Shown here: positions 1 to 61,591 of the stretch, in pieces
How the letters are laid out: every line of letters begins with the position of its first letter
Numbering within the stretch: position 1 is the first letter of the stretch
NCBI GenBank assembly: GCA_026989495.1
Contig: JALSJE010000073.1
Location: forward strand, 1 to 61,591
DNA: 61,591 bases
Reading direction: 5' to 3'
DNA from: Gammaproteobacteria bacterium
GTDB taxonomy: Bacteria; Pseudomonadota; Gammaproteobacteria; S144-34
The notes under the pieces: model-generated
The model's database searches: none
What the model was told of the DNA's origin: nothing
The model's input: the letters and a program-made list of their open reading frames with translations, nothing else
Translations under genes and position numbers: made by a program

Positions 1-26
1 ACGGCTCTAGTGGATCAGCCCGCCGG

Positions 27-44
27 GACTTTTTCAACAGCCCC
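27..44. mobile_element. Probable terminus of a third IS (GACTTTTTCAACAGCCCC) interrupting the IS256 transposase
   Basis: The IS256 reading frame stops matching exactly at WQRCRV, where the conserved H is expected, and is replaced by a GGGGCTGTTGAAAAAGTC IS-end-like sequence. The rest lies outside the window. Confidence 0.4.
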
Positions 45-797
45 ACCCGGCAGCGCTGCCACGTCGCCCCCAGCACCTGCCCGACCGCCTTCCTCAGCCC
101 CTCGGGGGCATCCGAGACCACCAGCCGCACCCCCCTCAGCCCTCGGGTGATCAGACCCCGCAGAAAGGCCTTCCAGAACCCGTGCGTCTCGGCCGGGCCC
201 ACCGCCAGCCCGAGCACCTCGCGCCGGCCCTCGCCGTTGACCCCCACCGCCACCACGCAGGCCTTCGAGACCACCCGGCCCGCCTCCCGGCACTCGAGAT
301 AGGGCGCATCCAGCCACAGATACGGCCACACCCCCTCCAGCGGACGCTCCAGAAACGCCCGCACACGCTCGTCCAGCTCGGCACACAGCCGCGAGACCTG
401 GCTCTTGGAAATCCCTGTCATCCCAAGGGCCTGCACCAGATCGTCCACCTTGCGCGTCGAGACCCCCAGCACCCACGCCCGCTGCACCACCGACACCAGC
501 GCCTGCTCCGACAGCCGCCGCGGTTCCAGAAAGCTCGGGAAATAGCTCCCACGGCTGCGGCTTCGGGATCCGCAGCTCCAGCCGCCCAACCCGCGTCTCC
601 AGCGCCCGATCCCGGTAGCCGTTGCGCCACGTCACCCGCCCCGGGCTGCGCTCGTGTCGCCCCGCACCCACCTGCGCCTCGACCTCCAGCTCCATCAGCC
701 GCTGGAGCAAAAACTCGGCGGCCTCCCGCAGCGGATCCGTCGCCTGGGCCTTCTCAAGCAGCCGCTCCAGTGCCATTCTCTCCTCGGTCTCGGTCAC
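45..797 (-). pseudogene. IS256-family transposase, frameshifted (~560) and 3'-truncated
   Basis: RNGYRDRALETRVGRLELRIPK, then in another frame SYFPSFLEPRR..GVSTRKV..ISKSQVSR..YLWLDA..VVSDA..WQRCRV, all typical IS256 DDE motifs. Confidence 0.9.
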
Positions 798-869
798 CGT
801 GCGTCCCTCCTCTCGCTGGTCCGCCTTCTGTCACCAAACCAGTCTACGGGAGGACCACGGTGACCTCCT

Positions 870-905
870 TTAGAACCCTTCTACACCACGCCCAGGGACA
901 CTAAC
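870..905 (-). mobile_element. IS256 left terminal inverted repeat region
   Basis: GTTAGTGTCCCTGGGCGTGGTGTAGAAGG (minus strand) lies upstream of the transposase and abuts the istA 5' end. Confidence 0.55.
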
Positions 906-2170
906 TGGCCAAGCTGTCCTGGGAGGCGCGTATGAGCATCGAGGTGCTGGCGGACAAGGGGGTGTCCAACCGTGAGGTGGCTCGGCTGCTCGGGGTGAGC
1001 GAGGGCACGGTGCGCTACCACCGTCGCCGGCAGGCGACGGGTGCGGTCGACGGGCGCCGCCGCCAGGCGCGCAAGGCGGCGGCCTGGCGGGAGGCGATCG
1101 AGTGCTGGCTGGCTGGCCGCGGCGAGGCGGCACCTGCGAACGTGGCTGAGCTGCATGCCTGGCTGGTGGCCGAGCACGGCGATGGGGGGAGCCTGCGCTC
1201 GCTCCAGCGCTACGTGCGCGAGGCCTGGCCGGCGCCGCCGCGGCGGGCCCGGCGGCGCGTGGAAACACCCCCCGGGGCCCAGGCGCAGGCCGACTGGGCG
1301 GTCTTTCCCGGGGTGTGGGTCGGCGGGCGGCGGCAGGATCTGCTGGCCTTCGAGCTGAAGCTGTCGTGGTCGCGCTATCCGGCGGTGGTGGTCTGGTCGG
1401 ATCGCAAGCATGCGCTGGCCTGGCTGGCGGTCCACAACGAGGCCTTCCGGCGCCTGGGCGGGATACCGGCCTGCGTGCGGATCGACAACGAGAGGACGGC
1501 CGTGGTCCGGGGCGCCGGGGCCTGGGGCACGCTCCATCCGGCCTACCGCGCCTATGCCCGCATGGTGCGCTTCCACGTCGATGCCTGCCCGCCGCGGGCG
1601 CCGCAGGCCAAGGGCAAGGTGGAGCGGCGCATCCGCGACCATCGCAGTGCCCTCGACCCCTACGGGTGCCACTGGGCGAGCCTCGCCGAGCTGCAGACGG
1701 CCACCGACGCGCGGGTGCGCCGGCTGAGCCGCCGGCGGCGCTCGCGGCCACGGGCACCGACGTCGAGACGGCCTGGCGGCGCGAGCTGCGGTATCTCGCC
1801 CCGGTGCCCGTGCTGCCGGAGCCCTTCGACGTGGCCGTCGAGCGGCGGGTGGGGGCCGACTGCCTGGTCGCCTTCGAGCACCGGCAGTACTCGGTCCCGT
1901 TCCGGCTCGTCGGCCAGCGGGTCGAGGTCCGCGGCTGTGCCCGCACCGTGCAGATCCTGGCCGAGGGCCGCGTGGTGGCGAGCCACCCCCGCCATACCGG
2001 GCGCCGGCTCCTCATCGACCCGGCCCATTACGAGGGGCCCTCGACGCCCGAGGTCCAGGCCCCGCCCCCGCTGGGCCGCATGGGGGCGCGGCCGCGAGCA
2101 GATCGCCGCCCTCGCCCCCGAGCAGCGCCCCCTGGACCTGTATGCGGCGCTGGCGGAGGTGGCCCGATGA
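906..2170 (+). pseudogene. istA: IS21-family transposase IstA (two compensating frameshifts, start codon apparently disrupted)
   Basis: N-terminal HTH (SNREVARLLGVSEGTVR), ETPPGAQAQADW, DNER, KGKVER. The C-terminal part (RQYSVP..GQRVEVR) lies in the 1315 frame. Confidence 0.88.
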
Positions 2171-2947
2171 GCGCCCGGCCGCGCCCCCGGGTGGACCTCG
2201 ATGCCACCGCCGAGCGGCTGCGGCACGCAGGCCTCGTGCACGCTGCAGAACACCTGGCCGAGCGGCTGGCCGAGGCCAACCGCGAGGAGCTCGCCCCCCA
2301 TGCCTTCCTCGACCGCCTGCTGGCCGACGAGCTCGCCGAGCGCGAGCAGCGGCGCATCCGCACCGCGCTCAGGCTCTCCGGCCTGCCCACCGGCCAGACG
2401 CTCGGCAACTTCGACTTCGCCTTCCAGCCCCTCCGTCGAGCGCTCGCGCATTGAGACCCTGGCCACCTGCGCCTGGCTGCGCGCCCGCGAGACCCTGCTC
2501 ATCCAGGGGCCACCGGGTGTGGGGAAAACGCATCTGGCCGTCGCCCTCGGCATCAAGGCCGTCGAGCACGGCTTCTCGGTGCTGTTCCTGCGCATCGAGG
2601 AGCTCATCGCCGCCCTCAAGCGCGACGCCGAGCTCCCGCCCACCCGGCTGCGCCGGCGCAAGTACCTCAACGTGGCACTCCTCATCATCGACGAGATGGG
2701 CTTCGAGCCCATGGACCGGCAGGCCGCATCGCTGTTCTTCCGGCTCGTCAGCTACCGCTACGGGCGAGGCGCCATCCTCATCACCACCAACAAGGGCATC
2801 AAGGACTGGCCCGAGCTGCTCGCCGGCGACGAGGTGCTGGCCACCTCCATCCTCGACCGGCTGCTCCATCACAGCCACGTCCTCAACATCAAGGGCCGCA
2901 GCTACCGGCTGCGCGACCTGGAGCAGGCCCTCAGCCTGAGAGACTGA
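2167..2947 (+). pseudogene. istB: IS21-family helper ATPase IstB (frameshift at ~2428)
   Basis: Walker A GPPGVGKT, Walker B LLIIDEMG, ITTNK, ILDRLLHH, GRSYR. The N-terminal part (..FDFAFQP) is in a different frame. Confidence 0.9.
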
Positions 2948-2976
2948 CCATGGAGCAGAATCCACCACAGAGCGGG

Positions 2977-3027
2977 TGCGTAAGAGTAGGTGTCGCCTTA
3001 GCGCGTAAGACTGGATGTCGTGTGACA
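2977..3027. mobile_element. IS21 right end (two imperfect repeats, terminal CA)
   Basis: GCGTAAGAGTAGGTGTCG / GCGTAAGACTGGATGTCG followed by TGTGACA, typical IS21 end architecture. Confidence 0.7.
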
Positions 3028-3037
3028 GCTGTAAGAA

Positions 3038-3169
3038 CTTCCCCGCGGCCATGGACGGCCGCGGGAGGGTTCATGCATAGGGAAGTGCATGACGACTCAA
3101 GGAAAATCAGAATGACCGCGGAGCACCTCAGTGCTGATCAATCCGCGCGGCGGATTGATCAGAGTTTCC
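3038..3169 (+). repeat. Dispersed multi-hairpin repeat, copy A
   Basis: Shares CCCCGCGGCC..GGCCGCGGG, CATGCAnAGGGAAGTGCATGAC and CTGATCAATCCG..CGGATTGATCAGAG with four other loci. Confidence 0.9.
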
Positions 3170-3212
3170 ATCAGAGGTTCCGCAGATGGATGACGGGGGT
3201 ATGACGGGGGCT

Positions 3213-3578
3213 TCAGCCCCGGCGGCTCAGGAGGGAGCGTGCAGCCGATTCGATGGCTTCGAGGGCAGGGCCCATGATCAGCCCTGCCTGGAGGTGATAC
3301 AGGCGGAGCTCGCAGGCGACAGGCAGGTGCAAGGCCGCTCCGCGCGGCTCGAAGGCCGTCCAGGCCATGAATGGGACGCTACCCGCACGCGGCGCCCACA
3401 CCACCCATGCGCGGTCGTCGAGCTCACACTCCACCCCTCTGAAACCCGGCATCGACAGGTGCAGCGGGTGGCCGTGGCGGCGCAGCGCCAGCCGCACGGA
3501 GTTCCAGCAGGGGGCGGGCACGCGCTTGGGGAGGATACGCAGCGGCTCGAAACGCTCCAAGTCGCGCGGGTCGGCCAC
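3213..3578 (-). CDS. Uncharacterised ~121-aa protein closing the cbbLSX operon (paralog of 12996..13358)
   Basis: Co-oriented, 30 bp after cbbX. Aligns by eye with 12996..13358 (VPAxCWN, LPG, AW, VPxxAWxAF, HxPVxCE, H). Confidence 0.8.
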   Translation of the reverse strand: MADPRDLERFEPLRILPKRVPAPCWNSVRLALRRHGHPLHLSMPGFRGVECELDDRAWVVWAPRAGSVPFMAWTAFEPRGAALHLPVACELRLYHLQAGLIMGPALEAIESAARSLLSRRG

Positions 3579-3608
3579 GGCGGAGGCTGGAGGCTGCGCA
3601 CCCGAGTG

Positions 3609-4550
3609 CTAGGGAGTGCCGGTGCCGGCCTCATGGCCGGTGCCGTCCGGCGCCCCCTCGGTGAACACCCGGCTGGCAAGTATGTCTTCAGGCTGCAATG
3701 TGACCAGATCTTCCCTACTCAGCAGCCTCCCTCGATTGGCGAACAGGCGATTGGCCTGGCGCAGGCGCGCCCGGTCGAGCGCGTTGCGTATGGAGCGCGC
3801 GTTGGCGAAGTGGGGCATCTTCATGCGACGGCGAATGTAGTCCCGGAAGACCTCCTCGGCCTCGGGGCTGAAGCGGTAGTTCATCTGCGCGAGCATGAGC
3901 TTTGCGATGGCGAGGAGTTCGTCCTCCGTGTAGTCGGGAAAATCGATGTGGTGGGCGATACGCGAGCGCATCCCCGGATTGCTCTGGAAGAAGCGGTCCA
4001 TCTTGGACTTGTACCCGGCCAGGATCACGACCAGGTCGTCGCGCTGGTTCTCCATCACCTGGAGCAGGATCTCGATCGCCTCCTGCCCGTAGTCGCGCTC
4101 GTTCTCGGGCCGATAGAGATAGTAGGCCTCGTCGATGAACAGCACGCCTCCCATCGCCTTCTTGAGCACCTCCTTGGTCTTGGGCGCGGTGTGGCCGATG
4201 TACTGCCCGACGAGGTCGTCGCGGGTAACGGCCACCAAGTGCCCCTTGCGGACGTAGCCGAGGCGGTGGAGGATGTCGGCCATCCGCATGGCCACGGTCG
4301 TCTTGCCCGTACCGGGATTGCCTGTGAAGCACATGTGCAATGTGGGCGTCTCGGCGCTCAGCGCCAGCTTGCGGCGCAGGCGGTCGACCAGAAGCAGCGC
4401 CGCGATCTCGCGGATGCGCGTCTTGACGGGGGCCAGCCCCACCAGCTCGCGGTCGAGCTGGTCGAGCACCTCCTCGACGTTCGATTCGCGCAGCTCGGCC
4501 TCGAGGTCCACGCTGACCGTGCCGGCTGCGGTCTGCTCAGTCGTCGTCAT
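3609..4550 (-). CDS. cbbX: Red-type Rubisco activase CbbX (AAA+)
   Basis: [42 protein letters not shown]. Confidence 0.97.
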
Positions 4551-4594
4551 GCATCGTCCTCCGCTGGCGGGCGGTCCGGTTCCGCCCGAATGGC

Positions 4595-4623
4595 GCCGGG
4601 GGCGGGCCCAGCCCGCCCCCGGC
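4595..4623. terminator. GC hairpin between cbbS and cbbX
   Basis: GCCGGGGGCGGGC-CCA-GCCCGCCCCCGGC, no U-tract; may be an mRNA-stability stem. Confidence 0.5.
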
Positions 4624-4631
4624 GGTTCGGA

Positions 4632-5072
4632 TCACGAGCCGTAGCGCTCGTTCTCGGGCCGCTCCGTCGCATAGGGCCGCAGTGTGTAGACGATATGGCG
4701 GTCGTTGGTCTCGGTCCTGACCAGCCCGAAGCCGGGCTCCTCCTTGGGACGGTTGACGATGAAGGACATGCGCGGCGTCTCCCAGCCCCGTGTGGAGTCG
4801 TAGGCCGTCACCCGGATGTAGTGGTTGGGATATGCCTTGCGGCACTCGTTGACCTCGTAGAGGATGCCGGCCGGGTCCTTGAGGTCGAACATGGGCAGGC
4901 CCCACATCTCCCAGTAGGTGTTGCGCGGGTGGGGGTCGTCGGTGAACTCCACGTTGAGCGCCCAGCCCTGATTGAGGGCGTACTCGATCTGGGCGAGGAT
5001 CTGCTCGTCGGTGAGGTCGGGCAGGAAGGAGAACTGGCCCTGCGTGATCCGGTTGCCGTAGTTGGTCATCAT
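4632..5072 (-). CDS. cbbS: Rubisco small subunit, red type (form IC)
   Basis: [37 protein letters not shown] and the long betaE-F loop C-terminus. GAGGAGG RBS. Confidence 0.96.
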
Positions 5073-5085
5073 GGCGGTATCCTCC

Positions 5086-6582
<1,497 letters not shown>

Positions 6583-6714
6583 TCATGCGGTGTGCTGTTA
6601 AACCCCGCACGCCGCATGCTTGCAGGATGGCGCCCTGGTGCGATAAAGAGAAATCGAAAGTGTCGAAGGTTCATATAGACGATCTTCGGCCGAACACGCC
6701 AGGAGGTGCCGGCC

Positions 6715-7641
6715 ATGGCGGAATCAGCATCAGCCCCGGCGCGACTCATGCGACGAGCGACTTTCCGGCAGCTCGAAATCTTCGACGCGGTCGCGCGCAG
6801 CGGCAGCTTCAGCCGTGCGGCTGAGGCGTTGCACCTGACGCAGCCGACCATCTCCATGCAGATCCGCAAGCTGTCCGAGGCGGTCGGGATGCCGCTGTTC
6901 GAGCAGGTGGGCAAACGTGTTTTTCTGACGCATGCGGGGCGTGAGCTGTATGCGGCCTGCCGGGAGCTGTTCCGCACGCTCGACGGTTTCGAGATGTCCA
7001 TCGCCAACCTGCGCGGGCTCAAGCAGGGTGCGCTGCATGTCGCAGCCGTGACCACGGCGGAATACTTCCTGCCGCGCATCCTCGGGGAGTTCTGCCAGCG
7101 CTATCCAGGCATCGACGTCTCGCTCGAGGTGACGAACCGCGAGCATGCGCTCGAGCGTCTGCGCCAGAACCTCGATGACCTTTACATCTTCGGTCAGCCG
7201 CCGCACGATCTCGACGTCGAGGCCGTTCCCTTCCTGGAGAATCCGCTGGTGGTGATCGCCGCGGCGGGTCACCCTCTCGCGGGACAGAGGCGCGTCACGC
7301 CGGAACGCATCGCCCGTGAGCCTTTTCTCATGCGCGAGCCAGGGTCCGGCACGAGGCTCGCCGCCGAGAGCTTCTTCGCGGCCCGCGGGCTCTCGCCGAA
7401 GGTGCGCATGGAGCTCGGCAGCAACGAGGCCATCAAGCAGGCGGTGGCGGGCGGTCTCGGGATCTCGATCCTCTCGGGGCATGCGCTGCGCAAGGGCGAG
7501 GACGGCCTTGCGGTGCTTCCCGTGCAGGGCTTCCCGCTGCGCAAGAGCTGGTACCTGGTCTACCCGCGTGGCAAGCAGCTTTCGGTGGTCGCACGCACCT
7601 TCCTGGAGTTCTCCCTGCGCCAGATAAAGAATAAGTGTTGA
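6715..7641 (+). CDS. cbbR: LysR regulator CbbR (copy 1)
   Basis: TFRQLEIF..SFSRAAEALHLTQPTISMQI, REPGSGTR, SNEAIKQAV. Divergent from the red cbbL. Confidence 0.93.
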   Translation: MAESASAPARLMRRATFRQLEIFDAVARSGSFSRAAEALHLTQPTISMQIRKLSEAVGMPLFEQVGKRVFLTHAGRELYAACRELFRTLDGFEMSIANLRGLKQGALHVAAVTTAEYFLPRILGEFCQRYPGIDVSLEVTNREHALERLRQNLDDLYIFGQPPHDLDVEAVPFLENPLVVIAAAGHPLAGQRRVTPERIAREPFLMREPGSGTRLAAESFFAARGLSPKVRMELGSNEAIKQAVAGGLGISILSGHALRKGEDGLAVLPVQGFPLRKSWYLVYPRGKQLSVVARTFLEFSLRQIKNKC

Positions 7642-7700
7642 TTTATGAAGGACATCAGAAATATTTAGTAGACCTTATCTATAATTTCTATTACTCTGCC
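7640..7700 (+). promoter_or_regulatory. AT-rich promoter of the green cbb operon with a LysR-type T-N11-A box
   Basis: Sharp AT-rich island; palindromic TAGACCTTATCTA at 7669-7681. Confidence 0.55.
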
Positions 7701-7791
7701 CGCCGTAAGGTGATTGGGCCATACGGCCACACAGTGCGCGCGCCCCGCGCGGGCGGTGCAGGCCAACCATTCCAGACGAGGAAAGGCAGCA

Positions 7792-9213
7792 ATGGGTACG
7801 CAGAAATTCCAGGCAGGCGTCAAGGAATACCGCGAGCGGTACTGGGATCCCAACTACACGCCCAAGGACAGCGACATCCTCGCGTGCTTCAAGGTCGTCC
7901 CGCAGCCGGGCGTCCCGCGCGAGGAGGCGGCCGCGGCCGTGTGCGCCGAGTCCTCCACGGCCACCTGGACCACGGTGTGGACCGATCTTCTCACCGATCT
8001 CGACTACTACCAGGGCCGCGCCTACGCCATCGAGGACGTTCCCGGCGACGACGAGGCCTTCTACGCCTTCATCGCCTATCCGATGGGGCTCTTCGAGGAG
8101 GGCTCGGTCGTCAACGTCTTCACCTCTCTGGTGGGCAACGTCTTCGGCTTCAAGGCGGTGCGCTCGCTGCGGCTCGAGGATGTGCGCTTCCCGCTGTGGT
8201 TCGTGACCACCTGCGACGGTCCGCCGCACGGTATCGACGTCGAGCGCGACAAGCTGGACAAGTACGGGCGCCCGCTTCTCGGCTGCACCATCAAGCCGAA
8301 GCTGGGGCTTTCGGCGAAGAACTACGGGCGCGCCATCTACGAGTGCCTGCGGGGGGGGCTGGACTTCACCAAGGACGACGAGAACGTCAACTCGCAGCCC
8401 TTCATGCGCTGGCGCGACCGCTTCCTCTTCGCCATGGAGGCCATCACCAAGGCCGAGGCGGAGACGGGCGAGCGCAAGGGCCACTACCTCAACGTCACCG
8501 CGCCCAACGTCGAGGAGATGTACAAGCGCGCCGAGTTCGCCAAGGAGATCGGCGCGCCCATCATCATGAGCGACTACCTCACCCTCGGCTGGGCCGCCCA
8601 CTCGAGCCTCTCGCGCTGGTGCCGCGACAACGGCATGCTGCTGCACGTGCATCGCGCCATGCATGCCGTCATCGACCGCAACCCCAAGCACGGCATCAAC
8701 TTCCGCGTGCTGGCCAAGCTCCTGCGCCTCCTGGGCGGCGACCACCTGCACTCCGGCACGGTGGTGGGCAAGCTCGAGGGCGACCGCGAGGCCACGCTGG
8801 GCTGGATCTCGCTCATGCGCGAGCGCTATATCAAGGAGGACCGCTCGCGGGGGATCTTCTTCGACCAGGACTGGGGCCACACGCCCGGCGTGTTCCCCGT
8901 CGCTTCGGGTGGCATCCACGTCTGGCACATGCCCGCCCTGGTGGATATCTTCGGCGACGACGCCGTGCTCCAGTTTGGCGGCGGCACCATCGGCCATCCC
9001 TGGGGCAACGCTGCCGGCGCAACGGCCAACCGCGTGGCGCTGGAGGCCTGCGTCAAGGCGCGCAACGAGGGCCGCGACATCATCAAGGAGGGCAAGGAGA
9101 TCCTCACCGAGGCCGCCAAGAGCTGCCCCGAGCTCAAGATGGCCATGGAGACCTGGAAGGAGATCAAGTTCGAGTTCGAGACCGTGGACAAGCTCGACGT
9201 GGCGCACCGCTGA
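7792..9213 (+). CDS. cbbL: Rubisco large subunit, form IA(q), divergent
   Basis: [45 protein letters not shown], and C-terminal DKLDVAHR (CbbQO-type tail). Confidence 0.97.
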
Positions 9214-9264
9214 GTGCCCCCGTCCCTGCCAGTCCACGACCCGAACTCAGAGGAGAGCTGCACG

Positions 9265-9684
9265 ATGAGCGAGATGAACGACTTCCCGTCGCGGATCAAG
9301 GACCCGGCGAGCCGCCGTCTGGGCACCTTTTCCTACCTCCCCGGGTTCACGGAGGAGGAGATCCGCAAGCAGATCAAATACGTGATCGACCAGGGCTGGG
9401 ACTGCGCCATCGAGCACACCGAGCCCGAGTTCGCGCGGCTCCACTACTGGTACATGTGGAAGCTGCCGATGTTCGGCGAGACCGACGTAGACGTGATCAT
9501 GCAGGAGATCGAGGCCTGCAGGAAGGCCAATCCCGGCCATCACATTCGCCTGATCGGATACAACAAGTACCGGCAGACCCAGGGGCTGAGCCTGGTGGTC
9601 CACCGCGGCGACATCCCGCAGGAGTCCACCACGGAGACCTGGATGCACCTCAAGACCAAGGCGCCCGACTGGGTGCTGCGCTGA
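9265..9684 (+). CDS. cbbS: Rubisco small subunit, green type, with a ~24-aa C-terminal extension
   Basis: TFSYLP, YWYMWKLPMFGE, HIRLIGY. GAGGAG RBS. Confidence 0.95.
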   Translation: MSEMNDFPSRIKDPASRRLGTFSYLPGFTEEEIRKQIKYVIDQGWDCAIEHTEPEFARLHYWYMWKLPMFGETDVDVIMQEIEACRKANPGHHIRLIGYNKYRQTQGLSLVVHRGDIPQESTTETWMHLKTKAPDWVLR

Positions 9685-9713
9685 CGCGCGCACGGCCCCG
9701 TCCGCCGGCGGGG

Positions 9714-9753
9714 CCCTTTCCCGGCCCGGCGTGCACGCCGGGCCGGGAAAGGG
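9714..9753. terminator. Perfect 40-bp palindrome between cbbS and cbbQ
   Basis: CCCTTTCCCGGCCCGGCGTG|CACGCCGGGCCGGGAAAGGG. Confidence 0.65.
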
Positions 9754-9807
9754 GGCTGCATCTCCTGACGAGCCAACCGCTAGCCACCGAGCTGAACGGA
9801 CACGTCC

Positions 9808-10620
9808 ATGACTGCAGCGATCGATACCGACCAGTACCTCATCCGGGAAGAGCCCTACTACCGGGCGGTGGGCGATGAGATCGAGCTGTTCGAAGCCGCC
9901 TACTCGGTGCGCATGCCCATGATGCTCAAGGGTCCGACAGGCTGCGGCAAGTCGCGCTTCGTCGAGTACATGGCCTGGCGGCTCAGGCGCCCGCTCATCA
10001 CCGTGGCCTGCAACGAGGACGTGACGGCCTCCGACCTGGTAGGGCGCTTCCTGCTGGACGCGCAGGGCACGCGCTGGCAGGACGGCCCCCTCACGGTGGC
10101 CGCGCGCATCGGCGCCATCTGCTACCTGGACGAGATCGTCGAGGCGCGCCAGGACACGATGGTTGTCATCCATCCGCTCACGGACCACCGCCGCTTGCTC
10201 CCGCTGGACAAGAAGGGTGAGGTGGTGCAGGCCCACCCGGACTTCCAGCTTGTCATCTCCTACAATCCGGGCTACCAGAGCCTGATGAAGGACCTCAAGC
10301 AGTCCACCAAGCAGCGTTTCGGCGCCCTCGACTTCGGCTATCCGGAGCCGGAGGTCGAGGCCGAGATCGTGGCGCAGGAGTCGGGCGTGGATCCCGCCAT
10401 CGCGGCGAAGCTGGTGCAGGTGGCCGAGCGCTCGCGCAACCTCAAGGGCCACGGGCTCGACGAGGGCATCTCCACGCGGCTGCTGGTCTACGCCGGCCAG
10501 CTCATCGCCAAGGGGATCGCGCCCGTGGCGGCCTGCCGGCTCGCGCTGGTGCGCCCGCTCACGGACGACCCCGACATGCGCGACACGCTCGACGCCGCGG
10601 TCCAGACCTTCTTCGGTTGA
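9808..10620 (+). CDS. cbbQ: Rubisco activase CbbQ (MoxR AAA+)
   Basis: [36 protein letters not shown]. Confidence 0.97.
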
Positions 10621-10651
10621 GCGGGCGGCCTCGGGCGGCCCGCGCTGCGCC

Positions 10652-12982
10652 ATGACGGTCAGCGTCGACGAGTTCCGCGAGCAGCTCGAGGCCTGTGCGC
10701 CCGAGCTGCGCGACACCCTCGACGGCATCGTCCACGAGGCGAGCCGCGTGATGTCGCCCCAGGGGCTGTCGGACTTCCTCTCGGGCGCACGCGGCTTCTG
10801 CGAGCTCGGCCGCGGCAAGGATCTCGTGATGACCTACCTCGAGGAGATGCCCACGGTCGTGCGCGAGTGCGGCGAAGACGTCATTCGCGACTGCGTCAGC
10901 GCCGCCATGAAGCTCTCCTCCATGACCTCGGGCGCCGTGCTGGCGCTGCTCTTCGCCAGCCTGCCCACCGCCGCGCGCCGCCTCGGCGATCCCGAGCTCC
11001 TCCGCGGCTACCTGGCGCTGGTCCACCGCCTCGCCTCCAAGGCCCCGCGCGGCGTGCGCCCCATGCTCGAGCACGTCGACGAGCTCCTCTCCAAGGTCAC
11101 GCTCACGGGGCTGCGCCAGTGGGTGGACTTCGGCGCCGAGGCCTACCGCAGCGACCTTGCCGGCCAGGCGCGCTACTTCGGCCTGGAGACCGAGGACAGC
11201 CGCGCCATGCTGCGCCAGGTCCGCCGCGGCACTCTCTTCGTCGACGTCCAGCGCAAGCTCAACTTCTACCTGCGCGCCCTGTGGGGCCGCGACTTCTTCG
11301 TGCGCCCGACCATCGCCGACTACGAGGGCTTCCGCCCCTACATCGAGACGGGCGTGCTGCACGTGCCGGACGCGGTGGACGCGGTGGGCGAGGTGGGCGG
11401 CCTGGAGCTCTACCGTGCCATGGTCGCCCACATGGCCGCGCATCTGGTCTACACCCCCCGCCCCCAGGAGGGCGCGCCGCTGAGTCCGGCCCAGCGCTGG
11501 TTCGTCGGTCTGCTCGACGACGCGCGCGTGGAGCACTGCGCCGTGAGCCGCTTCCCGGGCCTGCGCACCCTCTGGCGTGCGCTGCTGGGCCTCGAGCGTC
11601 CCGGGGAGGTGGAGCACCCGAGCCTGCCCGTGCTCGAGCGCGTGGCGCTCGCCCTGCTCGACCCCGAGGCGCGTGTCGGCGACGAGGCGCTGGACGCGCT
11701 GGTACGGCGTTTCCACGCCGAGGTGCCGGAGCACGCAGAAGAGCCCGAGTTCGCATGGCACCTGGGGCTCGAGCTCCACAATGTCTTCGCCCGGCGCAAG
11801 GAGCTGCCGAGCCTGCGCATCCTCGAGAAGCTGCGCGTGCCCTACCGCGACGACAACCGCTTCATCTGGGAACGCGACAGCGAGTGGTGGGCGCAGCAGA
11901 TCGCCTATGTGCCCGAGAGCCAGCGGCAGGTGCGCAAGTACGTCTCGGCGGTGGACATGGCCTTCGAGGTGGACGTCGAGACCGCCGGCGACGACGCCCA
12001 GGAGGTCTGGATCTGCCGCGACGAGTTCTTCGACGACGACGGCGTCAGCTTCAACGAGCGCTTCGGCAAGGAGCCGGTCTCGGAGCCCTTCCACTACCAC
12101 GAGTGGGACTACCGCGTGCAGCTCTACCGTCCCGACTGGGTCACGGTCTACGAGCGCCGCCAACCCCGGGGCGATCCCGAGGCCATCGACCGAATCCTCG
12201 TCGAGCACAAGCCGGTCAGCTTCCGCATCCGGAGAATCATCGACCGGCTGCGGCCGCAGGGGCTGATCCGCGAGCGCAAGCTCGAGGACGGCGACGAGAT
12301 AGACCTCAACGCCGCGGTGGACGCGATGGTGGAGCTGCGCATCGGACGCTCGCCCGACCCGCGCATCACCTACCGCAACGTCATCCGCCGGCGGGATCTC
12401 GCGGTGGTGGTGCTGCTGGATCTTTCCGAGTCCACCAACGACCCCATCGACGGCGAGGAGGGCAAGACCATCCTCGACCTCACGCGCGAGGCCTGCGCCC
12501 TGGTCGCCACCGCCATCGAGGGCATCGGCGACGCCTACGCCATCCACGGCTTCGCCTCCGACGGCCGCCACGATGTCCACTACTACCGCTTCAAGGACTT
12601 CGACCAGCGCTTCGACGACGAGGTCAAGTCGCGCCTGGCGGGCATGAAGGGCGGGCTCTCGACGCGCATGGGCGCGGCGCTGCGCCACGCGGCGCTCGCG
12701 CATCTCGCGCGCCGCTCCGAGCGCCACCGCCTCATCCTGCTGGTGACCGACGGCGAGCCCGCCGACATCGACGAGCGCGACCCCCAGTACCTGCGCGTCG
12801 ACACCAAGAAGGCGGTGGAGGAGCTCCATACCATGGGGGTCATCACTTACTGCCTCACGCTGGATCCCGACGCCGACCAGTACGTGCAGCGCATCTTCGG
12901 GCCCAGCCACTACACGATCATCGACCACGTCCAGCGCTTGCCGGAGCGGCTGCCGCTGCTCTTCGCGAGCCTGACGCGCTAG
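10652..12982 (+). CDS. cbbO: VWA-domain adaptor CbbO
   Basis: YHEWDY, MIDAS DLSES, STRMGAALRHA, TDGEPAD; follows cbbQ. Confidence 0.95.
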   Translation: MTVSVDEFREQLEACAPELRDTLDGIVHEASRVMSPQGLSDFLSGARGFCELGRGKDLVMTYLEEMPTVVRECGEDVIRDCVSAAMKLSSMTSGAVLALLFASLPTAARRLGDPELLRGYLALVHRLASKAPRGVRPMLEHVDELLSKVTLTGLRQWVDFGAEAYRSDLAGQARYFGLETEDSRAMLRQVRRGTLFVDVQRKLNFYLRALWGRDFFVRPTIADYEGFRPYIETGVLHVPDAVDAVGEVGGLELYRAMVAHMAAHLVYTPRPQEGAPLSPAQRWFVGLLDDARVEHCAVSRFPGLRTLWRALLGLERPGEVEHPSLPVLERVALALLDPEARVGDEALDALVRRFHAEVPEHAEEPEFAWHLGLELHNVFARRKELPSLRILEKLRVPYRDDNRFIWERDSEWWAQQIAYVPESQRQVRKYVSAVDMAFEVDVETAGDDAQEVWICRDEFFDDDGVSFNERFGKEPVSEPFHYHEWDYRVQLYRPDWVTVYERRQPRGDPEAIDRILVEHKPVSFRIRRIIDRLRPQGLIRERKLEDGDEIDLNAAVDAMVELRIGRSPDPRITYRNVIRRRDLAVVVLLDLSESTNDPIDGEEGKTILDLTREACALVATAIEGIGDAYAIHGFASDGRHDVHYYRFKDFDQRFDDEVKSRLAGMKGGLSTRMGAALRHAALAHLARRSERHRLILLVTDGEPADIDERDPQYLRVDTKKAVEELHTMGVITYCLTLDPDADQYVQRIFGPSHYTIIDHVQRLPERLPLLFASLTR

Positions 12983-12995
12983 CGGGGCGCGGCCC

Positions 12996-13358
12996 GTGGG
13001 CTCGCGGCTGGAGGGAGTCCCCGCGCTGGCCCGCCGCCGCGACCAGGTCCCCGCGGCCTGCTGGAACCTCTGGCGCCGGGCCCGCAAGCGCCTGCCGCTG
13101 CCGCTGCGCCTGCCCCTGCCGGGGCTGCACGCCATGGCGCTGGAGCTCGAGCGCGAGGCCTGGATCTGCCTCGAGCGGCGGGCGGCGGAGGTGCCCGTCA
13201 TCGCCTGGGTGGCTTTCGACGAGGCCGCCCGCGCCGGCATCCACGAGCCCGTGCCCTGCGAGGTGCTCTACTTCCACTTCGCCGCGAGCAAGCTGCGCGC
13301 GCGGGTGCTCGAGCTCATGGTGCGCGAGCTCGGTGCCGCCCTCGACCGGGTGCGCTGA
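12996..13358 (+). CDS. Uncharacterised ~120-aa protein closing the cbbLSQO operon (paralog of 3213..3578)
   Basis: 13 bp after cbbO, GTG start, homologous by eye to 3213..3578. Confidence 0.8.
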   Translation: MGSRLEGVPALARRRDQVPAACWNLWRRARKRLPLPLRLPLPGLHAMALELEREAWICLERRAAEVPVIAWVAFDEAARAGIHEPVPCEVLYFHFAASKLRARVLELMVRELGAALDRVR

Positions 13359-13404
13359 CCCCCGGCCGATCGAGGCGGGGCGCCCGGGAGGCGGGGTTGG
13401 CAGA

Positions 13405-13455
13405 GGATTCTTATATGATAAGGGCTTATCATCAGATGTATCTTATGGTAAAAGC
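13405..13455 (+). promoter_or_regulatory. AT-rich promoter with palindrome ATGATAAG-GG-CTTATCAT upstream of cbbR2
   Basis: Palindrome at 13415-13432, a likely LysR autoregulatory site. Confidence 0.5.
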
Positions 13456-13461
13456 GGCCTC

Positions 13462-14445
13462 ATGGCCCTCAGCCTGACGCTGCGCCAGCTACAGGTCTTC
13501 GAGGCGGTCGCGCGCCACCGCAGCTACACGCGCGCGGCCGAGGCCCTGTATCTGACCCAGCCGGCCGTCTCCATGCAGGTGCGCCAGCTCGAGCAGCAGG
13601 TGGGCCTCGCCCTGTTCGAGCACGTGGGCCGCCGCCTCTATCTCACCGCTGCGGGTGAGGAGGTGCTGCGCCTTGCGCGCAGCGTGCTCCAGCAGGTGGG
13701 CGAGGCGGAGGCCGCCATCGAGGCTCTGAAGGGCGTGCGCCGCGGGCGGCTGACCATCGCCGTCGCCAGCACCGCCAACTATTTCGCCCCCCACCTGCTG
13801 GGGCGCTTCGCCGCCCGCCACGCAGGCATCACCGTCAGCCTCGACGTCACCAACCGTGAGGGGCTGCTGCGCCACCTCCATGACAACGACGTGGACATGG
13901 TCATCATGGGGCGGCCGCCCGAGGGGCTGGATCTGGAGGCCGAGCCCTTTATGGAGAACCCGCTCGTGGTGATCGCTCCGCCCGACCACCCGCTGCTGGA
14001 CGAGCGGCCCGTGCCTCTCGCACGTCTGCAGGAGGAAACCTTCGTGGTGCGCGAGCCCGGCTCCGGCACCCGCATCGCCATGGAGCGGCACTTCCAGGCT
14101 CACGGTGTGCGGCTCAGCACCGGTATGGAGATGTCGAGCAACGAGGCGATCAAGCAGGCGGTGGAAGCGGGGCTGGGCCTCGGCATCGTCTCGCTGCACA
14201 CGCTGGGCATGGAGCTCGAGCTCGGGCGGCTGGTCGTGCTCGAGGCCGAGAGCTTCCCCATCGTGCGCCACTGGCACCTGGTGCACCGGCGCGGCAAGCG
14301 GCTCTCTCCGGTGGCGGCAGCCTTCGCCGAGTTCGTGCGCGCGGAGGGGGCACGTGCGCTGCCGCTCCCGCGCCTCGAGGTGGGAACCCGGCGTCGAGGC
14401 GGTGGTCGAAGGCACCGGAACCGGCGGGACGGCGCCAGAAGTTGA
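13462..14445 (+). CDS. cbbR: LysR regulator CbbR (copy 2)
   Basis: LTLRQLQVFEAVARHRSYTRAAEALYLTQPAVSMQV, REPGSGTR, SSNEAIKQAV. This is the 3' part of the 10867 ORF. Confidence 0.9.
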   Translation: MALSLTLRQLQVFEAVARHRSYTRAAEALYLTQPAVSMQVRQLEQQVGLALFEHVGRRLYLTAAGEEVLRLARSVLQQVGEAEAAIEALKGVRRGRLTIAVASTANYFAPHLLGRFAARHAGITVSLDVTNREGLLRHLHDNDVDMVIMGRPPEGLDLEAEPFMENPLVVIAPPDHPLLDERPVPLARLQEETFVVREPGSGTRIAMERHFQAHGVRLSTGMEMSSNEAIKQAVEAGLGLGIVSLHTLGMELELGRLVVLEAESFPIVRHWHLVHRRGKRLSPVAAAFAEFVRAEGARALPLPRLEVGTRRRGGGRRHRNRRDGARS

Positions 14446-14537
14446 TCCTGGTCATGCACGGCGCGCCCGAAGCTGGTATGCTGCCCGAGCTGTGGGGCCC
14501 GCCGGGGGTGGGCGTAAGGGCAGGAGGGGTGAGATCG

Positions 14538-14960
14538 ATGCGGCCCGGACACGGCCAGACGCGCAGCCGACGCAGGACCGCCCTGCTGGCGGGGGGGCTG
14601 CTCGTGCTCGCCTGGCTGGCTGTGCCTGCGGAGGCCTGCCTCGGGGCCCTCGCGCAGCTTGCGGCGGCTACCGCCGGTGACGAGGCCGGCAGGGCCTGCC
14701 AGTCCTGTGGCGGCGAAGACATCGCTGCCATGGGGGCGGGCCATGGCCAGTGCGACGCGGCCGGCTGCGTGGCCGAGGCCATGCCGCCTTGCCCGGCCGG
14801 ACTCGACACCGTGCCGGCCAGCGGCGGGCAGCCACCACTGGCGGTGGCGCGTGCGGGGCTGCGTCTGCCCGTGAGCGACCCCCATGGCGCCCCGGTCCCG
14901 CCCGAGCCGCCGCCCGACAACGAGCCTTCCTATCTCCGCTGCTGCATCCTGCTGATCTGA
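14538..14960 (+). CDS. Cys/Pro-rich exported protein, putative leader ORF of cusCBA
   Basis: AGGAGG RBS, signal-like N-terminus, CQSC plus further Cys/His, Pro-rich tail ending YLRCCILLI. Confidence 0.6.
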   Translation: MRPGHGQTRSRRRTALLAGGLLVLAWLAVPAEACLGALAQLAAATAGDEAGRACQSCGGEDIAAMGAGHGQCDAAGCVAEAMPPCPAGLDTVPASGGQPPLAVARAGLRLPVSDPHGAPVPPEPPPDNEPSYLRCCILLI

Positions 14961-15042
14961 TCGCCCCTCCCAGCTGATCCCTTGGGCCGGCGGGGCGCCG
15001 TGCGTGCGTCCCGCCCCGGGAACCGACGACGGGAGGAGCGTG

Positions 15043-16353
15043 ATGGACCCTTCTGGACGATTCTGGCGCGTGTGCGCGGCCGTGCTGCTGGCCTTCGCCA
15101 CGCTTGCCCCACCGGACCTGCGCCCGGCGCAGGCGGCCGAGGACGCCGATGCGCTGGACGTGGACGAGGCGGTCTCCATCGCCCTGGAGCGCAGCGCCGC
15201 TCTGGCCTCCGTCCGACAGCGGGCGCAGGCGCTGGCAGCCGTGCCGCCACAGGCGGGCTCGCTCCCCGACCCTATGATCAACCTGGGAGCCATGAACCTG
15301 CCGGTCGACAGCTTCGATCTCGCCCAGGAGGCGATGACGCAGCTCCAGATCGGCTTCGCCCAGGTCATCCCCTTCCCCGGCAAGCTTGCGTTGCGGCGCG
15401 AGGCGGCCGAGCGGGAGGCCGAAGCGGCGGCTGTCGACGTCGATGAGGCGCGCCTGCGGCTCGAACGGGACGTGCGGGTTGCATGGTGGCAGCTGCACTA
15501 CCTCGACCGCGCCCTCGAGGTGGTCGATCGCAACCAGGCGCTCCTGCGGCAGCTCGTCGACGTCGCCCAAGCGGCCTACCGGGTCGGCAAGGGTCTCCAG
15601 CAGGACGTGCTGCTCGCCGAACTCGAGCTCTCGCGCCTCATGGACATGGAGCTCAGGCTGCGGCGGGCGCGCCGTACGGCGGAGGCCCGCTTCAACGCTC
15701 TGCTCAACCGTCCCGCCGACACGCCGGTGCGCCTGCCGCTGCGTACGGGAGGGCGGTTCCCGCCGCCGCCTGACGAGCGTTCCCTCTACGGGAACGCCGA
15801 AGCGGCCCGGCCGCTGCTGAAGGCGCTGCGCGCACGTGTCCAGGCGGCCGCGACGCGTCTCGCCTTCGCCCGGCGTGATCTGATGCCGGACTTTCGGATC
15901 GGCGCAACCTACGGCTTCCGTCAGGGCAGCGGCCCGGGGGGGCGAGAAAGGCCGGACTTCGCCTCGGTGATGGTGGGCATCAAAGTGCCTCTCTACGCCG
16001 AGGCCAAGCAGCGCCGCGCCATCGACCAGCGCAACGCCGAGCTGATGCGCGCGCGCAGCCTGCTTGAGGACGCCTGGCAGCGAGTGCGGGCCGAAATCGG
16101 CGATGCCCTGGCCGTTTACCGCGAGGCGCTCGACCAGATCGAGCTGCTCGAGCGCGGGATCCTGCCCCAAGGGCGCCAGACTCTGGCTGCCATGCTCGCC
16201 GCCTACCAGGTGGGCAAGGTGGACTTCCTCAATGTCGTGCGCGCCCAGATCACCCTGTACAACGACGAGCTGCGGCACTGGGAGGCGTATAGCCGGGCCC
16301 ACCAGGCGCTGGCCCGCCTCGCCGCGGCCACCGGAAAGGAGATCGAGCCATGA
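15043..16353 (+). CDS. TolC-family outer-membrane factor (CusC-like)
   Basis: Signal peptide, LPDP, QVIPFPGK, duplicated OEP helices; overlaps the next gene. Confidence 0.9.
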   Translation: MDPSGRFWRVCAAVLLAFATLAPPDLRPAQAAEDADALDVDEAVSIALERSAALASVRQRAQALAAVPPQAGSLPDPMINLGAMNLPVDSFDLAQEAMTQLQIGFAQVIPFPGKLALRREAAEREAEAAAVDVDEARLRLERDVRVAWWQLHYLDRALEVVDRNQALLRQLVDVAQAAYRVGKGLQQDVLLAELELSRLMDMELRLRRARRTAEARFNALLNRPADTPVRLPLRTGGRFPPPPDERSLYGNAEAARPLLKALRARVQAAATRLAFARRDLMPDFRIGATYGFRQGSGPGGRERPDFASVMVGIKVPLYAEAKQRRAIDQRNAELMRARSLLEDAWQRVRAEIGDALAVYREALDQIELLERGILPQGRQTLAAMLAAYQVGKVDFLNVVRAQITLYNDELRHWEAYSRAHQALARLAAATGKEIEP

Positions 16354-17870
16354 ATGCGAGGGCCATCCTGATCGCGGCGGCCGCCCTCGCCGCCGGAGCT
16401 GGCGGCGGCTACTGGTACGCACTGCGTCAGCATCAGGCAGCCGCCCCCGCGGCCGGCCAGCAGGCAGAGGGCCGGAAGATCCTCTTCTACCGCCATCCCA
16501 TGAATCCGAGCATCACCTCGCCGGTGCCGGCCAAGGACGAGATGGGGATGGACTACATCCCGGTCTACGCCGACGAGGCCAAGCCGGCGAAGAAGGAGCG
16601 CAAGATTCTCTTCTACCGCCATCCCATGAATCCGAGCATCACCTCGCCGGTGCCGGCCAAGGACGAGATGGGAATGGACTACATCCCGGTCTACGCCGAC
16701 GATTCCGAAGGAGAGGACGAGCCCGCGGGCACAGTCAAAATCGATCCCGTGGTGGTCCAGAACATCGGGGTGCGCACCGAGCGCGCCCAGCAGCGTGTGC
16801 TCGCCCGACGTATCGTGACGGTCGGGCGGGTGGACTACGACGAGCGCCGCCTCGCGCGGCTGAGCCCCAAGGTCAGCGGCTGGGTGGAGCGGCTCGCCGT
16901 CAGCGAGACGGGGCAGCCGGTACGGCGCGGGCAGGTGCTGTTCGAGATCTATTCGCCGCAGGTCGTGGCCAGCGCGGAGGAATATCTGCTTGCCCTGGAC
17001 AACCGCGACATACTCGGCGCGAGCGTCTATCCCGAGATCCGCCAGGCCGCGGAAAGGCTGGTCCGGAGCGCACGTGAGCGCCTGCGCCTGCTGGATGTGC
17101 CGGAAGGCGAGATCCGCCGCATCGAGCGCACCCGCAAGGTGAGACGCACCGTGCCGCTGAAGGCGCCTTTCGCCGGAATCGTCACCCGCGTTGGCGTACG
17201 AGAGGGTCAGCATGTCACGCCAGGGACCGTCCTGTTCGAGATCGCCGACCTCTCCCGCGTGTGGGTCTACGTGGACGTCTTCGAGCAGGACCTGCCCTGG
17301 GTGCGGGTGGGCGACGAGGCCGAGCTGCGCCTGAAGGCTCTGCCTGGCAAGGTGTTCCGGGGGCGCATCGCCTACATCTATCCCTACGCGGAGCAGCGCA
17401 CGCGTACCGTGCGGCTGCGTCTGGAGTTCGACAACCCCGGGCTGGTGCTCAAGCCCGACATGTACACCACGGTCCATATCCTCGCAGGAAGGCGCGAGCG
17501 CGTGCTCGCCATCCCTGAGGAGGCCGTCGTGCGTACAGGGGTGCGCGAGCAGGTCTTCGTGGCCCGCGGCAAGGGCAAGTTCATACCGCGGCCGGTGCGT
17601 CTCGGCCTGTCGGCTGACGGCTGGGTCGAAGTGCTGGAGGGCCTGCAGCCGGGCGAGCGCGTGGTCACCTCGGCCCAGTTCCTGATCGATTCCGAGTCCA
17701 AGATCCGCGAGGCGGCGGCAAAGATGATGGAGCCGAAGCCGGCTGAGGGGGAGGGGCACGCAGGCCACGGTACGGCCGGTGCCGCCGTGCCCGCCGCGGG
17801 GCATGAGGCCGGCACGGGCGAGGACCGCGATGCAGGCGGCCACGGGGCCGCCGGGGAGGGCGGGCGATGA
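16350..17870 (+). CDS. cusB: CusB-type RND periplasmic adaptor
   Basis: Two YRHPM..DEMGMDY metal-binding repeats, GWVERL, YSP, LKPDMY, GLQPGERVV, FLIDSES. Confidence 0.92.
   Translation: MNARAILIAAAALAAGAGGGYWYALRQHQAAAPAAGQQAEGRKILFYRHPMNPSITSPVPAKDEMGMDYIPVYADEAKPAKKERKILFYRHPMNPSITSPVPAKDEMGMDYIPVYADDSEGEDEPAGTVKIDPVVVQNIGVRTERAQQRVLARRIVTVGRVDYDERRLARLSPKVSGWVERLAVSETGQPVRRGQVLFEIYSPQVVASAEEYLLALDNRDILGASVYPEIRQAAERLVRSARERLRLLDVPEGEIRRIERTRKVRRTVPLKAPFAGIVTRVGVREGQHVTPGTVLFEIADLSRVWVYVDVFEQDLPWVRVGDEAELRLKALPGKVFRGRIAYIYPYAEQRTRTVRLRLEFDNPGLVLKPDMYTTVHILAGRRERVLAIPEEAVVRTGVREQVFVARGKGKFIPRPVRLGLSADGWVEVLEGLQPGERVVTSAQFLIDSESKIREAAAKMMEPKPAEGEGHAGHGTAGAAVPAAGHEAGTGEDRDAGGHGAAGEGGR
16476..16702 (+). 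repeat. Near-perfect 101-bp intragenic duplication in cusB
   Basis: 16476-16576 vs 16602-16702, differing at two synonymous positions. Confidence 0.9.
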
Positions 17871-20800
17871 TCAAGGCTGTCATCGACGCCTCCACCCGCA
17901 ACGCCTTCATCGTCATGGTCGCGACCGGCCTGCTGGTAGTCGCCGGGCTGTGGGCCGTGCGCACGATACCACTGGACGCCATCCCGGATCTTTCCGACGT
18001 GCAGGTCATCATCTTCACGGAGTATCCGGGACAGGCGCCGCAGGTGGTGGAGGACCAGGTCACCTACCCGCTTACCACCGCCATGCTGGCCGTGCCCAAT
18101 GCCAGTGTCGTCCGCGGGTACTCGTTCTTCGGGTTCTCCTTCGTCTACATCATCTTCGAGGACGGGACCGACATGTACTGGGCGCGCTCGCGCGTGCTCG
18201 AGTACCTGAACTATGTGGCCAACAAGCTGCCGCCGGGTGTGACGCCTGCGCTCGGCCCGGATGCGACGGGCGTCGGGTGGGTCTATGAATACGCCCTCGT
18301 GGACCGCAGCGGCAGGCACGATCTCGCCGAGCTGCGCTCCATACAGGACTGGTACTTGCGCTACGCACTGCAGACGGTGCCGGGCGTGTCCGAGGTCGCC
18401 TCCGTCGGCGGCTACGTCAAGCAGTACCAGGTCGTGGTGGATCCCAACGCGCTGCTGCGCTACGGCATCCCGCTGGGCAAGGTGCGCCACGCCCTCATGC
18501 GCTCCAACAACGACGTGGGCGGGCGTCTGGTGGAAATGTCCGAGACCGAGTACATGGTGCGCGGTCTGGGCTATTTCCGGTCGATCGCCGATATCGAGAG
18601 CGTGCCGGTCGGTGTGGACCGGGACGGCACCCCGGTGCTGCTCAAGGATGTCGCCACCGTCCGCCTGGGCCCGGAGCTGCGGCGGGGGCTCGCCGAGCTC
18701 GACGGTGAAGGTGAGGTCGCCGGCGGCGTGGTAATCATGCGCTACGGCGAGAACGCGCTCGATACCATCCGTGCCGTGCGCGCCAAGCTGGAGGAGCTCA
18801 AGGCGGGTCTCCCGGAGGGTGTGGAGATCGTGCCCGTCTACGACCGGGGTGCGCTCATAGAGCGGGCGGTAGCCAACCTCAAGGACAAGCTGATCGAGGA
18901 GTTCATCGTCGTGAGCGCAGTGTGCGTGCTGTTCCTGCTGCACGCGCGATCGGCGCTGGTGGCCATACTCTCGCTTCCCGTCGGAATCCTGATCGCCTTC
19001 CTCGTCATGCGGTGGCAGGGCATCAACGCCAACATCATGTCGCTCGGCGGCATCGCCATCACCATCGGCGCCATGGTGGACGCCGCCATCGTCATGATCG
19101 AGACCGCCCACAAGTATCTCGAGCAGGCCGCCCGCGCCAAGGGCGGGCCTCTAAACTCCGCTGAGCGTGCCCGGGCGGTGACGGACGCAGCCAAGGCCGT
19201 GGGGCCCGCGCTCTTCTTCTCGCTGCTCATCATCACCGTCTCCTACATCTCCATCTTCGCTCTGCAGGGGCAGGAGGGCCGTCTGTTCAGCCCCATGGCA
19301 TTCACCAGCACCTATGCGCTGGCCGCTGCCGCGGGCCTTGCGGTGACCCTGGTGCCGCTGCTCATGGTGTGGTTCATCCGTGGCCGCATACTGCCGGAGG
19401 CGAAAAACCCCATAAACCGCTTTCTCCATTTCGTGCATCGACCCGCCCTGCGCATGGCCATGCGCTTCAAGGTGGTCACCATCGTGGCGGCCATCGCGCT
19501 GGTGGCGGCAACGGCCTGGCCGCTCTCGCGGATCGGCTCGGAGTTCATGCCGCCCCTGGACGAGGGCGACATCCTCTACATGCCCACGGTCTTCCCCGGG
19601 ATCTCCATCACCAAGGCCAAGGAGCTGCTGCAGCAGACAGACAAGATCCTGCGCACCTTCCCCGAGGTGGAATCGGTCTTCGGCAAGGTGGGGCGCGCCG
19701 AGACGGCCACGGACCCGGCGCCGCTGTCCATGATCGAGACTATCGTGCGGCTGAAGCCAAAGGATGAATGGCCCGACCCGACCAAGACTACGGCGGATCT
19801 GATGAGGGAGATGGACCAGGCGATCCGTTTCCCCGGCGTGGCCAACGCCTGGACCATGCCCATCAAGACCCGCATCGACATGCTCTCGACCGGTATCAAG
19901 ACGCCGGTGGGCATCAAGATCTCGGGCCCGGATCTGGAGACGCTGGAGCGGATCGGAAAGGACATCGAGAACATCCTGCGCAAGCTGCCCGACACGCTCT
20001 CGGTGTTCGCCGACCGCGCCGCCGGCGGCTATTTCCTCGACTTCGAGATTGACCGCTTCGAGGCTGCGCGCTACGGGCTCACCGTGGGCGACGTGCAGGA
20101 CGTCATCAAGACCGCCATCGGCGGCATGAACGTGACCTGGGTGGTCGACGGCCTCGAACGTTATCCGGTCAACCTGCGCTACCCGCCCGAGCTGCGGGAC
20201 GATCCCGATCAGCTCGCACGCGTGCTCATCCCCACGCCCACGGGGGCCCAGATACCGCTCGGCCAGGTGGCCGACATCCGGCTGCGGCGCGGGCCGCCTG
20301 TCATCAAGAGCGAGGACGCGCGCCCCAACGCCTGGGTGTACGTGGACATCAAGACGTCGGACATCGGGGGCTATGTGACGAAGGCGAAGGCCGCGCTGGC
20401 CGAGGAACTCAGGCTGCCGCCCGGCTACACCCTCTCATGGTCGGGGCAGTTCGAGTACATGGAGCGGGCCGCGGCGCGGCTGCGCATCATGATTCCGGCC
20501 ACGCTCCTCATCATCTTCGGGTTGCTCTACTTCAACTTCCGCAATCTGGTCGAGCCCGTGGTGGTGATGCTGTCGATTCCCTTCGCGGTGATCGGCGGCA
20601 TCTGGCTCGTCTGGTACCTCGGCTACAACATCTCCGTGGCGGTGGCGGTGGGCTTCATCGCGTTGGCCGGCGTGGCGGCCGAGATCGGCGTGCTGGTGCT
20701 GACCTTCATCGACCACGAGGTCGAGCGGCGTCGCCACGAGAAGGGCGCGCGCGAGGGCGCCCACGCCGAAGGCGCCGAGCACCACCATCCGCACCGCGCC

Positions 20801-21088
20801 GTGCCCGCCATGGTCCGGCTCACCGCACGCGAGATCATGGAGGCGGTGGAGGCCGGCACCGCCGAGCGCGTGCGGCCCATCGCCATGACGGCCACCGCCG
20901 TGATCTCGGGCCTGGTGCCCATCATGTGGGGCTCCGGCACGGGCTCGGACGTGATGAAACGCATCGCCGCCCCCATGATCGGGGGCATGGTGACCACCAC
21001 CATCCTGTGCCTGGTGGTGCTGCCGGTGATCTACGGGCTGGTCCTGCAGGCGAAGGAATGGCTGCGGTTCCGTGGGGCCCACGCCTGA
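17867..21088 (+). CDS. cusA: CusA/SilA heavy-metal RND permease
   Basis: LDAIPDLSDVQVI, GPDATGVGW, AMVDAAIV, EFMPPLDEG, ILYMP, PAPLSMIET, RIDMLSTG (three-Met site). Confidence 0.96.
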   Translation: MIKAVIDASTRNAFIVMVATGLLVVAGLWAVRTIPLDAIPDLSDVQVIIFTEYPGQAPQVVEDQVTYPLTTAMLAVPNASVVRGYSFFGFSFVYIIFEDGTDMYWARSRVLEYLNYVANKLPPGVTPALGPDATGVGWVYEYALVDRSGRHDLAELRSIQDWYLRYALQTVPGVSEVASVGGYVKQYQVVVDPNALLRYGIPLGKVRHALMRSNNDVGGRLVEMSETEYMVRGLGYFRSIADIESVPVGVDRDGTPVLLKDVATVRLGPELRRGLAELDGEGEVAGGVVIMRYGENALDTIRAVRAKLEELKAGLPEGVEIVPVYDRGALIERAVANLKDKLIEEFIVVSAVCVLFLLHARSALVAILSLPVGILIAFLVMRWQGINANIMSLGGIAITIGAMVDAAIVMIETAHKYLEQAARAKGGPLNSAERARAVTDAAKAVGPALFFSLLIITVSYISIFALQGQEGRLFSPMAFTSTYALAAAAGLAVTLVPLLMVWFIRGRILPEAKNPINRFLHFVHRPALRMAMRFKVVTIVAAIALVAATAWPLSRIGSEFMPPLDEGDILYMPTVFPGISITKAKELLQQTDKILRTFPEVESVFGKVGRAETATDPAPLSMIETIVRLKPKDEWPDPTKTTADLMREMDQAIRFPGVANAWTMPIKTRIDMLSTGIKTPVGIKISGPDLETLERIGKDIENILRKLPDTLSVFADRAAGGYFLDFEIDRFEAARYGLTVGDVQDVIKTAIGGMNVTWVVDGLERYPVNLRYPPELRDDPDQLARVLIPTPTGAQIPLGQVADIRLRRGPPVIKSEDARPNAWVYVDIKTSDIGGYVTKAKAALAEELRLPPGYTLSWSGQFEYMERAAARLRIMIPATLLIIFGLLYFNFRNLVEPVVVMLSIPFAVIGGIWLVWYLGYNISVAVAVGFIALAGVAAEIGVLVLTFIDHEVERRRHEKGAREGAHAEGAEHHHPHRAVPAMVRLTAREIMEAVEAGTAERVRPIAMTATAVISGLVPIMWGSGTGSDVMKRIAAPMIGGMVTTTILCLVVLPVIYGLVLQAKEWLRFRGAHA

Positions 21089-21190
21089 GGCGCACGGGCA
21101 CCTGCTCAGGCAGGGAAGCCGGCCATGGTCCGCCGCGCAGGCGCGGCAAGCACGACAACGACAGAGGCAGAGAGACGAGGAGGACGCACG

Positions 21191-23185
21191 ATGAGCAAGG
21201 TGAGAAGGCTGGACAGCGCGCCCGACGCGGGCCGGCGTCGGCTGCTGCGTGGAGCGGCGGCGCTCGGTCTGGCCACCGGGCTCGGCCGCCTGCTGCCGGC
21301 CTACGGCTGGAGCGCGAGCGGCAACATCGAGGCGCCCAAGCGCAGCGAGGGCAATCTCGACATCTTCGAGCTCACCATCGAGCGCCGGCCCCTCCGCTTC
21401 GGGCGGCGTATCGGCCATCCCATCACGATCAACGGCACCGTCCCAGGCCCGCTGCTGCGCTGGAAGGAGGGCAGGGAGGTGGAGCTGCGTGTCACCAACC
21501 GCCTAGACGAGGACACCTCCATCCACTGGCACGGCATCCTGCTCCCGCCCGAGATGGACGGAGTGCCGGGAGTCAGCTTCGCGGGCATCAAGCCCGGGGA
21601 GACCTTCGTGTATCGCTTTCCGGTGCGCCAGTACGGCACCTACTGGTATCACAGCCATTCGGGCCTGCAGGAGCAGCTCGGCCACTACGCCCCGCTGGTG
21701 GTGGAGCCGGCCGGGCCGGAGCCCTTCGAGTACGACCGCGACTATGCGGTGGTGCTGTCGGACTGGACCTTCCATGACCCGCACTGGGTCTTCTCGCGTC
21801 TAAAGAAGTCCGAGGGCTACTTCAACTACCAGCAGCGCACGGTGGGCGAGTTCCTGCGTGAGGCACGCGAGAAGGGCTGGGCGCAGGCCTGGCGTGATCG
21901 TGCCATGTGGGCGGTGATGCGCATGAGCTCGCGCGACATCCTCGACGTGACCGGCGCCGAGTATACCTACCTCATCAACGGCCGCCCTGCCGAGACCGAG
22001 TGGAGCGCGCTGTTCCGACCCGGCGAGCGGGTACGCCTGCGCTTCATCAATGCCGCGGCCATGACCTTCTTCGACGTGCGCATACCCGGCCTCAGGATGA
22101 CGGTGGTGCAGGCCGACGGCCAGCACGTGGCGCCCGTGACCGTGGACGAGTTCCGCATCGGCGTGGCCGAGACCTACGACGTGATCGTCGAGCCCGACGA
22201 CCGGCCCTACACCATCATGGCCGAGGCCATGGACCGTTCCGGGTTCGTGCGCGCGAGCCTCACGCCGCGCGCGGGGCTGCGCGGTCCCGACGTGACGCCC
22301 CGCCCGGGGCCGGTGGAGCGCGACGCCGCCGCCATGGGGCACGCGGGCCACGGCGGGCATGGCGGCCACGGCATGCAGGGCGTTGGCGCCGGCATGCAGG
22401 GCGGCAGCTCCGAGGCCACGGGCGGGGACGGCGGGATGGCCGGCACGGGCCATGCAGCCGGCAAGTCCGCCCCGGACGGCGCCCACGCGGGCCACGCCAT
22501 GCCCGGCGGCCACGGAATGCACCGCCAGGCCGACGCCATGAAGGGCATGGCGGACAGCGAGGGCATGCACGGCATGAAAGGAATGCACGGCATGCACGGC
22601 CACGGGGGCATGGCCCACGGCGCGGCAGCGGCCCCGTCGGGCTGGGTGCTCGCAGGACGCACCGTCAAGCACCCGCCGGGCGGCCACGGCCCGGGCGCGG
22701 CCATGGTCACCGACAACCCCCAGTACCGCATGGACGAGCCGGGCGTGGGGCTGGCGAGCACGCCGGGCCACCGCGTGCTGGTCTACGACGACCTGCGCGC
22801 GCTCGCGCCCTGGCCCGACCGGCGTCCGCCCCAGCGCGAGATCGAGCTCCACCTCACGGGGAACATGGAACGCTACATGTGGTCCTTCGACGGCAAGAAA
22901 TTCACGGAGGTGAGGGGCCCGATCCATTTCCGCCACGGCGAACGCCTGCGGCTGATCATGGTCAACGACACCATGATGGACCACCCCATCCACCTGCACG
23001 GCATGTGGATGGAGCTCGAGAACGCCCAGGGCGAGCTGCGCCCGCGCAAGCACACGGTGGTGCTCAAGCCGGGCGAGATGCTCTCGGTGCTGATCACCGC
23101 GGATGCCCCCGGCGACTGGGCCTTCCACTGCCATCTGCTCTATCACATGAAGGCGGGCATGTTCCGCGTGGTCTCGGTGTCCTGA
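21191..23185 (+). CDS. copA: Copper-resistance multicopper oxidase CopA/PcoA (Tat-exported)
   Basis: RRRLL Tat motif, HWHG, WYHSH, HPIHLHG, HCHLLYHM; His/Met-rich insert. Confidence 0.96.
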   Translation: MSKVRRLDSAPDAGRRRLLRGAAALGLATGLGRLLPAYGWSASGNIEAPKRSEGNLDIFELTIERRPLRFGRRIGHPITINGTVPGPLLRWKEGREVELRVTNRLDEDTSIHWHGILLPPEMDGVPGVSFAGIKPGETFVYRFPVRQYGTYWYHSHSGLQEQLGHYAPLVVEPAGPEPFEYDRDYAVVLSDWTFHDPHWVFSRLKKSEGYFNYQQRTVGEFLREAREKGWAQAWRDRAMWAVMRMSSRDILDVTGAEYTYLINGRPAETEWSALFRPGERVRLRFINAAAMTFFDVRIPGLRMTVVQADGQHVAPVTVDEFRIGVAETYDVIVEPDDRPYTIMAEAMDRSGFVRASLTPRAGLRGPDVTPRPGPVERDAAAMGHAGHGGHGGHGMQGVGAGMQGGSSEATGGDGGMAGTGHAAGKSAPDGAHAGHAMPGGHGMHRQADAMKGMADSEGMHGMKGMHGMHGHGGMAHGAAAAPSGWVLAGRTVKHPPGGHGPGAAMVTDNPQYRMDEPGVGLASTPGHRVLVYDDLRALAPWPDRRPPQREIELHLTGNMERYMWSFDGKKFTEVRGPIHFRHGERLRLIMVNDTMMDHPIHLHGMWMELENAQGELRPRKHTVVLKPGEMLSVLITADAPGDWAFHCHLLYHMKAGMFRVVSVS

Positions 23186-23203
23186 GCTGAGGGAGGATTC
23201 ATC

Positions 23204-23989
23204 ATGGCCAGCAAGACGATCCGTGCGCTCGCCCCTCTCGCGGCCGGGGCACTGGCGCTCCTCACTGCGACGCAGGCCGCCCGGGCGGCCGGGGTCGGGC
23301 CCAACGCGCAGCCGGGCTGGCCTCTGCCCGTGAACGATGCCGTCACATACGGCAAGGTGCTGGTCGACCGGCTGGAGTACGCCCGCGGCGACGACGAGGA
23401 CGTCCTCGAGTACGACCTGCAGGCCTGGTACGGCGGCGACTACCAGCGCCTGTGGATCGAGACCGAGGGCGAGGACGTCCGCTCCGGCGGCGGGGGCGGC
23501 GACATCGAGAACTTTGACATCCAGTACAGCCGCCTCATCCGCCCCTTCTGGGACGTGCAGGCCGGCGTAGGCTTCCGCCGCGCCTACGGCTCCGGCCCGG
23601 ACCACAACCAGGGCTACCTGGTCCTCGGCGTCCAGGGGCTCGCCCCCTACCTCTTCGAGGTGGACGCCAATATCCGCGTGAGCGAGGCCGGCGATGCCTG
23701 GTTCGACCTGGAAGCCGAGCACGACATGCGCCTCGGGCAAAGGCTGTACCTGCAGCCTCGCTTCGAGACCGTGGTGGCCGCCGGCAGCGACGAGGATTTC
23801 GGCATGGGGCCGGGTCTGAACAGCCTCCGGCTGGGGCTCAGGCTGCGCTACGAGTTCCGCCGCGAGTTCGCCCCCTACATCGGCGTGCGCTGGTGGCGGC
23901 TCTTCGGACGCACGGCCGACATGGCGCGTGACGACGGCGAGCCCACGGACGACTTCGCCGTGGTGGCCGGCATCCGCGCCTGGTTCTGA
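23204..23989 (+). CDS. copB: Copper-resistance outer-membrane protein CopB/PcoB
   Basis: DRLE, GLAPY, GLRLRYEFRREFAPYIGV, C-terminal GIRAWF. Confidence 0.94.
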   Translation: MASKTIRALAPLAAGALALLTATQAARAAGVGPNAQPGWPLPVNDAVTYGKVLVDRLEYARGDDEDVLEYDLQAWYGGDYQRLWIETEGEDVRSGGGGGDIENFDIQYSRLIRPFWDVQAGVGFRRAYGSGPDHNQGYLVLGVQGLAPYLFEVDANIRVSEAGDAWFDLEAEHDMRLGQRLYLQPRFETVVAAGSDEDFGMGPGLNSLRLGLRLRYEFRREFAPYIGVRWWRLFGRTADMARDDGEPTDDFAVVAGIRAWF

Positions 23990-23993
23990 GCGC

Positions 23994-24027
23994 GGCACCC
24001 GGGGCGGGCCTGGCCCGCCCCGGTGCC
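23994..24027. terminator. Hairpin after copB
   Basis: GGCACC(C)GGGGCGGGCC-T-GGCCCGCCCCGGTGCC. Confidence 0.5.
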
Positions 24028-24057
24028 TTCACACCGGCTTCGATGGAGATGCGAACG

Positions 24058-24570
24058 ATGGCGAATGCGCGAGCGAAGCTCATGGTCCTGGGCGCGGCCC
24101 TGCTGCTGGCCGGCTGCAGCGGCGGCGAAGAAGGCGGCAGCAAGATGGGCGGCGGCAGCGGCGGCCCGCCTGCGTCCGGTGGCGAAGGCGCCGCCCCCGT
24201 GGCGCGGATTTTCTCCGATCCGGAGATGATCGCGCGCGGGCGGCAGCTCTACCGGGCGAACTGCGCCCGCTGCCACGGCGAGAACGCCCAGGGCGCCTTC
24301 AACTGGCGCCGGCGCGGGCCCGACGGCAAATGGCCGCCGCCGCCCCTCGACGGCTCGGGTCACACCTGGCACCATCCGCTGGCCGCCCTGCGCCACACCA
24401 TCCGTAACGGCACCCTGACGATGGGCGGCAGCATGCCCGCCTGGAAGGACAAGCTCGGCGACGAGGAGATCGACGCCATCATCGCCTGGTTCCAGTCCCT
24501 GTGGCCGGACGAGATCTACCGGCAATGGCTCGCCATCGATGAGCGCGCTCGGCGGCGCAACGCCCGTTGA
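24058..24570 (+). CDS. Lipoprotein monoheme cytochrome c
   Basis: LLLAGC lipobox, CARCH, PPLDGSGHTWHH, MPAW. Confidence 0.9.
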   Translation: MANARAKLMVLGAALLLAGCSGGEEGGSKMGGGSGGPPASGGEGAAPVARIFSDPEMIARGRQLYRANCARCHGENAQGAFNWRRRGPDGKWPPPPLDGSGHTWHHPLAALRHTIRNGTLTMGGSMPAWKDKLGDEEIDAIIAWFQSLWPDEIYRQWLAIDERARRRNAR

Positions 24571-24757
24571 GGGCGGTGCTGCCTGAAACGTAGATGCCGT
24601 GGCGGGGAGCGAAGCCTCTGTCGGCGATCCGCCGAGGGGCCTGCCTACCGCCGGGGCGGGCTTTCTCCGCCCTCTCCCGCTGGCCTGGCCTCGCGTGCGG
24701 CCGCGCCTCCGTATCGACGAGTGAATCTTCAGCGCTTTCCTCACGGTGTTCGCATGT

Positions 24758-24771
24758 TTGACGCAGATCAG
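24758..24771. promoter_or_regulatory. FNR-like box (TTGACGCAGATCAG)
   Basis: Two mismatches to TTGAT-N4-ATCAA, ~100 bp upstream of the DUF302 gene. Confidence 0.4.
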
Positions 24772-24873
24772 CGAAAGCCCCCCCATCCTGTCCTAAGCTG
24801 GCTTGAGAAAACGGCTAGCCGCCCCAATAGTAAGTTAGATACCTGCAACCGGCGGACAGAAAGGGTGTAGCAA

Positions 24874-25275
24874 ATGTACGGTTTCTCAATCGTGCTGGAC
24901 CGACCCTTCGAGGACGCGGTGGCGGCAGTGACCGAGGCGCTCAGGCAGGAGGGCTTCGGGGTGCTCACCGAGATCGACGTGCAGGCCACCCTCAAGGCCA
25001 AGCTGGGCGTGGACCATCCGCCCTACCGCATCCTGGGGGCCTGCAACCCGCCACTGGCGCACCGCGCGCTCGAGGCCGACCCCGACATCGGCCTGCTGCT
25101 GCCCTGCAACGTGGTCGTGCGGCAGGAGACCGACGGCCACGTGACCGTGGCCTTCATGGACCCCAAGGCGGTGCTGCAGCTCGTGGACAAGCCGGAGATC
25201 GCCGAGCTCGCCGCCGAGGTGCGCCAGCGCCTCGAGCGCGTGCGCGACGCGCTGGCGCGGGAGGCGGCGGCCTGA
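24874..25275 (+). CDS. DUF302 family protein
   Basis: [29 protein letters not shown]. Confidence 0.9.
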
Positions 25276-25282
25276 GGTGGCC

Positions 25283-25690
25283 ATGCCCGGGGCGGCCCAC
25301 CGGTTCGCTGCATTCTGCCGGCGCATCGCGCCGGTCGTGGCGCTGGTTTGGGCGCTGGGCTTCCTCGGTCCGCTGGCCGATCGCTGCTGTGAAGCGTGGG
25401 CCGCCGAGGCTGGCGGGGTAGCGGCCGGCCATTCGCACGATCATGATGCCGCCCGGGTCCCCGGACATGACACACGCGAGCCCCCGCTCTGCCTGCCTGA
25501 TCCTTCCAGGCTGCCGACGGTCGCCGCCACGGCGCGCGCAGAGGCGCCCGAGCCGGGCGGCGCCGCACCTTCCCCGTTGATACGGCCTTTCCTCGTCCAT
25601 AACGGGGGGCCGGTGCCACGCGGCCGGATATCGTCTCCCTCCGGTTCGCCGCGCCGGCTCCTGCTGCTCACCCGCAGGCTTCTCATCTAG
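25283..25690 (+). CDS. Cys/His/Pro-rich exported protein, putative leader ORF
   Basis: Signal-like N-terminus, CC, HSHDHD, C, Pro-rich tail ending LLLLTRRLLI. Confidence 0.55.
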   Translation: MPGAAHRFAAFCRRIAPVVALVWALGFLGPLADRCCEAWAAEAGGVAAGHSHDHDAARVPGHDTREPPLCLPDPSRLPTVAATARAEAPEPGGAAPSPLIRPFLVHNGGPVPRGRISSPSGSPRRLLLLTRRLLI

Positions 25691-25899
25691 CGCTGCGTCG
25701 AAAAGGGTGCCGCGGGCTGTCCGTGGTCCCCCGCCCTGCCGGCGCTTCCGGTCCGGGATGGACGTCCGGATCCGGTGCCCGGGCCCTATTCGGCGAGGGA
25801 CGCCGGCGGCCATCCGCGACGGCGTCCGGTCCTTCCCTTTCGGAATGGCCGACGCCATCGGGGTGGTCCAGGGATGGCTCCGGGTATGTCGGCGCACGG

Positions 25900-26029
25900 T
25901 CCCCCACGGCGGGTGTGGCCGCGGGAGGGCCCACGCACAGGGAAGTGCATGACGACCCGAGGAAAATCAGAATGGCCACGAACTGCTTCGGCGCTGATCG
26001 ATCCGCGCGGCAGGTTGATCGGAATTTCC
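25900..26029 (+). repeat. Dispersed multi-hairpin repeat, copy B
   Basis: GCACAGGGAAGTGCATGACGAC..GGAAAATCAGAATG..CTGATCGATCCGCGCGG..TTGATC. Confidence 0.88.
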
Positions 26030-26076
26030 AGATTCGATAACGCCGAACGAGGCAGAGAGACGCCAGGAGGTCCACC

Positions 26077-26652
26077 ATGAGGTTGAGAACCGTTTTCGCG
26101 GCAATCGGCATCGCATCGATGGCTAGCGTGTCCCCCCCGGCGCCGGCCCACGGCAAGGCATCGATGGCACATGGCACCCACCGGCATGCGGAGTGGGTGG
26201 ATCCGCCGCCCGAATATGCCGGCCGGCATGGCACGCGCTGGGCGGACCTCGAGGCCGCGCTGCGCGGCCAGCGCCTCTACCGGCAGCATTGCGTGCAGTG
26301 CCACGGCGAGGACGGGCGGGGCACGGGTGCCGCCGCCGCAGCGCTCGCCCACAAACCGGCCGATCTCACGAACCACTTCCACAAGCCGCCCCATGATGGC
26401 GACGCCTACCTGTTCTGGCGAGTCAGCGAAGGTGGCACGGTACCCCCCTTCAGCGGCATGGGTTCGCAGATGCCGGCCTTCAAGCACGTGCTGAGCGAGG
26501 ACGAGCGCTGGGACGTCCTCACCTACGTGCACGTCTATTTCCATCTCGGTCTCGCGCGCTGGCGCATGGCCGGGGCGGCCGGTAGCGGCGCAGATGGCGG
26601 GGCCGGGCCACGCCGGGAGGAGGACAGCCATGATGGCCATGAACGTCACTGA
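26077..26652 (+). CDS. Monoheme cytochrome c with His-rich N-terminus
   Basis: Signal peptide, CVQCHGEDGRG, PADLT, DAYLFWRVSEG, MPAF. AGGAGG RBS. Confidence 0.9.
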   Translation: MRLRTVFAAIGIASMASVSPPAPAHGKASMAHGTHRHAEWVDPPPEYAGRHGTRWADLEAALRGQRLYRQHCVQCHGEDGRGTGAAAAALAHKPADLTNHFHKPPHDGDAYLFWRVSEGGTVPPFSGMGSQMPAFKHVLSEDERWDVLTYVHVYFHLGLARWRMAGAAGSGADGGAGPRREEDSHDGHERH

Positions 26653-27034
26653 GCTGGCGCGGGCTGCGGGTGTGCCGCCGCATGTGGTGCGCTATTACGC
26701 CCGGATCGGCCTGCTGCATCCTGCGCGCAATCCGGTGAACGGATACCGCCTCTTCGGCGCCGCCGATCTGGAGCGGCTGCGCCTCGCACGCGGCCTGCGC
26801 GCGTTGGGCTGCGGCCTCGACGAGGTGCGGCGTGCCATCGAGGCGATGGAGCGCGGTGAGGAAGCGGGCGAGCGCACGCTCTACGAGATACTCGAGCGCC
26901 AGCTCGAGCGGACCCGGCAGGAAATGGCCGTGCTGCGCATGCGCGAGCACGTCCTTGCGAGGCTGGTCGGACGCCGCCCGCGCCGCAGTCCGCGGCGGGT
27001 GGTGCGGCGCCGTGTCTCGGAGCTGGGCGCCTAG
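26639..27034 (+). CDS. MerR-family regulator lacking the C-terminal Cys metal site
   Basis: MNVTELARAAGVPPHVVRYYARIGLL..NGYRLF HTH plus coiled coil. Confidence 0.85.
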   Translation: MNVTELARAAGVPPHVVRYYARIGLLHPARNPVNGYRLFGAADLERLRLARGLRALGCGLDEVRRAIEAMERGEEAGERTLYEILERQLERTRQEMAVLRMREHVLARLVGRRPRRSPRRVVRRRVSELGA

Positions 27035-27138
27035 CGGCGCGCAGGCGAGCGCCACGCGCCGCGTCCGGCCGGATCGAAGGCTCCAGGCTGAGGGGGCCGC
27101 GCTGCGGTCCCCACGTGACAGAGAGGAGGTACAGAGCC

Positions 27139-28383
27139 ATGGCAGAGAAGCGACGTCGGCTGAAGGAGGCCGCGGCAGCGGTGGCGCTCGGTGCAGCCCT
27201 TGGGGCCGCGCCGGTGCAGGGCGCCGATACGGCGCGGGTGGCTGAGGCGATCCGGGCCGAGCTCGAGGCCCTCAAGTCGCGCATCCGGGAGCTGGAGAAG
27301 CAGCTCGCCGAGCAGCGGCGTGTCGAGCAGGAGGTGAAGGACCTCAGGCGCGAGGTCAGGTCGGCCGCCGAGTGGAAGAGCCCCAACACGCTCATCCATA
27401 TGGCGGGCTACGCGGACGTCGGCTACACCGACACCCGTTCCCGCACCGGCACCTTCGGCTCCGGCACATTCAATCCCATCCTCCATTACCAGTACCGCGA
27501 CGTGGTGATGCTCGAATCCGAGCTTGCCATGAGCGTCGACGAGCTCGGCGAGACCACGACCGAGCTCGAGTACCTCACCATCGACTGGTTCGCCAACGAC
27601 TACGTCACCGTCGTGGCGGGCAAGTTCCTGAGCCCGCTCGGCTGGTTCCGGCAGAACCTGCATCCGTCCTGGATCAACAAGCTGCCCTCGGCGCCGGCGG
27701 GCTTCGGCCACGACCAGGCAGCGCCCAATGCGGAAGTGGGTGTGCAGGTGCGCGGCGGCGTGCCGGTATCCGGCAACGGCAACCGCCTCATCTACGCATT
27801 CTACGTGGGCAACGGGCCGGCGGCCGAAATCGAGTCCGGCGAGATCGAGATGATCGAGACCCCCGGCCTCGGCGGCGACGCCGACGGCAAGAAGGTCTTC
27901 GGCGGGCGGCTGGGGCTCTACTTCCCCGGCCGGCGGCTCGAGCTCGGTCTCTCGGGCGCCGCGGGGCGGGTCGGCGAGATCGAAGAAGTCGGGAAATCCA
28001 GGAAATACACCGGCGTGACACGCGACTACGACTTCCTCGGCGCCGACTTCACCTGGCGGCCACGCCAGTTCGAGGTCCGCGGCGAGTGGGTGCGGCAGAA
28101 GGTGGGTGACCAGCCCGCCAGCTCGGCGCCGGAGGGCGGCACCTGGCAGGCGTGGTACCTGCAGGGCTCCTACCGTTTCATGCCGCATAAATGGGAGGTG
28201 GTCGCCCGGCTCGGCCGCTACCGCACGCCGCACAGCGAGGTGGAGCAGAAGGCGTTGGGTCTCAATTACATCTTCGCGAGCAACTTCGTCGCCAAGCTCG
28301 CCTACGAGTTCAACGACGACCGGGGTGCGGAGTCCTCGGGCTACGAGGACCGGCTGCTGCTTCAGGCGAGCTACGGCTTCTGA
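27139..28383 (+). CDS. Outer-membrane porin-like beta-barrel with N-terminal coiled coil
   Basis: Signal peptide, coiled coil, alternating beta strands, GKFLSPLG, terminal SYGF. Confidence 0.82.
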   Translation: MAEKRRRLKEAAAAVALGAALGAAPVQGADTARVAEAIRAELEALKSRIRELEKQLAEQRRVEQEVKDLRREVRSAAEWKSPNTLIHMAGYADVGYTDTRSRTGTFGSGTFNPILHYQYRDVVMLESELAMSVDELGETTTELEYLTIDWFANDYVTVVAGKFLSPLGWFRQNLHPSWINKLPSAPAGFGHDQAAPNAEVGVQVRGGVPVSGNGNRLIYAFYVGNGPAAEIESGEIEMIETPGLGGDADGKKVFGGRLGLYFPGRRLELGLSGAAGRVGEIEEVGKSRKYTGVTRDYDFLGADFTWRPRQFEVRGEWVRQKVGDQPASSAPEGGTWQAWYLQGSYRFMPHKWEVVARLGRYRTPHSEVEQKALGLNYIFASNFVAKLAYEFNDDRGAESSGYEDRLLLQASYGF

Positions 28384-28403
28384 TCCGAGAGGAGGACACC
28401 ACC

Positions 28404-28685
28404 ATGGGCAAGCGAACAATGGCCGTCCTGGCCGGTCTGGCAATGGGGCCGGCCCTGCTGATGGGGCATGCAGGTGCCGTGTGGGCCGAGTACCCGCCGG
28501 AGGGAGACTTCGTGCGGGGTGCGCGGCTGTGGGCGGAGAACTGCGGCCGTTGCCACAACATCCGCGATCCGCGCGAGCTGCGCGACGACCAGTGGATCAC
28601 CACCGTGTACCACATGCGGGTCCGCGGCGGCCTTACGGGCCAGGACGTACGCGATATCTATACCTTCCTCAAGCAGAGCAACTGA
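28404..28685 (+). CDS. Small periplasmic monoheme cytochrome c
   Basis: GAGGAGG RBS, signal peptide, CGRCH, W..HMR. Confidence 0.88.
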   Translation: MGKRTMAVLAGLAMGPALLMGHAGAVWAEYPPEGDFVRGARLWAENCGRCHNIRDPRELRDDQWITTVYHMRVRGGLTGQDVRDIYTFLKQSN

Positions 28686-28795
28686 AGCCGGAGGGGCCGG
28701 CGGGCGGTGCCGCCCGCCGGCCCGTGCCGCTGGGGGAGCACAAGTCGGGAGATGCGTCGCCGAACGGCGGGGCGGAAGCCCTCGGCAGCGCGGCC

Positions 28796-29198
28796 GGAAC
28801 GGTATCCCCGCTCGCTGCCGGGCTGGGCGTCGCACCCGCGTGGCTCGATACTACGCCCGCACCGGCTTCCTGCTGCCTGCCCGTGACCTTCGCAACGGCT
28901 GCCGCCTCTTCGATGGGCGGGAGCTGGCGCGACTGCGCTTCATGCGCGCAGGACCCAGGCACCTCGCTTCAGACTGGGCGAGATTCGGGCCATGCTGGCC
29001 GACGCCGATCGGAGCAGATTCCCTTGCCCGCGGGTGCCCAGGGTTCCGGTCCGGTGGATCGCGGAGAACTGCCGGTGCCTCGAGGCCATGCGGGCCCTGG
29101 AGGAGCGCAGGAGAAGGCCTTGGCGGAATGGAAGCGTGAGCCCGATGTGTTGAGACGGGCGAGTCCATCCGCCACCTGATCACGTCCCGTTCTCCCTG
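28796..29198 (+). pseudogene. Multiply frameshifted MerR-family (Cys-type) regulator
   Basis: Consecutive frames give TVSPLAAGLGV / RYYARTGFLLPARDLRNGCRLF..LRFMR / FRLGEIRAMLADADRSRFPCPRV / EKALAEWK / ESIRHLITS. Confidence 0.72.
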
Positions 29199-29256
29199 GA
29201 CCGGCGGCCCGCGTGACGGGCCCGGCACGCCCTGTCCGGGAGGTGGCGATTAGGTC

Positions 29257-29287
29257 TTGACCTGTACGCCGTGCACAGGTGTGCAAT
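29257..29287 (+). promoter_or_regulatory. MerR-type promoter 1
   Basis: TTGACC-19 bp-TGCAAT with dyad ACCTG-N11-CAGGT. Confidence 0.75.
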
Positions 29288-29330
29288 GGGGCGACGTCGG
29301 CAGGGGTGTGGCCAGGGAGCGGGAGCCGCC

Positions 29331-29924
29331 ATGGACCGCGATCGCAGACGATGGCTCGCTGGTGCGGCCGTCCTGATGGGCGGCGCGGGGGTGGCCGCCC
29401 TGGCCGTGCCCTTCATCCGCTCGATGGGGCCGAGCGCCAGGGCGCGGGCGGCGGGGGCGCCGGTGCAGGTGGACTTCTCCCGCCTCGAGCCCGGCCAGCA
29501 GATCACGGTCGAATGGCGCGGGCGGCCCGTCTGGGTGATGCGCCGGACCAAACGCATGCTGGCCCGCATGCGCGAGCCCGAGCACCTGCGGCGGCTGCGC
29601 GATCCCGGCTCCCGTGTCGAGACCCAGCAGCCGCCCTACGCGCGCAACGCCACGCGCTCCATCCGCCCCGAGATCTTCGTGGTGATCGGCATCTGCACCC
29701 ACCTCGGGTGCGTGCCCACCTACCGGCCGGAGGAGTCGCCGCCCGACCTGGGTCCCGACTGGATCGGCGGCTATTTCTGCCCCTGCCACGGCTCGCGCTT
29801 CGACCTCGCGGGGCGGGTCTACAAGGGGGTGCCGGCACCCACCAACCTGGTGGTGCCGCCCCATCGCTATCTGTCGGATACCGTGGTCGAGGTGGGGGTG
29901 CATCCGCAGACGGAGGGTGGATGA
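29331..29924 (+). CDS. petA: Rieske [2Fe-2S] subunit of ubiquinol:cytochrome c reductase (orphan)
   Basis: RRRWL Tat anchor, WRGRPVW, CTHLGC, CPCHGS, PAPTNL. Confidence 0.93.
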   Translation: MDRDRRRWLAGAAVLMGGAGVAALAVPFIRSMGPSARARAAGAPVQVDFSRLEPGQQITVEWRGRPVWVMRRTKRMLARMREPEHLRRLRDPGSRVETQQPPYARNATRSIRPEIFVVIGICTHLGCVPTYRPEESPPDLGPDWIGGYFCPCHGSRFDLAGRVYKGVPAPTNLVVPPHRYLSDTVVEVGVHPQTEGG

Positions 29925-29947
29925 GCGGCATGCGGGAGGCGGACGCG

Positions 29948-30223
29948 ATGGCGACGATCAGGGCGCGCGTGCTCGCCACGGGCCACGCGACGAGCCTCTT
30001 CCTCGTGGTGAGCTATCTGGCCTGCGTGGCCTGGGACCTTCTGTTTCCGCAGTACGCCATGTTCGAGGCCTGGCGGGCGCTGCTGCCGGGCTTCTCGTGG
30101 AGCTGGGGCGGCTTCCTGGCCGGGCTCGCCGGCAGCTACCTCTACGGCTGGTGGTTCGCCCTGCTGTGGGTGCCTCTGCACGCGCATTTCCTGCGGCGGG
30201 TCGGGAGCGCCGGCGATGCCTGA
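29948..30223 (+). CDS. Small two-helix membrane protein (DUF5676-like)
   Basis: SYLAC..W..LLPGFSW..F..GL..S..YGWW pattern. Confidence 0.7.
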   Translation: MATIRARVLATGHATSLFLVVSYLACVAWDLLFPQYAMFEAWRALLPGFSWSWGGFLAGLAGSYLYGWWFALLWVPLHAHFLRRVGSAGDA

Positions 30224-30992
30224 GGCGCGCGGCGAGGGCGGCGCGGACTTTCTCATCCGCGATCCCGTCTGCGGCATGGGTCTGGACCCCCGCCGGGCCG
30301 CCGCGACGGCCGAGCATGGCGGGCGGCTCTTCTATTTCTGCTCCGAGGGCTGCCGCATGCGGTTCCTGCGCGATCCGGACCGTTTCGCAGGTGGGGGTGC
30401 GACGCCGCGGCTGTGCGTGGGCGTGATGGGCTCGGCCGCCGGAGAGGTCCCGCCGGAGGCGAGGGAGCGGGCCTATGCGCTGGGGCAGGCCATCGCGCGC
30501 CGCGGCTACGTGCTGGTCACCGGCGCCTGCCCGGGCCTGCCCTACGAGTGCGCCCGCGGCGCGCGCAACTTCGGTGGCCTCTCGGTGGGGATCTCGCCCG
30601 CCCTCAGCCTCGACGAGCACCTGCACAAGTACCACTCGCCCGCGGACGCCTACGACGTGATCGTCTACACCGGCAGCGGGCTGATGGGGCGCGAGGTCAC
30701 CAACATCCGCTCCAGCGACCTCGTGATCATCCTCGGCGGCCGCTCGGGGACGCTCGGCGAGTTCGCCATCGCCTATGACGAGGGCAGGCTCATCGGCGTG
30801 CTGGAGGGGACGGGCGGCATCGCCGACCATCTGCGGGGGATCGTGGCGGCCCTGGACAAGGAGACGGGCGCCCGGGTGCTCTACGACTCCGATCCCGTGC
30901 GTTTGCTGGAGCGCCTCGCCGAGGCCTACCGGCGGGGACACTACCGTCGCCCTTCCTGCTTCTGCGCGGAGATGCCGGCGGCCGGGGGCTGA
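30216..30992 (+). CDS. YHS domain fused to a LOG/TIGR00725-like nucleotide-binding domain
   Basis: DPVCGM..FYFCSEGC; VGVMGS, TGACPGLP, GGRSGTLGE. Confidence 0.85.
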   Translation: MPEARGEGGADFLIRDPVCGMGLDPRRAAATAEHGGRLFYFCSEGCRMRFLRDPDRFAGGGATPRLCVGVMGSAAGEVPPEARERAYALGQAIARRGYVLVTGACPGLPYECARGARNFGGLSVGISPALSLDEHLHKYHSPADAYDVIVYTGSGLMGREVTNIRSSDLVIILGGRSGTLGEFAIAYDEGRLIGVLEGTGGIADHLRGIVAALDKETGARVLYDSDPVRLLERLAEAYRRGHYRRPSCFCAEMPAAGG

Positions 30993-30996
30993 GCGC

Positions 30997-31587
30997 TCAG
31001 CGGCGGCGGAAGGTGGTGTGGTGGCAGCGGGGGCAGGGCGGGAGGCGGCCCGTGCGCTCGAGCCGGATGGTCTCGCCGCAGCGCGTGCAGACGAAGGTGC
31101 CGGCGTGGGCCACCTCGCCCGTGTGGTAGGCGAGCGCCGCGTCCAGCCGGTCGCCCAGCTCCTGCGCCCACTCGCCGAGCGCGCGGGCGGCGAGCGCGGC
31201 CAGGTGGCCGCCGCGGTCGCGCAGGGTCTCCAGCAGGCCGCCCGCGGTGTCGGTCAGGCGCTCGACGCCGGGCCTGAGCTCACGGGCGGCCGACAGCAGG
31301 TCCTTGCGCACGGTCTCGGCCGCGCGCCCCAGGGTCCCGGCCGTGAAGCGGCCGGCCTCGCGCAGACGGCGCACGCCCTCGTCCACCGCGCGCCGCATCT
31401 GCTCCGGGCTCAGGCGCTCCTGCGCCTCCTCGAGCAGCGCGCGCACCTCGCGCCGCAGGGCCTCGTAGGCCGCCTGCGCCTCGCGCGCCTCCGACGTCTC
31501 CTCACCGGTGCCTTCGCCCTTACCCGGCGCGGCGGGCGCCGCGGCGGTGGTCGCTTCGGTGTCCTGCTGCTTTTCGTCTTCGGCCAT
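30997..31587 (-). CDS. Zinc-ribbon protein (DUF1451-like)
   Basis: Helical N-terminus, then YHTGEV..GTFVCTRCG..LPPCPRC..FRR. Confidence 0.82.
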   Translation of the reverse strand: MAEDEKQQDTEATTAAAPAAPGKGEGTGEETSEAREAQAAYEALRREVRALLEEAQERLSPEQMRRAVDEGVRRLREAGRFTAGTLGRAAETVRKDLLSAARELRPGVERLTDTAGGLLETLRDRGGHLAALAARALGEWAQELGDRLDAALAYHTGEVAHAGTFVCTRCGETIRLERTGRLPPCPRCHHTTFRRR

Positions 31588-31631
31588 GGTCGGCTCCCGC
31601 GGCTGGGCGACGTCCCGGCCGGACCGGGCCG

Positions 31632-32324
31632 TCACATGATGAAGAAGGCCTCGTAGATCATATAGAGGCCGGTCGCCACGAGCACAAGGCCGGCGGCGAG
31701 GTCCAGCCTCCGGCTCCAGGCGGTGGCCGCGCGCAGCCGTTCGAGCCAACCCACCGCCAGCGCCCCGGCCAGCAGCGGCACGGCCCGCCCCAGGGCGAAG
31801 GCGGCGAGCAGCGCCGCACCGAAGGCGACCGAGCCGGCCCCGGCCGCCGCCGAGAGCATCACCAGGAGCGCGGGCGTGCACACGGGGCAGACGGCGACGG
31901 AGAAGGGAACGCCGAGCAGGAAGGCGCCCCAGGGGCCCGCCACCGGCCGCCCCCGCACCGTGAACCATGGTATCGAGAGCCGCAGCCACCCTGCCCAGGC
32001 CAGGCCCAGCGCGACGAGCAGCGGCCCGAGCGCGAGCCCCCACCAGCGGCCGAGCAGCGCCCTGGCCCATCCGCCGCCGAGGGCGGCCGCGACCCCGAGC
32101 GCGACGTGCGCGGCCAGCATGCCCGCGGCGAAGGCCAGCGCCAGCGCGAAGGTCCGGCGCGGCGCCCGCGCCGGCGCCACGTAGGCGAGAACGACCGGTA
32201 TGGAGGCGAAGACCAGCGGGTTGAAGGAAAAGAGGAGGCCTGCGGCGAAGCCCAGCACAAGCCCCCACAGGGAGGGCTCCTCGAGCACGAAGGCGAGGCT
32301 GTCGAGGTCCGTGACCAGCTCCAT
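31632..32324 (-). CDS. CcdA/DsbD-type membrane protein
   Basis: Six TM helices, AGLLFSFNP (first Cys absent), CPVCTP. Confidence 0.75.
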   Translation of the reverse strand: MELVTDLDSLAFVLEEPSLWGLVLGFAAGLLFSFNPLVFASIPVVLAYVAPARAPRRTFALALAFAAGMLAAHVALGVAAALGGGWARALLGRWWGLALGPLLVALGLAWAGWLRLSIPWFTVRGRPVAGPWGAFLLGVPFSVAVCPVCTPALLVMLSAAAGAGSVAFGAALLAAFALGRAVPLLAGALAVGWLERLRAATAWSRRLDLAAGLVLVATGLYMIYEAFFIM

Positions 32325-32334
32325 GGCCGTGCCC

Positions 32335-33033
32335 TCACGCCCTCGCCGGCCGTGTCCAGGTGAAGTGCTCGAAGACGCCGGACCAGTACATGCCGAAGGC
32401 CACGGCGAAGCCGAGCTCCTCGACCGGCATCCCGAACAACTGGATCCCGCTCAGCGCTTCCAGGTTCCACACCCGCTCGATGTAGCCCGGCGAGAGCCAT
32501 TCGAGCCCCTGCAGGAAGACGACGTAGTAGCCCAGGAAGACGAGCCCGCCCACCCAGGTCTTGCGCGCGAGATCCGGACGGCAGGCGACATTGGCCGCCG
32601 CCCCGATCGCCAGCGCGAGGATGGCGGGATAGATCGGGTTCCACGGCAGCAGGAGCAGGGGCGGGAAGGCGAGGAAGGGTGCGGCCAGCGCCCAGCGGTG
32701 GAAGCGGTGACGGGGATGGCAGCGCTCGTGGGCCGGCAGGGGGGCCGGCGCGCGTCCCGTGAGCACGTTGTAGAGCACCGCGCCCACGCCCCCGATGCCG
32801 AAGCAGAAGATCAGGCTCTCGATGTCGAACCCCGTGCGCAGGGCCAGGTCGAACAGGCTCGGCGGCGCCCAGTACTCCGGCACGAACAGCGGCTCGCTGA
32901 GCCCGAAGGGCGTGGTGTACAGGCTCGCCCAGAGCATCGCCCTGCGGTTCGCGGGCGACAGCCACCAGGCGAGCGCCCACGGCACCAGGAAGGCGCTCGA
33001 CCATACGAGCCATACATACTGGTCGGGGACCAT
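32335..33033 (-). CDS. Lycopene-cyclase-domain membrane protein
   Basis: EPLFVPEYW, DIESLIF, W..SGI..GMPVEE repeated-domain motifs. Confidence 0.75.
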   Translation of the reverse strand: MVPDQYVWLVWSSAFLVPWALAWWLSPANRRAMLWASLYTTPFGLSEPLFVPEYWAPPSLFDLALRTGFDIESLIFCFGIGGVGAVLYNVLTGRAPAPLPAHERCHPRHRFHRWALAAPFLAFPPLLLLPWNPIYPAILALAIGAAANVACRPDLARKTWVGGLVFLGYYVVFLQGLEWLSPGYIERVWNLEALSGIQLFGMPVEELGFAVAFGMYWSGVFEHFTWTRPARA

Positions 33034-33066
33034 ACGCTTCCCGTACGCGCCGTCATTCCCCTGCTC

Positions 33067-33097
33067 ATGTAAACCTGCAAGCAGGTGCCAGCTTCAA
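33067..33097 (-). promoter_or_regulatory. MerR-type promoter 2
   Basis: Minus strand TTGAAG-19/20 bp-(T)TACAT with AGCTG-N11-CAGGT. Confidence 0.6.
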
Positions 33098-33330
33098 GCG
33101 CCCCCCCAAGGTTCCCAAGGGCGGGGGCGGCGGGGCCCGCGGGGCGGGCGTCGGCGGCCATGGACGGCCGCCGCCGAGCCGCAGGGACGCATTTGGCGTC
33201 CCGCACCGCGGGCCCCGGCGCAAAACCGCCCCGCGACCGTCGCAGGCGCACACGCTCCCGCCGCCACCGGCCCCACACTGCCTTCGCGGCCGCTTCCGCT
33301 GCGTCCGTGGAGCGGGCGCCGCATTCCCCC

Positions 33331-33379
33331 ATAGGCGCGGCTTCCTGCCGCGCCGGGACCGGCTGGAAGCCGGCCCCAC
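33331..33379. repeat. REP-like doublet
   Basis: ATAGGCGCGGCTTCCTGCCGCG..CGGCTGGAAGCCGGCCCCAC; near-identical copy at 36093-36141. Confidence 0.65.
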
Positions 33380-33399
33380 GGGGGAGGCGGCCGATACGC

Positions 33400-34410
33400 T
33401 CAGGTGTTGCCGAGGACGGCGAGCCAGAAGGGCACCTTGCCGGGCTCGATCCAGCCCGTGACCTCGAGCTTGCCGAGGTCGATCACCGCCACCTTGCTGA
33501 GCCCGGTGACCGCCACGTAGGCCTTGTGCCCGTCGGCGCTCGCGCGCACGCCGTGCGGGCCCTGGCCCACCTCGATGCGCTTGACCACCTCGAGCGTGCC
33601 GGCGTCCACCACGGTGACGACCTTGCCCGCGATGCCGGTGACCAGCACGTAGCGCCCGTCGGGCGTCACGTCCACCCCGTAGTGCGGCGGGCTGAGCGGG
33701 ATGCGCTTGACGATGCGCCGGCCGGGGATGTCGATCACCGTGAGATCCATGCTCGCGTTGTTGGCCACGAACAGGCGTGTGCCGTCGGGCGAGATGTCCA
33801 CGTTGTGCGGCGCCTTCCCTGCGGGGAGCTCGCCGACCTTCTCCAGCCGCTCCATGTCCACCACCGCGATGCGGTCGGTGCCCTGGAGCGTGACGTAGAG
33901 GGTGCGGTTGTCGGGCGAGAGCACGCTGTTGTGGGGCATGGGACCCACGGCGATGGTCTTGACCGGCCGCAGGCGCTCGACGTCGATGACGGTGATGGTG
34001 CCCGCCCCCTCGTCGGCGGCGATGGCGTAGCGGCCCTTGCGGTCCACCTTGATGCCCTTGGGCGTCTTGCCCACGGGGATCCTGGCGAGGCGCTTCCCGC
34101 TGTGGGCGTCATAGGCATAGATGGCGTCCTCGGCAGCGCTGGTGGCGAAGACCACCTTGCCGGCAGGGTCGGCCGAGACGTAGGTCATGGCCTTGCCCGC
34201 GGGCCACTTCTTGGCGTGACCCTTCATGTGACCGTGGTCCGCCATCGCCATGAGCGGGGCCACGGCGTTCTCGCCCTTGAGCGTCACCCAGGCCAGGTCG
34301 CCGTCGGCGGCAGCGGGCCGGGCGGTGCCGATCAGGGGGGCCGCGCAGGCGGCGGCCAACAGGGCGAGGGTGCTCCGAATGGTGCGGTTGCGCATGCGTG
34401 CCTCCTTCAT
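33400..34410 (-). CDS. Periplasmic YVTN/YncE beta-propeller protein
   Basis: Signal peptide and repeated (I)xVGxxPH..SPDG..YV motifs. Confidence 0.88.
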   Translation of the reverse strand: MKEARMRNRTIRSTLALLAAACAAPLIGTARPAAADGDLAWVTLKGENAVAPLMAMADHGHMKGHAKKWPAGKAMTYVSADPAGKVVFATSAAEDAIYAYDAHSGKRLARIPVGKTPKGIKVDRKGRYAIAADEGAGTITVIDVERLRPVKTIAVGPMPHNSVLSPDNRTLYVTLQGTDRIAVVDMERLEKVGELPAGKAPHNVDISPDGTRLFVANNASMDLTVIDIPGRRIVKRIPLSPPHYGVDVTPDGRYVLVTGIAGKVVTVVDAGTLEVVKRIEVGQGPHGVRASADGHKAYVAVTGLSKVAVIDLGKLEVTGWIEPGKVPFWLAVLGNT

Positions 34411-34412
34411 GG

Positions 34413-35045
34413 TCAGGCCTCCTCCAGGTGGGGTTGGCTGTCGTTGGGGTGGCGCGGACGGGCCGGGCCGTGCAGGAGGGCCCGCCCCAGGCCCGCCAGG
34501 GCCTCGGACGCCTCCGGCGGGCCGAAGGCGAGCACCGTCACGGCGCCGCGCGCCGCGACGCGCCAGGCCCGCCCGCCGGTCCTGCCCCGGCTGGGCAGGC
34601 GGCCCTGCCAGCGGCCGCCGGTCTCGACCAGCACCTCAGTCACGGTGCCGTCGGCGAGCACCAGACGCAGATGCCGGACGAGCACGCCGGCGACCACGCA
34701 GTTCTTGGTGAGCAGCAGATGCGCGCCCGGCGGGAGCGTGAGCCCCGCCCGGGCGAGCCAGCGCAGGGGTGGGCCGGTGCGCACGCCCTCCAGAGAACGC
34801 TCCTCCTCCAGGTGCCGGAGCGCCGCCTCCACCAGCGGCGCCGGCTGCCGCTGGGCGGGCAGGGCCAGCCAGAGGCCGGCCGCCAGCGCGCCGGCGAGCG
34901 CGGCGGCGAGTGCGCGTGCCCGCAGGCGCCGGCGGGCCTGGCGGCGCTGCTCGGCCAGATTGGCGCGCAGCCGCGCGGCGAGATCCGCCGGCACGGCGGG
35001 ACGCCGCAGCAGCGTTCGCAGCCGTTCGTCGTCCAGTCCCGGCAT
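34413..35045 (-). CDS. Putative anti-sigma factor (one TM helix)
   Basis: Directly downstream of the ECF sigma; D..LR..L..VP..L..RL, TM helix, periplasmic domain with H and C. Confidence 0.7.
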   Translation of the reverse strand: MPGLDDERLRTLLRRPAVPADLAARLRANLAEQRRQARRRLRARALAAALAGALAAGLWLALPAQRQPAPLVEAALRHLEEERSLEGVRTGPPLRWLARAGLTLPPGAHLLLTKNCVVAGVLVRHLRLVLADGTVTEVLVETGGRWQGRLPSRGRTGGRAWRVAARGAVTVLAFGPPEASEALAGLGRALLHGPARPRHPNDSQPHLEEA

Positions 35046-35052
35046 CGCTCGT

Positions 35053-35595
35053 CTACCTCCTTCTGCCGACGGGCAGCGGCACCACGCGCCCTCCTGGGGC
35101 CGGCCCTGCCAGCGCGGTCTCCAGGGCCCGGCGTGCCCGTGCGATGCGGCTCATCACGGTGCCGATCGGGATGTCCAGCAGCCTGGCGATCTCACGGTAG
35201 GAGAGGCCGTGCAGGGCGTGCAGCAGCAGGATCTCGCGCTGTGCGGGCGCGAGCCGCTGCAGGGCCGCGGCGAGGTCCAGCATGAGCGCCGTGTCCTCGT
35301 CGTCCCCGGCCGCGCGGGTTTCCGGCGCGGCGATCTCCAAGGGCTCGGCACGCCCGAGCGCATCGCCGCTGGCGAGATGCCGCGCGAGCCGCCGACGCAG
35401 GATGGTGAGCAGCCACGCCAGCCCCGCGCGCTCGGCGCGCAGGCGCCCGAGCCCTTTCCAGGCCTCGTGGTAGGTCTCCTGCACCAGGTCGTCGGCCAGG
35501 TGCGGGTCACCCGTCATCCACAGGGCGTGGCGATAGAGCGCCGCATGGTGGCGCTCGATCAGCCGCTCCATCAGGGCATGCCGCCCGAGCCGCAT
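35053..35595 (-). CDS. ECF RNA polymerase sigma factor
   Basis: ADDLVQET, AWLLTI, GLSYREIARLLDIPIGTVMSRIARAR. Confidence 0.93.
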   Translation of the reverse strand: MRLGRHALMERLIERHHAALYRHALWMTGDPHLADDLVQETYHEAWKGLGRLRAERAGLAWLLTILRRRLARHLASGDALGRAEPLEIAAPETRAAGDDEDTALMLDLAAALQRLAPAQREILLLHALHGLSYREIARLLDIPIGTVMSRIARARRALETALAGPAPGGRVVPLPVGRRR

Positions 35596-35620
35596 CCGGC
35601 CCTCCCCGTCAGCGTGTCCT

Positions 35621-35781
35621 GGAAACTCAATCCGCGGCGCGGATTGATCAGCATCGAGGCGCTTCGCGGTCCATTTTGATTTTTCTTCGCATTGTCATGC
35701 ACTTCCCTGTGCATGGGTCGTCCCGCGGCCGTCCCCGGCCGCGGGGAAGGCCTGAAAAATCCGCGATTTTTCAGGCCTTCC
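35621..35781 (-). repeat. Dispersed multi-hairpin repeat, copy C (near full length)
   Basis: Reverse complement begins GGAAGGCCTGAAAAATC and ends GATTGAGTTTCC. Confidence 0.9.
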
Positions 35782-36092
35782 TCCTGAGAGTGCGCCGCGC
35801 GGGCGCTGTTATTCCCGCACGGGCGCATTTGCCGGCGCTTCTGTCGTCTCATGGGTGCCGCGATTCGGATGGCCGCACGCCGGTAAGGCGTGAGCGCCTG
35901 CGATGGCCGCGGGTCGGTTGGCGCGGGGGTCCGCGAAGAGGCGCGGCTTCGGCGACCCTCGCAGGCCGCACCCCACCTCGCCGGCGCCGTCCCGCCGCCC
36001 TCGCGGCCGCTTCACCTCCGTCTGCGGGTGAGGCTTCCAGGACACCGCGCCTCTCCCCCCAGGCGCGGTTTCCAGCATGCGACCCTTCCTCC

Positions 36093-36141
36093 GTAGGCGC
36101 GGCTTCCAGCCGCGCCGGGGTCGGCTGGAAGCCAGCCCCAC
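36093..36141. repeat. REP-like doublet
   Basis: GTAGGCGCGGCTTCCAGCCGCG..CGGCTGGAAGCCAGCCCCAC, with a GTAG/GTGG foot and palindrome. Confidence 0.65.
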
Positions 36142-36349
36142 GGGGGGGTCGGGCGCCGGGCCGGCTGGAAGCCGCCCAACGGGGAAGGCCGGCGCTGCAG
36201 AGGCCGGCGTGCCCTTCCGGGCTGCACCGGGTGGTCTGAGAGGCTCTCGGCCCTGTGCGTGCCAGCTTCCATGTGCCTTGTCCGCGCATGCCGGCTGCGA
36301 TACGCCTCGACGACAAAGGGGATCCCCCGAGAATGCGGAAGAACCCGAT

Positions 36350-36511
36350 GGAAGGCCTGCGAAATCTCGATCTTTCGGGGCTTCCCCGCGGCCAGGGACG
36401 GCCGCGGGGGGCCCATGCACAGGGAAGTGCATGACAGCTCAAGGAACATCCGAATGGCCGCGGAGCACCTCAGCGCTGATCGATCCGTGCAGCGGATTGA
36501 TCAGAGCTTCC
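36350..36511 (+). repeat. Dispersed multi-hairpin repeat, copy D (full length, 162 bp)
   Basis: GGAAGGCCTG...CAGAGCTTCC imperfect terminal inverted repeats enclosing four hairpins. Confidence 0.9.
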
Positions 36512-36517
36512 CGATTT

Positions 36518-36548
36518 TTGACCTGTGCGCCGCTTGCATGTCTATAAA
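36518..36548 (+). promoter_or_regulatory. MerR-type promoter 3
   Basis: TTGACC-19 bp-TATAAA with ACCTG-N11-CATGT. Confidence 0.75.
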
Positions 36549-36611
36549 GAGGGCACGAGGGTCGCCTGCGCACGCTGTGATGACGGGTCGTGGGGCCCGG
36601 GAGGTGCGAGG

Positions 36612-36803
36612 ATGGAGAAGGATCCGGTCTGCGGCATGGAGGTGGCGCCCGAGCGGGCGGCCGCCAGGGTGGAGCACGGCGGACGGACCTGGTGGTTCTG
36701 TTCGGAGGCCTGCCGGCGGGCCTTCGAGCAGGATCCGGACCGCTACGTCCAGGCGGCCGGGGCCGCCGCGGGCCACCACGGCGAGGGCCGGCCCGGCCGC
36801 TGA
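36612..36803 (+). CDS. YHS-domain metal-binding protein
   Basis: KDPVCGMEV..WFCSEAC..F..DP.RY, His tail. Confidence 0.88.
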   Translation: MEKDPVCGMEVAPERAAARVEHGGRTWWFCSEACRRAFEQDPDRYVQAAGAAAGHHGEGRPGR

Positions 36804-36807
36804 GCGC

Positions 36808-37821
36808 GTGCGCCACGTCCCGGCCACGGGGCAGCGGAGCTGCCATGACGCCCGGGGACGCGAGCGCCCGTGCGCGGGCACGGGGGAGGATGCCGAGCTG
36901 CGACGGGGCGTGCCCTGGCCCGAGCCGCGCTTCGCGGCGTCGGGTCCCGTGGTCGAGGACCGTCTCACCGGACTCGTGTGGAGCCGCGACGCGAACCTGC
37001 CGGGCTTCCCCCTCACCTGGGCGGAGGCGCTGGACTTCGTCGCCCGGCTCAACGCCCGGGGGGTGATGGGCTTCGGGGACTGGCGCCTGCCCAACCGGCG
37101 CGAGCTGCGCAGCCTGGTCAGCCACCAGGCCCGCCGCCCGGCCCTGCCCGAGGGTCACCCCTTCGAGAACGTCTTCTGCGGCTGGTACTGGAGCTCGACC
37201 ACCTACGCGGGCGCGCCGGAGCATGCCTGGTGCGTGGACATGGACGGCGGGCGCATGTTCTACGGCGGCAAGGACCAGTCCTTCCTGGTCTGGCCCGTGC
37301 GCGGGCGGGGCAACGGGCTGCTCGCGCGCACGGGGCAGTCGCGTTGCCACGGCCCCGACGGGCGTTCGACGGGCTGCGCCGGGACTGGTCAGGATGGTGA
37401 GCTGCGCATGGGCGCGCCCTGGCCCGAGCCGCGCTTCGTCCCCCGGGGAGAGGCCGTGCTGGACCGGCTGACGGGGCTCGAATGGCACCGCCGCGCCGAT
37501 CTCCCCGGCCGGCCCTGCACCTGGCAGGAGGCGCTGGATCTGGTCGCCGCGCTCGGCTCGGGCGGGCCGGGCGCCGCGCGCTGGCGGCTGCCCAACGTCA
37601 ACGAGCTCGAGTCGCTCACGGACTGCGCCCGCGCAGGGCCTGCCCTGCCTGCGGGACACCCCTTCGAGGGCACGGGGGTGGAGGGCTGCTGGTCGTCCAC
37701 CACGAGCCTCTACGAGCCGGACTGGGCGTGGGCGCTCTACCTGCAGAAGGGTGCGATCGGCGTGGGGCAGAAGGCGGGCGCCCATTTCCACGTCTGGCCG
37801 GTGCGCGAGGCCGGCCCTTGA
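36808..37821 (+). CDS. Tandem DUF1566 (Lcl C-terminal-like) protein
   Basis: Two repeats of TGQ..C...C.GTG.D.EL..G..WPEPRF..DRLTGL.W..WRLPN..EL.SL..WSSTT..WPVR. GTG start is inferred. Confidence 0.85.
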   Translation: MRHVPATGQRSCHDARGRERPCAGTGEDAELRRGVPWPEPRFAASGPVVEDRLTGLVWSRDANLPGFPLTWAEALDFVARLNARGVMGFGDWRLPNRRELRSLVSHQARRPALPEGHPFENVFCGWYWSSTTYAGAPEHAWCVDMDGGRMFYGGKDQSFLVWPVRGRGNGLLARTGQSRCHGPDGRSTGCAGTGQDGELRMGAPWPEPRFVPRGEAVLDRLTGLEWHRRADLPGRPCTWQEALDLVAALGSGGPGAARWRLPNVNELESLTDCARAGPALPAGHPFEGTGVEGCWSSTTSLYEPDWAWALYLQKGAIGVGQKAGAHFHVWPVREAGP

Positions 37822-37848
37822 CCTGTGCGCTGCATGCAGGTTCAGGTT
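37818..37848 (+). promoter_or_regulatory. MerR-type promoter 4
   Basis: TTGACC-19 bp-CAGGTT with ACCTG-N11-CAGGT. Confidence 0.7.
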
Positions 37849-37931
37849 GTCGGCAGACTGGGGGCCTTGGCCCGCCGCCCGGCGCGGCTGGCCCCTGAGG
37901 ATGGGAACGAAACGGAGAGGAGGGAGACGAG

Positions 37932-38690
37932 ATGGGAAACGGGCATGAAATCGGGCGCGGCCGCGCCCCGGCTGCCCTGGCCGCCGTCCTGGCGGCAGGG
38001 GCGATCCTGATGTCGTCCGGAATCCACGCCCAGCAGCCGGCCGGCACCATGCGGCACGGCATGTCCGGCATGGATGCGATGGGCGGCATGGGCATGGCGG
38101 GCGGCGGCATGATGGGCATGGGCGGCATGATGGGCATGATGCCCATGATGATGCGCGGCATGATGGGCGGCCGCGGCATGATGCCCGGAGCCATGGGCGG
38201 GATGATGCCCATGGGGCCCATGGGCATGATGGGCGGCGGCATGATGGGCATGGGCGGCATGATGCCCGGGATGATGGGCGGCCCCTTCGCCATGCTCGAC
38301 CTGAGCGACGACCAGCGCGGGAGGCTCCGCGCCATCCAGCGCGAGACGGCCTCGAAGATCCGCCGCCTGTGGGTGCAGATGGCCGACGAGGCCGACCGGC
38401 TGCGCGACCTGTACGCGGCCGAGCGGCCGGACCCGAAGGCGATCGGCCGCGCCTACGGCAGGATCTTCGACATCAAGCGGCAGATCATCGAGGCCCGGGT
38501 GGCGGCGCGCAACCGCATGATGGACGTGCTCACCCCCGCGCAGCGCAAGCGCCTGCGCGAGATGCGCCGCCGGATGCGGCAGGGGGCCATGGGAATGATG
38601 GGCGGTAGCGGTCAGGGCGCCGCCGGTCCCGGCCCGATGGGAGGCAGGAACGGCGCCCCTGACCACCGGCGGATGATGGAGGGCCGGTGA
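37932..38690 (+). CDS. Spy/CpxP-family periplasmic protein with a long Met/Gly-rich tract
   Basis: Signal peptide, MMG repeats, LDLSDDQ and VLTPAQR (LTxxQ) motifs. Confidence 0.85.
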   Translation: MGNGHEIGRGRAPAALAAVLAAGAILMSSGIHAQQPAGTMRHGMSGMDAMGGMGMAGGGMMGMGGMMGMMPMMMRGMMGGRGMMPGAMGGMMPMGPMGMMGGGMMGMGGMMPGMMGGPFAMLDLSDDQRGRLRAIQRETASKIRRLWVQMADEADRLRDLYAAERPDPKAIGRAYGRIFDIKRQIIEARVAARNRMMDVLTPAQRKRLREMRRRMRQGAMGMMGGSGQGAAGPGPMGGRNGAPDHRRMMEGR

Positions 38691-39082
38691 CGCGAACGGC
38701 GGGTGCTGCCGCGGTCATGGCGCTGGCGCTGGCCGCGCTGGCGGGCTGCGGCGAGGGCGGCGACGGGCGCGGCCGGCTCCACCTGCCGGGGCCCGGCTTC
38801 GTGCCGGACCCCGGACGGGGGCAGGCGCTGTTCCGCGCCCACTGCGCGGAATGTCATGGCGTGGACGCGCGCGGGACCGCGAAGGGGCCGCCGCTGGTCC
38901 ATCCGGTGTACCGGCCTTCGCACCATGCCGATCTCGCCTTCCACTTCGCCGTGCGCGACGGCGTGCGCCAGCATCACTGGCATTATGGCGACATGCCGCC
39001 CGTGCCGGGGCTCACGCCAGAGGCGGTGGGGCACATCGTGGCCTGGGTGCGGGCCGAGCAGCGCCGCGCCGGCATCCGCTGA
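38687..39082 (+). CDS. Lipoprotein monoheme cytochrome c
   Basis: LAGC, CAECHG, GPPLVHPVYRPSHH, HHW.YGDMPP. Confidence 0.9.
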   Translation: MTRTAGAAAVMALALAALAGCGEGGDGRGRLHLPGPGFVPDPGRGQALFRAHCAECHGVDARGTAKGPPLVHPVYRPSHHADLAFHFAVRDGVRQHHWHYGDMPPVPGLTPEAVGHIVAWVRAEQRRAGIR

Positions 39083-39109
39083 ACCGTCCGGATCGGAAAG
39101 GAGGATCCA

Positions 39110-39376
39110 ATGGCGAAGGAGGTGATGCTCCTGGCCACGCGCCGGTGCAGCCACCGGCCCAACCTGGAGCGGGAGCTGCGCGAGCTCGGCGTGCCCTTCC
39201 GCACGTGCTTCGTCGAGGACGAGCCGGAGCTCGCCCGCCGGCTCGGCGTGCGCGGCTCGCCGTGCCTGGCCGTGGACGGACGCATCGTCTGCGTGGGCCA
39301 GCCCACCGAGGGGGAGCTGCGGGAGCTGCTGGCGCGCCATGGGTGCACGCCGGATGCCTCCCTGCCCGGCACTTAG
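39110..39376 (+). CDS. Small thioredoxin/glutaredoxin-like protein
   Basis: GGAGG RBS, CSH, GV..SP.L.VDG; no complete CxxC. Confidence 0.7.
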   Translation: MAKEVMLLATRRCSHRPNLERELRELGVPFRTCFVEDEPELARRLGVRGSPCLAVDGRIVCVGQPTEGELRELLARHGCTPDASLPGT

Positions 39377-40215
39377 CCGAAGAGCAGGGTGTGCGCCTCC
39401 TCGAGCCGCTCGCCGGCCTGGGCGAGCAGGGCCTCGGCCGATTCCTCCGGCAGGCCGAGCCGGCCCCAGGGGTCCTCGGCGAGCAGGGGCTGAGGCGGCG
39501 CCGGTGGCGGCTCGTCCCGGTGGGCGAGCACGTTGGCCAGGTGCGTGATGAGCGCGTCCTCGCGCCAGAGTTCCGGGGCGAGCTCAGGGGCATGGTGCCA
39601 GCGCGCCGCCACCACCAGCGGTTCCGGCAGCCGCCAGGCCTCCAGCAGGGCGCCGCCCACCTCGGCGTGGTCGAAGCCCAGGGCCTCGCGCTCGGCCTCC
39701 GGCAGGGGGATCTGCTCGTAGGTCGCGCGCGCAAGCGCGTGGCGGGCGAGCTCGGGCACGCGCCGGCAGAGCAGGAGCTTGCCCACGTCGTGGAGGAGGC
39801 CCGCCACGAAACGCGACTCCGCGGCGCCGTCCCGCCGGGCCTCGGCGATGCCGCGGGCCACCAGGCCCGCCGTCAGGCTGTGGCGCCAGAAGCGCTCCAT
39901 GTCCATGAGCTCGGGCGGTATGCCCTCGAAGATGCGCACCACCACGGTGGCGAGCGCCAGGTCGCGCAGCTCGCGGGTGCCCACCACGGCCACCGCGTGG
40001 CTTATGGTCTCGATGCGCGAGGGGAAGCCGTAGAAGGGGCTGTTGACGATGCGCAGGAGCCGGGCGGCGAGCCCGGCATCGGTCTCGATGACGCGGGCGA
40101 TGTCGCCGGTGGTGCTGCGCGGGTCCTCGACCAGGACGTTGAGCCGCACCAGGACCTCGGGGAGCGAGACCAGCTCCACGGTGCCCCGGACCAGCTCCGC
40201 GGCGGTGAGGCTCAC
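39373..40215 (-). CDS. HDOD-domain protein
   Basis: LVSLPEV, D.GLAARLLRIVNSPFYG, FWRHS, AGLLHDVGK, GFDHAEVG, WRLP. Confidence 0.92.
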   Translation of the reverse strand: MSLTAAELVRGTVELVSLPEVLVRLNVLVEDPRSTTGDIARVIETDAGLAARLLRIVNSPFYGFPSRIETISHAVAVVGTRELRDLALATVVVRIFEGIPPELMDMERFWRHSLTAGLVARGIAEARRDGAAESRFVAGLLHDVGKLLLCRRVPELARHALARATYEQIPLPEAEREALGFDHAEVGGALLEAWRLPEPLVVAARWHHAPELAPELWREDALITHLANVLAHRDEPPPAPPQPLLAEDPWGRLGLPEESAEALLAQAGERLEEAHTLLFG

Positions 40216-40431
40216 CCGCCGCCTCCTCCCTCGGTGGTGCCATCGTGCCGTGCCATCGGCGTTCCTGCCCGCGTGACCCCGGGCCACGCCATCCTCCTGG
40301 TTGTGGTGACTTTTGCGCCATTCTAGCCGGGGAGCCGGGGAGGGGCCAGGCGCGCTTGCCCGGCACACGACCCCGTGCCTATGCTGGGTGCGGGTGCGCC
40401 GCACCGCCGGCGCCCGTCCCGGGGAACCCGG

Positions 40432-41100
40432 ATGATCGCCCTGCCCGATGGCCTCCTGCCTGCGGCCTGGACCTGGACGGCGCTCGCCGCCTACGCGGCT
40501 GCGCTCGCCTGGGCCGTGCGGCGCGCACCCTGGACGCGGCTGCGCGACGGCGAGATGCAGCATGTCTTCCTGGGTGCCTCGGTGCTGCTCATGTTCCTCT
40601 GGACCCTGCGGGGGGCCGTGGCGCCCGGCCTCGGGGTCCATTTCCTCGGCGCCACGGTGCTGACGCTCATGTTCGGGCCCGAGCTCGCGCTCGTGGCCCT
40701 GGGGCTGGCGCTCGCGGGCTCGGTGCTCCAGGGCCTGGGCGGGTGGGGCACGCTGGGGGTCAATGGCCTGGTGGCGGGGGTGGTGCCGGTGGCGGTGAGC
40801 CAGGGCGTGCTGCGCCTCGTCGAGCGGCACCTGCCACCGCACCTGTTCGTCTACATCTTCCTGGCCGCCTTCTGGGGCGCGGCGCTGGCGATGGCGGCCA
40901 GCGTGATGGTGCAGGTGGGCGTGCTGGCGGCCGCAGGCGTCTATTCCCTCGGTGCGATGGCGGGCGAGTACCTGCCCTTCCTGCCGCTGCTGATGCTGCC
41001 CGAGGCCTTCCTGAACGGCGCGCTGGTCACGGCCCTCGTGGGAATGCGCCCGGGCTGGATCTGGACCTTCGACGACGCGCGCTATCTGCGCGGACGCTGA
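40432..41100 (+). CDS. CbiM-like ECF transporter S component
   Basis: HFLGATVLTLMFG, HLFVYIF, PEAFLNG, P.WI.TFDD..YL. Confidence 0.8.
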   Translation: MIALPDGLLPAAWTWTALAAYAAALAWAVRRAPWTRLRDGEMQHVFLGASVLLMFLWTLRGAVAPGLGVHFLGATVLTLMFGPELALVALGLALAGSVLQGLGGWGTLGVNGLVAGVVPVAVSQGVLRLVERHLPPHLFVYIFLAAFWGAALAMAASVMVQVGVLAAAGVYSLGAMAGEYLPFLPLLMLPEAFLNGALVTALVGMRPGWIWTFDDARYLRGR

Positions 41101-41110
41101 CCCGGATCAG
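41097..41110. promoter_or_regulatory. Weak FNR-like box (CTGACCCGGATCAG)
   Basis: Partial match upstream of cytochrome c5. Confidence 0.3.
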
Positions 41111-41260
41111 TTTGCGACGGCGCATCGTTCAGCTTTCGTTCAGCCCGGCTGTGCAAGATTTGCTCCTGACGGCGACGCTCTGACAGAATACGCGCCCGGT
41201 GCCGGCCGGCGTGCCGGCTGGGTGCAACCCCGGGGCCATACGAGCAATGGAGGAACGACA

Positions 41261-41581
41261 GTGAAGAGACGGCTGATCCTGGCTGGGGCAATCCTGGGGC
41301 TCGCTGCGGGCGGCCCGGCGATGGCCGGCGGCGCCGATCTCGCCGCGGGCAAGAAGGTCTATGACGAGGCGTGCTTCGCCTGCCACAGCACGGGTGCGGC
41401 GGGTGCGCCCAAGCTGGGCGACAAGGCGGCGTGGAAGGACCGCCTGGCGCAAGGGATGGATGCGCTGGTGGCGAACGCGATCAAGGGCAAGGGCGCCATG
41501 CCGCCCAAGGGCGGACGCATGGACCTCAGCGACGAGGCCATCCGCAACGCCGTCGCCTACATGGCCTCCCAGGCGAAGTAG
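41261..41581 (+). CDS. Cytochrome c5
   Basis: CFACH, GAPKLGDKAAW, GAMPPKGG. GGAGG RBS, GTG start. Confidence 0.93.
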   Translation: MKRRLILAGAILGLAAGGPAMAGGADLAAGKKVYDEACFACHSTGAAGAPKLGDKAAWKDRLAQGMDALVANAIKGKGAMPPKGGRMDLSDEAIRNAVAYMASQAK

Positions 41582-41691
41582 GCCGGCGGTTGGAGGCTGC
41601 TGGCTGGAGGGCGCGGGGCACGGGCTCCGCGCCCTCTTTCCGTCTGGAGGCTGAATCCCGGCGGGCGGTGGGACGTGCGCGCCGCCGGCTG

Positions 41692-42795
41692 TCAGGGGCG
41701 CCGCAGCGCGTGGCGCCAGGCCAGGAGCAGGGTCAGCAGCACCAGCGCACCCGCCTGGTGGGCCGAGGCCAGGGGCAGCGCCACGTAGCTCAGCAGCGTG
41801 GCGATGCCCAGCGCCACCTGCACAACGGCCATGCCGAATGTCAGATGGGCGAGCCACTGACCGCGGGCAGTGAGAGGCGCCTGGCGCGCGGCCGTCCACA
41901 GCCCCGCAACCAGGGCCAGCGTGGCGAGCGCGAGGGCCCGGTGGTCGAACTGCACCGCGGCCACGTTGTCCACGAGGTTGCGCCACCAGGGCTCGAGCGC
42001 CAGGTAGCCGGGCGGGATCCATTGCCCCGCCATGAGGGGGAAGGTGTTGAACGCATAGCCCGCGCGCAGCCCCGCCACCAGCCCGCCCGAGAGCAGGGTC
42101 ACGAAGGCGAGACCGACCGCCACGGAGACGCCCCGGCGCAGGCGCGGGGCGTCACGCTCGAGCGCAGGATGCGGCCACAGCAGGCCGAGCAGGATCCACA
42201 CCATGAAGCCGTAGATGAGGACGGCGAGCCCCAGGTGGGCCGTCAGCCGCAGGTGGCTCACGCGCGGGACGTCCACCAGCCCGCTCTTGACCATGTACCA
42301 GCCGAGCAGCCCCTGCAGGCCTCCCAGGACGAACAGGCCCCCCAGCTTCCAGGCGAGCGGACGATCGATGCGGCCGCGCGCCACGAACCAGACCAGCGGC
42401 AGCAGGAAGACGATGCCGATGACCCGCCCCAGCACGCGGTGGGCGTACTCCACGTAGTAGATGCGCTTGAATCCCGCCAGGTCCATACCGCGGTTGACGA
42501 GCCGGTACTCCGGGGAGGCGCGGTACTTGGCGAAGACCTCCTCCCACTCGGTCTGGTTCAGCGGTGGGATGATGCCGAAGATGGGATCCCACTCCACCAT
42601 GGAGAGGCCGGAGCCCGTCAGCCGCGTGATGCCGCCCAGCACCACCATGGCGAAGACCAGCGCCGCACACAGCCCGAGCCACAGGGCCACCGCTCGCCGG
42701 CCGGGAGGGGCGGGCGCTTCCGTGGCGGGGGCGTGAAGGGCGGGTGGCGGGGTCAAGGTTCGGTTTCGCGTTCGGGACGTGGGCAAGGCGGCCAT
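41692..42795 (-). CDS. ctaA: Heme A synthase (Cox15/CtaA, Cys-less type)
   Basis: GGITRLTGSGLSM.EW, EYAHR, QGLLGWYMVKSGL, RLTAHL, FDHR, HQ. Confidence 0.93.
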   Translation of the reverse strand: MAALPTSRTRNRTLTPPPALHAPATEAPAPPGRRAVALWLGLCAALVFAMVVLGGITRLTGSGLSMVEWDPIFGIIPPLNQTEWEEVFAKYRASPEYRLVNRGMDLAGFKRIYYVEYAHRVLGRVIGIVFLLPLVWFVARGRIDRPLAWKLGGLFVLGGLQGLLGWYMVKSGLVDVPRVSHLRLTAHLGLAVLIYGFMVWILLGLLWPHPALERDAPRLRRGVSVAVGLAFVTLLSGGLVAGLRAGYAFNTFPLMAGQWIPPGYLALEPWWRNLVDNVAAVQFDHRALALATLALVAGLWTAARQAPLTARGQWLAHLTFGMAVVQVALGIATLLSYVALPLASAHQAGALVLLTLLLAWRHALRRP

Positions 42796-42951
42796 GGAGG
42801 CCGTCGTGGAGGTATCCCGCCGCGCCCGCCGCACGTGGCCGGGCGGGCCTGCGGGACGGCCCCTATTTTGCCCTGCTCGTGGGCGGGGGGCAAAAGCCGC
42901 GCACCGGGCATGCTTGCGCCGTGCCGCCGCGGCCGTTACCGTGCGGCGGCC

Positions 42952-43605
42952 ATGGCAGCGTCGGGACAGGCCCTCGGCGGCGGCCGCCTGGAGGCGGCGG
43001 GGCTCGCATGCGTGCGCGGGGGTCGGGTGCTCTTCCGCGACCTGGACCTCGCCGTCACCGCTGGGCGCATGCTGCTCGTCGAGGGGCCCAACGGCAGCGG
43101 CAAGACCACGCTCCTTCGCGTGCTGTGCGGGCTGCGCGAGCCCGAGGCAGGGGAGGTGCGATGGAACGGCCGGCCCCTGCGCCGGTGGGGGCCCGCCTTC
43201 CGGGCCGCAGTGGCCTACGTGGGCCATGCGCCGGGGCTCAAGGACGACCTCACCGCCGTCGAGAACCTCCGCATGGCCGCGGCCCTGGGCGGTCACGCCC
43301 CCGCCATGCCCCCCGGGGAGGCGCTCGAGCGGGTGGGGCTGTCCGATCGCGCCCAGGTGCGGGCGGGCGCGCTCTCGGCCGGCCAGCGCCGCCGGCTGGG
43401 GCTGGCGCGCCTGCTGGTGCGCCCCGCCGTTCTGTGGGTGCTGGACGAGCCGCTCAGCGCGGTGGACCGGGCGGGCGAGCGTCTGGTGGCGGGGCTGCTC
43501 GCCGCCCATCTCGCCGCGGGCGGCCTGGCGGTGGTGACCAGCCACGCCCCCATCGGGGTGGAGCCCGGTCGTGTGGCGACCTTGCGGCTGGGGGCGGCGC
43601 CGTGA
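42952..43605 (+). CDS. ccmA: Heme ABC exporter ATPase
   Basis: GPNGSGKT, LSAGQRRR, WVLDEP. Confidence 0.94.
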   Translation: MAASGQALGGGRLEAAGLACVRGGRVLFRDLDLAVTAGRMLLVEGPNGSGKTTLLRVLCGLREPEAGEVRWNGRPLRRWGPAFRAAVAYVGHAPGLKDDLTAVENLRMAAALGGHAPAMPPGEALERVGLSDRAQVRAGALSAGQRRRLGLARLLVRPAVLWVLDEPLSAVDRAGERLVAGLLAAHLAAGGLAVVTSHAPIGVEPGRVATLRLGAAP

Positions 43606-44288
43606 GCGTCGAGGCTTCGGCGGGTTCGGCCTTCGCGGCGCTGGTGCGCCGCGACCTGCTCCTCGCCTGGCGCCGCCGCGGCGACCGGCTGGTGCCGCTC
43701 GCCTTCTTCGTGATGGTGGCGGCCCTCTTCCCGCTGGGTATTGGTCCCGAACGGGCGGTGCTGTCCGGCATAGCCCCGGGGGTGGTATGGGCAGGGGCGG
43801 TGCTGGCCACCCTCCTCGGCATGGACGCGCTGTTCCGATCCGACCTCGAGGACGGCACCCTGGAGCAGCTGCTGCTTTCGCCCCTGCCCGCGCCGGTGCT
43901 GGTGCTGGCCAAGGTGCTGGCCCACTGGCTGGCCACGGGGCTGCCCCTGGTGCTGGCCGGGCCGGTGCTGGGCGCCGCGCTCCACCTCCCCGCAGCGGCC
44001 CAGCCGGCGCTGGTGGGCGGCCTCCTGCTGGGCACCCCCGCCCTGAGCCTGGTGGGCGCGGTGGGGGCGGCGCTCACGGTGGGCCTGCGCCGGGGCGGGA
44101 TGCTGCTGCCGGTGCTGCTGCTGCCGCTGTACGTCCCGGTGCTGGCCTTCGGGGCGGGCGCGGTGGCCGCGGCGGCCTCGGGCCTGTCGGCGGCGGGCCA
44201 CCTGTATGCCCTGGGTGCGGTGCTGGCGCTGGCGGTGACGCTGGCGCCCGTGGGTGCGGCCGCGGGGCTGCGGGTGAGCGTGGCCTGA
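43602..44288 (+). CDS. ccmB: Heme exporter permease
   Basis: LFPLGIGP, DLEDGTLEQLLL, KVLAHW, LPLYVPVL. Confidence 0.94.
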   Translation: MSVEASAGSAFAALVRRDLLLAWRRRGDRLVPLAFFVMVAALFPLGIGPERAVLSGIAPGVVWAGAVLATLLGMDALFRSDLEDGTLEQLLLSPLPAPVLVLAKVLAHWLATGLPLVLAGPVLGAALHLPAAAQPALVGGLLLGTPALSLVGAVGAALTVGLRRGGMLLPVLLLPLYVPVLAFGAGAVAAAASGLSAAGHLYALGAVLALAVTLAPVGAAAGLRVSVA

Positions 44289-44375
44289 TCCGGCCGGAAA
44301 GGCGACAATGTGGCATCCGGGGCCGCGGTCCAGGCGGGGAACCTATACCCGCCGCGGGCATCTGAGGAGAACGGT

Positions 44376-45092
44376 ATGGTGGCACACCTGCTCACACCCC
44401 AGGGGCTCGACGGCTTCGCTGCGCGGTGGGCGCCCCGCCTGCTGTGGACGGCGGGCCTGATGATCGCGGCAGGCCTCTACGGTGGGCTGGTGCTCGCGCC
44501 GGTCGACGAGGAGCAGGGGGAGGCCTACCGCATCATCTATGTCCATGTGCCGGCGGCATGGCTCTCGCTCTACGGCTACATGGCGATGGCGGCCGCCGGT
44601 GCGGTGGCTCTCATCTGGCGCATCCGCGTGGCCGAGGTCCTGCTGGGGGCGGCCGCGCCGGTGGGAGCGGCCTTCACGGCGCTCGCGCTCGCCACGGGCG
44701 CCATCTGGGGCAAGCCCATGTGGGGCACCTGGTGGGTATGGGACGCACGCCTCACATCGGAGCTCATCCTGCTTTTCCTCTACATCGGCGTGATGGCGTT
44801 GCGGTCGGCCGCCGAGGATCCCCGCGCGGGGGCACGCGCCGCGGCCATCCTGGCGCTGGCCGGGGTGGTGAACGTGCCGATAATCCATTTCTCGGTGGAA
44901 TGGTGGAACACCCTGCACCAGGGCCCCACAGTGACCCGGCTGGCCGCACCGGCCATCCATCCAGCGATGCTGGTGCCGTTGCTGCTGATGGCGGCGGCGT
45001 TCATGGTCTATCACGCCGGGGCCGTGCTGCTGCGGGTGCGCTGCCTGCTGGCCGTCGAGCCGGCCGCGGCCCTTGCGGAGGAGCGCGCATGA
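44376..45092 (+). CDS. ccmC: Heme exporter CcmC
   Basis: [30 protein letters not shown]. Confidence 0.96.
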
Positions 45093-45223
45093 GCCTACTG
45101 GACTTCCTCTCCATGGGGGGATATGGCGCCTACGTCTGGAGCGCCTATGCGCTGATGGTGGCGGTGCTGGCCTGGAACGTCGCGGCGCCGCTCGTCTGCC
45201 TGCGCCGCCGGAGGCGGCCATGA
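45089..45223 (+). CDS. ccmD: CcmD
   Basis: [12 protein letters not shown] with a basic tail. Confidence 0.9.
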
Positions 45224-45705
45224 GCGTGGCGCTGCCGCACATGCCCCGCGGAGCCCGCCGCCGCGCCATGGGCGTGCTGGCGCTGCTCGTCGGGGTGGGC
45301 GTTGCGGTCGCGCTCGCGCTGCTCGCCCTGCGGGAGAACATCAACCTTTTCTACAGCCCGAGCGAGGTGGCCGCGGGCGAGGCACCCACGGGCCGCGTGG
45401 TGCGCGTCGGCGGGCTCGTGCAGGCGGGAAGCGTGAGGCGTGCCGAGGAGGGGCTTGACGTGGAGTTCGTGCTCACCGACGGAGCGGCCACCGTGACGGT
45501 GCGCTACCGCGGGATCCTGCCCGATCTCTTCCGCGAGGGGCAGGGCATCGTCGCCCAGGGGCGGCTCGGGCCGGAGGGGGTGCTGGTCGCCGACCAGGTG
45601 CTCGCCAAGCACGACGAGAACTACATGCCGCCCGAGGTCGCCGACGCGCTGCGCGAGGCACATGAGCGCAGCGTGCGTGGCGCCGCCCCGGGAGGTGCGC
45701 CGTGA
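45220..45705 (+). CDS. ccmE: Heme chaperone CcmE
   Basis: [20 protein letters not shown]. Confidence 0.96.
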
Positions 45706-47675
45706 CCGCCGAGCTCGGGCACCTCGCGCTGGCACTGGCGCTGGCCCTGGCGGCGCTCCAGGCCGTGCTCGGCCTGGGCGGCGGTGCCCGGGGCGATGCG
45801 GCCTGGATCGCTGGCGCGCTCGGTGCGGCCCGGGGCCAGGCGCTGCTGACGGTGATCGCCTTCGCCGCCCTCACCTGGGCGGCGGTGCGAAGCGACTTCA
45901 CGCTGCTCTACCTGGCGCAGAATTCCAACAGCCAGCTTCCCCTGCTCTACAAGATCACGGGGGTGTGGGGCGCCCACGAGGGCTCGCTCCTGCTGTGGGG
46001 CATGGTGCTCGCCCTGTGGGGCGCCGCGGTGGCCATCCAGGGCCGACGCGCCCTGCCGGCCGCCTTCCTCGCCCGCCTGGTCGGTGTGCTCGGCCTGGTG
46101 GGCACGGGGTTCCTCGCCTTCCTCCTGCTCACATCCAACCCCTTCGAGCGGCTGTGGCCGCCGCCCCCCGAAGGTCGCGATCTCAACCCTCTGCTGCAGG
46201 ATCCCGGCCTCGCGGCGCATCCGCCCCTGCTCTACATGGGGTATGTGGGGCTGGCCGTGCCCTTTGCCTTCGCCGTGGCGGCGCTGCTCGAAGGGCGCAT
46301 GGAAGCGGCCTGGCTGCGCTGGGCGCGCCCGTGGGCGGCGGTGGCCTGGGTGTTTCTCACCCTCGGCATCGCCATCGGGAGCTGGTGGGCCTACTACGAG
46401 CTGGGTTGGGGCGGCTGGTGGTTCTGGGATCCCGTCGAGAACGCCTCGCTCATGCCCTGGCTCGTCGCCACCGCGCTCATCCATTCGCTGGCCGTGAGCG
46501 AGAAGCGCGGGGCCTTCAAGGGCTGGACCGTGCTGCTCGCCGTGCTCGCCTTCGCGCTGAGCCTGCTCGGCACCTTCCTCGTGCGCTCGGGCGTGCTCAC
46601 CTCCGTCCATGCCTTCGCGAGCGACCCCACGCGCGGGGTCTTCATACTGGTGCTCCTGCTGGCGGTGGTGGGGGGATCGCTTCTCCTCTATGCCCTGCGG
46701 GGCGAGCGGCTGGGTGTGTCCGACGTCCGCTTCGCCCCGGTCTCGCGCGAGGGTGCCCTGCTCGCCAACAACGCGCTCCTGCTCGCGGCGGCCGGCGCGG
46801 TGCTGATCGGCACACTCTATCCGCTCGTGCTCGAGGCCCTGGGCGGAGCAAAGATCTCCGTCGGTCCACCCTATTTCAACGCGGTCTTCCTTCCCCTGGT
46901 GGCGCCCCTGGTGGCGCTGACGGCCGTGGCGGGCGTCCTGCGATGGAAACGCGACGCGGTGGGGCGCCTCGCACGGCTGCTCTGGCCGGCGGGTCTTGCC
47001 GCTCTCGGCGCCGGCGCAGCCGCCGTCCCGGCCGCGCGGGCGCATCTGGCAGCCGCCGCGGGGGTGGCGCTTGCCGCTTGGCTCGCCGGCGGGATCGCCG
47101 TCGCCCTCTGGCAGCGGGCGCGTCACCAGGGTCTGCGTGGGCTCGCGCGGATGGGCCGGGCGGAGGCCGGCATGCATCTCGCCCATCTCGGGCTCGCCGT
47201 CACGGTGGTGGGGGTGAGCCTGGCCGGGCCGCTCGAGCTGGCGCGCGACGTGCGCATGGGAGCGGGCGATGCGGTACGTCTCGGCGGCTACCTTTTCCGG
47301 CTCGAGGGCTTCACGCGGGTGCAGGGCCCGAACTACGAGGGCGTACGCGCACGGTTCCGGGTGCTCGACGGCGATGGTCGCATGGTCGCCCGCCTCTTCC
47401 CGGAGAAGCGCCGCTACGGCTCGCGCACCGACATGCCGATGACGGAGGCCGGCATCGAGGCCGGTGCCTTCCGCGATCTCTACGTCTCGCTCGGCGAGCC
47501 CATCGGGAAGACGGGGGACTGGGCGGTGCGGGTGCACGTGAAGCCCTTCGTCCGCTGGGTATGGGGGGGCGCGCTGCTGATGGCACTGGGTGGGCTGTGG
47601 GCCGCCTCCGACCGGCGCTACCGCATGGGCGTGCGCCTGCGACGTGCGGCCGTCGCCGTGGAGGAACCGGCCTGA
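45702..47675 (+). CDS. ccmF: Cytochrome c heme lyase CcmF
   Basis: [37 protein letters not shown]. Confidence 0.97.
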
Positions 47676-47721
47676 TGGGCGCCGATACGTGGCCTCACCG
47701 GTCGCCGAGGAGGCGGGTGCC

Positions 47722-48276
47722 GTGAGGTTGGGCCCGCACCTGCGCTACGGTCTGCCCCTGCTGGTCTTCGCCGCCCTGGCGGCGCTGCTCTGGCAGGGGC
47801 TCGGGCGCGACCCCAGGCTGGTTCCCTCTCCCCTGGTGGGCAAGCCCGCGCCTGCCTTCAGCCTCCCTTCCCTGCGCGAGCCATCGCGCGTGGTGGGCAC
47901 CGACGATCTCCGTGGCCGCGTGGCCCTGCTCAACGTGTGGGCGAGCTGGTGCACCGCCTGCCGTCAGGAGCATCCGCTGCTGATGCGTGTGGCGCGGGAG
48001 GAGAAGGTGCCCATCTATGGCCTCAACTACAAGGACCGCCGCGAGGATGCGCTGCGCTGGCTCGACGGGCTGGGCGACCCCTATGTGTGGAGCGCGCACG
48101 ATCTCGAGGGCAGGGTCGGCATCGACTGGGGTGTCTATGGGGTGCCGGAGACGTTCGTCATCGATCGGCGGGGCGTGATCCGCTACAAGCACATCGGCCC
48201 GATCGACGAGCGGGCCTGGCGCGAGCGCATCGCGCCCCTGCTGGCCGAGCTGCGCCGCGAGGAGGCCGCACCGTGA
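47722..48276 (+). CDS. ccmG: Thiol:disulfide oxidoreductase CcmG/DsbE
   Basis: WASWCTAC, GVYGVPETF. Confidence 0.95.
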   Translation: MRLGPHLRYGLPLLVFAALAALLWQGLGRDPRLVPSPLVGKPAPAFSLPSLREPSRVVGTDDLRGRVALLNVWASWCTACRQEHPLLMRVAREEKVPIYGLNYKDRREDALRWLDGLGDPYVWSAHDLEGRVGIDWGVYGVPETFVIDRRGVIRYKHIGPIDERAWRERIAPLLAELRREEAAP

Positions 48277-48770
48277 GACGGCCCCGGCGGGGAGCGGCGC
48301 TGGCGGCCGTGGCGCTCTTCTGGGCGGGGGCGCTGCCTGGGGCGATCGAGCCCCGAGACTTCCCCACCGCCGAGCAGGATGCGCTCTATCACGAGCTCAT
48401 AGAGGAGCTGCGCTGCCTGGTGTGCCAGAACCAGAACCTGGCCGAGTCGAACGCACCGCTCGCCAAGGACCTGCGTGACGAGATCGCCGCCATGGTGACG
48501 GCCGGCAAGGGCCGCGAGGAGGTGGTGGCGTTCCTGGTCGCGCGTTACGGTGACTTCGTCCTCTACCGCCCGCCGTTGCGGCCCGATACCTGGCTGCTGT
48601 GGGCAGGCCCCTTCGTCCTCCTGGTGGCCGGGATTGGCGCCCTGGCGCTGGTGCTGCGGCGCCGCTCGACCGCCGCCGGCGCTCCGGCGCCCGACCCGGG
48701 CAGCCTCGAGCGCGCGCGGGCGCTCCTGCGCGGGTCTGCGCCGGATACCACCGAAGGCGGGCCACGGTGA
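48273..48770 (+). CDS. ccmH: CcmH
   Basis: LRCLVCQNQ, RYGDFVLYRPP. Confidence 0.95.
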   Translation: MRRPRRGAALAAVALFWAGALPGAIEPRDFPTAEQDALYHELIEELRCLVCQNQNLAESNAPLAKDLRDEIAAMVTAGKGREEVVAFLVARYGDFVLYRPPLRPDTWLLWAGPFVLLVAGIGALALVLRRRSTAAGAPAPDPGSLERARALLRGSAPDTTEGGPR

Positions 48771-49660
48771 GCACCGCGGTCTTCTACGTTCTCGCCGCCG
48801 CGCTCGCGGCGGGGGCGGCGGCGACGGCCCTGGCTCCCCTCCTGCGGGCGCGGCACGGCGGGGCAGACCACCTGGACTCGCGGGCCCGGGCCCACCGCCG
48901 CCGGCTGGCCGAACTGGACGCCGAACACCGCGCCGGCCTGCTCTCGGCCCAGGACCATGCCGAGGCGAGGCGGGAAGTGGAAGCGGCGCTCGCGCGCGAG
49001 CTTGAGGCTGGCGAGGGCCCGGCACCATCCCGCCGGGGGCGGGCTGCCGCGGCAGCACTCGTCGCGGTCGCCCTCGCGGGAGGAATGGCTCTCTACGGCT
49101 GGCTGGGGCGTCCCGACCTCGCCGATCCCTCGCTCGCGGGACGCCTGCCGACGCCCGAGGCGCCGCCGCCCTCCGTCGAGGCCATGGTGGCACGGCTCGA
49201 GGCGCGGCTCAGAGAGCGACCCGAGGACGCGCAGGGCTGGATGATGCTCGGCCGCTCCTACCGGGTCCTGGGGCGGGCCGGAGATGCCGCGCGCGCCTAT
49301 GGCGAGGCCCTCCGGCGGGTGGAGGCCCCGTCTGCGGACCTGCTCGTGGCCTATGCAGAGGCACGCATCCTCGCGGCGGAGGGACAGGTGGACGGGCAGG
49401 CCGCCGGGGCGCTCTCCCGCGCCCTCACCCTGGAGCCGGATCACGCGCTGGGGCTGTGGCTCGACGGGCTCGCCGCCTTCCAGCGCGGCGACTACGCGCG
49501 AGCGCTCGCGCGCTGGGAGCGTGTGCTGAACACCGGCGGGGCTGCCGATCCCCGGGTGGAGTCCATGCTGCGCGAGCAGATCGCCGAGGCGCGCCGCCGC
49601 CTCGACGGCGCCGGCGCCTCATCGGCGCCGGCCGATGGCCAGCCCGAGCAGGAAAAGTAG
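48767..49660 (+). CDS. ccmI: CcmI/CycH TPR protein
   Basis: Two TM helices followed by TPR repeats (GWMMLGRSY, YAEA, A..RW). Confidence 0.9.
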   Translation: MSTAVFYVLAAALAAGAAATALAPLLRARHGGADHLDSRARAHRRRLAELDAEHRAGLLSAQDHAEARREVEAALARELEAGEGPAPSRRGRAAAAALVAVALAGGMALYGWLGRPDLADPSLAGRLPTPEAPPPSVEAMVARLEARLRERPEDAQGWMMLGRSYRVLGRAGDAARAYGEALRRVEAPSADLLVAYAEARILAAEGQVDGQAAGALSRALTLEPDHALGLWLDGLAAFQRGDYARALARWERVLNTGGAADPRVESMLREQIAEARRRLDGAGASSAPADGQPEQEK

Positions 49661-50404
49661 CTGCGCCCCGGTCCCGTGGGCGGTGGCGAGCGCCGCCGTG
49701 GGCACGGCGGTGGCCAGGAAGGCGCCCGTCGCAAGCTGGGCGGCCGCCGCCGCCGCAACCCCGGCGGCCAGGCCCGGACGGGCGGCGCGCAGGAGCCGCC
49801 ATGCCAGCATTCCGGCCGCGAGGGCGAGGCCCACCGCCACCGCCCGGTGGGCCAGATGGAGCGGGGCGGCGGGTCCCGCATCCGCGCCGCACAGAGGCAG
49901 CCCCGGGCAGTCGGCCACGGAGAAGCCCGCCGCGATCGTTCCCCCGTTCACGGCCGCGAGTCCCGCGAACGCGGCCACCAGCAGCCCGAGGCGCCGGACG
50001 CCGGGCTCCGGCGTCCCCGGCGCGGCGAGCCAGGCGAGGGCACCCGCCAGGGCCCAGCCGCCCAGCAGGTTAGCCAGCGTCACCGCATCGCGTGCCGCAT
50101 CGCCCGAGAGCGGCCCGATGAGCGCGAGCCCCGCCACGGCGCCGGCCGCCAGCGTGGCGGCGGCGCGCCCGTCGCGCGTGCGCCACGCCCGCACCAGCAG
50201 CCACGCCACCAGCACGAGGACGAGGAGGGCGAGCATGCGGTGGGCGGGGCGCAGCCCGGCAGGTATGGTGAAGACCGCTTCGCCGTAGCATGAGGGCCAC
50301 GGCTGGCAGCCCAGCCCCGAGCGCAGATGCCGCACGTATGCGCTCAGCGCACCCAGGACCACCGTCGCGGCCGCCGCCGCTGACGACCATTCTCTCAGCG
50401 ACAT
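49619..50404 (-). CDS. Atypical CtaA-like heme-modifying protein
   Basis: SGLGCQPWPSC, AHR, NLLGG (His replaced by Asn), CPGLPLC, AHR, AHG; divergent from the oxidase operon. Confidence 0.78.
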   Translation of the reverse strand: MSLREWSSAAAAATVVLGALSAYVRHLRSGLGCQPWPSCYGEAVFTIPAGLRPAHRMLALLVLVLVAWLLVRAWRTRDGRAAATLAAGAVAGLALIGPLSGDAARDAVTLANLLGGWALAGALAWLAAPGTPEPGVRRLGLLVAAFAGLAAVNGGTIAAGFSVADCPGLPLCGADAGPAAPLHLAHRAVAVGLALAAGMLAWRLLRAARPGLAAGVAAAAAAQLATGAFLATAVPTAALATAHGTGAQLLFLLGLAIGRRR

Positions 50405-50706
50405 GACGGCTCGGGACAGGGCGGGTGGCACCGAACGGCCCGCCGCCTGATGCCGGGCCGCCTGGGGGCTGCTCCTCTCCCGTCTCTCATCGCGTGCCGT
50501 GCGCGCGCGCCTCGCGGCTCCCCGGGGGCAGGGGTGAATCCCGACAGGCGGCCTCCTCCGGACCTGTGCCTTCTCCGAACACGACAGTGCAAGCCCTGCA
50601 GGGTGCGGCGGGCACGGCCGCCGGAGGGCCCCGCAACTGACATCGCGCAGAAGACGGCAGGTGCGGCCGCCGACTCCTGCGCGCCGCGGCATTGTGGCGC
50701 AATCAC

Positions 50707-50720
50707 TTGACCTCCATCAA
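50707..50720. promoter_or_regulatory. FNR box TTGACCTCCATCAA
   Basis: One mismatch to TTGAT-N4-ATCAA, ~100 bp upstream of the operon. Confidence 0.72.
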
Positions 50721-50820
50721 GGAGATGTCTGCGTCCGAAAACTAGAAAACCTGACATGATCCATCCGGAGGCGATGCACGATCGTGGATTCGGGGCCCTT
50801 ACAGAGAGAGGAGCGGAGCG

Positions 50821-51012
50821 ATGGCAGAGCACGAAGACCAGGCGCGCAAAGAGGAAGGGGGGTCGATGGATCAGTTTGGGGCCGACGTGCCCGTCATGCA
50901 GCGCATCCTCGACAGCCCATTCCTGCTCCTGTTCCTGGGAATCACGATCCCCACCGTCTTCTATCTCGTCTGGGGAATCATGGAGATCATCAGCATCCCG
51001 ATCGCGAAATGA
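50821..51012 (+). CDS. Small single-TM subunit (subunit IIa-like)
   Basis: VP.MQR.LD.PFLLLFLG...Y..WG..EI; first gene of the operon. Confidence 0.75.
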   Translation: MAEHEDQARKEEGGSMDQFGADVPVMQRILDSPFLLLFLGITIPTVFYLVWGIMEIISIPIAK

Positions 51013-51076
51013 GGGGATGGGACGGGGGTGACGCCGGCAAGCGGCCGCGGAACGACAACAACCACGAGGTACGGTC

Positions 51077-51613
51077 ATGAGCGCGATTCTACCGCCTGCA
51101 CAGCGGCTCTGGTGGAAGGAGCCGGTCGAGCGCATCGAGATCGTCTGGATCGTCCTGGCGTTCGTCTGGTGCCTGATCCTCACCTTCATGATGCCCTACT
51201 GGCACGTCTTCGGTAAGCAGAACCTCTCCAACGAGGCCTACCGCACGACGCCGCAGGCCTTCGCCGCGAAGGCGCAGGCCGTGGTCGACAAGTGGAAGGT
51301 GCGCGAGGTGGGCGGCGTGCCCGTGGTCAGGCCCCCCGCCGGTGCCGATATCTACCTCGTCGGGAGGCTGTGGCAGTGGTGGCCGGCCTACGAGCTCAAG
51401 AAAGGCGAGAGCTACCGTCTGCACCTGTCGTCGCTCGACTGGCAGCACGGCTTCTCTCTCCAGCCGGTCAATATCAACACGCAGGTGCTGCCGGGGTACG
51501 AGATGGTGATCACGATAACGCCGAACGAGGCGGGCGAATACACCATCGTCTGCAACGAGTACTGCGGTATCGGGCACCACAACATGCTCGGCAAGATCTT
51601 CGTGGTGGACTGA
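51077..51613 (+). CDS. Heme-copper oxidoreductase subunit II (CuA), B-family/eNOR type
   Basis: One TM helix, HGFS, CNEYCGIGHHNM. Confidence 0.92.
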   Translation: MSAILPPAQRLWWKEPVERIEIVWIVLAFVWCLILTFMMPYWHVFGKQNLSNEAYRTTPQAFAAKAQAVVDKWKVREVGGVPVVRPPAGADIYLVGRLWQWWPAYELKKGESYRLHLSSLDWQHGFSLQPVNINTQVLPGYEMVITITPNEAGEYTIVCNEYCGIGHHNMLGKIFVVD

Positions 51614-51626
51614 GGGGGGAGCAGCC

Positions 51627-53330
51627 ATGGCCGTCGATCGCACCTTCCGCATCTGCCCCCAGACGGGGCTCGCCTACCATCGGTCCGCCGAGCAGCTCAT
51701 GAAGGCCCATGCCGTCGCCGGCGTGGTGGCCCTGCTGGTGGGCGGTGTGCTCGCGCTGTTCGTGGCGCTCACCCGCTGGCCGGCCGTGCACATGCTGCCG
51801 GCGGACAGGTTCTACCAGGCGCTCACGGCGCACGGCATCGACATGCTGATCTTCTGGATCATCTTCTTCGAGATCGCCGTGCTCTACTTCACCTCCTCCA
51901 CCCTGCTGCGGGCCCGCCTGGCCTCGCCGCGCGTCGGGTGGGCCGGGTTCGCCCTTATGGTGATCGGCGCCTTGATCACCAACTGGGCCATTCTGCGCGG
52001 CAAATCCAGCGTGATGATGACCTCCTACGTGCCCATGCCGGCCGAGCCCAGCTTCTACCTGGGGCTCATCCTGTTCGCGGTGGGGGCGCTGATCGGCTGC
52101 TTCATCTTCCTCGCCACGCTGGTTATCGCGCGCTACGAGCGCACCTATGAAGGCTCCATCCCGCTGGTCACCTTCGGGGCGCTCACGGCCTGCATCATCG
52201 CCATCCTCACCATCGCCAACGGCGCCATCATCCTGATCCCCACCTGGCTGTGGTCGCTGGGATACATATCCAATATTGACCCCCTCATGTACCGCGTCGT
52301 GTGGTGGGCCTTGGGGCATCCTTCTCAGCAGATCAACGTCTCGGCCCATGTGGCAGTGTGGTACGCCATCGCGGCCATCGTCTTCGGCGCCAAGCCCATG
52401 TCGGAGAAGGTCAGCCGGATGGCCTTCCTGCTCTACATTCTGTTCCTGCAGCTCGCCTCGGCCCACCATCTGCTCGTCGACCCCGGGGTGAGCGCGGAAT
52501 GGAAGATGTTCAACACCAGCTACGCCATGTATCTGGCGGTGCTGGCGAGCATGATCCACGGGCTGACGGTCCCGGGCTCGATCGAGGTGGCCCAGCGGCG
52601 CAAGGGCTACACCAAGGGCCTGTTCGAGTGGCTGCGCAAGGCGCCGTGGGGCAACCCCGTCTTCTCGGGGATGTTCATCTCGCTGGTGGTGTTCGGTTTC
52701 CTCGGGGGTATCTCCGGGGTGGTGATGGGTACCGAGCAGATCAACATCATCATCCACAACACCATCTACGTGCCCGGTCACTTCCATGCCACCGTGGCCA
52801 CCGGCACCACGCTCGCCTTCATGGCGCTCACCTACTTCCTCATCCCCACGCTGTTCCGGCGTGAGCTCATCATGCAGGGCCTTGCCAAGTGGCAGCCCTA
52901 CATCTTCGGCATCAGCATGGCGGTGCTGTCGCTGTTCATGATGGGCGCAGGCACGCTGGGCGTGGCCCGCAGGCACTGGGACATGGCATTCGCCGGCAAC
53001 CCACTCGGCTTCGAGTATCCCACCACCGCCTATCTGATGATGGGTCTGGTGGGGATCGCGGGCGTCGGCGCGGTGATCGGCGGCGCGGCCTATATCCTTA
53101 TTACGGTGGGATCGATCCTCTTCGGGCGGAAGCTCCCCGCCGGCGAGATCACCACGCAGCCGGAGCCGGTGCGCGCCCCCGTATCCGAGGCCTTGGAGGG
53201 CCATGGCGGCGGGGTGGGTGTGCTGGAGGCGCGCGGCACCTTCGCGCTGGCCATGCTCCTGCTCGTGAGCTTCGTGATCTACTACTTCATCAACTGGAAG
53301 TACCTGGCCTCGGTCTGGGGCCTGAGCTGA
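51627..53330 (+). CDS. Heme-copper oxidoreductase subunit I, eNOR-type nitric oxide reductase
   Basis: All six His present (TAHG, GHPSQQIN, AHH, GHFH); Gln sits at the position of the cross-linked Tyr of HPxVY. Confidence 0.85.
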   Translation: MAVDRTFRICPQTGLAYHRSAEQLMKAHAVAGVVALLVGGVLALFVALTRWPAVHMLPADRFYQALTAHGIDMLIFWIIFFEIAVLYFTSSTLLRARLASPRVGWAGFALMVIGALITNWAILRGKSSVMMTSYVPMPAEPSFYLGLILFAVGALIGCFIFLATLVIARYERTYEGSIPLVTFGALTACIIAILTIANGAIILIPTWLWSLGYISNIDPLMYRVVWWALGHPSQQINVSAHVAVWYAIAAIVFGAKPMSEKVSRMAFLLYILFLQLASAHHLLVDPGVSAEWKMFNTSYAMYLAVLASMIHGLTVPGSIEVAQRRKGYTKGLFEWLRKAPWGNPVFSGMFISLVVFGFLGGISGVVMGTEQINIIIHNTIYVPGHFHATVATGTTLAFMALTYFLIPTLFRRELIMQGLAKWQPYIFGISMAVLSLFMMGAGTLGVARRHWDMAFAGNPLGFEYPTTAYLMMGLVGIAGVGAVIGGAAYILITVGSILFGRKLPAGEITTQPEPVRAPVSEALEGHGGGVGVLEARGTFALAMLLLVSFVIYYFINWKYLASVWGLS

Positions 53331-53339
53331 GCGAGGCGC

Positions 53340-53368
53340 GAGGCGGCGGGGCCCGGCCCCGCCGCCTC
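53340..53368. terminator. Hairpin after subunit I
   Basis: GAGGCGGCGGGGCC-C-GGCCCCGCCGCCTC. Confidence 0.5.
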
Positions 53369-53384
53369 ATGCCGGGGGGCCTCC

Positions 53385-54296
53385 ATGCGGGCGGGATCGG
53401 CGGCACGGGTGCAGGCGGAAGCAGATGCGGGCAGGCTGCAGGCCTTCCTCGGCCTCTGGAAGCCCCGCATCGGAATGGCCATCGGCTTCACCGGGGTCAC
53501 GGGCTACGCGCTGGCCGCCGGTCCCGCCTTCGATCCCGTGCTCGCCGCCTGGCTGTTTGCGGGGATGATGCTCGCGGCGGGAGGTGCCGGCGCCTTCAAC
53601 CAGTATGTGGAGCGCGACCTGGACGCGCGCATGCGCCGCACGCGCTCGCGTCCCTTCGTCACGGGCGAGTTCCGTGCCGGACCGCACTGGCTCATGGCCA
53701 TCGCGCTCGTCACGGGCACCGGGGTGGCGCTCACCGCCTGGCGCGCAGGCCCGTGGGCCGCCGTGGGGACGGCGCTCGGCACGCTCGTCTACGCGGTGGT
53801 CTACACCCTGTGGCTCAAGCGGCGCACGCATTGGAACATCGTGATCGGGGGGCTGGCGGGGAGCCTGGCCCTGCTCGCGGGCGCGGGGGCCGTCTCGGGC
53901 CAGGCCATGGGTGCGCCGCTGGTGGTGGCCTTCGCCGTGGTCCTGTTCCTCTGGACCCCCTCGCACTTCTGGAGCCTCGCCATCGCCCTGCGCAGCGACT
54001 ACGAGGCGGCGGACGTGCCCATGCTGCCGGCGGTGGCCGGCCCGCGGCATACCGCGCGTGTGGTGCTCGCCAACACGGTGGTCCTGGTGGCGGCCAGCTT
54101 CGTCCCGGCCGCCCTGGGGCTCGGCCCCGTCTACGGTCTGGTGGCCGCGGGCGCCGGGGCACTGTTCCTCTGGCACAATCTGCGCCAGGTGCGCGCACCC
54201 ACGCCCGCGTCCGGGCGCGCCAACTTCCGCGTCTCTCTCGTGCATCTCGCCCTGCTGCTGGGGGCGGCCACGCTCGCCGCCACCGGTATCTGGTAG
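53385..54296 (+). CDS. ctaB: Heme O synthase (protoheme IX farnesyltransferase)
   Basis: KPRI, NQYVERDLDARMRRTRSRP, YTLWLKRRT, WTPSHFW, VPMLP. Confidence 0.94.
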   Translation: MRAGSAARVQAEADAGRLQAFLGLWKPRIGMAIGFTGVTGYALAAGPAFDPVLAAWLFAGMMLAAGGAGAFNQYVERDLDARMRRTRSRPFVTGEFRAGPHWLMAIALVTGTGVALTAWRAGPWAAVGTALGTLVYAVVYTLWLKRRTHWNIVIGGLAGSLALLAGAGAVSGQAMGAPLVVAFAVVLFLWTPSHFWSLAIALRSDYEAADVPMLPAVAGPRHTARVVLANTVVLVAASFVPAALGLGPVYGLVAAGAGALFLWHNLRQVRAPTPASGRANFRVSLVHLALLLGAATLAATGIW

Positions 54297-54307
54297 GCGG
54301 ATCCGCC

Positions 54308-55081
54308 ATGCGTGCGCTGGCGACGCTCCTGCTCGCGGCCGTGGCGCTGCCGGCGGCGGCGCTCGACCCCGAGCGCGCGCTGGCCGTGAGCCAGGCCGCC
54401 ATCGGCCGGCAGGTCTCCGACCACGTGCTCGTGCGCGCCGACGGCACCACGCTGCGGCTCTCGGAGCTCGCCGGCGTGCCCCTCGTGGTGAGCCTGGTCT
54501 ACACCGGCTGCTACCGGATCTGCCCCACCACCACGCGGCATCTGCTGCGGATGGCGCGGCTTGCGCGCAAGGCCCTGGGGCCCGGGCGCTTCAAGGTGCT
54601 GGTGATCGGCTTCGACACCGCACAGGACACCCCCGAGGCCATGCAGGTCTACGCGCGCAAGCAGGGCGCGGCAGGCGAGCCGGACTGGCTCTTCCTGAGC
54701 GCCGACGCCCGCACCGCCCGGGCGCTCGCCCGCGAGCTGGGCTTCGTCTATGAGCCCTCCCCGCGCGGATTCGACCACCTGCTCCAGGTGAGCGTGCTCG
54801 ACGGCGAGCGCCGCGTCTACCGCCAGGTCTACGGCGACGCCTTCACGGCGCCCCAGCTCGTCGAGCCCCTCAAGGAGCTGGCCCTGGGCCGGCGTGCGGA
54901 CAAGGGCCTGCTCGCCCACCTCGCGGATCGCGTGCGGCTCTTCTGCACCACCTACGACCCGTCCACGGGGGCGTACCGCTTCGACTACTCGCTCTTCATC
55001 GGCCTCACCATCGCGGCCCTCATCCTCCTGTCCACGCTGGCCTTCCTCGTGCACGAGCTGCGCCGCCGGGGCGCTTCTTGA
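54308..55081 (+). CDS. SCO1/SenC copper chaperone with C-terminal TM helix
   Basis: YTGCYRICP, FDH, YG..F, FC..YDP..G.Y. Confidence 0.9.
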   Translation: MRALATLLLAAVALPAAALDPERALAVSQAAIGRQVSDHVLVRADGTTLRLSELAGVPLVVSLVYTGCYRICPTTTRHLLRMARLARKALGPGRFKVLVIGFDTAQDTPEAMQVYARKQGAAGEPDWLFLSADARTARALARELGFVYEPSPRGFDHLLQVSVLDGERRVYRQVYGDAFTAPQLVEPLKELALGRRADKGLLAHLADRVRLFCTTYDPSTGAYRFDYSLFIGLTIAALILLSTLAFLVHELRRRGAS

Positions 55082-55091
55082 CCCGGATCAT
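55078..55091. promoter_or_regulatory. FNR-like box TTGACCCGGATCAT
   Basis: Overlaps the SCO stop codon, upstream of the cytochrome b fusion. Confidence 0.4.
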
Positions 55092-55524
55092 GGTTGGGCC
55101 GCTCACGCGGGCCCTAGCATCATCGGTATGAGATCCATCCCGTGCGCACCCCCATCCGGAACCGTGGCGGCCGCCGCAGGTGCGGCGCGGTTGCGGACGC
55201 GCGGGATGGGGTGCGGGCGGCGATGCGGTCTGCGCGGGACGCGAGGACCGACGCTCGCGCTCGGCGCCGGGCCGCGCTGCCTGCGACTGGCCTTCGCGCC
55301 GCTGCGCGGCGCTTCGGCCCCGTGTCCGCGCGGCCGTCCCCGGCCGGCGACGCCCGCGCATCCCGCCTCCCCACACGCACGGGGGAGGGTGTGGGGGTGA
55401 GCGAGGCGCGCCGCAGCGCCCTCAGGTGGGGGGATCTGATTCTGTCGTCGCGCTCGAACCCCATCCGCCTGCGGTGGAATCCGGCAGGGAGGGCAGCGCC
55501 GACGCGGGGCGAGGAGGAGGGCAG

Positions 55525-57099
55525 GTGCAGGCGCTGCTGAGGCTGCTGCGGCGGGGATTCGAGCCCCTGGAGGCGGTCGGCTACCGCCTCTTCGGCGGCG
55601 AGAGCCCCTTCCACCATCTGGGCGCGCTCACCATCTACCTGTTCTGGATCGTGCTGGTGAGCGGCATCTACGTCTTCGCCTTCTACCACACGAGCGTCGC
55701 GGGGGCCTACGAGTCGGTCCAGCGCCTGACCGAGGAGCAGTGGTGGCTGGGCGGGGTCATGCGCAGCCTCCACCGCTACGCCTCGGATGCGGCCGTGCTC
55801 ACCCTGGGGCTGCACATCTTCCGCGAACTCTCGCGTGACCACCACCGCGGGCCGCGCTGGTTCTCCTGGATCACCGGGGTGCCCAACCTGTGGATGGTCT
55901 ACATGCTGGGCATCACGGGCTACTGGATGGTGTGGGACGAGCTCGCCCAGTACATCGCCGTCGCCACCGCCGAGCTCCTCGACTGGCTGCCCATCTTCAC
56001 CGACCCCATGGCGCGCAACTTCCTCACGGAGGGCAGCCTGGGCGACCGCTTCTTCACCCTGCTCGCCTTCCTGCACCTGCTGGGCCTGCCCCTCATTCTG
56101 GTGGGCACCGTCTGGCTCCACATCCAGCGCATCAGCCGCCCGCGCATCAACCCGCCGAGGCGGCTGGCGCTGGGGACCCTGCTGGCCCTGCTCGCGCTTT
56201 CCTTCGTGCAGCCGGCGTCGAGCCACGCTCCGGCAGACCTCACGCGCGCGCCCCAGGTGCTCAGCCTCGACTGGTTCTACCTCGCCATCTATCCGCTCTA
56301 CGACCTGTTCGGTGCTGCGGTGGTGTGGGGGGTGCTGTGGGGCGGGACGCTGCTGCTGTGCGCGCTGCCGTGGCTGCCGCCGCGGCGGCGCGAGTCCGTG
56401 GCCGAGGTGGATCCGGCCTGGTGCAACGGCTGCCGGCGCTGCTTCGGCGACTGCCCCTATGGCGCCATCGAGATGGCGCCCCATCCCGACAAGCGCGGCA
56501 AGGAGATCTCGGTGGTCGACCCTGCCCTGTGCGTGAGCTGCGGGATCTGCGAGGGGGCCTGTCCCTCGGCCACCCCCTTCCGCAGCGTGCGAGAGCTGGT
56601 GAGCGGCATCGAGCTGCCCCAGTACCCGGTGCAGGTGCTGCGCGAGCGCGCGCGCGCTGCGGCCCGGCGCCTGAGCGGGCCGGTGCGCATCGTGGTTTTC
56701 GGGTGCCGGCATGCGGCCGACCCCGCGCAGGTGACGGGGCCGGACACCGCCTCGGTCCCTCTGGTGTGCGCAGGGATGCTGCCGCCTTCCCTCGTCGAGT
56801 ACCTCATCCGCCGCGAGGGCGTGGACGGGGTGGTGATCTCCGGCTGCCGCGCCGGGGACTGCGAGTACCGTCTCGGCACGCGCTGGGTCGAGGAGCGGCT
56901 GGCGGGCACGCGCGAGCCGCATCTGCGGCGCAACGTGCCGCGCGAGCGCATCGCCGTGTGCTGGAGCGGCCCAGACGCGGCCATGCTGCGTGCGTGCGTG
57001 GACGGGCTGCGCGCGCGGCTGGCCGCGCGGTCGCGCGCGGACGAGGCCGGCGGCGGGGCGCGTCCACCCGCGGCGGCGGCCGGAGGCGGCCATGGCTGA
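55525..57099 (+). CDS. Cytochrome b(6)-like / 2x[4Fe-4S] ferredoxin / MvhD-like fusion protein
   Basis: RSLHRY..LHIFR and FLH..WLH (four heme His); CNGCRRCFGDCP, CVSCGICEGACP; FGC..CAG..SGCRAGDC. GAGGAGGAGG RBS, GTG start. Confidence 0.88.
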   Translation: MQALLRLLRRGFEPLEAVGYRLFGGESPFHHLGALTIYLFWIVLVSGIYVFAFYHTSVAGAYESVQRLTEEQWWLGGVMRSLHRYASDAAVLTLGLHIFRELSRDHHRGPRWFSWITGVPNLWMVYMLGITGYWMVWDELAQYIAVATAELLDWLPIFTDPMARNFLTEGSLGDRFFTLLAFLHLLGLPLILVGTVWLHIQRISRPRINPPRRLALGTLLALLALSFVQPASSHAPADLTRAPQVLSLDWFYLAIYPLYDLFGAAVVWGVLWGGTLLLCALPWLPPRRRESVAEVDPAWCNGCRRCFGDCPYGAIEMAPHPDKRGKEISVVDPALCVSCGICEGACPSATPFRSVRELVSGIELPQYPVQVLRERARAAARRLSGPVRIVVFGCRHAADPAQVTGPDTASVPLVCAGMLPPSLVEYLIRREGVDGVVISGCRAGDCEYRLGTRWVEERLAGTREPHLRRNVPRERIAVCWSGPDAAMLRACVDGLRARLAARSRADEAGGGARPPAAAAGGGHG

Positions 57100-57598
57100 G
57101 CGCGCTGCGGCGCGGATGCTCGGGCAGGCGCTGGCCTATGCGGCATTCGCCGCTTTCGTGGGCCTTTTCGCCGTGCGCCCGGCCTGGACCCGCCTCCCGC
57201 CGGATACCGCCGAGCTCAAGGTGAGCATCGTGCACCGCGGCCAGCCCGTGGGCGAGTGCCGTGAGCGCACCGAGGAGGAGCTCGCGCGCCTGCCGCCCAA
57301 CATGCGCATCCGCGTGGTGTGTCCGCGCGAGCGGTCGCCGCTCGAGCTCGAGATCTACCTCGACGGGCGGCTGCTGCACCGTGAGATCAAGGCTCCCAGC
57401 GGGCTCCGGCACGACGGGCCGGCCTACATTTACCACCGCTTCGCCGTGCCGGCAGGGGAGCACATCGTGCGAGTCCGCCTGCGCGACAGCGTGCGCGTGG
57501 AAGGATATCCCTACGAGCGCGAGGAGCGGGTGCGGCTCGACCCCGGACGCTCGCTCGCTGTGGATTTCGATCCCCTCCAGGGTATCCGGTTCCGCTGA
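57092..57598 (+). CDS. Membrane-anchored periplasmic hypothetical protein
   Basis: Overlaps the upstream stop; N-terminal TM, H..C..NMR..CPRER, beta-rich domain. Confidence 0.8.
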   Translation: MAERAAARMLGQALAYAAFAAFVGLFAVRPAWTRLPPDTAELKVSIVHRGQPVGECRERTEEELARLPPNMRIRVVCPRERSPLELEIYLDGRLLHREIKAPSGLRHDGPAYIYHRFAVPAGEHIVRVRLRDSVRVEGYPYEREERVRLDPGRSLAVDFDPLQGIRFR

Positions 57599-57607
57599 GG
57601 TGCACAG

Positions 57608-59020
57608 ATGGAGGAGGTGAGCGGCATATTGCGGACGGGGGAGCGCGTGCCCGCGCGCACGCGTGTCGTGCAGGCCTACGCGCTGCCGGTGCCCGCGGGC
57701 GTGGCCGCAGCGCTCGCGCGCGGCTGGCTCCGGCTGGGTGTGGGGGCGCTGCTGCTGTCGGGGCTCTTCTCCGTCCTCATCGTGCTGTCCCGCGCCCCGG
57801 GCGTGGCCGAGCGCCTGCCGTGGACCAACCTCTTCCACACGGCGCTGGTCGTGCATGTGGACCTGTCGGTGCTGGTGTGGTTCCTGGCCTTCGCGGGCGT
57901 GCTCTGGAGCCTGCACGGGGCCGAGCGTGCGCCCGCGCTCGGACGTACGGCGCTTGCACTGTCCACTGTCGGCACGGGGGTGATGGCCGCCGCCCCCTTC
58001 CTGGGCGCGGACCGGCCGCTCATGAGCAACTACATCCCGGTGCTGGACCATCCCCTGTTCCTGGCGGGGCTGCTCCTCTTCGGCGCGGGCTGCCTCGTGC
58101 AGCTCGCGCGCGCGCTGACGCTGGCTCCACCCGTGGGGCCTGCCATCACGGGTGAGGGTGCGCTGCGCTTCGGCATCAACACGGCCTCGGTAGCGGCGGG
58201 CATGGCCGTGCTGGCCTTCGCCTGGTCCTGGCTGCTGCTGCCGGAATTTCTTGCCGGCAAGGAGCGTTACGAGCAGCTCTTCTGGGGCGGCGGGCACGTG
58301 CTGCAGTACGTGCACACCCAGCTCATGCTGGTGGCCTGGCTGTGGCTCGCCCAGCAGGCGGGCCTGCGCCTCGCGCTCACGCCCCGGGTGGTGGTGGTGC
58401 TGTTCGCCTGGGGGCTGGTCACCGTCTTCCTCACCCCGCTCATCTATCTCGCCTTCGAATTCGGCTCGGTCCCGCACCTGCGGGCCTTCACCTGGATGAT
58501 GGCCTTCGGCGGAAGCCTCGCCGCCGCCCCCATCGGGCTCGCCGTGCTGGTGGGGCTGGCCCGGGCCGGCCCTGCCACGGGCGATGGGTCCGTCGCGCGC
58601 AGCGGGCTTGCGGCCTCGCTGCTGCTCTTCGGAGTGGGCGGGCTGCTCGGCTTCGCCATCGAGGGCGGAGACGTGCGCGTGCCGGCCCATTACCACGGGA
58701 GCATCGTCGGCATCACCCTCGCCTTCATGGCGCTCGCCTACCTGCTCATGCCGTGCCTGGGGCTCGGCCGGCCGCCGGTGCGGCTGGCGCGCTGGCAGCT
58801 GCGCCTCTACGCCGGCGGGCAGCTCCTGCACGTGCTGGGGCTGGCCTGGTCCGGCGGCTACGGCGTGCCGCGCAAGACGCCCGGCGCCGCCCAGGGGCTC
58901 GACACGCTGCCCGAGATCCTCGGCATGGCGGTGATGGGCGTGGGCGGGCTGCTCGCCATCGTCGGCGGCATGCTCTTCGTGGTCGCGGCGGGCATGGCCC
59001 TGGCGCGTCACACGAATTGA
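57608..59020 (+). CDS. Degenerate heme-copper oxidase subunit-I-like membrane protein
   Basis: About 12 TM helices; VHVD, FWGGGHVLQY, PAHYHG, G..G.PRK; no HH pair in helix VII. Confidence 0.78.
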   Translation: MEEVSGILRTGERVPARTRVVQAYALPVPAGVAAALARGWLRLGVGALLLSGLFSVLIVLSRAPGVAERLPWTNLFHTALVVHVDLSVLVWFLAFAGVLWSLHGAERAPALGRTALALSTVGTGVMAAAPFLGADRPLMSNYIPVLDHPLFLAGLLLFGAGCLVQLARALTLAPPVGPAITGEGALRFGINTASVAAGMAVLAFAWSWLLLPEFLAGKERYEQLFWGGGHVLQYVHTQLMLVAWLWLAQQAGLRLALTPRVVVVLFAWGLVTVFLTPLIYLAFEFGSVPHLRAFTWMMAFGGSLAAAPIGLAVLVGLARAGPATGDGSVARSGLAASLLLFGVGGLLGFAIEGGDVRVPAHYHGSIVGITLAFMALAYLLMPCLGLGRPPVRLARWQLRLYAGGQLLHVLGLAWSGGYGVPRKTPGAAQGLDTLPEILGMAVMGVGGLLAIVGGMLFVVAAGMALARHTN

Positions 59021-59030
59021 TCCAGATCAA
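59017..59030. promoter_or_regulatory. Perfect FNR box TTGATCCAGATCAA
   Basis: Exact consensus, ~60 bp upstream of the fnr-like gene. Confidence 0.8.
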
Positions 59031-59090
59031 TACTGGCGGTGGGGGTGGCCCGCATGCTGGGCCGCACGGGACTGTTTTCTGCGCAGGATC

Positions 59091-59849
59091 ATGCCCCGGC
59101 CCACGCGAGCCACCGCGAGCGGAGACGCCGGCACCACGCTGCGTTGCCGGCGCTGCTGCTTCGGCCCCCTGTGCCTGCCGGGCGGTGTCCAGCCCGCCGA
59201 GGTCGCGCTGCTGGACGGCGTGGTGGAGGCGCGACGCACCCTCGCCGCAGGCGAGGTCCTGGTGCAGGCGGATGCCCCTTTCCGCGCCCTCTACGCCGTG
59301 CGCTCCGGCTCGCTCAAGTCGCAGGTCCGCTGCGGCGAGCGCGTCCAGGTGCTGGCGTTCCATTTTCCGGGCGAGCTCGCCGGGTGGGATGGCATCGGCC
59401 ATGGGCGCCACCGCGTCGAGGTGGTGGCCCTGGAGCCGTCCTCGGTGTGCTTGATCCGCTATCACCGCCTGATGGGGCTCGCCGACCGCATCCCGCGCCT
59501 CTACCGCCGCCTTCTGGCGCTGATGGCGGGCGCCACACAGTGCGACTGGACCGTGGCCGTGGCCGGGCCGGGTGGTGACGCCGAGCAGCGCGTGCTCGCT
59601 TTCCTGCTCAACCTGGCCGAGCGCCGGCTGGCGGCGGGGCTCGCGGTGGACGAGGTGCGCCTCGGCATGTCGCGCGACGACATCGCCAGCTACCTCGGCC
59701 TGGCCCCGGAGACGGTCAGCCGCGCCATGGTGCGCGTGAGCCGCAGCGGTCTGGTGCGCATCCACCGCCGGCGGGTGCGCTTCGGCGACCTCGAAGCTCT
59801 GCGCGCCGCCGTCCTCTCCGGGTGCCCGGAGCTCGCCGCCGCCGAATGA
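59091..59849 (+). CDS. Fnr-family regulator 1
   Basis: CRRCCFGPLC, SVC, FHFPGEL.G.DG, MSR.DIASYLGL..ETVSR. Confidence 0.9.
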   Translation: MPRPTRATASGDAGTTLRCRRCCFGPLCLPGGVQPAEVALLDGVVEARRTLAAGEVLVQADAPFRALYAVRSGSLKSQVRCGERVQVLAFHFPGELAGWDGIGHGRHRVEVVALEPSSVCLIRYHRLMGLADRIPRLYRRLLALMAGATQCDWTVAVAGPGGDAEQRVLAFLLNLAERRLAAGLAVDEVRLGMSRDDIASYLGLAPETVSRAMVRVSRSGLVRIHRRRVRFGDLEALRAAVLSGCPELAAAE

Positions 59850-60160
59850 CGGCGGTGGGAGGGTGGACAAGGCCCTATGCCGGCGATGGCCGTCAAGCGG
59901 TGCCCCTGGGATTTCGGCAAGGGCAAGCTGGCGTCGGGCAGATATCGCAGGACCCTGCGCTGCTTGCCGCCGCAGCCACCCGTTCTCGCGCACCCGCAGG
60001 CAGGCGCCGTTGAGCACACGTGCCTGCCAGGCACGCCCCGCCGCGCCGCGGACATCCAGTCACGCCAACATGCGACGGCCGTCTGGCAGGTAGTGCCGCT
60101 GGCAGGGCCGTTTGACCAGCCCTGAGGCGCTTCGTGTTCCATCCCGAGGTTTCGTTTATC

Positions 60161-60261
60161 TTCATGCGCAGGGAAGTGCATGACGACACGCGGATAGTCG
60201 AAATGGACCGCGAAGCTCCATTGCGCCGATTGATCCGCGCAGCGGATTGATCAGAGCTTCC
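60161..60261 (+). repeat. Dispersed multi-hairpin repeat, copy E (3' part)
   Basis: CATGCGCAGGGAAGTGCATGACGAC..TTGATCCGCGCAGCGGATTGATCAGAGCTTCC. Confidence 0.88.
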
Positions 60262-60480
60262 AATTGATCTCGGTCATTTATCCGGGTGCGGCGTGCGCCT
60301 AGGGTTGGACACGGGGCGCCGCGTCCCTACGGCCGTCTCCTCGGCGCGGACCAGCATGGCATGGCTCCTCGGAGCCGAGCCGGGGAGGGGTGTTCTGGAA
60401 GTCGGCGGCCGGCCGCGCTCCCCGCGACTGAGCGCTGCGCGTTCCCGTGTCCGCGCGGCCGGCGCAGGAGACCGCGATCC

Positions 60481-61266
60481 ATGAACGAGTCCAGCAACGT
60501 GACGCCGCTGCTGACGCCGGCCAACCGCCGGCGCTTCCCGCCCTACTGCCCGCCGGTCGAGTGCACCGCGTGCACACTGCTCGCGCTGTGCCGCATGGCG
60601 GGGCTGGGTGTGGACGAGCGGCGTCTGGCCGACACGGTGGGGCGGCGCCGGCCCGTGGCCCGCGGCGCCGAGGTGCGCCCGCGCCGGGTGCGCTCGGTGG
60701 TGGCAGTCCGCTCCGGGGCCCTCAAGAGCGAGATGCTGCGGCCCGGGGGCGAGCCCCAGATCGTGGCCTTCCACCTGCCGGGGGAGCTGGTCTCGCTGCC
60801 GGCGGCGGACGAGGCCGGCGAGCCCGAGCTGCGCACGGTGGCGCTGATGCCCTCGGAGGTGTGCGAGCTGCCGGTGCAGGAGCTCCACGGCTTCGACGCC
60901 GAGGAGTCCGCCCGTTTTCATCTGCGCCTGGCCCAGGAGGCCACAGGGGCGCTGCTGGCCGCCCAGCGGACGCTCGCCTGGACCCGCAGCGAGGGTGCCG
61001 AGGCGCGGCTTGCCGGCTTCCTCCTCGACATCGCCGCACGCTTCGCCAGCCGTGACCTGCCGGCGCAGGCCTTCCGGCTGCCCATGCCGCGGCGCGACAT
61101 CGCCAACTTCCTCGGGCTGGCGGAGGAGACGGTCTGCCGCCTGTTCCGGCGCTTCCACGGCCGCGGCTGGATCGCCGTCAGCGGCAAGCGCATCGTCATA
61201 CGCGACCCCTCCAGGCTGCGGGCGGTGGCCGCCGGCGCAGCCCCGCGCGAGGGCGACAGGGGCTGA
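60481..61266 (+). CDS. Fnr-family regulator 2
   Basis: CTACTLLALC, EVC, FHLPGEL, MPR.DIANFLGL..ETVCR. Confidence 0.88.
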   Translation: MNESSNVTPLLTPANRRRFPPYCPPVECTACTLLALCRMAGLGVDERRLADTVGRRRPVARGAEVRPRRVRSVVAVRSGALKSEMLRPGGEPQIVAFHLPGELVSLPAADEAGEPELRTVALMPSEVCELPVQELHGFDAEESARFHLRLAQEATGALLAAQRTLAWTRSEGAEARLAGFLLDIAARFASRDLPAQAFRLPMPRRDIANFLGLAEETVCRLFRRFHGRGWIAVSGKRIVIRDPSRLRAVAAGAAPREGDRG

Positions 61267-61275
61267 GGACGGGCG

Positions 61276-61591
61276 TCAGTCGCCCACCACCCGCACGGTC
61301 CCCCGCATCTCTTCATGGGGGCCGCAGCGATACGTGTAGCGTCCGGGCCGCTCGAAGCGGCGTTCGTAGCTCTCTCCGGGAAAGAAGTACTCCGGCTCGG
61401 GCTCACCCGACTCCTCGAACCAGACGCTGTGATACTGGCGCCGTTCCCGGTTGATCCAGCGGACGGTTGTTCCAGGTCTGATCACGATCTCCGCGGGCTC
61501 GAAGGCGTAACGCCGTATCTCCACGATCACGACGTCGCCGTGACCGTCACCGGCTGCCCCAGCCCACGCTGGTGTCGATGCCCATCCGAGC
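61276..61591 (-). CDS. Cupredoxin (plastocyanin/amicyanin-like), 5' end outside the window
   Basis: F.PAEI.I.PGTTV.W.N..HSV..YRCGPHEEM type-1 Cu site. Confidence 0.88.
   Translation of the reverse strand, partial: LGWASTPAWAGAAGDGHGDVVIVEIRRYAFEPAEIVIRPGTTVRWINRERRQYHSVWFEESGEPEPEYFFPGESYERRFERPGRYTYRCGPHEEMRGTVRVVGD

Follow-up and report, generated by a model that had tools for sequence, protein, structure and literature searches.

The window, a stretch of 61,591 nucleotides from a gammaproteobacterial contig, carries between 49.6 and 61.6 kb what is, as judged from sequence, a gene cluster for an eNOR-type NO reductase. eNOR is a known N2O-producing type of NO reductase, and the cluster itself is of a previously recognised kind. 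From its FNR boxes and their enrichment in related loci, it appears to be under FNR-type oxygen control and to be arranged as two low-oxygen transcription units. The first unit comprises a 63-aa protein, the CuA subunit II, a Gln-type subunit I, haem O synthase and SCO. The second consists of three trailing genes, encoding a cytochrome b fusion, a 168-aa protein and a second subunit-I homologue (HCO2). The catalytic subunit I (51627-53330, + strand, 567 aa; Pfam COX1, 1.7e-68) has all six metal-ligand His residues (H69, H231, H280/H281 and H385/H387) and the motif GHPSQQIN in the context WWALGHPSQQINVSAH, as noticed in the first-pass annotation and borne out by the translation. A HMMER alignment places 'ghpsqqi' opposite 'ghpvvyf' of the B-family oxidase 7deg_A, and the second Gln (Gln235) therefore occupies the position of the cross-link Tyr. 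GHSSQQ[IV]N is found in 50/50 related subunit I genes covering the motif. Among solved structures, the nearest are those of B-family oxidases (1e-47 to 4e-51, versus 1e-7 for the A family). In a tree with unlabelled references, which were sorted by motif alone and did not comprise the characterised Rhodothermus enzyme, subunit I falls inside a Gln-Gln clade (SH-aLRT 99) that adjoins the B-family oxidases, in line with its earlier placement among the eNORs. Identification as an eNOR is thus supported by the Gln-for-Tyr motif, the CuA subunit, the B-family structural relatives and the Gln-Gln clade. Subunit II (51077-51613, + strand) matches Cupredoxin_1 and COX2, both slightly below the Pfam cut-offs. 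Its CuA site had been described as intact, and the pattern is indeed complete: H124 plus C159-N-E-Y-C163-G-I-G-H167-H-N-M170 (C159xExC163xxxH167xxM170). Absent from the first-pass annotation is a conserved single-helix membrane protein of 63 aa (50821-51012, + strand), recognised through tblastn homologues that lie immediately 5' of subunit II in 45 of the 80 related loci. It has no Pfam match and is possibly a small eNOR subunit. An ORF at 50395-51189 on the minus strand, with no family match in Pfam or NCBIfam, was read as spurious because it overlaps, in antisense, the 63-aa gene and the beginning of subunit II.

The same genome carries other denitrification genes, namely a cd1-type nirS and nosZ (nosRZD). 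Sorting of its COX1 profile matches by type gave, besides eNOR subunit I, two ccoN, two A-type oxidases and one HCO2 paralogue; since these five are all otherwise assigned, the genome has no cNOR or qNOR. This gene content is in keeping with the eNOR identification. Both eNOR sites are reportedly filled with haem As, and a CtaA homologue is present in many eNOR operons, according to the text of PMC11214002. Divergent from the first unit lies a gene for a CtaA-like membrane protein (49622-50404, - strand, 261 aa from ATG 50404), with homologues in 39/80 related loci. The haem O synthase CtaB (53385-54296, + strand; UbiA, 2.8e-49) and a SCO1/SenC copper chaperone with a CYRIC motif (54311-55081, start approximate, + strand; PF02630, 4.1e-10) follow subunit I. 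That the cluster has its own CtaB and SCO genes is therefore confirmed, but the CtaA-like assignment is less secure, with a COX15-CtaA match of 8.6e-12 (45 bits, in three pieces) and no NCBIfam match. A canonical haem A synthase CtaA (41725-42684, - strand; PF02628, 9.1e-110) is located 7 kb away, beyond the span covered by the first-pass annotation, with a ccm operon standing between it and the cluster. It matches the NCBIfam haem A synthase model at 3.1e-86, under the curated cut-off, and CtaA of this type occurs in 21/80 related loci. A second CtaB copy is found on another contig of the genome (C8).

The proposed link to FNR is well founded. A strong box (TTGACCTCCATCAA, 50707-50720) lies about 107 nt 5' of the first gene of the eNOR operon and a perfect one (TTGATCCAGATCAA, 59017-59030) lies 5' of the first fnr gene. 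These are the only TTGA-N6-TCAA sites in the window, against 0.09 expected by chance, and two such sites were reached in 0/100 shuffles. An FNR-like box with two mismatches (TTGACCCGGATCAT, 55078-55091) overlaps the SCO stop codon; its 14 bases are identical in the nearest relative (L001), where they stand about 80 nt before the cytochrome b start, and it probably serves the trailing unit as a promoter element. Another box with two mismatches (TTGATCTCGGTCAT, 60264-60277) is embedded in a run of TTGAT half-sites 5' of the second fnr gene. The FNR-like boxes described previously are thus present, but their count is two strong and two weaker ones rather than three. In related loci, a box with no more than one mismatch was found 5' of the 63-aa gene in 25/45 cases and 5' of the cytochrome b gene in 20/59, compared with 12/395 random windows, while its frequency 5' of the remaining cluster genes is at background level. 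The two Fnr genes and the cupredoxin reported at the end of the cluster are confirmed by profile matches and by their residues. The first regulator (59091-59849, + strand) contains cNMP_binding and HTH_Crp_2 domains, has Fnr as its best NCBIfam match (1.1e-45) and carries the N-terminal Cys cluster CRRCCFGPLC. The second (60481-61266, + strand, start shifted to ATG 60481; HTH_Crp_2, 5.3e-19; best NCBIfam match Fnr, 3.1e-37) has a Cys-rich N-terminus of FNR type. The small blue-copper protein (61276-61590, - strand), whose N-terminus is lost at the contig end, reads YHSV ... YRCGPHEEM and matches plastocyanin and amicyanin models at 1e-10, under their cut-offs.

The first trailing gene (55525-57099, + strand) encodes a 524-aa protein that, as annotated earlier, joins a cytochrome b to a 2x[4Fe-4S] ferredoxin and an MvhD/FlpD-like domain (Pfam and NCBIfam matches). 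Its start is probably GTG 55525 and not 55180, because GGAGGAGG stands upstream and homologue alignments begin there. The cytochrome b part is of the b6 plus subunit-IV-like kind with six predicted helices. Four haem-b His (H83, H97, H184 and H199), D249-W250 and 12 Cys are invariant across 41 sequences; D249-W250 sits in LDWFY, which resembles PEWY. Since the 12 cluster Cys all follow the sixth predicted helix, the Fe-S domains would be cytoplasmic, on the side opposite to CuA. The gene for the 168-aa protein (57092-57598, + strand) overlaps the end of the fusion gene, stop codon included, by 8 nt. The first-pass annotation called its product periplasmic; the gene is real, but the product appears to be membrane-anchored rather than soluble, with an N-terminal membrane helix followed by a beta-sandwich domain (AlphaFold2 pLDDT 95). 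C56 and C77 are invariant, and H48 and H124 nearly so. The protein has no family match in Pfam or NCBIfam, its model has no PDB fold match at E<=0.001 and no cupredoxin match, and neither a recognisable cofactor site nor a twin-arginine signal was seen. In three relatives (L029, L040 and L144) it is joined in frame to the cytochrome b protein.

The Qo-like motif of cytochrome b could point to energy coupling or reverse electron flow, in which quinol electrons would be bifurcated: eNOR, with its very high potential, would receive one, and the b haems would convey the other to the Fe-S chain in the cytoplasm. In related clusters cytochrome b is joined to oxygenase-type, NAD(P)-binding reductase modules (Flavodoxin-FAD-NAD in L145, Fer2-FAD-NAD in L013), where the second electron would reach NAD(P)+ and provide low-potential reductant for autotrophs. 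Many of the loci come from hosts named for sulfur- or iron-oxidiser lineages (Sulfuricaulis, Thiogranum, Acidiferrobacteraceae, Thiohalobacter, Sedimenticola). However, the trailing module also occurs in Quisquiliibacterium, Ramlibacter, Rhizobacter and Halioglobus, which are heterotrophs, and oxygenase-type reductase modules usually take electrons from NAD(P)H and hand them to the acceptor. Moreover, no Rieske-equivalent high-potential one-electron acceptor was found, and the fusion of the window carries neither a flavin nor an NAD(P) domain in Pfam. We consider this explanation unlikely here, although such a role is proposed in a 2026 preprint (10.64898/2026.01.22.701106) for a Ferrigenium cytochrome b-FeS-FAD-NADH protein. 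That preprint lists cytochrome b-[Fe-S] proteins and an 'eNOR scaffold protein' for the Ferrigenium eNOR operon; the trailing genes have thus been noticed before.

The last gene of the unit encodes the second subunit-I homologue reported earlier, HCO2 (57608-59020, + strand, 470 aa; COX1, 1.7e-10). Its model (pTM 0.86) has the fold of HCO subunit I (TM 0.6-0.7), and hhalign relates it to eNOR subunit I with a probability of 99.6. Both haem sites are retained (H83, H230, H361/H363 and R422/K423), but I/Y is aligned to H280/H281, so two of the three CuB/FeB His are missing, as are the polar residues invariant in eNOR helix VIII. Homologues are monophyletic in the tree and about 55-60% identical across orders, and a paralogue in the same genome lies immediately 3' of an A-type CoxI. 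This strong conservation, the invariance of the high-spin haem ligand H361 and of H230/Q233, and a gene order in which a one-helix beta-sandwich protein precedes a 12-helix HCO homologue, mimicking subunits II and I, would suit an HCO2 with catalytic activity of its own. Its open high-spin haem site would turn over a small molecule (NO, O2) or haem, electrons would enter through the cytochrome b protein, and the 168-aa protein would be a degenerate subunit II. The loss of binuclear-centre His and channel residues, the lack of a cupredoxin match for the 168-aa protein and the separation of the two genes in several genomes make this very improbable. Because HCO2 has I/Y for H280/H281 and lacks the helix VIII polar residues, the trailing genes are very probably conserved accessory genes and not a second reductase.

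Their co-occurrence with eNOR, suggested earlier, holds. In the related loci that extend upstream by 7 kb or more (n=57), eNOR subunit I lies 5' of the trailing genes on the same strand in 46 and elsewhere in the locus in three, and 54 of the 57 have both in the same genome. The trio is not one indivisible unit, however, and behaves as two modules, the cytochrome b fusion with its anchored partner on the one hand and HCO2 on the other. In a 300-genome sample the fusion is present in 16/16 eNOR genomes and otherwise in one incomplete genome (16/17 fusion genomes), whereas HCO2 is missing from 2/16 eNOR genomes, both 99% complete, and is therefore not essential for eNOR. It also occurs in 10 eNOR-less genomes, on three occasions adjoining aa3-type cox or CtaB genes. 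When the cluster is split, cytochrome b, alone or fused with the 168-aa protein, stays with eNOR in 5/7 genomes (L103, L104, L106, L108 and L109).

The pattern of the cytochrome b fusion is what dedicated electron supply to eNOR would produce. Cytochrome b would oxidise quinol at a Qo-like site, or take cytoplasmic reductant through the Fe-S chain, and pass electrons on the periplasmic side to CuA by way of HCO2, the anchored 168-aa protein or both, so that bc1 and cytochrome c would be bypassed. The strict co-occurrence, the invariant haem ligands and D-W, the co-regulation implied by the FNR boxes and the fusions with the 168-aa protein are all in its favour. On the other hand, the Fe-S domains would be on the side of the membrane away from CuA, a Rieske protein, c-type haem and copper motif are all missing from the trio, and the 168-aa protein offers no recognisable cofactor site, twin-arginine signal or PDB fold match. 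HCO2, with two haems and no metal site, is no obvious relay and also exists without eNOR. The main text of a PNAS paper (PMC11214002) describes purified eNOR as active with TMPD/ascorbate and names no such partners. Dedicated supply is thus possible but doubtful.

We tentatively favour a role of the trailing genes in cofactor maturation, that is haem A, though this too falls somewhat short of an even chance. The cytochrome b-ferredoxin-MvhD protein and its anchored partner would form a wire that carries electrons across the membrane, linking the quinone pool with the cytoplasmic Fe-S chain. The wire would feed electrons to a haem A synthase (CtaA or CtaA-like) so that haem A/As can be made when O2 is scarce. 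HCO2, devoid of a copper site, would bind two haems and either accept haem a or act as a scaffold on which haem-a enzymes are assembled. Such a wire would be a bacterial counterpart of the mitochondrial ferredoxin plus its reductase, the pair serving Cox15; as described for yeast, Cox15 depends on the ferredoxin Yah1 and the reductase Arh1 (PMC7140478). This dependence, the NAD(P)H reductase fusions in relatives and the CtaA genes in eNOR operons underlie the electron-donor logic.

The link to haem A comes from the neighbours of HCO2 and cytochrome b, which include CtaA-like, CtaA, aa3-type cox, Surf1 and CtaB genes. HCO2 directly adjoins the CtaA-like gene in 16/80 loci and, in eNOR-less genomes, aa3-type cox, Surf1 and CtaB genes (L131, L136 and L138). 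In G229 a fusion of cytochrome b with the 168-aa protein is followed by CtaA (1.2e-108) and HCO2, about 13 kb from eNOR, and in G042, which has no HCO2, the 168-aa gene is followed by CtaA. Several points argue against maturation, among them the lack of HCO2 in two eNOR genomes. Haem A is also required by the much commoner aa3 oxidases; the fusion is nevertheless eNOR-specific in our sample, a pattern more directly predicted by a dedicated eNOR donor. Furthermore, D249-W250 and the four invariant His suggest that the protein has a functional site for quinol oxidation like that of respiratory bc complexes. Finally, Surf1, a known haem a chaperone, is encoded in this genome and in 3/4 other HCO2-bearing genomes checked; HCO2 is therefore no simple replacement for Surf1.

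The window is contig C73 (61.6 kb) of a genome of 2.54 Mb in 143 contigs, with about 72% G+C and a completeness of 99.98%. Because spurious open reading frames are plentiful at such a G+C content, genes were called from third-position G+C combined with family matches. The eNOR cluster comprises a CtaA-like gene (49622-50404, minus strand) and, on the plus strand, genes for a conserved 63-aa membrane protein (50821-51012), the CuA-bearing eNOR subunit II (51077-51613), eNOR subunit I (51627-53330, COX1 1.7e-68), CtaB (53385-54296, UbiA 2.8e-49) and an SCO protein with a CYRIC motif (54311-55081). A trio of genes follows on the same strand, encoding a cytochrome b-2x[4Fe-4S]-FlpD/MvhD fusion, a 168-aa anchored protein (57092-57598) and HCO2, a second subunit I homologue of 470 aa (57608-59020, COX1 1.7e-10). 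The most likely start of the fusion is the GTG at 55525, since it is preceded by GGAGGAGG and the alignments with homologues begin there. Beyond the trio lie two Crp/Fnr genes (59091-59849 and 60481-61266, plus strand) and a cupredoxin gene of which the contig end leaves the 3' part (61276-61590, minus strand). The first-pass annotation of this cluster is confirmed as regards the subunit I and II motifs and the presence of FNR-type sites and regulators. The protein of the trio that it described as periplasmic is membrane-anchored instead, and the FNR-like boxes number four, of unequal quality, rather than three. The CtaA-like gene that it listed is present, but it resembles COX15-CtaA weakly, with 45 bits spread over three short pieces against a cut-off of 29.9 and no NCBIfam match, compared with 366 bits (9e-110) for the canonical CtaA encoded upstream of the cluster (41725-42684).

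The six metal-binding His of subunit I (H69, H231, H280, H281, H385 and H387) are invariant in 30 sequences. Helix VI reads GHPSQQIN, which in the alignment to the B-family oxidase 7deg_A lies over GHPVVYF, so that Gln235 occupies the place of the active-site cross-link Tyr; this column is also Q in the protein representatives P0130, P0134 and P0138. Among related subunit I genes covering the motif, 48 of 50 read GHSSQQIN and the other two GHSSQQVN, where the window has GHPSQQIN. T297, S298, Y299, S308, H311 and T314 are likewise invariant in the 30 eNOR I sequences and are candidates for K-channel-like polar residues. Subunit II has the CuA ligands H124 and C159xExC163xxxH167xxM170, with Pfam COX2 and Cupredoxin_1 scores just under the cut-offs. 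The nearest solved structures of subunit I are B-family oxidases (4e-51 to 1e-47), the A family following at 1e-7, and no NOR structure was found at 1e-3 among these matches. As far as the available text of the two sources goes, an eNOR is recognized by a Gln at the Tyr position, a subunit I related to the B family and a CuA subunit II (PMC8756737; PMC11214002), the Gln criterion being credited in PMC8756737 to Hemp and Gennis (2008); all three features are found in the window enzyme. The Rhodothermus marinus eNOR described by Murali et al. (2024, PMC11214002) reduces NO and not O2 and has haem As in both sites. According to the accessible part of that paper, it resembles the window enzyme in the Gln at the cross-link Tyr, the three binuclear-centre and three haem His, the closeness to the B family, the CuA subunit II gene immediately upstream, and an operon with a CtaA homologue and haem O synthase in a low-oxygen context. 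It differs in being a characterized enzyme, whereas that of the window is known here from its genes.

A search of 1.84 billion cluster representatives gave, among the 150 matches listed, 27 of at least 440 aa. By their helix VI, three are of the Gln-Gln type, four of a Gln-Tyr type (GHTxQYxN), 14 of the classical HPxVY type and three of an odd His-Tyr type; the three others are an HCO2 relative, a sequence with a divergent motif, and P0144, which is garbled in the helix VI region and was left out of the tree. This tree of 39 rows (quick IQ-TREE, LG+G4, SH-aLRT only) also holds the two A-type and two cbb3 subunits of the same genome, the window HCO2, six HCO2 relatives and P0125, the HCO2 paralogue of the genome. 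The window's subunit I is one of four members of a Gln-Gln clade with an SH-aLRT of 99, and the A-type, cbb3 and HPxVY B-type sequences lie outside the larger clade to which it belongs. The Gln-Gln and Gln-Tyr types are united with a support of 94, and these two, the odd group and HCO2 form one clade (99) apart from HPxVY. The references are representatives grouped by motif, without named bNOR, sNOR, gNOR, nNOR, cNOR or qNOR sequences and without the characterized Rhodothermus enzyme, and membership of the eNOR clade is therefore supported but not proven. Together with the Gln at the Tyr place, the six His and the CuA subunit II, this placement supports, at the sequence level, the eNOR-type subunit I proposed at first, and the enzyme is, as far as its genes tell, a further member of the known eNOR family. 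The Gln-Tyr representatives (P0136, P0141, P0143 and P0155) are full-length subunits I that keep the Tyr and the His pair; with 36-45% identity they are closer to eNOR than the classical B-family oxidases are, and HCO2 has a GHxLQ[YF] pattern in common with them. In the odd group (P0199, P0203 and P0218), helix VI reads FHV[NY]HY, Y-H replaces the His pair, and Y-x-H replaces H-x-H in helix X. It branches as the sister group of the eNOR-related clade and might represent another of the NOR families that have been proposed.

The genome encodes a cd1-type nitrite reductase (1.6e-114) and nosR-nosZ-nosD, with no nirK above cut-off, a physiological setting consistent with an eNOR. The remaining COX1 matches of the genome belong to two ccoN and two A-type oxidases, which leaves eNOR as its sole haem-copper NOR candidate and as the one candidate for NO reduction in the pathway from nirS to nosZ. 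Genes for eNOR are routinely mis-annotated as cytochrome c oxidase. The enzyme is given as one of the commoner microbial N2O sources in the available text of PMC11214002.

The TTGA-N6-TCAA pattern occurs only twice in the window, at 50707 and 59017, with a chance expectation of 0.09 and none of 100 shuffles giving two sites. Two more sites, with two mismatches each, are located at 55078 and 60264. Both regulators have an FNR-type N-terminal Cys cluster (CRRCCFGPLC in the first), cNMP-like and Crp HTH domains, and Fnr as best NCBIfam match, below the curated cut-off. In related loci, the 260 nt or so before each gene were scanned for TTGAT-N4-ATCAA, one mismatch being allowed. Such a box precedes the gene of the 63-aa protein in 25 of the 45 loci examined for it and that of cytochrome b in 20 of 59, compared with 12 of 395 random windows, and each of the other six genes in 0 to 3 of the 41 to 74 loci examined. 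The cluster thus probably comprises two FNR-type units, as boxes recur ahead of these two genes. The box at the SCO stop is identical base for base in the nearest relative (L001), where it stands about 80 nt before the cytochrome b start. The corresponding gap of about 90 nt in L001 is extended in the window (55092-55524) by about 350 G+C-rich nt, which hold a palindrome-like segment, CCCCACAC...GTGTGGGG, near 55360-55400 and might represent a repeat insertion or a structured leader.

HCO2 belongs to a large family, with 6136 of 8000 scored candidates at E<=1e-3 and about 55-60% identity across beta- and gammaproteobacterial lineages. When each species was represented by a single genome, an HCO2 relative was encoded in 588 of the 599 stretches that matched, and conservation of the three helper genes extends over hundreds of species genomes. 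Genes were counted by tblastn with the window's proteins in the best 80 loci of the 599. In 57 loci the sequence extends 7 kb or more upstream of HCO2. Of these, 46 have an eNOR I (55% identity or more) upstream on the same strand, and in 42 of the 46 the cytochrome b fusion and the 168-aa gene directly precede HCO2. Candidate cultivable carriers of the full operon are Quisquiliibacterium transsilvanicum DSM 29781 (L035) and Pelomicrobium sp. G1 (L037). eNOR I lies elsewhere in the locus in 3/57 and is missing from the locus in 8/57; five of these eight genomes have eNOR I elsewhere (71-75% identity), and the three without it are one proteobacterial MAG and two Nitrospirae MAGs. In the latter two (L020 and L051), HCO2 relatives of 47-49% identity come directly after a CtaB-like gene, and no eNOR I was found with the window query.

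The trio does not accompany eNOR as a single unit. One evenly drawn sample of 300 genomes of the class was searched for eNOR I, the cytochrome b fusion and the HCO2 family. eNOR I (E<=1e-60) was present in 16 genomes and the cytochrome b fusion (E<=1e-30) in 17, namely all 16 eNOR genomes and one genome that is 80% complete. The HCO2 family (query P0125, E<=1e-8) was present in 24, of which 14 are eNOR genomes and 10 lack eNOR, two of the latter being weak matches. The two eNOR genomes without HCO2 are both 99% complete, and a search with the family profile also found none in them. The association of the trailing genes with eNOR, as first proposed, thus holds for the cytochrome b fusion and in part for HCO2, and the trio behaves as two modules: a cytochrome b module that is eNOR-specific in this sample, and HCO2, which is linked to haem-a genes. 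Three of the ten eNOR-less HCO2 genes lie beside A-type cox, Surf1 or CtaB genes (L131, L136 and L138), four have none of the query genes nearby (L130, L132, L133 and L134), one follows a 168-aa gene in a 73%-complete genome (L137), and two are on contigs too short to tell their setting (L135 and L139). Split clusters follow two patterns. In one (loci L016, L023 and L044; genomes G001, G002, G009 and G010), eNOR to SCO and cytochrome b, with or without the 168-aa gene, stay together and HCO2 is paired with a CtaA-like gene. In the other (G006), eNOR to SCO stand alone and the 168-aa, cytochrome b and HCO2 genes are found elsewhere. Between the cytochrome b and 168-aa genes there is an 8-nt overlap in the window, and the two form one open frame in L029, L040 and G229 (697 aa). 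HCO2 directly adjoins a CtaA-like gene in 16 of the 80 loci. In G229, about 13 kb from eNOR, a canonical CtaA gene (1.2e-108) separates HCO2 from the cytochrome b-168 aa fusion, and in G042 CtaA comes next after the 168-aa gene. A search with the CtaA-like protein itself matched 7 of 301 genomes, all weakly except its own, and this co-occurrence count was dropped because the protein is too divergent.

In 41 sequences of the cytochrome b fusion, H83/H97 and H184/H199 are invariant, the paired His being separated by 13 and 14 residues, as are D249-W250, two CxxCxxCxxxC clusters and another four Cys of the MvhD-like domain. D249-W250 are within LDWFY, which resembles the PEWY quinol-site motif. 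The four haem-b His with the same paired spacing and the D-W-F-Y segment after helix E recall cytochrome b6 with subunit IV of b6f, or cytochrome b of bc1. The fusion differs from these in having six predicted helices and no Rieske or cytochrome c1/f partner, and in a C-terminus that runs on into probably cytoplasmic 2x[4Fe-4S] and MvhD-like domains. It also matches ExtP (1e-28) among the ExtP/ExtQ-type b cytochromes (NF040969, NF040970), and its scores for all these families are far below the curated cut-offs. The cytochrome b fold has its N-terminus inside, and with the six helices read from the sequence the Fe-S clusters are probably cytoplasmic. The strict specificity of the fusion for eNOR, haem A being needed far more widely, and its quinol-site-like motif would fit a supply of electrons to eNOR, as the first-pass annotation had it in part. 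We consider this somewhat less likely than cofactor maturation: the Fe-S domains would face away from CuA across the membrane, a periplasmic redox cofactor is not recognizable, and the cluster contains no Rieske or c-type cytochrome gene. In two related eNOR clusters a second cytochrome b is fused to reductase modules: Flavodoxin, FAD_binding_1 and NAD_binding_1 in L145 (672-3212, minus strand), and Fer2, FAD_binding_6 and NAD_binding_1 in L013 (5378-7318, plus strand). The window contains no cytochrome b gene fused to an NAD(P)H reductase.

The 168-aa protein is modelled with a pLDDT of 95 as one helix and a beta-sandwich, the latter probably periplasmic since it is fused after the presumably cytoplasmic MvhD domain. 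Foldseek gave no match in the PDB at E<=0.001, the best ones being generic beta-sandwiches with a TM below 0.45. C56 and C77 are invariant and H48 and H124 nearly so, and the sequence has neither a twin-arginine nor a Rieske motif. A Rieske-like or cupredoxin-like carrier is unsupported by the Cys/His spacing, the missing Tat motif and the fold search. In the ESM Atlas only 'hypothetical protein' clusters were retrieved, with one weak lead, FlpD on 33% of the members, which fits the cytochrome b-168 aa fusions. Complex prediction with the cytochrome b membrane part, the 168-aa protein and HCO2 gave a score of 0.00, which in the absence of controls weighs neither way on binding.

HCO2 aligns with eNOR I at a probability of 99.6 (hhalign, E 2.5e-24, 27% identity). 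Its model (pTM 0.86) has the twelve-helix subunit I fold, with Foldseek TM values of 0.6-0.71 to A-, B- and C-family subunits I, and its family profile had no match to PDB sequences at E<=0.01. The haem ligands (H69/H83, H385/H361 and H387/H363, eNOR/HCO2) and the propionate partners (R448-R449/R422-K423) are kept, H83, H361, H363 and R422/K423 being invariant in the family. The first binuclear-centre His (H231/H230) and the Gln at Q234/Q233 are also kept, which is what a catalytic HCO2 would call upon. We regard catalysis by HCO2 as very improbable: I/Y stand at H280-H281 of eNOR, leaving H230 as the only one of the three CuB/FeB His, none of 18 HCO2 sequences has an HH pair, and the residue at the Tyr position is F or Y. 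Since the His pair and the polar helix VIII residues invariant in eNOR are lost and the haem sites kept, HCO2 is most probably a derived paralogue, non-catalytic in the usual sense; the tree shows its family as a single lineage that is monophyletic and arises within the eNOR-related clade on a long branch. P0125 is 42% identical to the window HCO2 over the full length in a HMMER-based search, where BLASTP aligned only 76 residues, and is encoded directly after an A-type CoxI that keeps its Tyr, adjoining nos genes. The order in this second operon (contig C53, 3190-15974; L082, L087 and L110) is COX3-SCO-CoxII-A-type CoxI-P0125, then a cytochrome c gene and nosR-nosZ-nosD, the CoxI being below the CtaD cut-off. 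P0125 is on a very long branch grouped with the window HCO2, and its orthologue was found only in a same-genus genome. A replacement of the haem a chaperone Surf1 by HCO2 was rejected, Surf1 being present in this genome and in three of the four other HCO2 genomes checked.

The accessory genes as such have already been described. The Ferrigenium straubiae eNOR operon, in the available part of the preprint (10.64898/2026.01.22.701106), consists of eNOR II, eNOR I, haem o synthase, sco1, an 'eNOR scaffold protein' and two cytochrome b-[Fe-S] fusions. The window has the same gene set and order, with a cytochrome b-[Fe-S] protein, and without the cytochrome b-FeS-FAD-NADH gene highlighted there. 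The scaffold protein 'of unknown function' is most likely a member of the HCO2 family, judging from its operon position. The cytochrome b genes are called 'unusual' in that text, whereas here the fusion is present in every one of the 16 sampled genomes with eNOR. The idea of its authors, electron flow that is bifurcating or reversed, seems improbable to us. Full-text literature searches, supplementary tables apart, returned no description of the trio beyond this preprint. What we add is the genome-level split between the eNOR-specific cytochrome b module and HCO2, which goes with haem-a genes, the recurrent second FNR box, the natural cytochrome b-168 aa fusions, the presence of CtaA inside the trio in some genomes and the placement of HCO2 within the eNOR-related clade.

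We tentatively favour cofactor maturation as the role of the trio, a possibility that the first-pass annotation had also raised. It is favoured by the rest of the cluster, which is devoted to cofactor biogenesis, by the adjacency of HCO2 and CtaA-like genes, by CtaA within or beside the trio in G229 and G042, by HCO2 also accompanying haem-a oxidases, by the oxygenase-type NAD(P)H reductase modules on cytochrome b in L145 and L013, and by the haem As in both sites of eNOR reported in PMC11214002. An analogy may also be drawn with Cox15, the mitochondrial haem A synthase, which, in the accessible text of PMC7140478, depends on the ferredoxin Yah1 and the reductase Arh1. Here too, a haem A synthase gene would be accompanied by an iron-sulfur carrier ending in a [2Fe-2S]-type domain on the N side, with NAD(P)H-flavin reductase modules as part of the partner in sister clusters; the window carrier would differ in being a membrane cytochrome b fusion and not a soluble adrenodoxin. 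The Ferrigenium preprint (10.64898/2026.01.22.701106) raises the unsolved question of haem A synthesis under oxygen scarcity. It is conceivable, if rather unlikely in this specific form, that the cytochrome b fusion, its anchored partner, the CtaA or CtaA-like proteins and HCO2 make up a low-oxygen haem A/As factory. Such a factory would provide bacterial haem A synthase with the electron donor that has been missing. HCO2 would then be a scaffold for haem a hand-over, or a haem-modifying enzyme itself, in which, as in CtaA, one haem would serve as cofactor and the other as substrate. The function of the trio bears on the source of haem A for eNOR under near-anoxic conditions, and on whether NO reduction is wired to quinol or to a cytoplasmic reductant, and thereby on the energy conserved by denitrifiers. 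The cytochrome b-eNOR versus HCO2-haem-a split gives concrete predictions for knock-outs.

A ccm operon (44310-49660) lies between the canonical CtaA gene and the eNOR cluster and comprises ccmC, ccmE, ccmF, a redoxin-type ccmG and a ccmI/CycH TPR protein gene, the ccmI frame converging on the CtaA-like gene and overlapping its 3' end by about 40 nt. Further away, a 411-aa frame weakly matches the propeller of cd1 nitrite reductase (33571-34128, minus strand, 2e-8), and a 698-aa frame has a weak match, below cut-off, to copper nitrite reductase (21416-21766, plus strand, 7.5e-9). These two matches suggest more redox genes elsewhere on the contig.

Follow-up and report, generated by a model that had tools for sequence, protein, structure and literature searches.

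What does a bc-type cytochrome b do when neither a Rieske protein nor a cytochrome c1 is encoded beside it and its own C-terminus carries iron-sulfur domains? This question is raised by a gene at 55525-57099 (+) of a 61,591-nt gammaproteobacterial contig, the whole of which is called the window here. The first-pass annotation, made from the letters alone, proposed that the product could be a transmembrane wire that serves either as a respiratory donor or as a reductant for copper and haem assembly. These remain the two leading options, and the fusion probably carries electrons across the membrane for the eNOR-type nitric-oxide reductase encoded in the same cluster.

Domains and redox ligands of the fusion protein

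The frame (P0001) opens with a GTG located 6 nt past GAGGAGGAGGG and encodes a 524-aa protein in which a di-haem cytochrome b is followed by two [4Fe-4S] motifs and an MvhD/FlpD domain, an order read from profile matches and from an AF2 model. Matches in Pfam and NCBIfam bore out this three-part composition, which had been proposed from the start. Pfam places Cytochrome_B (PF00033) at residues 29-202 (60.2 bits, cut-off 27.2) and Fer4_7 at residues 300-348; the match to FlpD/MvhD (PF02662) at residues 406-482 (36.3 bits) is also above its cut-off of 22.3, which confirms the C-terminal domain. NCBIfam models assign residues 29-209 to cytochrome b6/ExtP, residues 218-290 to the subunit IV-like ExtQ and residues 292-489 to the C-terminus of HdrA2 (E 1.5e-17).

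The membrane domain (residues 28-283; 55606-56373, +) is of the bc1/b6 type and contains six helices equivalent to A-F of bc1 cytochrome b, as indicated by Pfam, conservation, the model and Foldseek. Its haem ligands, read from the sequence, are H83 and H97, with 13 residues in between, and H184 and H199, with 14 residues in between as in the b6 pattern; the four histidines and the helix D spacing had thus been described correctly. The same is true of LDWFY, found at residues 248-252, of which LDWF (residues 248-251; 56266-56277, +) is the equivalent of the Qo motif. Further motifs in the protein are CNGCRRCFGDCP and CVSCGICEGACP. The dicluster ferredoxin domain (56398-56574, +; Pfam and conservation) contains the eight cysteines of the two expected motifs, C300/303/306/310 and C336/339/342/346, and matches the C-terminal ferredoxin domain of HdrA (5odc_A 576-631). 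The MvhD/FlpD-like domain (56686-56970, +; Pfam, conservation and alignment to structure chains) contains C394, C415, C441 and C446, in line with the MvhD-type pattern noted at first pass. Three of these align to cysteines of the solved MvhD chains 9sw2_D (E 2e-8) and 5odc_D (E 2e-7), with C394 lying outside the printed alignment. From what is known of MvhD, we take the four cysteines to hold a [2Fe-2S] cluster.

Residues 292-489 thus resemble MvhD and the C-terminus of HdrA2 in Mvh-Hdr complexes (5odc, 9sw2), with the cysteine ligands conserved. Unlike in those complexes, a membrane cytochrome and not a flavoprotein carries the module, and hydrogenase or Hdr genes were found neither in the cluster of the window nor in 80 related loci.

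All four haem histidines and all 12 cysteines are kept in 71-72 of 72 relatives: the histidines, the eight ferredoxin cysteines, C394, C415 and C446 are invariant, and C441 is kept in 71. Similarly, D249-W250 is kept in 72/72, with Phe next in 63 of them, and the position before the Asp is occupied by L, F, I or V, with P not among them. The periplasmic pocket retains an invariant Asp-Trp and b6-like cd-loop residues (n = 72), and because of these residues a quinone may still bind there.

A named family and its relation to bc complexes

The fusion is not unusual. Its set of Pfam domains recurs in more than 120 clusters, which are 53-87% identical to it, and the 80 related loci come from several proteobacterial classes and from Nitrospirae; one of them, L009, is from Thioalkalivibrio denitrificans. 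The architecture was named the 'PDWF-FeS clade' of cytochrome b by Kao and Hunte (2014; PMC4122944). As described in the accessible part of that paper, the clade shares with the present protein a bc-type cytochrome b, a non-Rieske Fe-S part made of 4Fe-4S and MvhD domains, and the lack of a Rieske protein in the gene cluster; Magnetospirillum magneticum AMB-1 is named there among the carriers. The Qo-motif variants agree in part: both end in DWF, and the first motif position is Pro in the clade and Leu here. The same part of the paper gives neither a function, a partner subunit nor a link to eNOR for the clade. No paper testing a fusion protein of this kind was found among open-access papers and bioRxiv. 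Within this widespread and previously named family the present copy is unexceptional, and its architecture is not new.

The AF2 model (pLDDT 88.4, pTM 0.84) superposes over its first ~285 residues on bc1 cytochrome b. Foldseek matches to bc1/b6f cytochrome b have E-values of 4e-9 to 1e-6, the best being 7rja_K (E 3.8e-9, 287 columns). The fusion shares with bc1/b6f cytochrome b (7rja, 1vf5) the fold of helices A-F, the four histidines and elements of the cd and ef loops, and it shares the helix D spacing with b6f cytochrome b in particular. The differences are equally clear. Canonical bc1 and b6f complexes have eight helices, or b6 plus subunit IV, whereas the membrane part of the modelled fusion has six and stops after helix F, with helices G and H missing. 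Asp-Trp-Phe stands in place of Glu-Trp-Tyr, a cytoplasmic Fe-S tail is present, and partners of the Rieske, c1/f and subunit IV types are absent. In addition, the periplasmic face carries a new single-helix beta-sandwich subunit. The initial observation that no Rieske or cytochrome c1 gene lies nearby holds well beyond the window: none was found within +-8 kb of the fusion in any of the 80 related loci, with tblastn used for Rieske.

Since there are six helices, the Fe-S domains are placed on the same side of the membrane as the N-terminus. This side is predicted to be the cytoplasm, as expected at first pass: Lys and Arg together number 13 in the segments assigned to the cytoplasm and 3 in those assigned to the periplasm. 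The predicted topology supports the idea of a transmembrane wire; which way electrons run along it, and from which donor in the cytoplasm to which acceptor, is inferred from the arguments given below.

A small subunit encoded by an overlapping gene

The TGA stop of the fusion gene (57097-57099) overlaps by 8 nt with the gene of a 168-aa protein (57092-57598, +), which starts with ATG at 57092 and has GGAGG upstream, in agreement with the overlap reported earlier. The protein consists of an N-terminal TM helix and a periplasmic beta-sandwich, as described from conservation, the model and the locus survey. Its model (pLDDT 96.2) looks cofactor-less. The protein had no match in the PDB by Foldseek at E <= 0.001 and none above cut-off in Pfam or NCBIfam, and its matches in a protein atlas were unnamed clusters only.

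The gene is present in all 72 of the 80 loci that have >500 nt of downstream DNA. Also, the two proteins occur as natural fusions of ~690 aa in 7 of 121 relatives; loci L052, L053 and L067 contain single ORFs of 657-703 aa. A model of the complex scored 0.88, with the best control at 0.00. This score is reached by 116 of 157 solved complexes and by 2 of 215 mismatched pairs, counts that apply only roughly here because the present model was built from alignments made for this analysis. Runs agree in >=96% of contacts, with a partner pLDDT of >=85. The modelled interface is formed by helices B and E and the ef loop of the fusion, D249-F251 included, so that the small subunit covers the periplasmic pocket of the cytochrome b. 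The suggestion that the neighbour is a partner is borne out by the locus survey, the natural fusions and the complex score. As judged by prediction and by the natural fusions, the two proteins form a two-subunit membrane complex in which the 168-aa protein is an obligatory subunit.

The first reading had also credited the small protein with an H/C/M/C set. The residues H48, C56, M71 and C77 are present; both cysteines are kept in 60/60 relatives, H48 in 53/60 and M71 in 43/60. The invariant residues are C56, C77, R81, G104 and G122. Because only the two cysteines are conserved, a metal site made of these four residues is not supported and was rejected.

The gene cluster and its nitric-oxide reductase

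Upstream of the cluster lies a divergent CtaA/COX15-like haem A synthase gene (49619-50692, -; PF02628, 45.1 bits), whose start codon is uncertain. The operon begins with a 63-aa one-helix protein (50821-51012, +), for which tblastn finds a homologue in 42 of the 80 loci. It is followed by eNOR subunit II (51077-51613, +), eNOR subunit I (51627-53330, +) and haem O synthase, CtaB (53385-54296, +; TIGR01473, 237.6 bits, above cut-off). Next is a 257-aa SCO1-type copper chaperone (54308-55081, +) with a signal peptide, CxxxC (C68, C72) and H157. Towards the C-terminus it has an extra Cys motif, C213-x2-YD-x5-Y-x3-Y, which is invariant (n = 70), and after this a TM anchor. In 65 of the 80 loci the SCO1 gene immediately precedes the fusion, and in 7 it is found elsewhere in the locus. 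A dispersed repeat lies in the 443-nt gap that precedes the fusion gene in the window.

Downstream of the 168-aa subunit is a 470-aa haem-copper-oxidase-like protein (57608-59020, +; COX1, 40.8 bits). The ligands of both haems (H83, H361, H363) are retained, as is one metal histidine (H230), but the helix-VII His pair is missing, and H290 is kept in only 30 of 41 relatives. Of the 80 loci, 43 encode the protein, while 21 others do not although their length would allow it.

An FNR-type box with 1 mismatch, TTGACCTCCATCAA, lies 100 nt upstream of the operon (50707-50720, +), and a perfect FNR box (59017-59030, +) precedes an FNR-family regulator gene (59091-59849). Up to 1 mismatch, the window holds 3 such matches against 0.15 expected; at the same stringency there is none in the gap before the fusion gene. 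Perfect boxes are found upstream of the same 63-aa-protein gene in at least eight related loci. The FNR box implies regulation of the cluster by low oxygen.

The haem-copper enzyme beside the fusion is, judged by its sequence, an eNOR-type nitric-oxide reductase and not an oxygen reductase. In subunit I, GHPSQQ aligns to GHPVVY of 7deg_A, which puts Gln at the position of the cross-linked Tyr, and SMIH of the K-channel aligns to SMIT; a Tyr lies at His+15, counted without the one-residue gap introduced by HMMER. In subunit II, two features were read from the sequence alone: CNEYCGIGHHNM, which is the CuA motif, and a Glu (Glu21) where the TM helix starts. The eNOR markers listed in Dataset S1 of PMC11214002 are Q-245 in R. 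marinus, S-318, H-321, Y-256 and E-(II)21. Biochemically, eNOR is further defined by the reduction of NO and not of O2 and by haem As. The enzyme described in the accessible part of that paper (Murali et al., 2024) likewise has Gln at the Tyr-237 position, Ser/His at S309/T312, Tyr at His+15 and a subunit II with CuA, whose TM-helix Glu may correspond to Glu21, and its gene cluster similarly has CtaB and CtaA beside it. The same part contains no account of the cytochrome b fusion, of its 168-aa partner or of the oxidase-like protein. Genes for cytochrome b6/FlpD or cytochrome b-FeS are listed beside eNOR in PMC8756737 and in a preprint (10.64898/2026.01.22.701106). The first-pass annotation missed the eNOR identity of this enzyme. 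The fusion was also considered as a quinol-oxidase module for a B-family oxygen reductase, a reading that was dropped once the neighbour had been recognised as eNOR.

The fusion is a fixed member of the eNOR gene cluster. Among 300 genomes of the class, it occurs in 17 and eNOR subunit I in 16, and all 16 of the latter carry both. Subunit I (>=40% identity) is encoded in 61 of the 80 fusion loci. In the deltaproteobacterial loci L052, L053 and L080, neither eNOR nor SCO1 is encoded within 6-8 kb; in two of the three, eNOR is found elsewhere in the genome. The source genome, which is small and nearly complete, contains nirS and nosZ, and no other obvious NOR was seen in it.

Proposed direction of electron flow and role

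Two paralogues of the fusion are 64% and 53% identical to it over the membrane domain, where the His ligands are unchanged and DWFYL is present. The Fe-S tail, however, is replaced by either a flavodoxin-FAD-NAD(P) module, which is CPR/CysJ-like, or a [2Fe-2S]-FAD-NAD module. Modules of both types oxidise NAD(P)H and donate electrons. Since such modules are attached to the same membrane domain, an outward flow of electrons, from cytoplasm to periplasm, is suggested. The gene of the CPR-type paralogue in genome G214 again directly follows a SCO1 gene. For the CPR-type form (L084:3672-6212) the donor is predictable.

The role that we put forward, tentatively and at less than even confidence, is that the fusion and the 168-aa protein form an outward wire, a reductase dedicated to assembling eNOR's copper centre(s) or keeping them intact, with SCO1 or copper as acceptor. 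In the cytoplasm, the MvhD [2Fe-2S] cluster and the two [4Fe-4S] clusters would take up electrons, which would then pass to the inner haem b and across the membrane to the outer haem b. The electrons would leave at the periplasmic face, through the conserved remnant of a Qo pocket that lacks a Rieske partner and is capped by the small subunit. The most likely acceptor would be the copper and/or the thiols of the membrane-anchored SCO1 of the cluster. The complex would thus work like CcoG, PepSY_TM or FRE-type metal reductases, to which it is unrelated. The analogy with these systems (CcoG, PepSY_TM (CrpH/FoxB) and NOX/FRE), which support haem-copper enzymes or the uptake of metals, extends to neither sequence nor fold; what is common is the logic, in which a cytoplasmic reductant module and a pair of stacked b haems, or Fe-S clusters, of a membrane protein serve a periplasmic metal centre. 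According to the accessible text of PMC13038864, CcoG and CrpH are reductases linked to the function or maturation of haem-copper enzymes.

Several points count against a maturation role. Other CuA enzymes, including the oxidases and NosZ of this organism, do without such a wire, which leaves a need peculiar to eNOR unexplained. When oxygen is as low as the FNR boxes imply, most copper should be Cu(I) already, and five redox centres are costly for an assembly factor. Quinone binding in the conserved pocket would also fit poorly, as does the MvhD domain, which is a connector in bifurcating complexes and not an NAD(P)H input, in a cluster without a cytoplasmic partner gene. Finally, the three deltaproteobacterial loci lack both eNOR and SCO1 nearby.

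Alternative explanations

A somewhat unlikely alternative is that the outward wire is a private catalytic donor, feeding the CuA of eNOR directly or via the haem-only oxidase-like protein. The result would be a supercomplex that acts as a ferredoxin- or NAD(P)H:NO oxidoreductase without involving the quinone pool, bc1 or cytochrome c, and that could, for instance, detoxify NO while the main chain is inhibited. The strict co-occurrence with eNOR and the place of the gene in its cluster agree with this, as do the NAD(P)H-module paralogues and a genome with nirS and nosZ in which eNOR is the only obvious NOR seen. The 470-aa neighbour, which keeps two haem sites and not the metal site, could be a membrane electron relay, but it is absent from 21 loci with room. 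In the part of the Ferrigenium preprint that was available (10.64898/2026.01.22.701106), cytochrome b-FeS proteins of the eNOR operon are reported from the proteome of a denitrifying culture and a supercomplex is proposed. However, the CuA subunit of eNOR is a normal one, and the purified R. marinus enzyme, as described in the accessible part of PMC11214002, has two subunits and reduces NO with ascorbate/TMPD, an artificial periplasmic donor; the fusion is therefore placed outside the catalytic core. The capping subunit also lacks conserved cofactor ligands beyond its two cysteines, and an outward supply from NAD(P)H would be wasteful in terms of energy, given that eNOR is a respiratory enzyme with a retained K-channel.

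An inward flow is unlikely. Here quinol would be oxidised at the Qo-like pocket and at least one electron would travel by way of the haems and Fe-S clusters to MvhD and on to a partner docked there in the cytoplasm, either in a NarI/HdrE-like loop or by Rieske-independent bifurcation. MvhD and the HdrA-type ferredoxin domain are both parts of bifurcating Hdr/Mvh complexes, and another contig of the genome encodes an HdrA-like FAD protein with a ferredoxin-MvhD tail of its own. The invariant D249-W250, the frequent Phe after it and the conserved cd-loop residues would be in place for such a reaction, and the motif is treated as a Qo motif by Kao and Hunte (PMC4122944) in the text available. Many carriers are lithoautotrophs going by record titles, such as Thioalkalivibrio and Zetaproteobacteria, and in the accessible text of the Ferrigenium preprint it is suggested that NAD+ is reduced at the expense of NO reduction. 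Against this, none of the 80 loci encodes a Rieske protein or another high-potential acceptor, the capping subunit has no conserved metal ligands, and no cytoplasmic partner gene is conserved nearby in the related loci. The CPR- and FNR-type modules of the paralogues also normally run from NAD(P)H to an acceptor. The bifurcating form in particular, with one electron of quinol drawn to eNOR by the very high potential of NO reduction and the other returned via the haems, the [4Fe-4S] pair and MvhD to a low-potential reductant, is quite improbable. If true, it would couple denitrification to the reduction of ferredoxin or NAD(P)+ in lithoautotrophs.

The nearest Rieske gene in the window (29271-29924), 25.6 kb upstream of the fusion, encodes a bc1-type paralogue with a TAT signal and CTHLGC...CPCHGS and has no cytochrome b beside it. 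As a family-wide partner it was rejected, since tblastn finds none in the 80 loci. That the fusion is a subunit of a canonical bc1/b6f-type complex, with this orphan Rieske or others elsewhere plus a cytochrome c as partners, is disfavoured and highly improbable, given the missing helices G and H, the absence of Rieske genes within 8 kb in every locus, the small subunit modelled over the periplasmic pocket, and a canonical Rieske/cytochrome b pair on contig C89 that has a full-length cytochrome b of its own.

Significance for denitrification

The copy in the window adds no architecture to the family; it is a clean and complete example of it. A Rieske-less bc-type cytochrome b wired to cytoplasmic Fe-S or flavin modules puts a classic respiratory scaffold to a distinct use. 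Its role, be it in maturing eNOR, in feeding it or in reverse flow, bears on the electron supply of eNOR and on the energy balance of denitrification. In the accessible part of Murali et al. (2024; PMC11214002), eNOR is among the commonest nitric-oxide reductases in environmental data, and for this reason it bears on the production of N2O.

The cytochrome b fusion and its family

The cytochrome b–ferredoxin–MvhD fusion gene (55525–57099, + strand) starts with a GTG codon 6 nt 3′ of GAGGAGGAGGG and encodes a protein of 524 aa. Pfam assigns it Cytochrome_B (residues 29–202; 60.2 bits, cut-off 27.2), a dicluster ferredoxin domain (residues 300–348) and FlpD/MvhD (residues 406–482; 36.3 bits, cut-off 22.3). 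NCBIfam matches, all below the equivalog cut-off, relate residues 29–209 to cytochrome b6/ExtP, residues 218–290 to the subunit-IV-like ExtQ and residues 292–489 to the ferredoxin and MvhD tail of HdrA2 (E 1.5e-17). As read from the sequence, 13 residues separate haem ligands H83 and H97 and 14 separate H184 and H199, the latter being the b6 pattern; LDWFY occupies residues 248–252, and two CxxCxxCxxxCP motifs are accompanied by C394, C415, C441 and C446. Three Cys align where the C-terminal part matches MvhD chains of solved structures (9sw2_D, E 2e-8; 5odc_D, E 2e-7), and the C-terminal ferredoxin domain of HdrA is a further match. The first-pass annotation had thus described the protein correctly. 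The sole other FlpD/MvhD domain in the genome (contig C90, 38859–39236, − strand; locus L003:1348–3468) is the tail of an HdrA-like FAD protein with a ferredoxin domain, and is the same tail as that of the cytochrome b.

The fusion had also been considered unusual, which was not borne out, as it belongs to a catalogued, widespread family. Of 8000 candidates in a word-indexed protein search, 4729 matched at E ≤ 0.001, under source names including 'hydrogenase iron-sulfur subunit' and 'cytochrome b N-terminal domain-containing protein'; the best 120 of the 4729 were 53–87% identical, apparently with the same Pfam set. In the genome collection, 80 loci carry the fusion, with record titles covering Gamma-, Beta-, Alpha-, Delta- and Zetaproteobacteria and Nitrospirae. 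No Rieske gene lies near it in any of these 80, and Kao and Hunte (2014; PMC4122944) report that clusters of cytochrome b fusions of the same architecture hold no Rieske protein. Elsewhere in the window, an orphan bc1-type Rieske gene (29271–29924, +), with a TAT signal and CTHLGC...CPCHGS, adjoins neither cytochrome b nor c1; the canonical Rieske/cytochrome b pair of this genome is on contig C89.

An alignment of 72 sequences (the window and 71 of the related loci, kept at ≥ 75% coverage with a complete 3′ end) showed the four His, the eight ferredoxin Cys, C394, C415, C446 and D249-W250 to be invariant, with C441 retained in 71 and Phe251 in 63. The AlphaFold2 model (55 homologues; mean pLDDT 88.4, pTM 0.84) contains six transmembrane helices plus cd and ef surface helices. 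Its first ~285 residues superpose on bc1 cytochrome b in Foldseek (best 7rja_K, E 3.8e-9), and cytochrome b6 is matched over fewer residues. Six helices bring the Fe-S tail to the side of the N-terminus; Lys and Arg number 13 in the predicted inner segments and 3 in the outer ones. By homology with bc1, this inner side is the cytoplasm.

The eNOR gene cluster

Upstream of the fusion are, in this order, genes for a 63-aa one-helix protein, subunit II with the CuA motif CNEYCGIGHHNM, a haem-copper superfamily subunit I (COX1, E 1.7e-68), haem O synthase and a SCO1 protein, with a divergently transcribed CtaA-like gene beside the cluster. The nearest PDB relatives of subunit I are B-family ba3 oxidases, in alignment with which GHPSQQ replaces GHPVVY and SMIH replaces SMIT. 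The entries for eNOR in Dataset S1 of Murali et al. (2024; PMC11214002) give exactly these changes, Q-245 in place of Y-237 and H-321 in place of T-312, together with retention of S-318 and Y-256 and an E-(II)21 in subunit II; the window's subunit II, as read from its sequence, has a Glu21 as candidate equivalent. These residues mark the enzyme as an eNOR-type nitric-oxide reductase rather than an oxygen reductase. Both nirS and nosZ are present in the genome (2.54 Mb, 99.98% complete), with no nirK above the cut-off. FNR-type boxes lie on both sides of the cluster: a single-mismatch box 100 nt upstream of the operon, and a perfect box in front of the downstream FNR-family regulator gene. Perfect boxes also precede the eNOR operon in at least eight related loci.

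Many of the 80 loci are cut by contig ends. SCO1 immediately precedes the fusion in 65 of them and takes another position in the locus in 7, and 61 contain eNOR subunit I (≥ 40% identity); only 3 with at least 5 kb of upstream DNA lack it. Among five genomes with an eNOR-less fusion locus, three have an eNOR-like subunit I (52–58% identity) on another contig and two have weak matches only. Across 300 scored genomes sampled evenly from the class, the fusion (E ≤ 1e-30) occurred in 17 and eNOR subunit I (E ≤ 1e-60) in 16, all 16 of which had both; as the genomes are related, these counts are descriptive and carry no statistical test. The sole genome with the fusion alone (G099) is ~80% complete, its match being on a short contig. 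An appendix table in PMC8756737 includes a 'cytochrome b6 / DMSOR_beta-like / FlpD' protein among annotated genes. According to a Ferrigenium preprint (10.64898/2026.01.22.701106), the eNOR operon contains two cytochrome b-FeS genes, one of which also encodes FAD and NADH domains, and the proteins are reported in the proteome of denitrifying cultures.

The cluster's SCO1 (54308–55081, +, in the window) is divergent, with PF02630 at only 40.4 bits. Across 70 sequences it has an invariant CxxxC and His, then an invariant C-x2-YD-x5-Y-x3-Y before a C-terminal membrane anchor, the Cys of this motif being present in 70/70. We know of no description of a SCO1 form with this C-terminal Cys/Tyr/Asp motif and anchor. 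The 443-nt gap between SCO1 and the fusion gene, only ~80 nt in close relatives (locus L004), contains a dispersed repeat of ~100–190 nt (55330–55516), with copies at 70–95% identity on at least 12 other contigs.

Other genes of the window include a haem-copper-oxidase-like protein (57608–59020, +; in 43 of the 80 loci) that keeps both haems' ligands and one metal His (H83, H230, H361, H363; 41/41) and has no helix-VII His pair. It probably corresponds to what the Ferrigenium preprint calls the 'eNOR scaffold protein', the equivalence of names being a guess. Copper and cytochrome maturation genes abound in two stretches (14956–23185 and 31632–48276), which hold a CusCBA-like RND efflux set and a multicopper oxidase, DsbD-like and cytochrome-d1-like beta-propeller proteins, a cytochrome c, a thiol:disulfide oxidoreductase and genes resembling ccmC/E/F. 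At its edge (61276–61530, −), the window has a small gene for a plastocyanin/amicyanin-like cupredoxin, a possible periplasmic electron donor to the CuA of eNOR.

A small partner subunit

The downstream gene (57092–57598, +) encodes a 168-aa protein; its ATG lies inside the end of the cytochrome b gene, an overlap of 8 nt that takes in the stop. Of the 80 loci, 72 contain this gene; the other eight all end < 500 nt past the cytochrome b gene. The two proteins are naturally fused in 7 of 121 proteins on hand (681–694 aa), and three loci (L052, L053 and L067) have single ORFs of 657–703 aa spanning both. The modelled protein (pLDDT 96.2) consists of one transmembrane helix and a beta-sandwich, for which Foldseek returned no PDB match at E ≤ 0.001. 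Of the H/C/M/C set noted in it earlier, the two Cys are invariant, but H48 (53/60) and M71 (43/60) are not; the only invariant residues (n = 60) are C56, C77, R81, G104 and G122.

Complex prediction with the cytochrome b scored 0.88 in each of three runs, the best control scoring 0.00. Such a score was attained by 116 of 157 solved complexes and 2 of 215 mismatched pairs, counts that are only roughly valid here because our own alignments were used. The runs had at least 96% of contacts in common, with partner pLDDT ≥ 85; the partner helix packs on helices B and E, and the sandwich on the cd/ef loops including D249–F251. To our knowledge, no solved complex resembles this pair. On the evidence of the natural fusions and the prediction, the 168-aa protein is a subunit of the cytochrome b complex, though the complex score is still a model's opinion.

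Direction of electron flow and possible function

Two genomes of the class sample contain a second, paralogous cytochrome b. In G214 (L084:3672–6212, −) it belongs to the same eNOR cluster and immediately follows a canonical SCO1 gene, with 64% identity to the fusion over residues 4–275, the same His and LDWFYL; its tail (flavodoxin, FAD_binding_1, NAD_binding_1) is a CPR/CysJ-type diflavin reductase. The G113 paralogue (L085:1583–3571, −; 53% identity), with a perfect FNR box at the 5′ end of its gene, has a Fer2, FAD_binding_6 and NAD_binding_1 tail by domain matches. As is well established, modules of both kinds draw electrons from NAD(P)H and hand them onward. Thus, one membrane module accepts interchangeable cytoplasmic input modules, the main reason for supposing that electrons in the fusion would flow from the cytoplasm via haem bH and bL to the periplasmic face. 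The earlier proposal of a transmembrane wire is reasonable and has partial support.

Our search of open-access papers and bioRxiv found no experimental test of the fusion's function. The reading we rank first is a private reductase for maturation or maintenance of eNOR, acting on copper and/or SCO1. It is favoured by the persistent adjacency of SCO1, also at the CPR-like paralogue, by the unusual SCO1 of the cluster, and by the activity of purified two-subunit eNOR on its own, as reported in PMC11214002; CcoG and the PepSY_TM protein CrpH (PMC13038864) are precedents for such reductases. Against it, other CuA enzymes do without such a device, copper would be expected as Cu(I) when oxygen is low, and the periplasmic pocket of the fusion is conserved as if still binding something. 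A direct, private electron supply to eNOR is ranked second. Inward flow from a still-functional Qo-like site, bifurcating version included, comes third. The computed evidence is compatible with all three readings.

Whichever its role, the window's fusion typifies a family that is already catalogued, widespread, uncharacterised and part of eNOR clusters, and its moderate interest attaches to that family and not to this copy.
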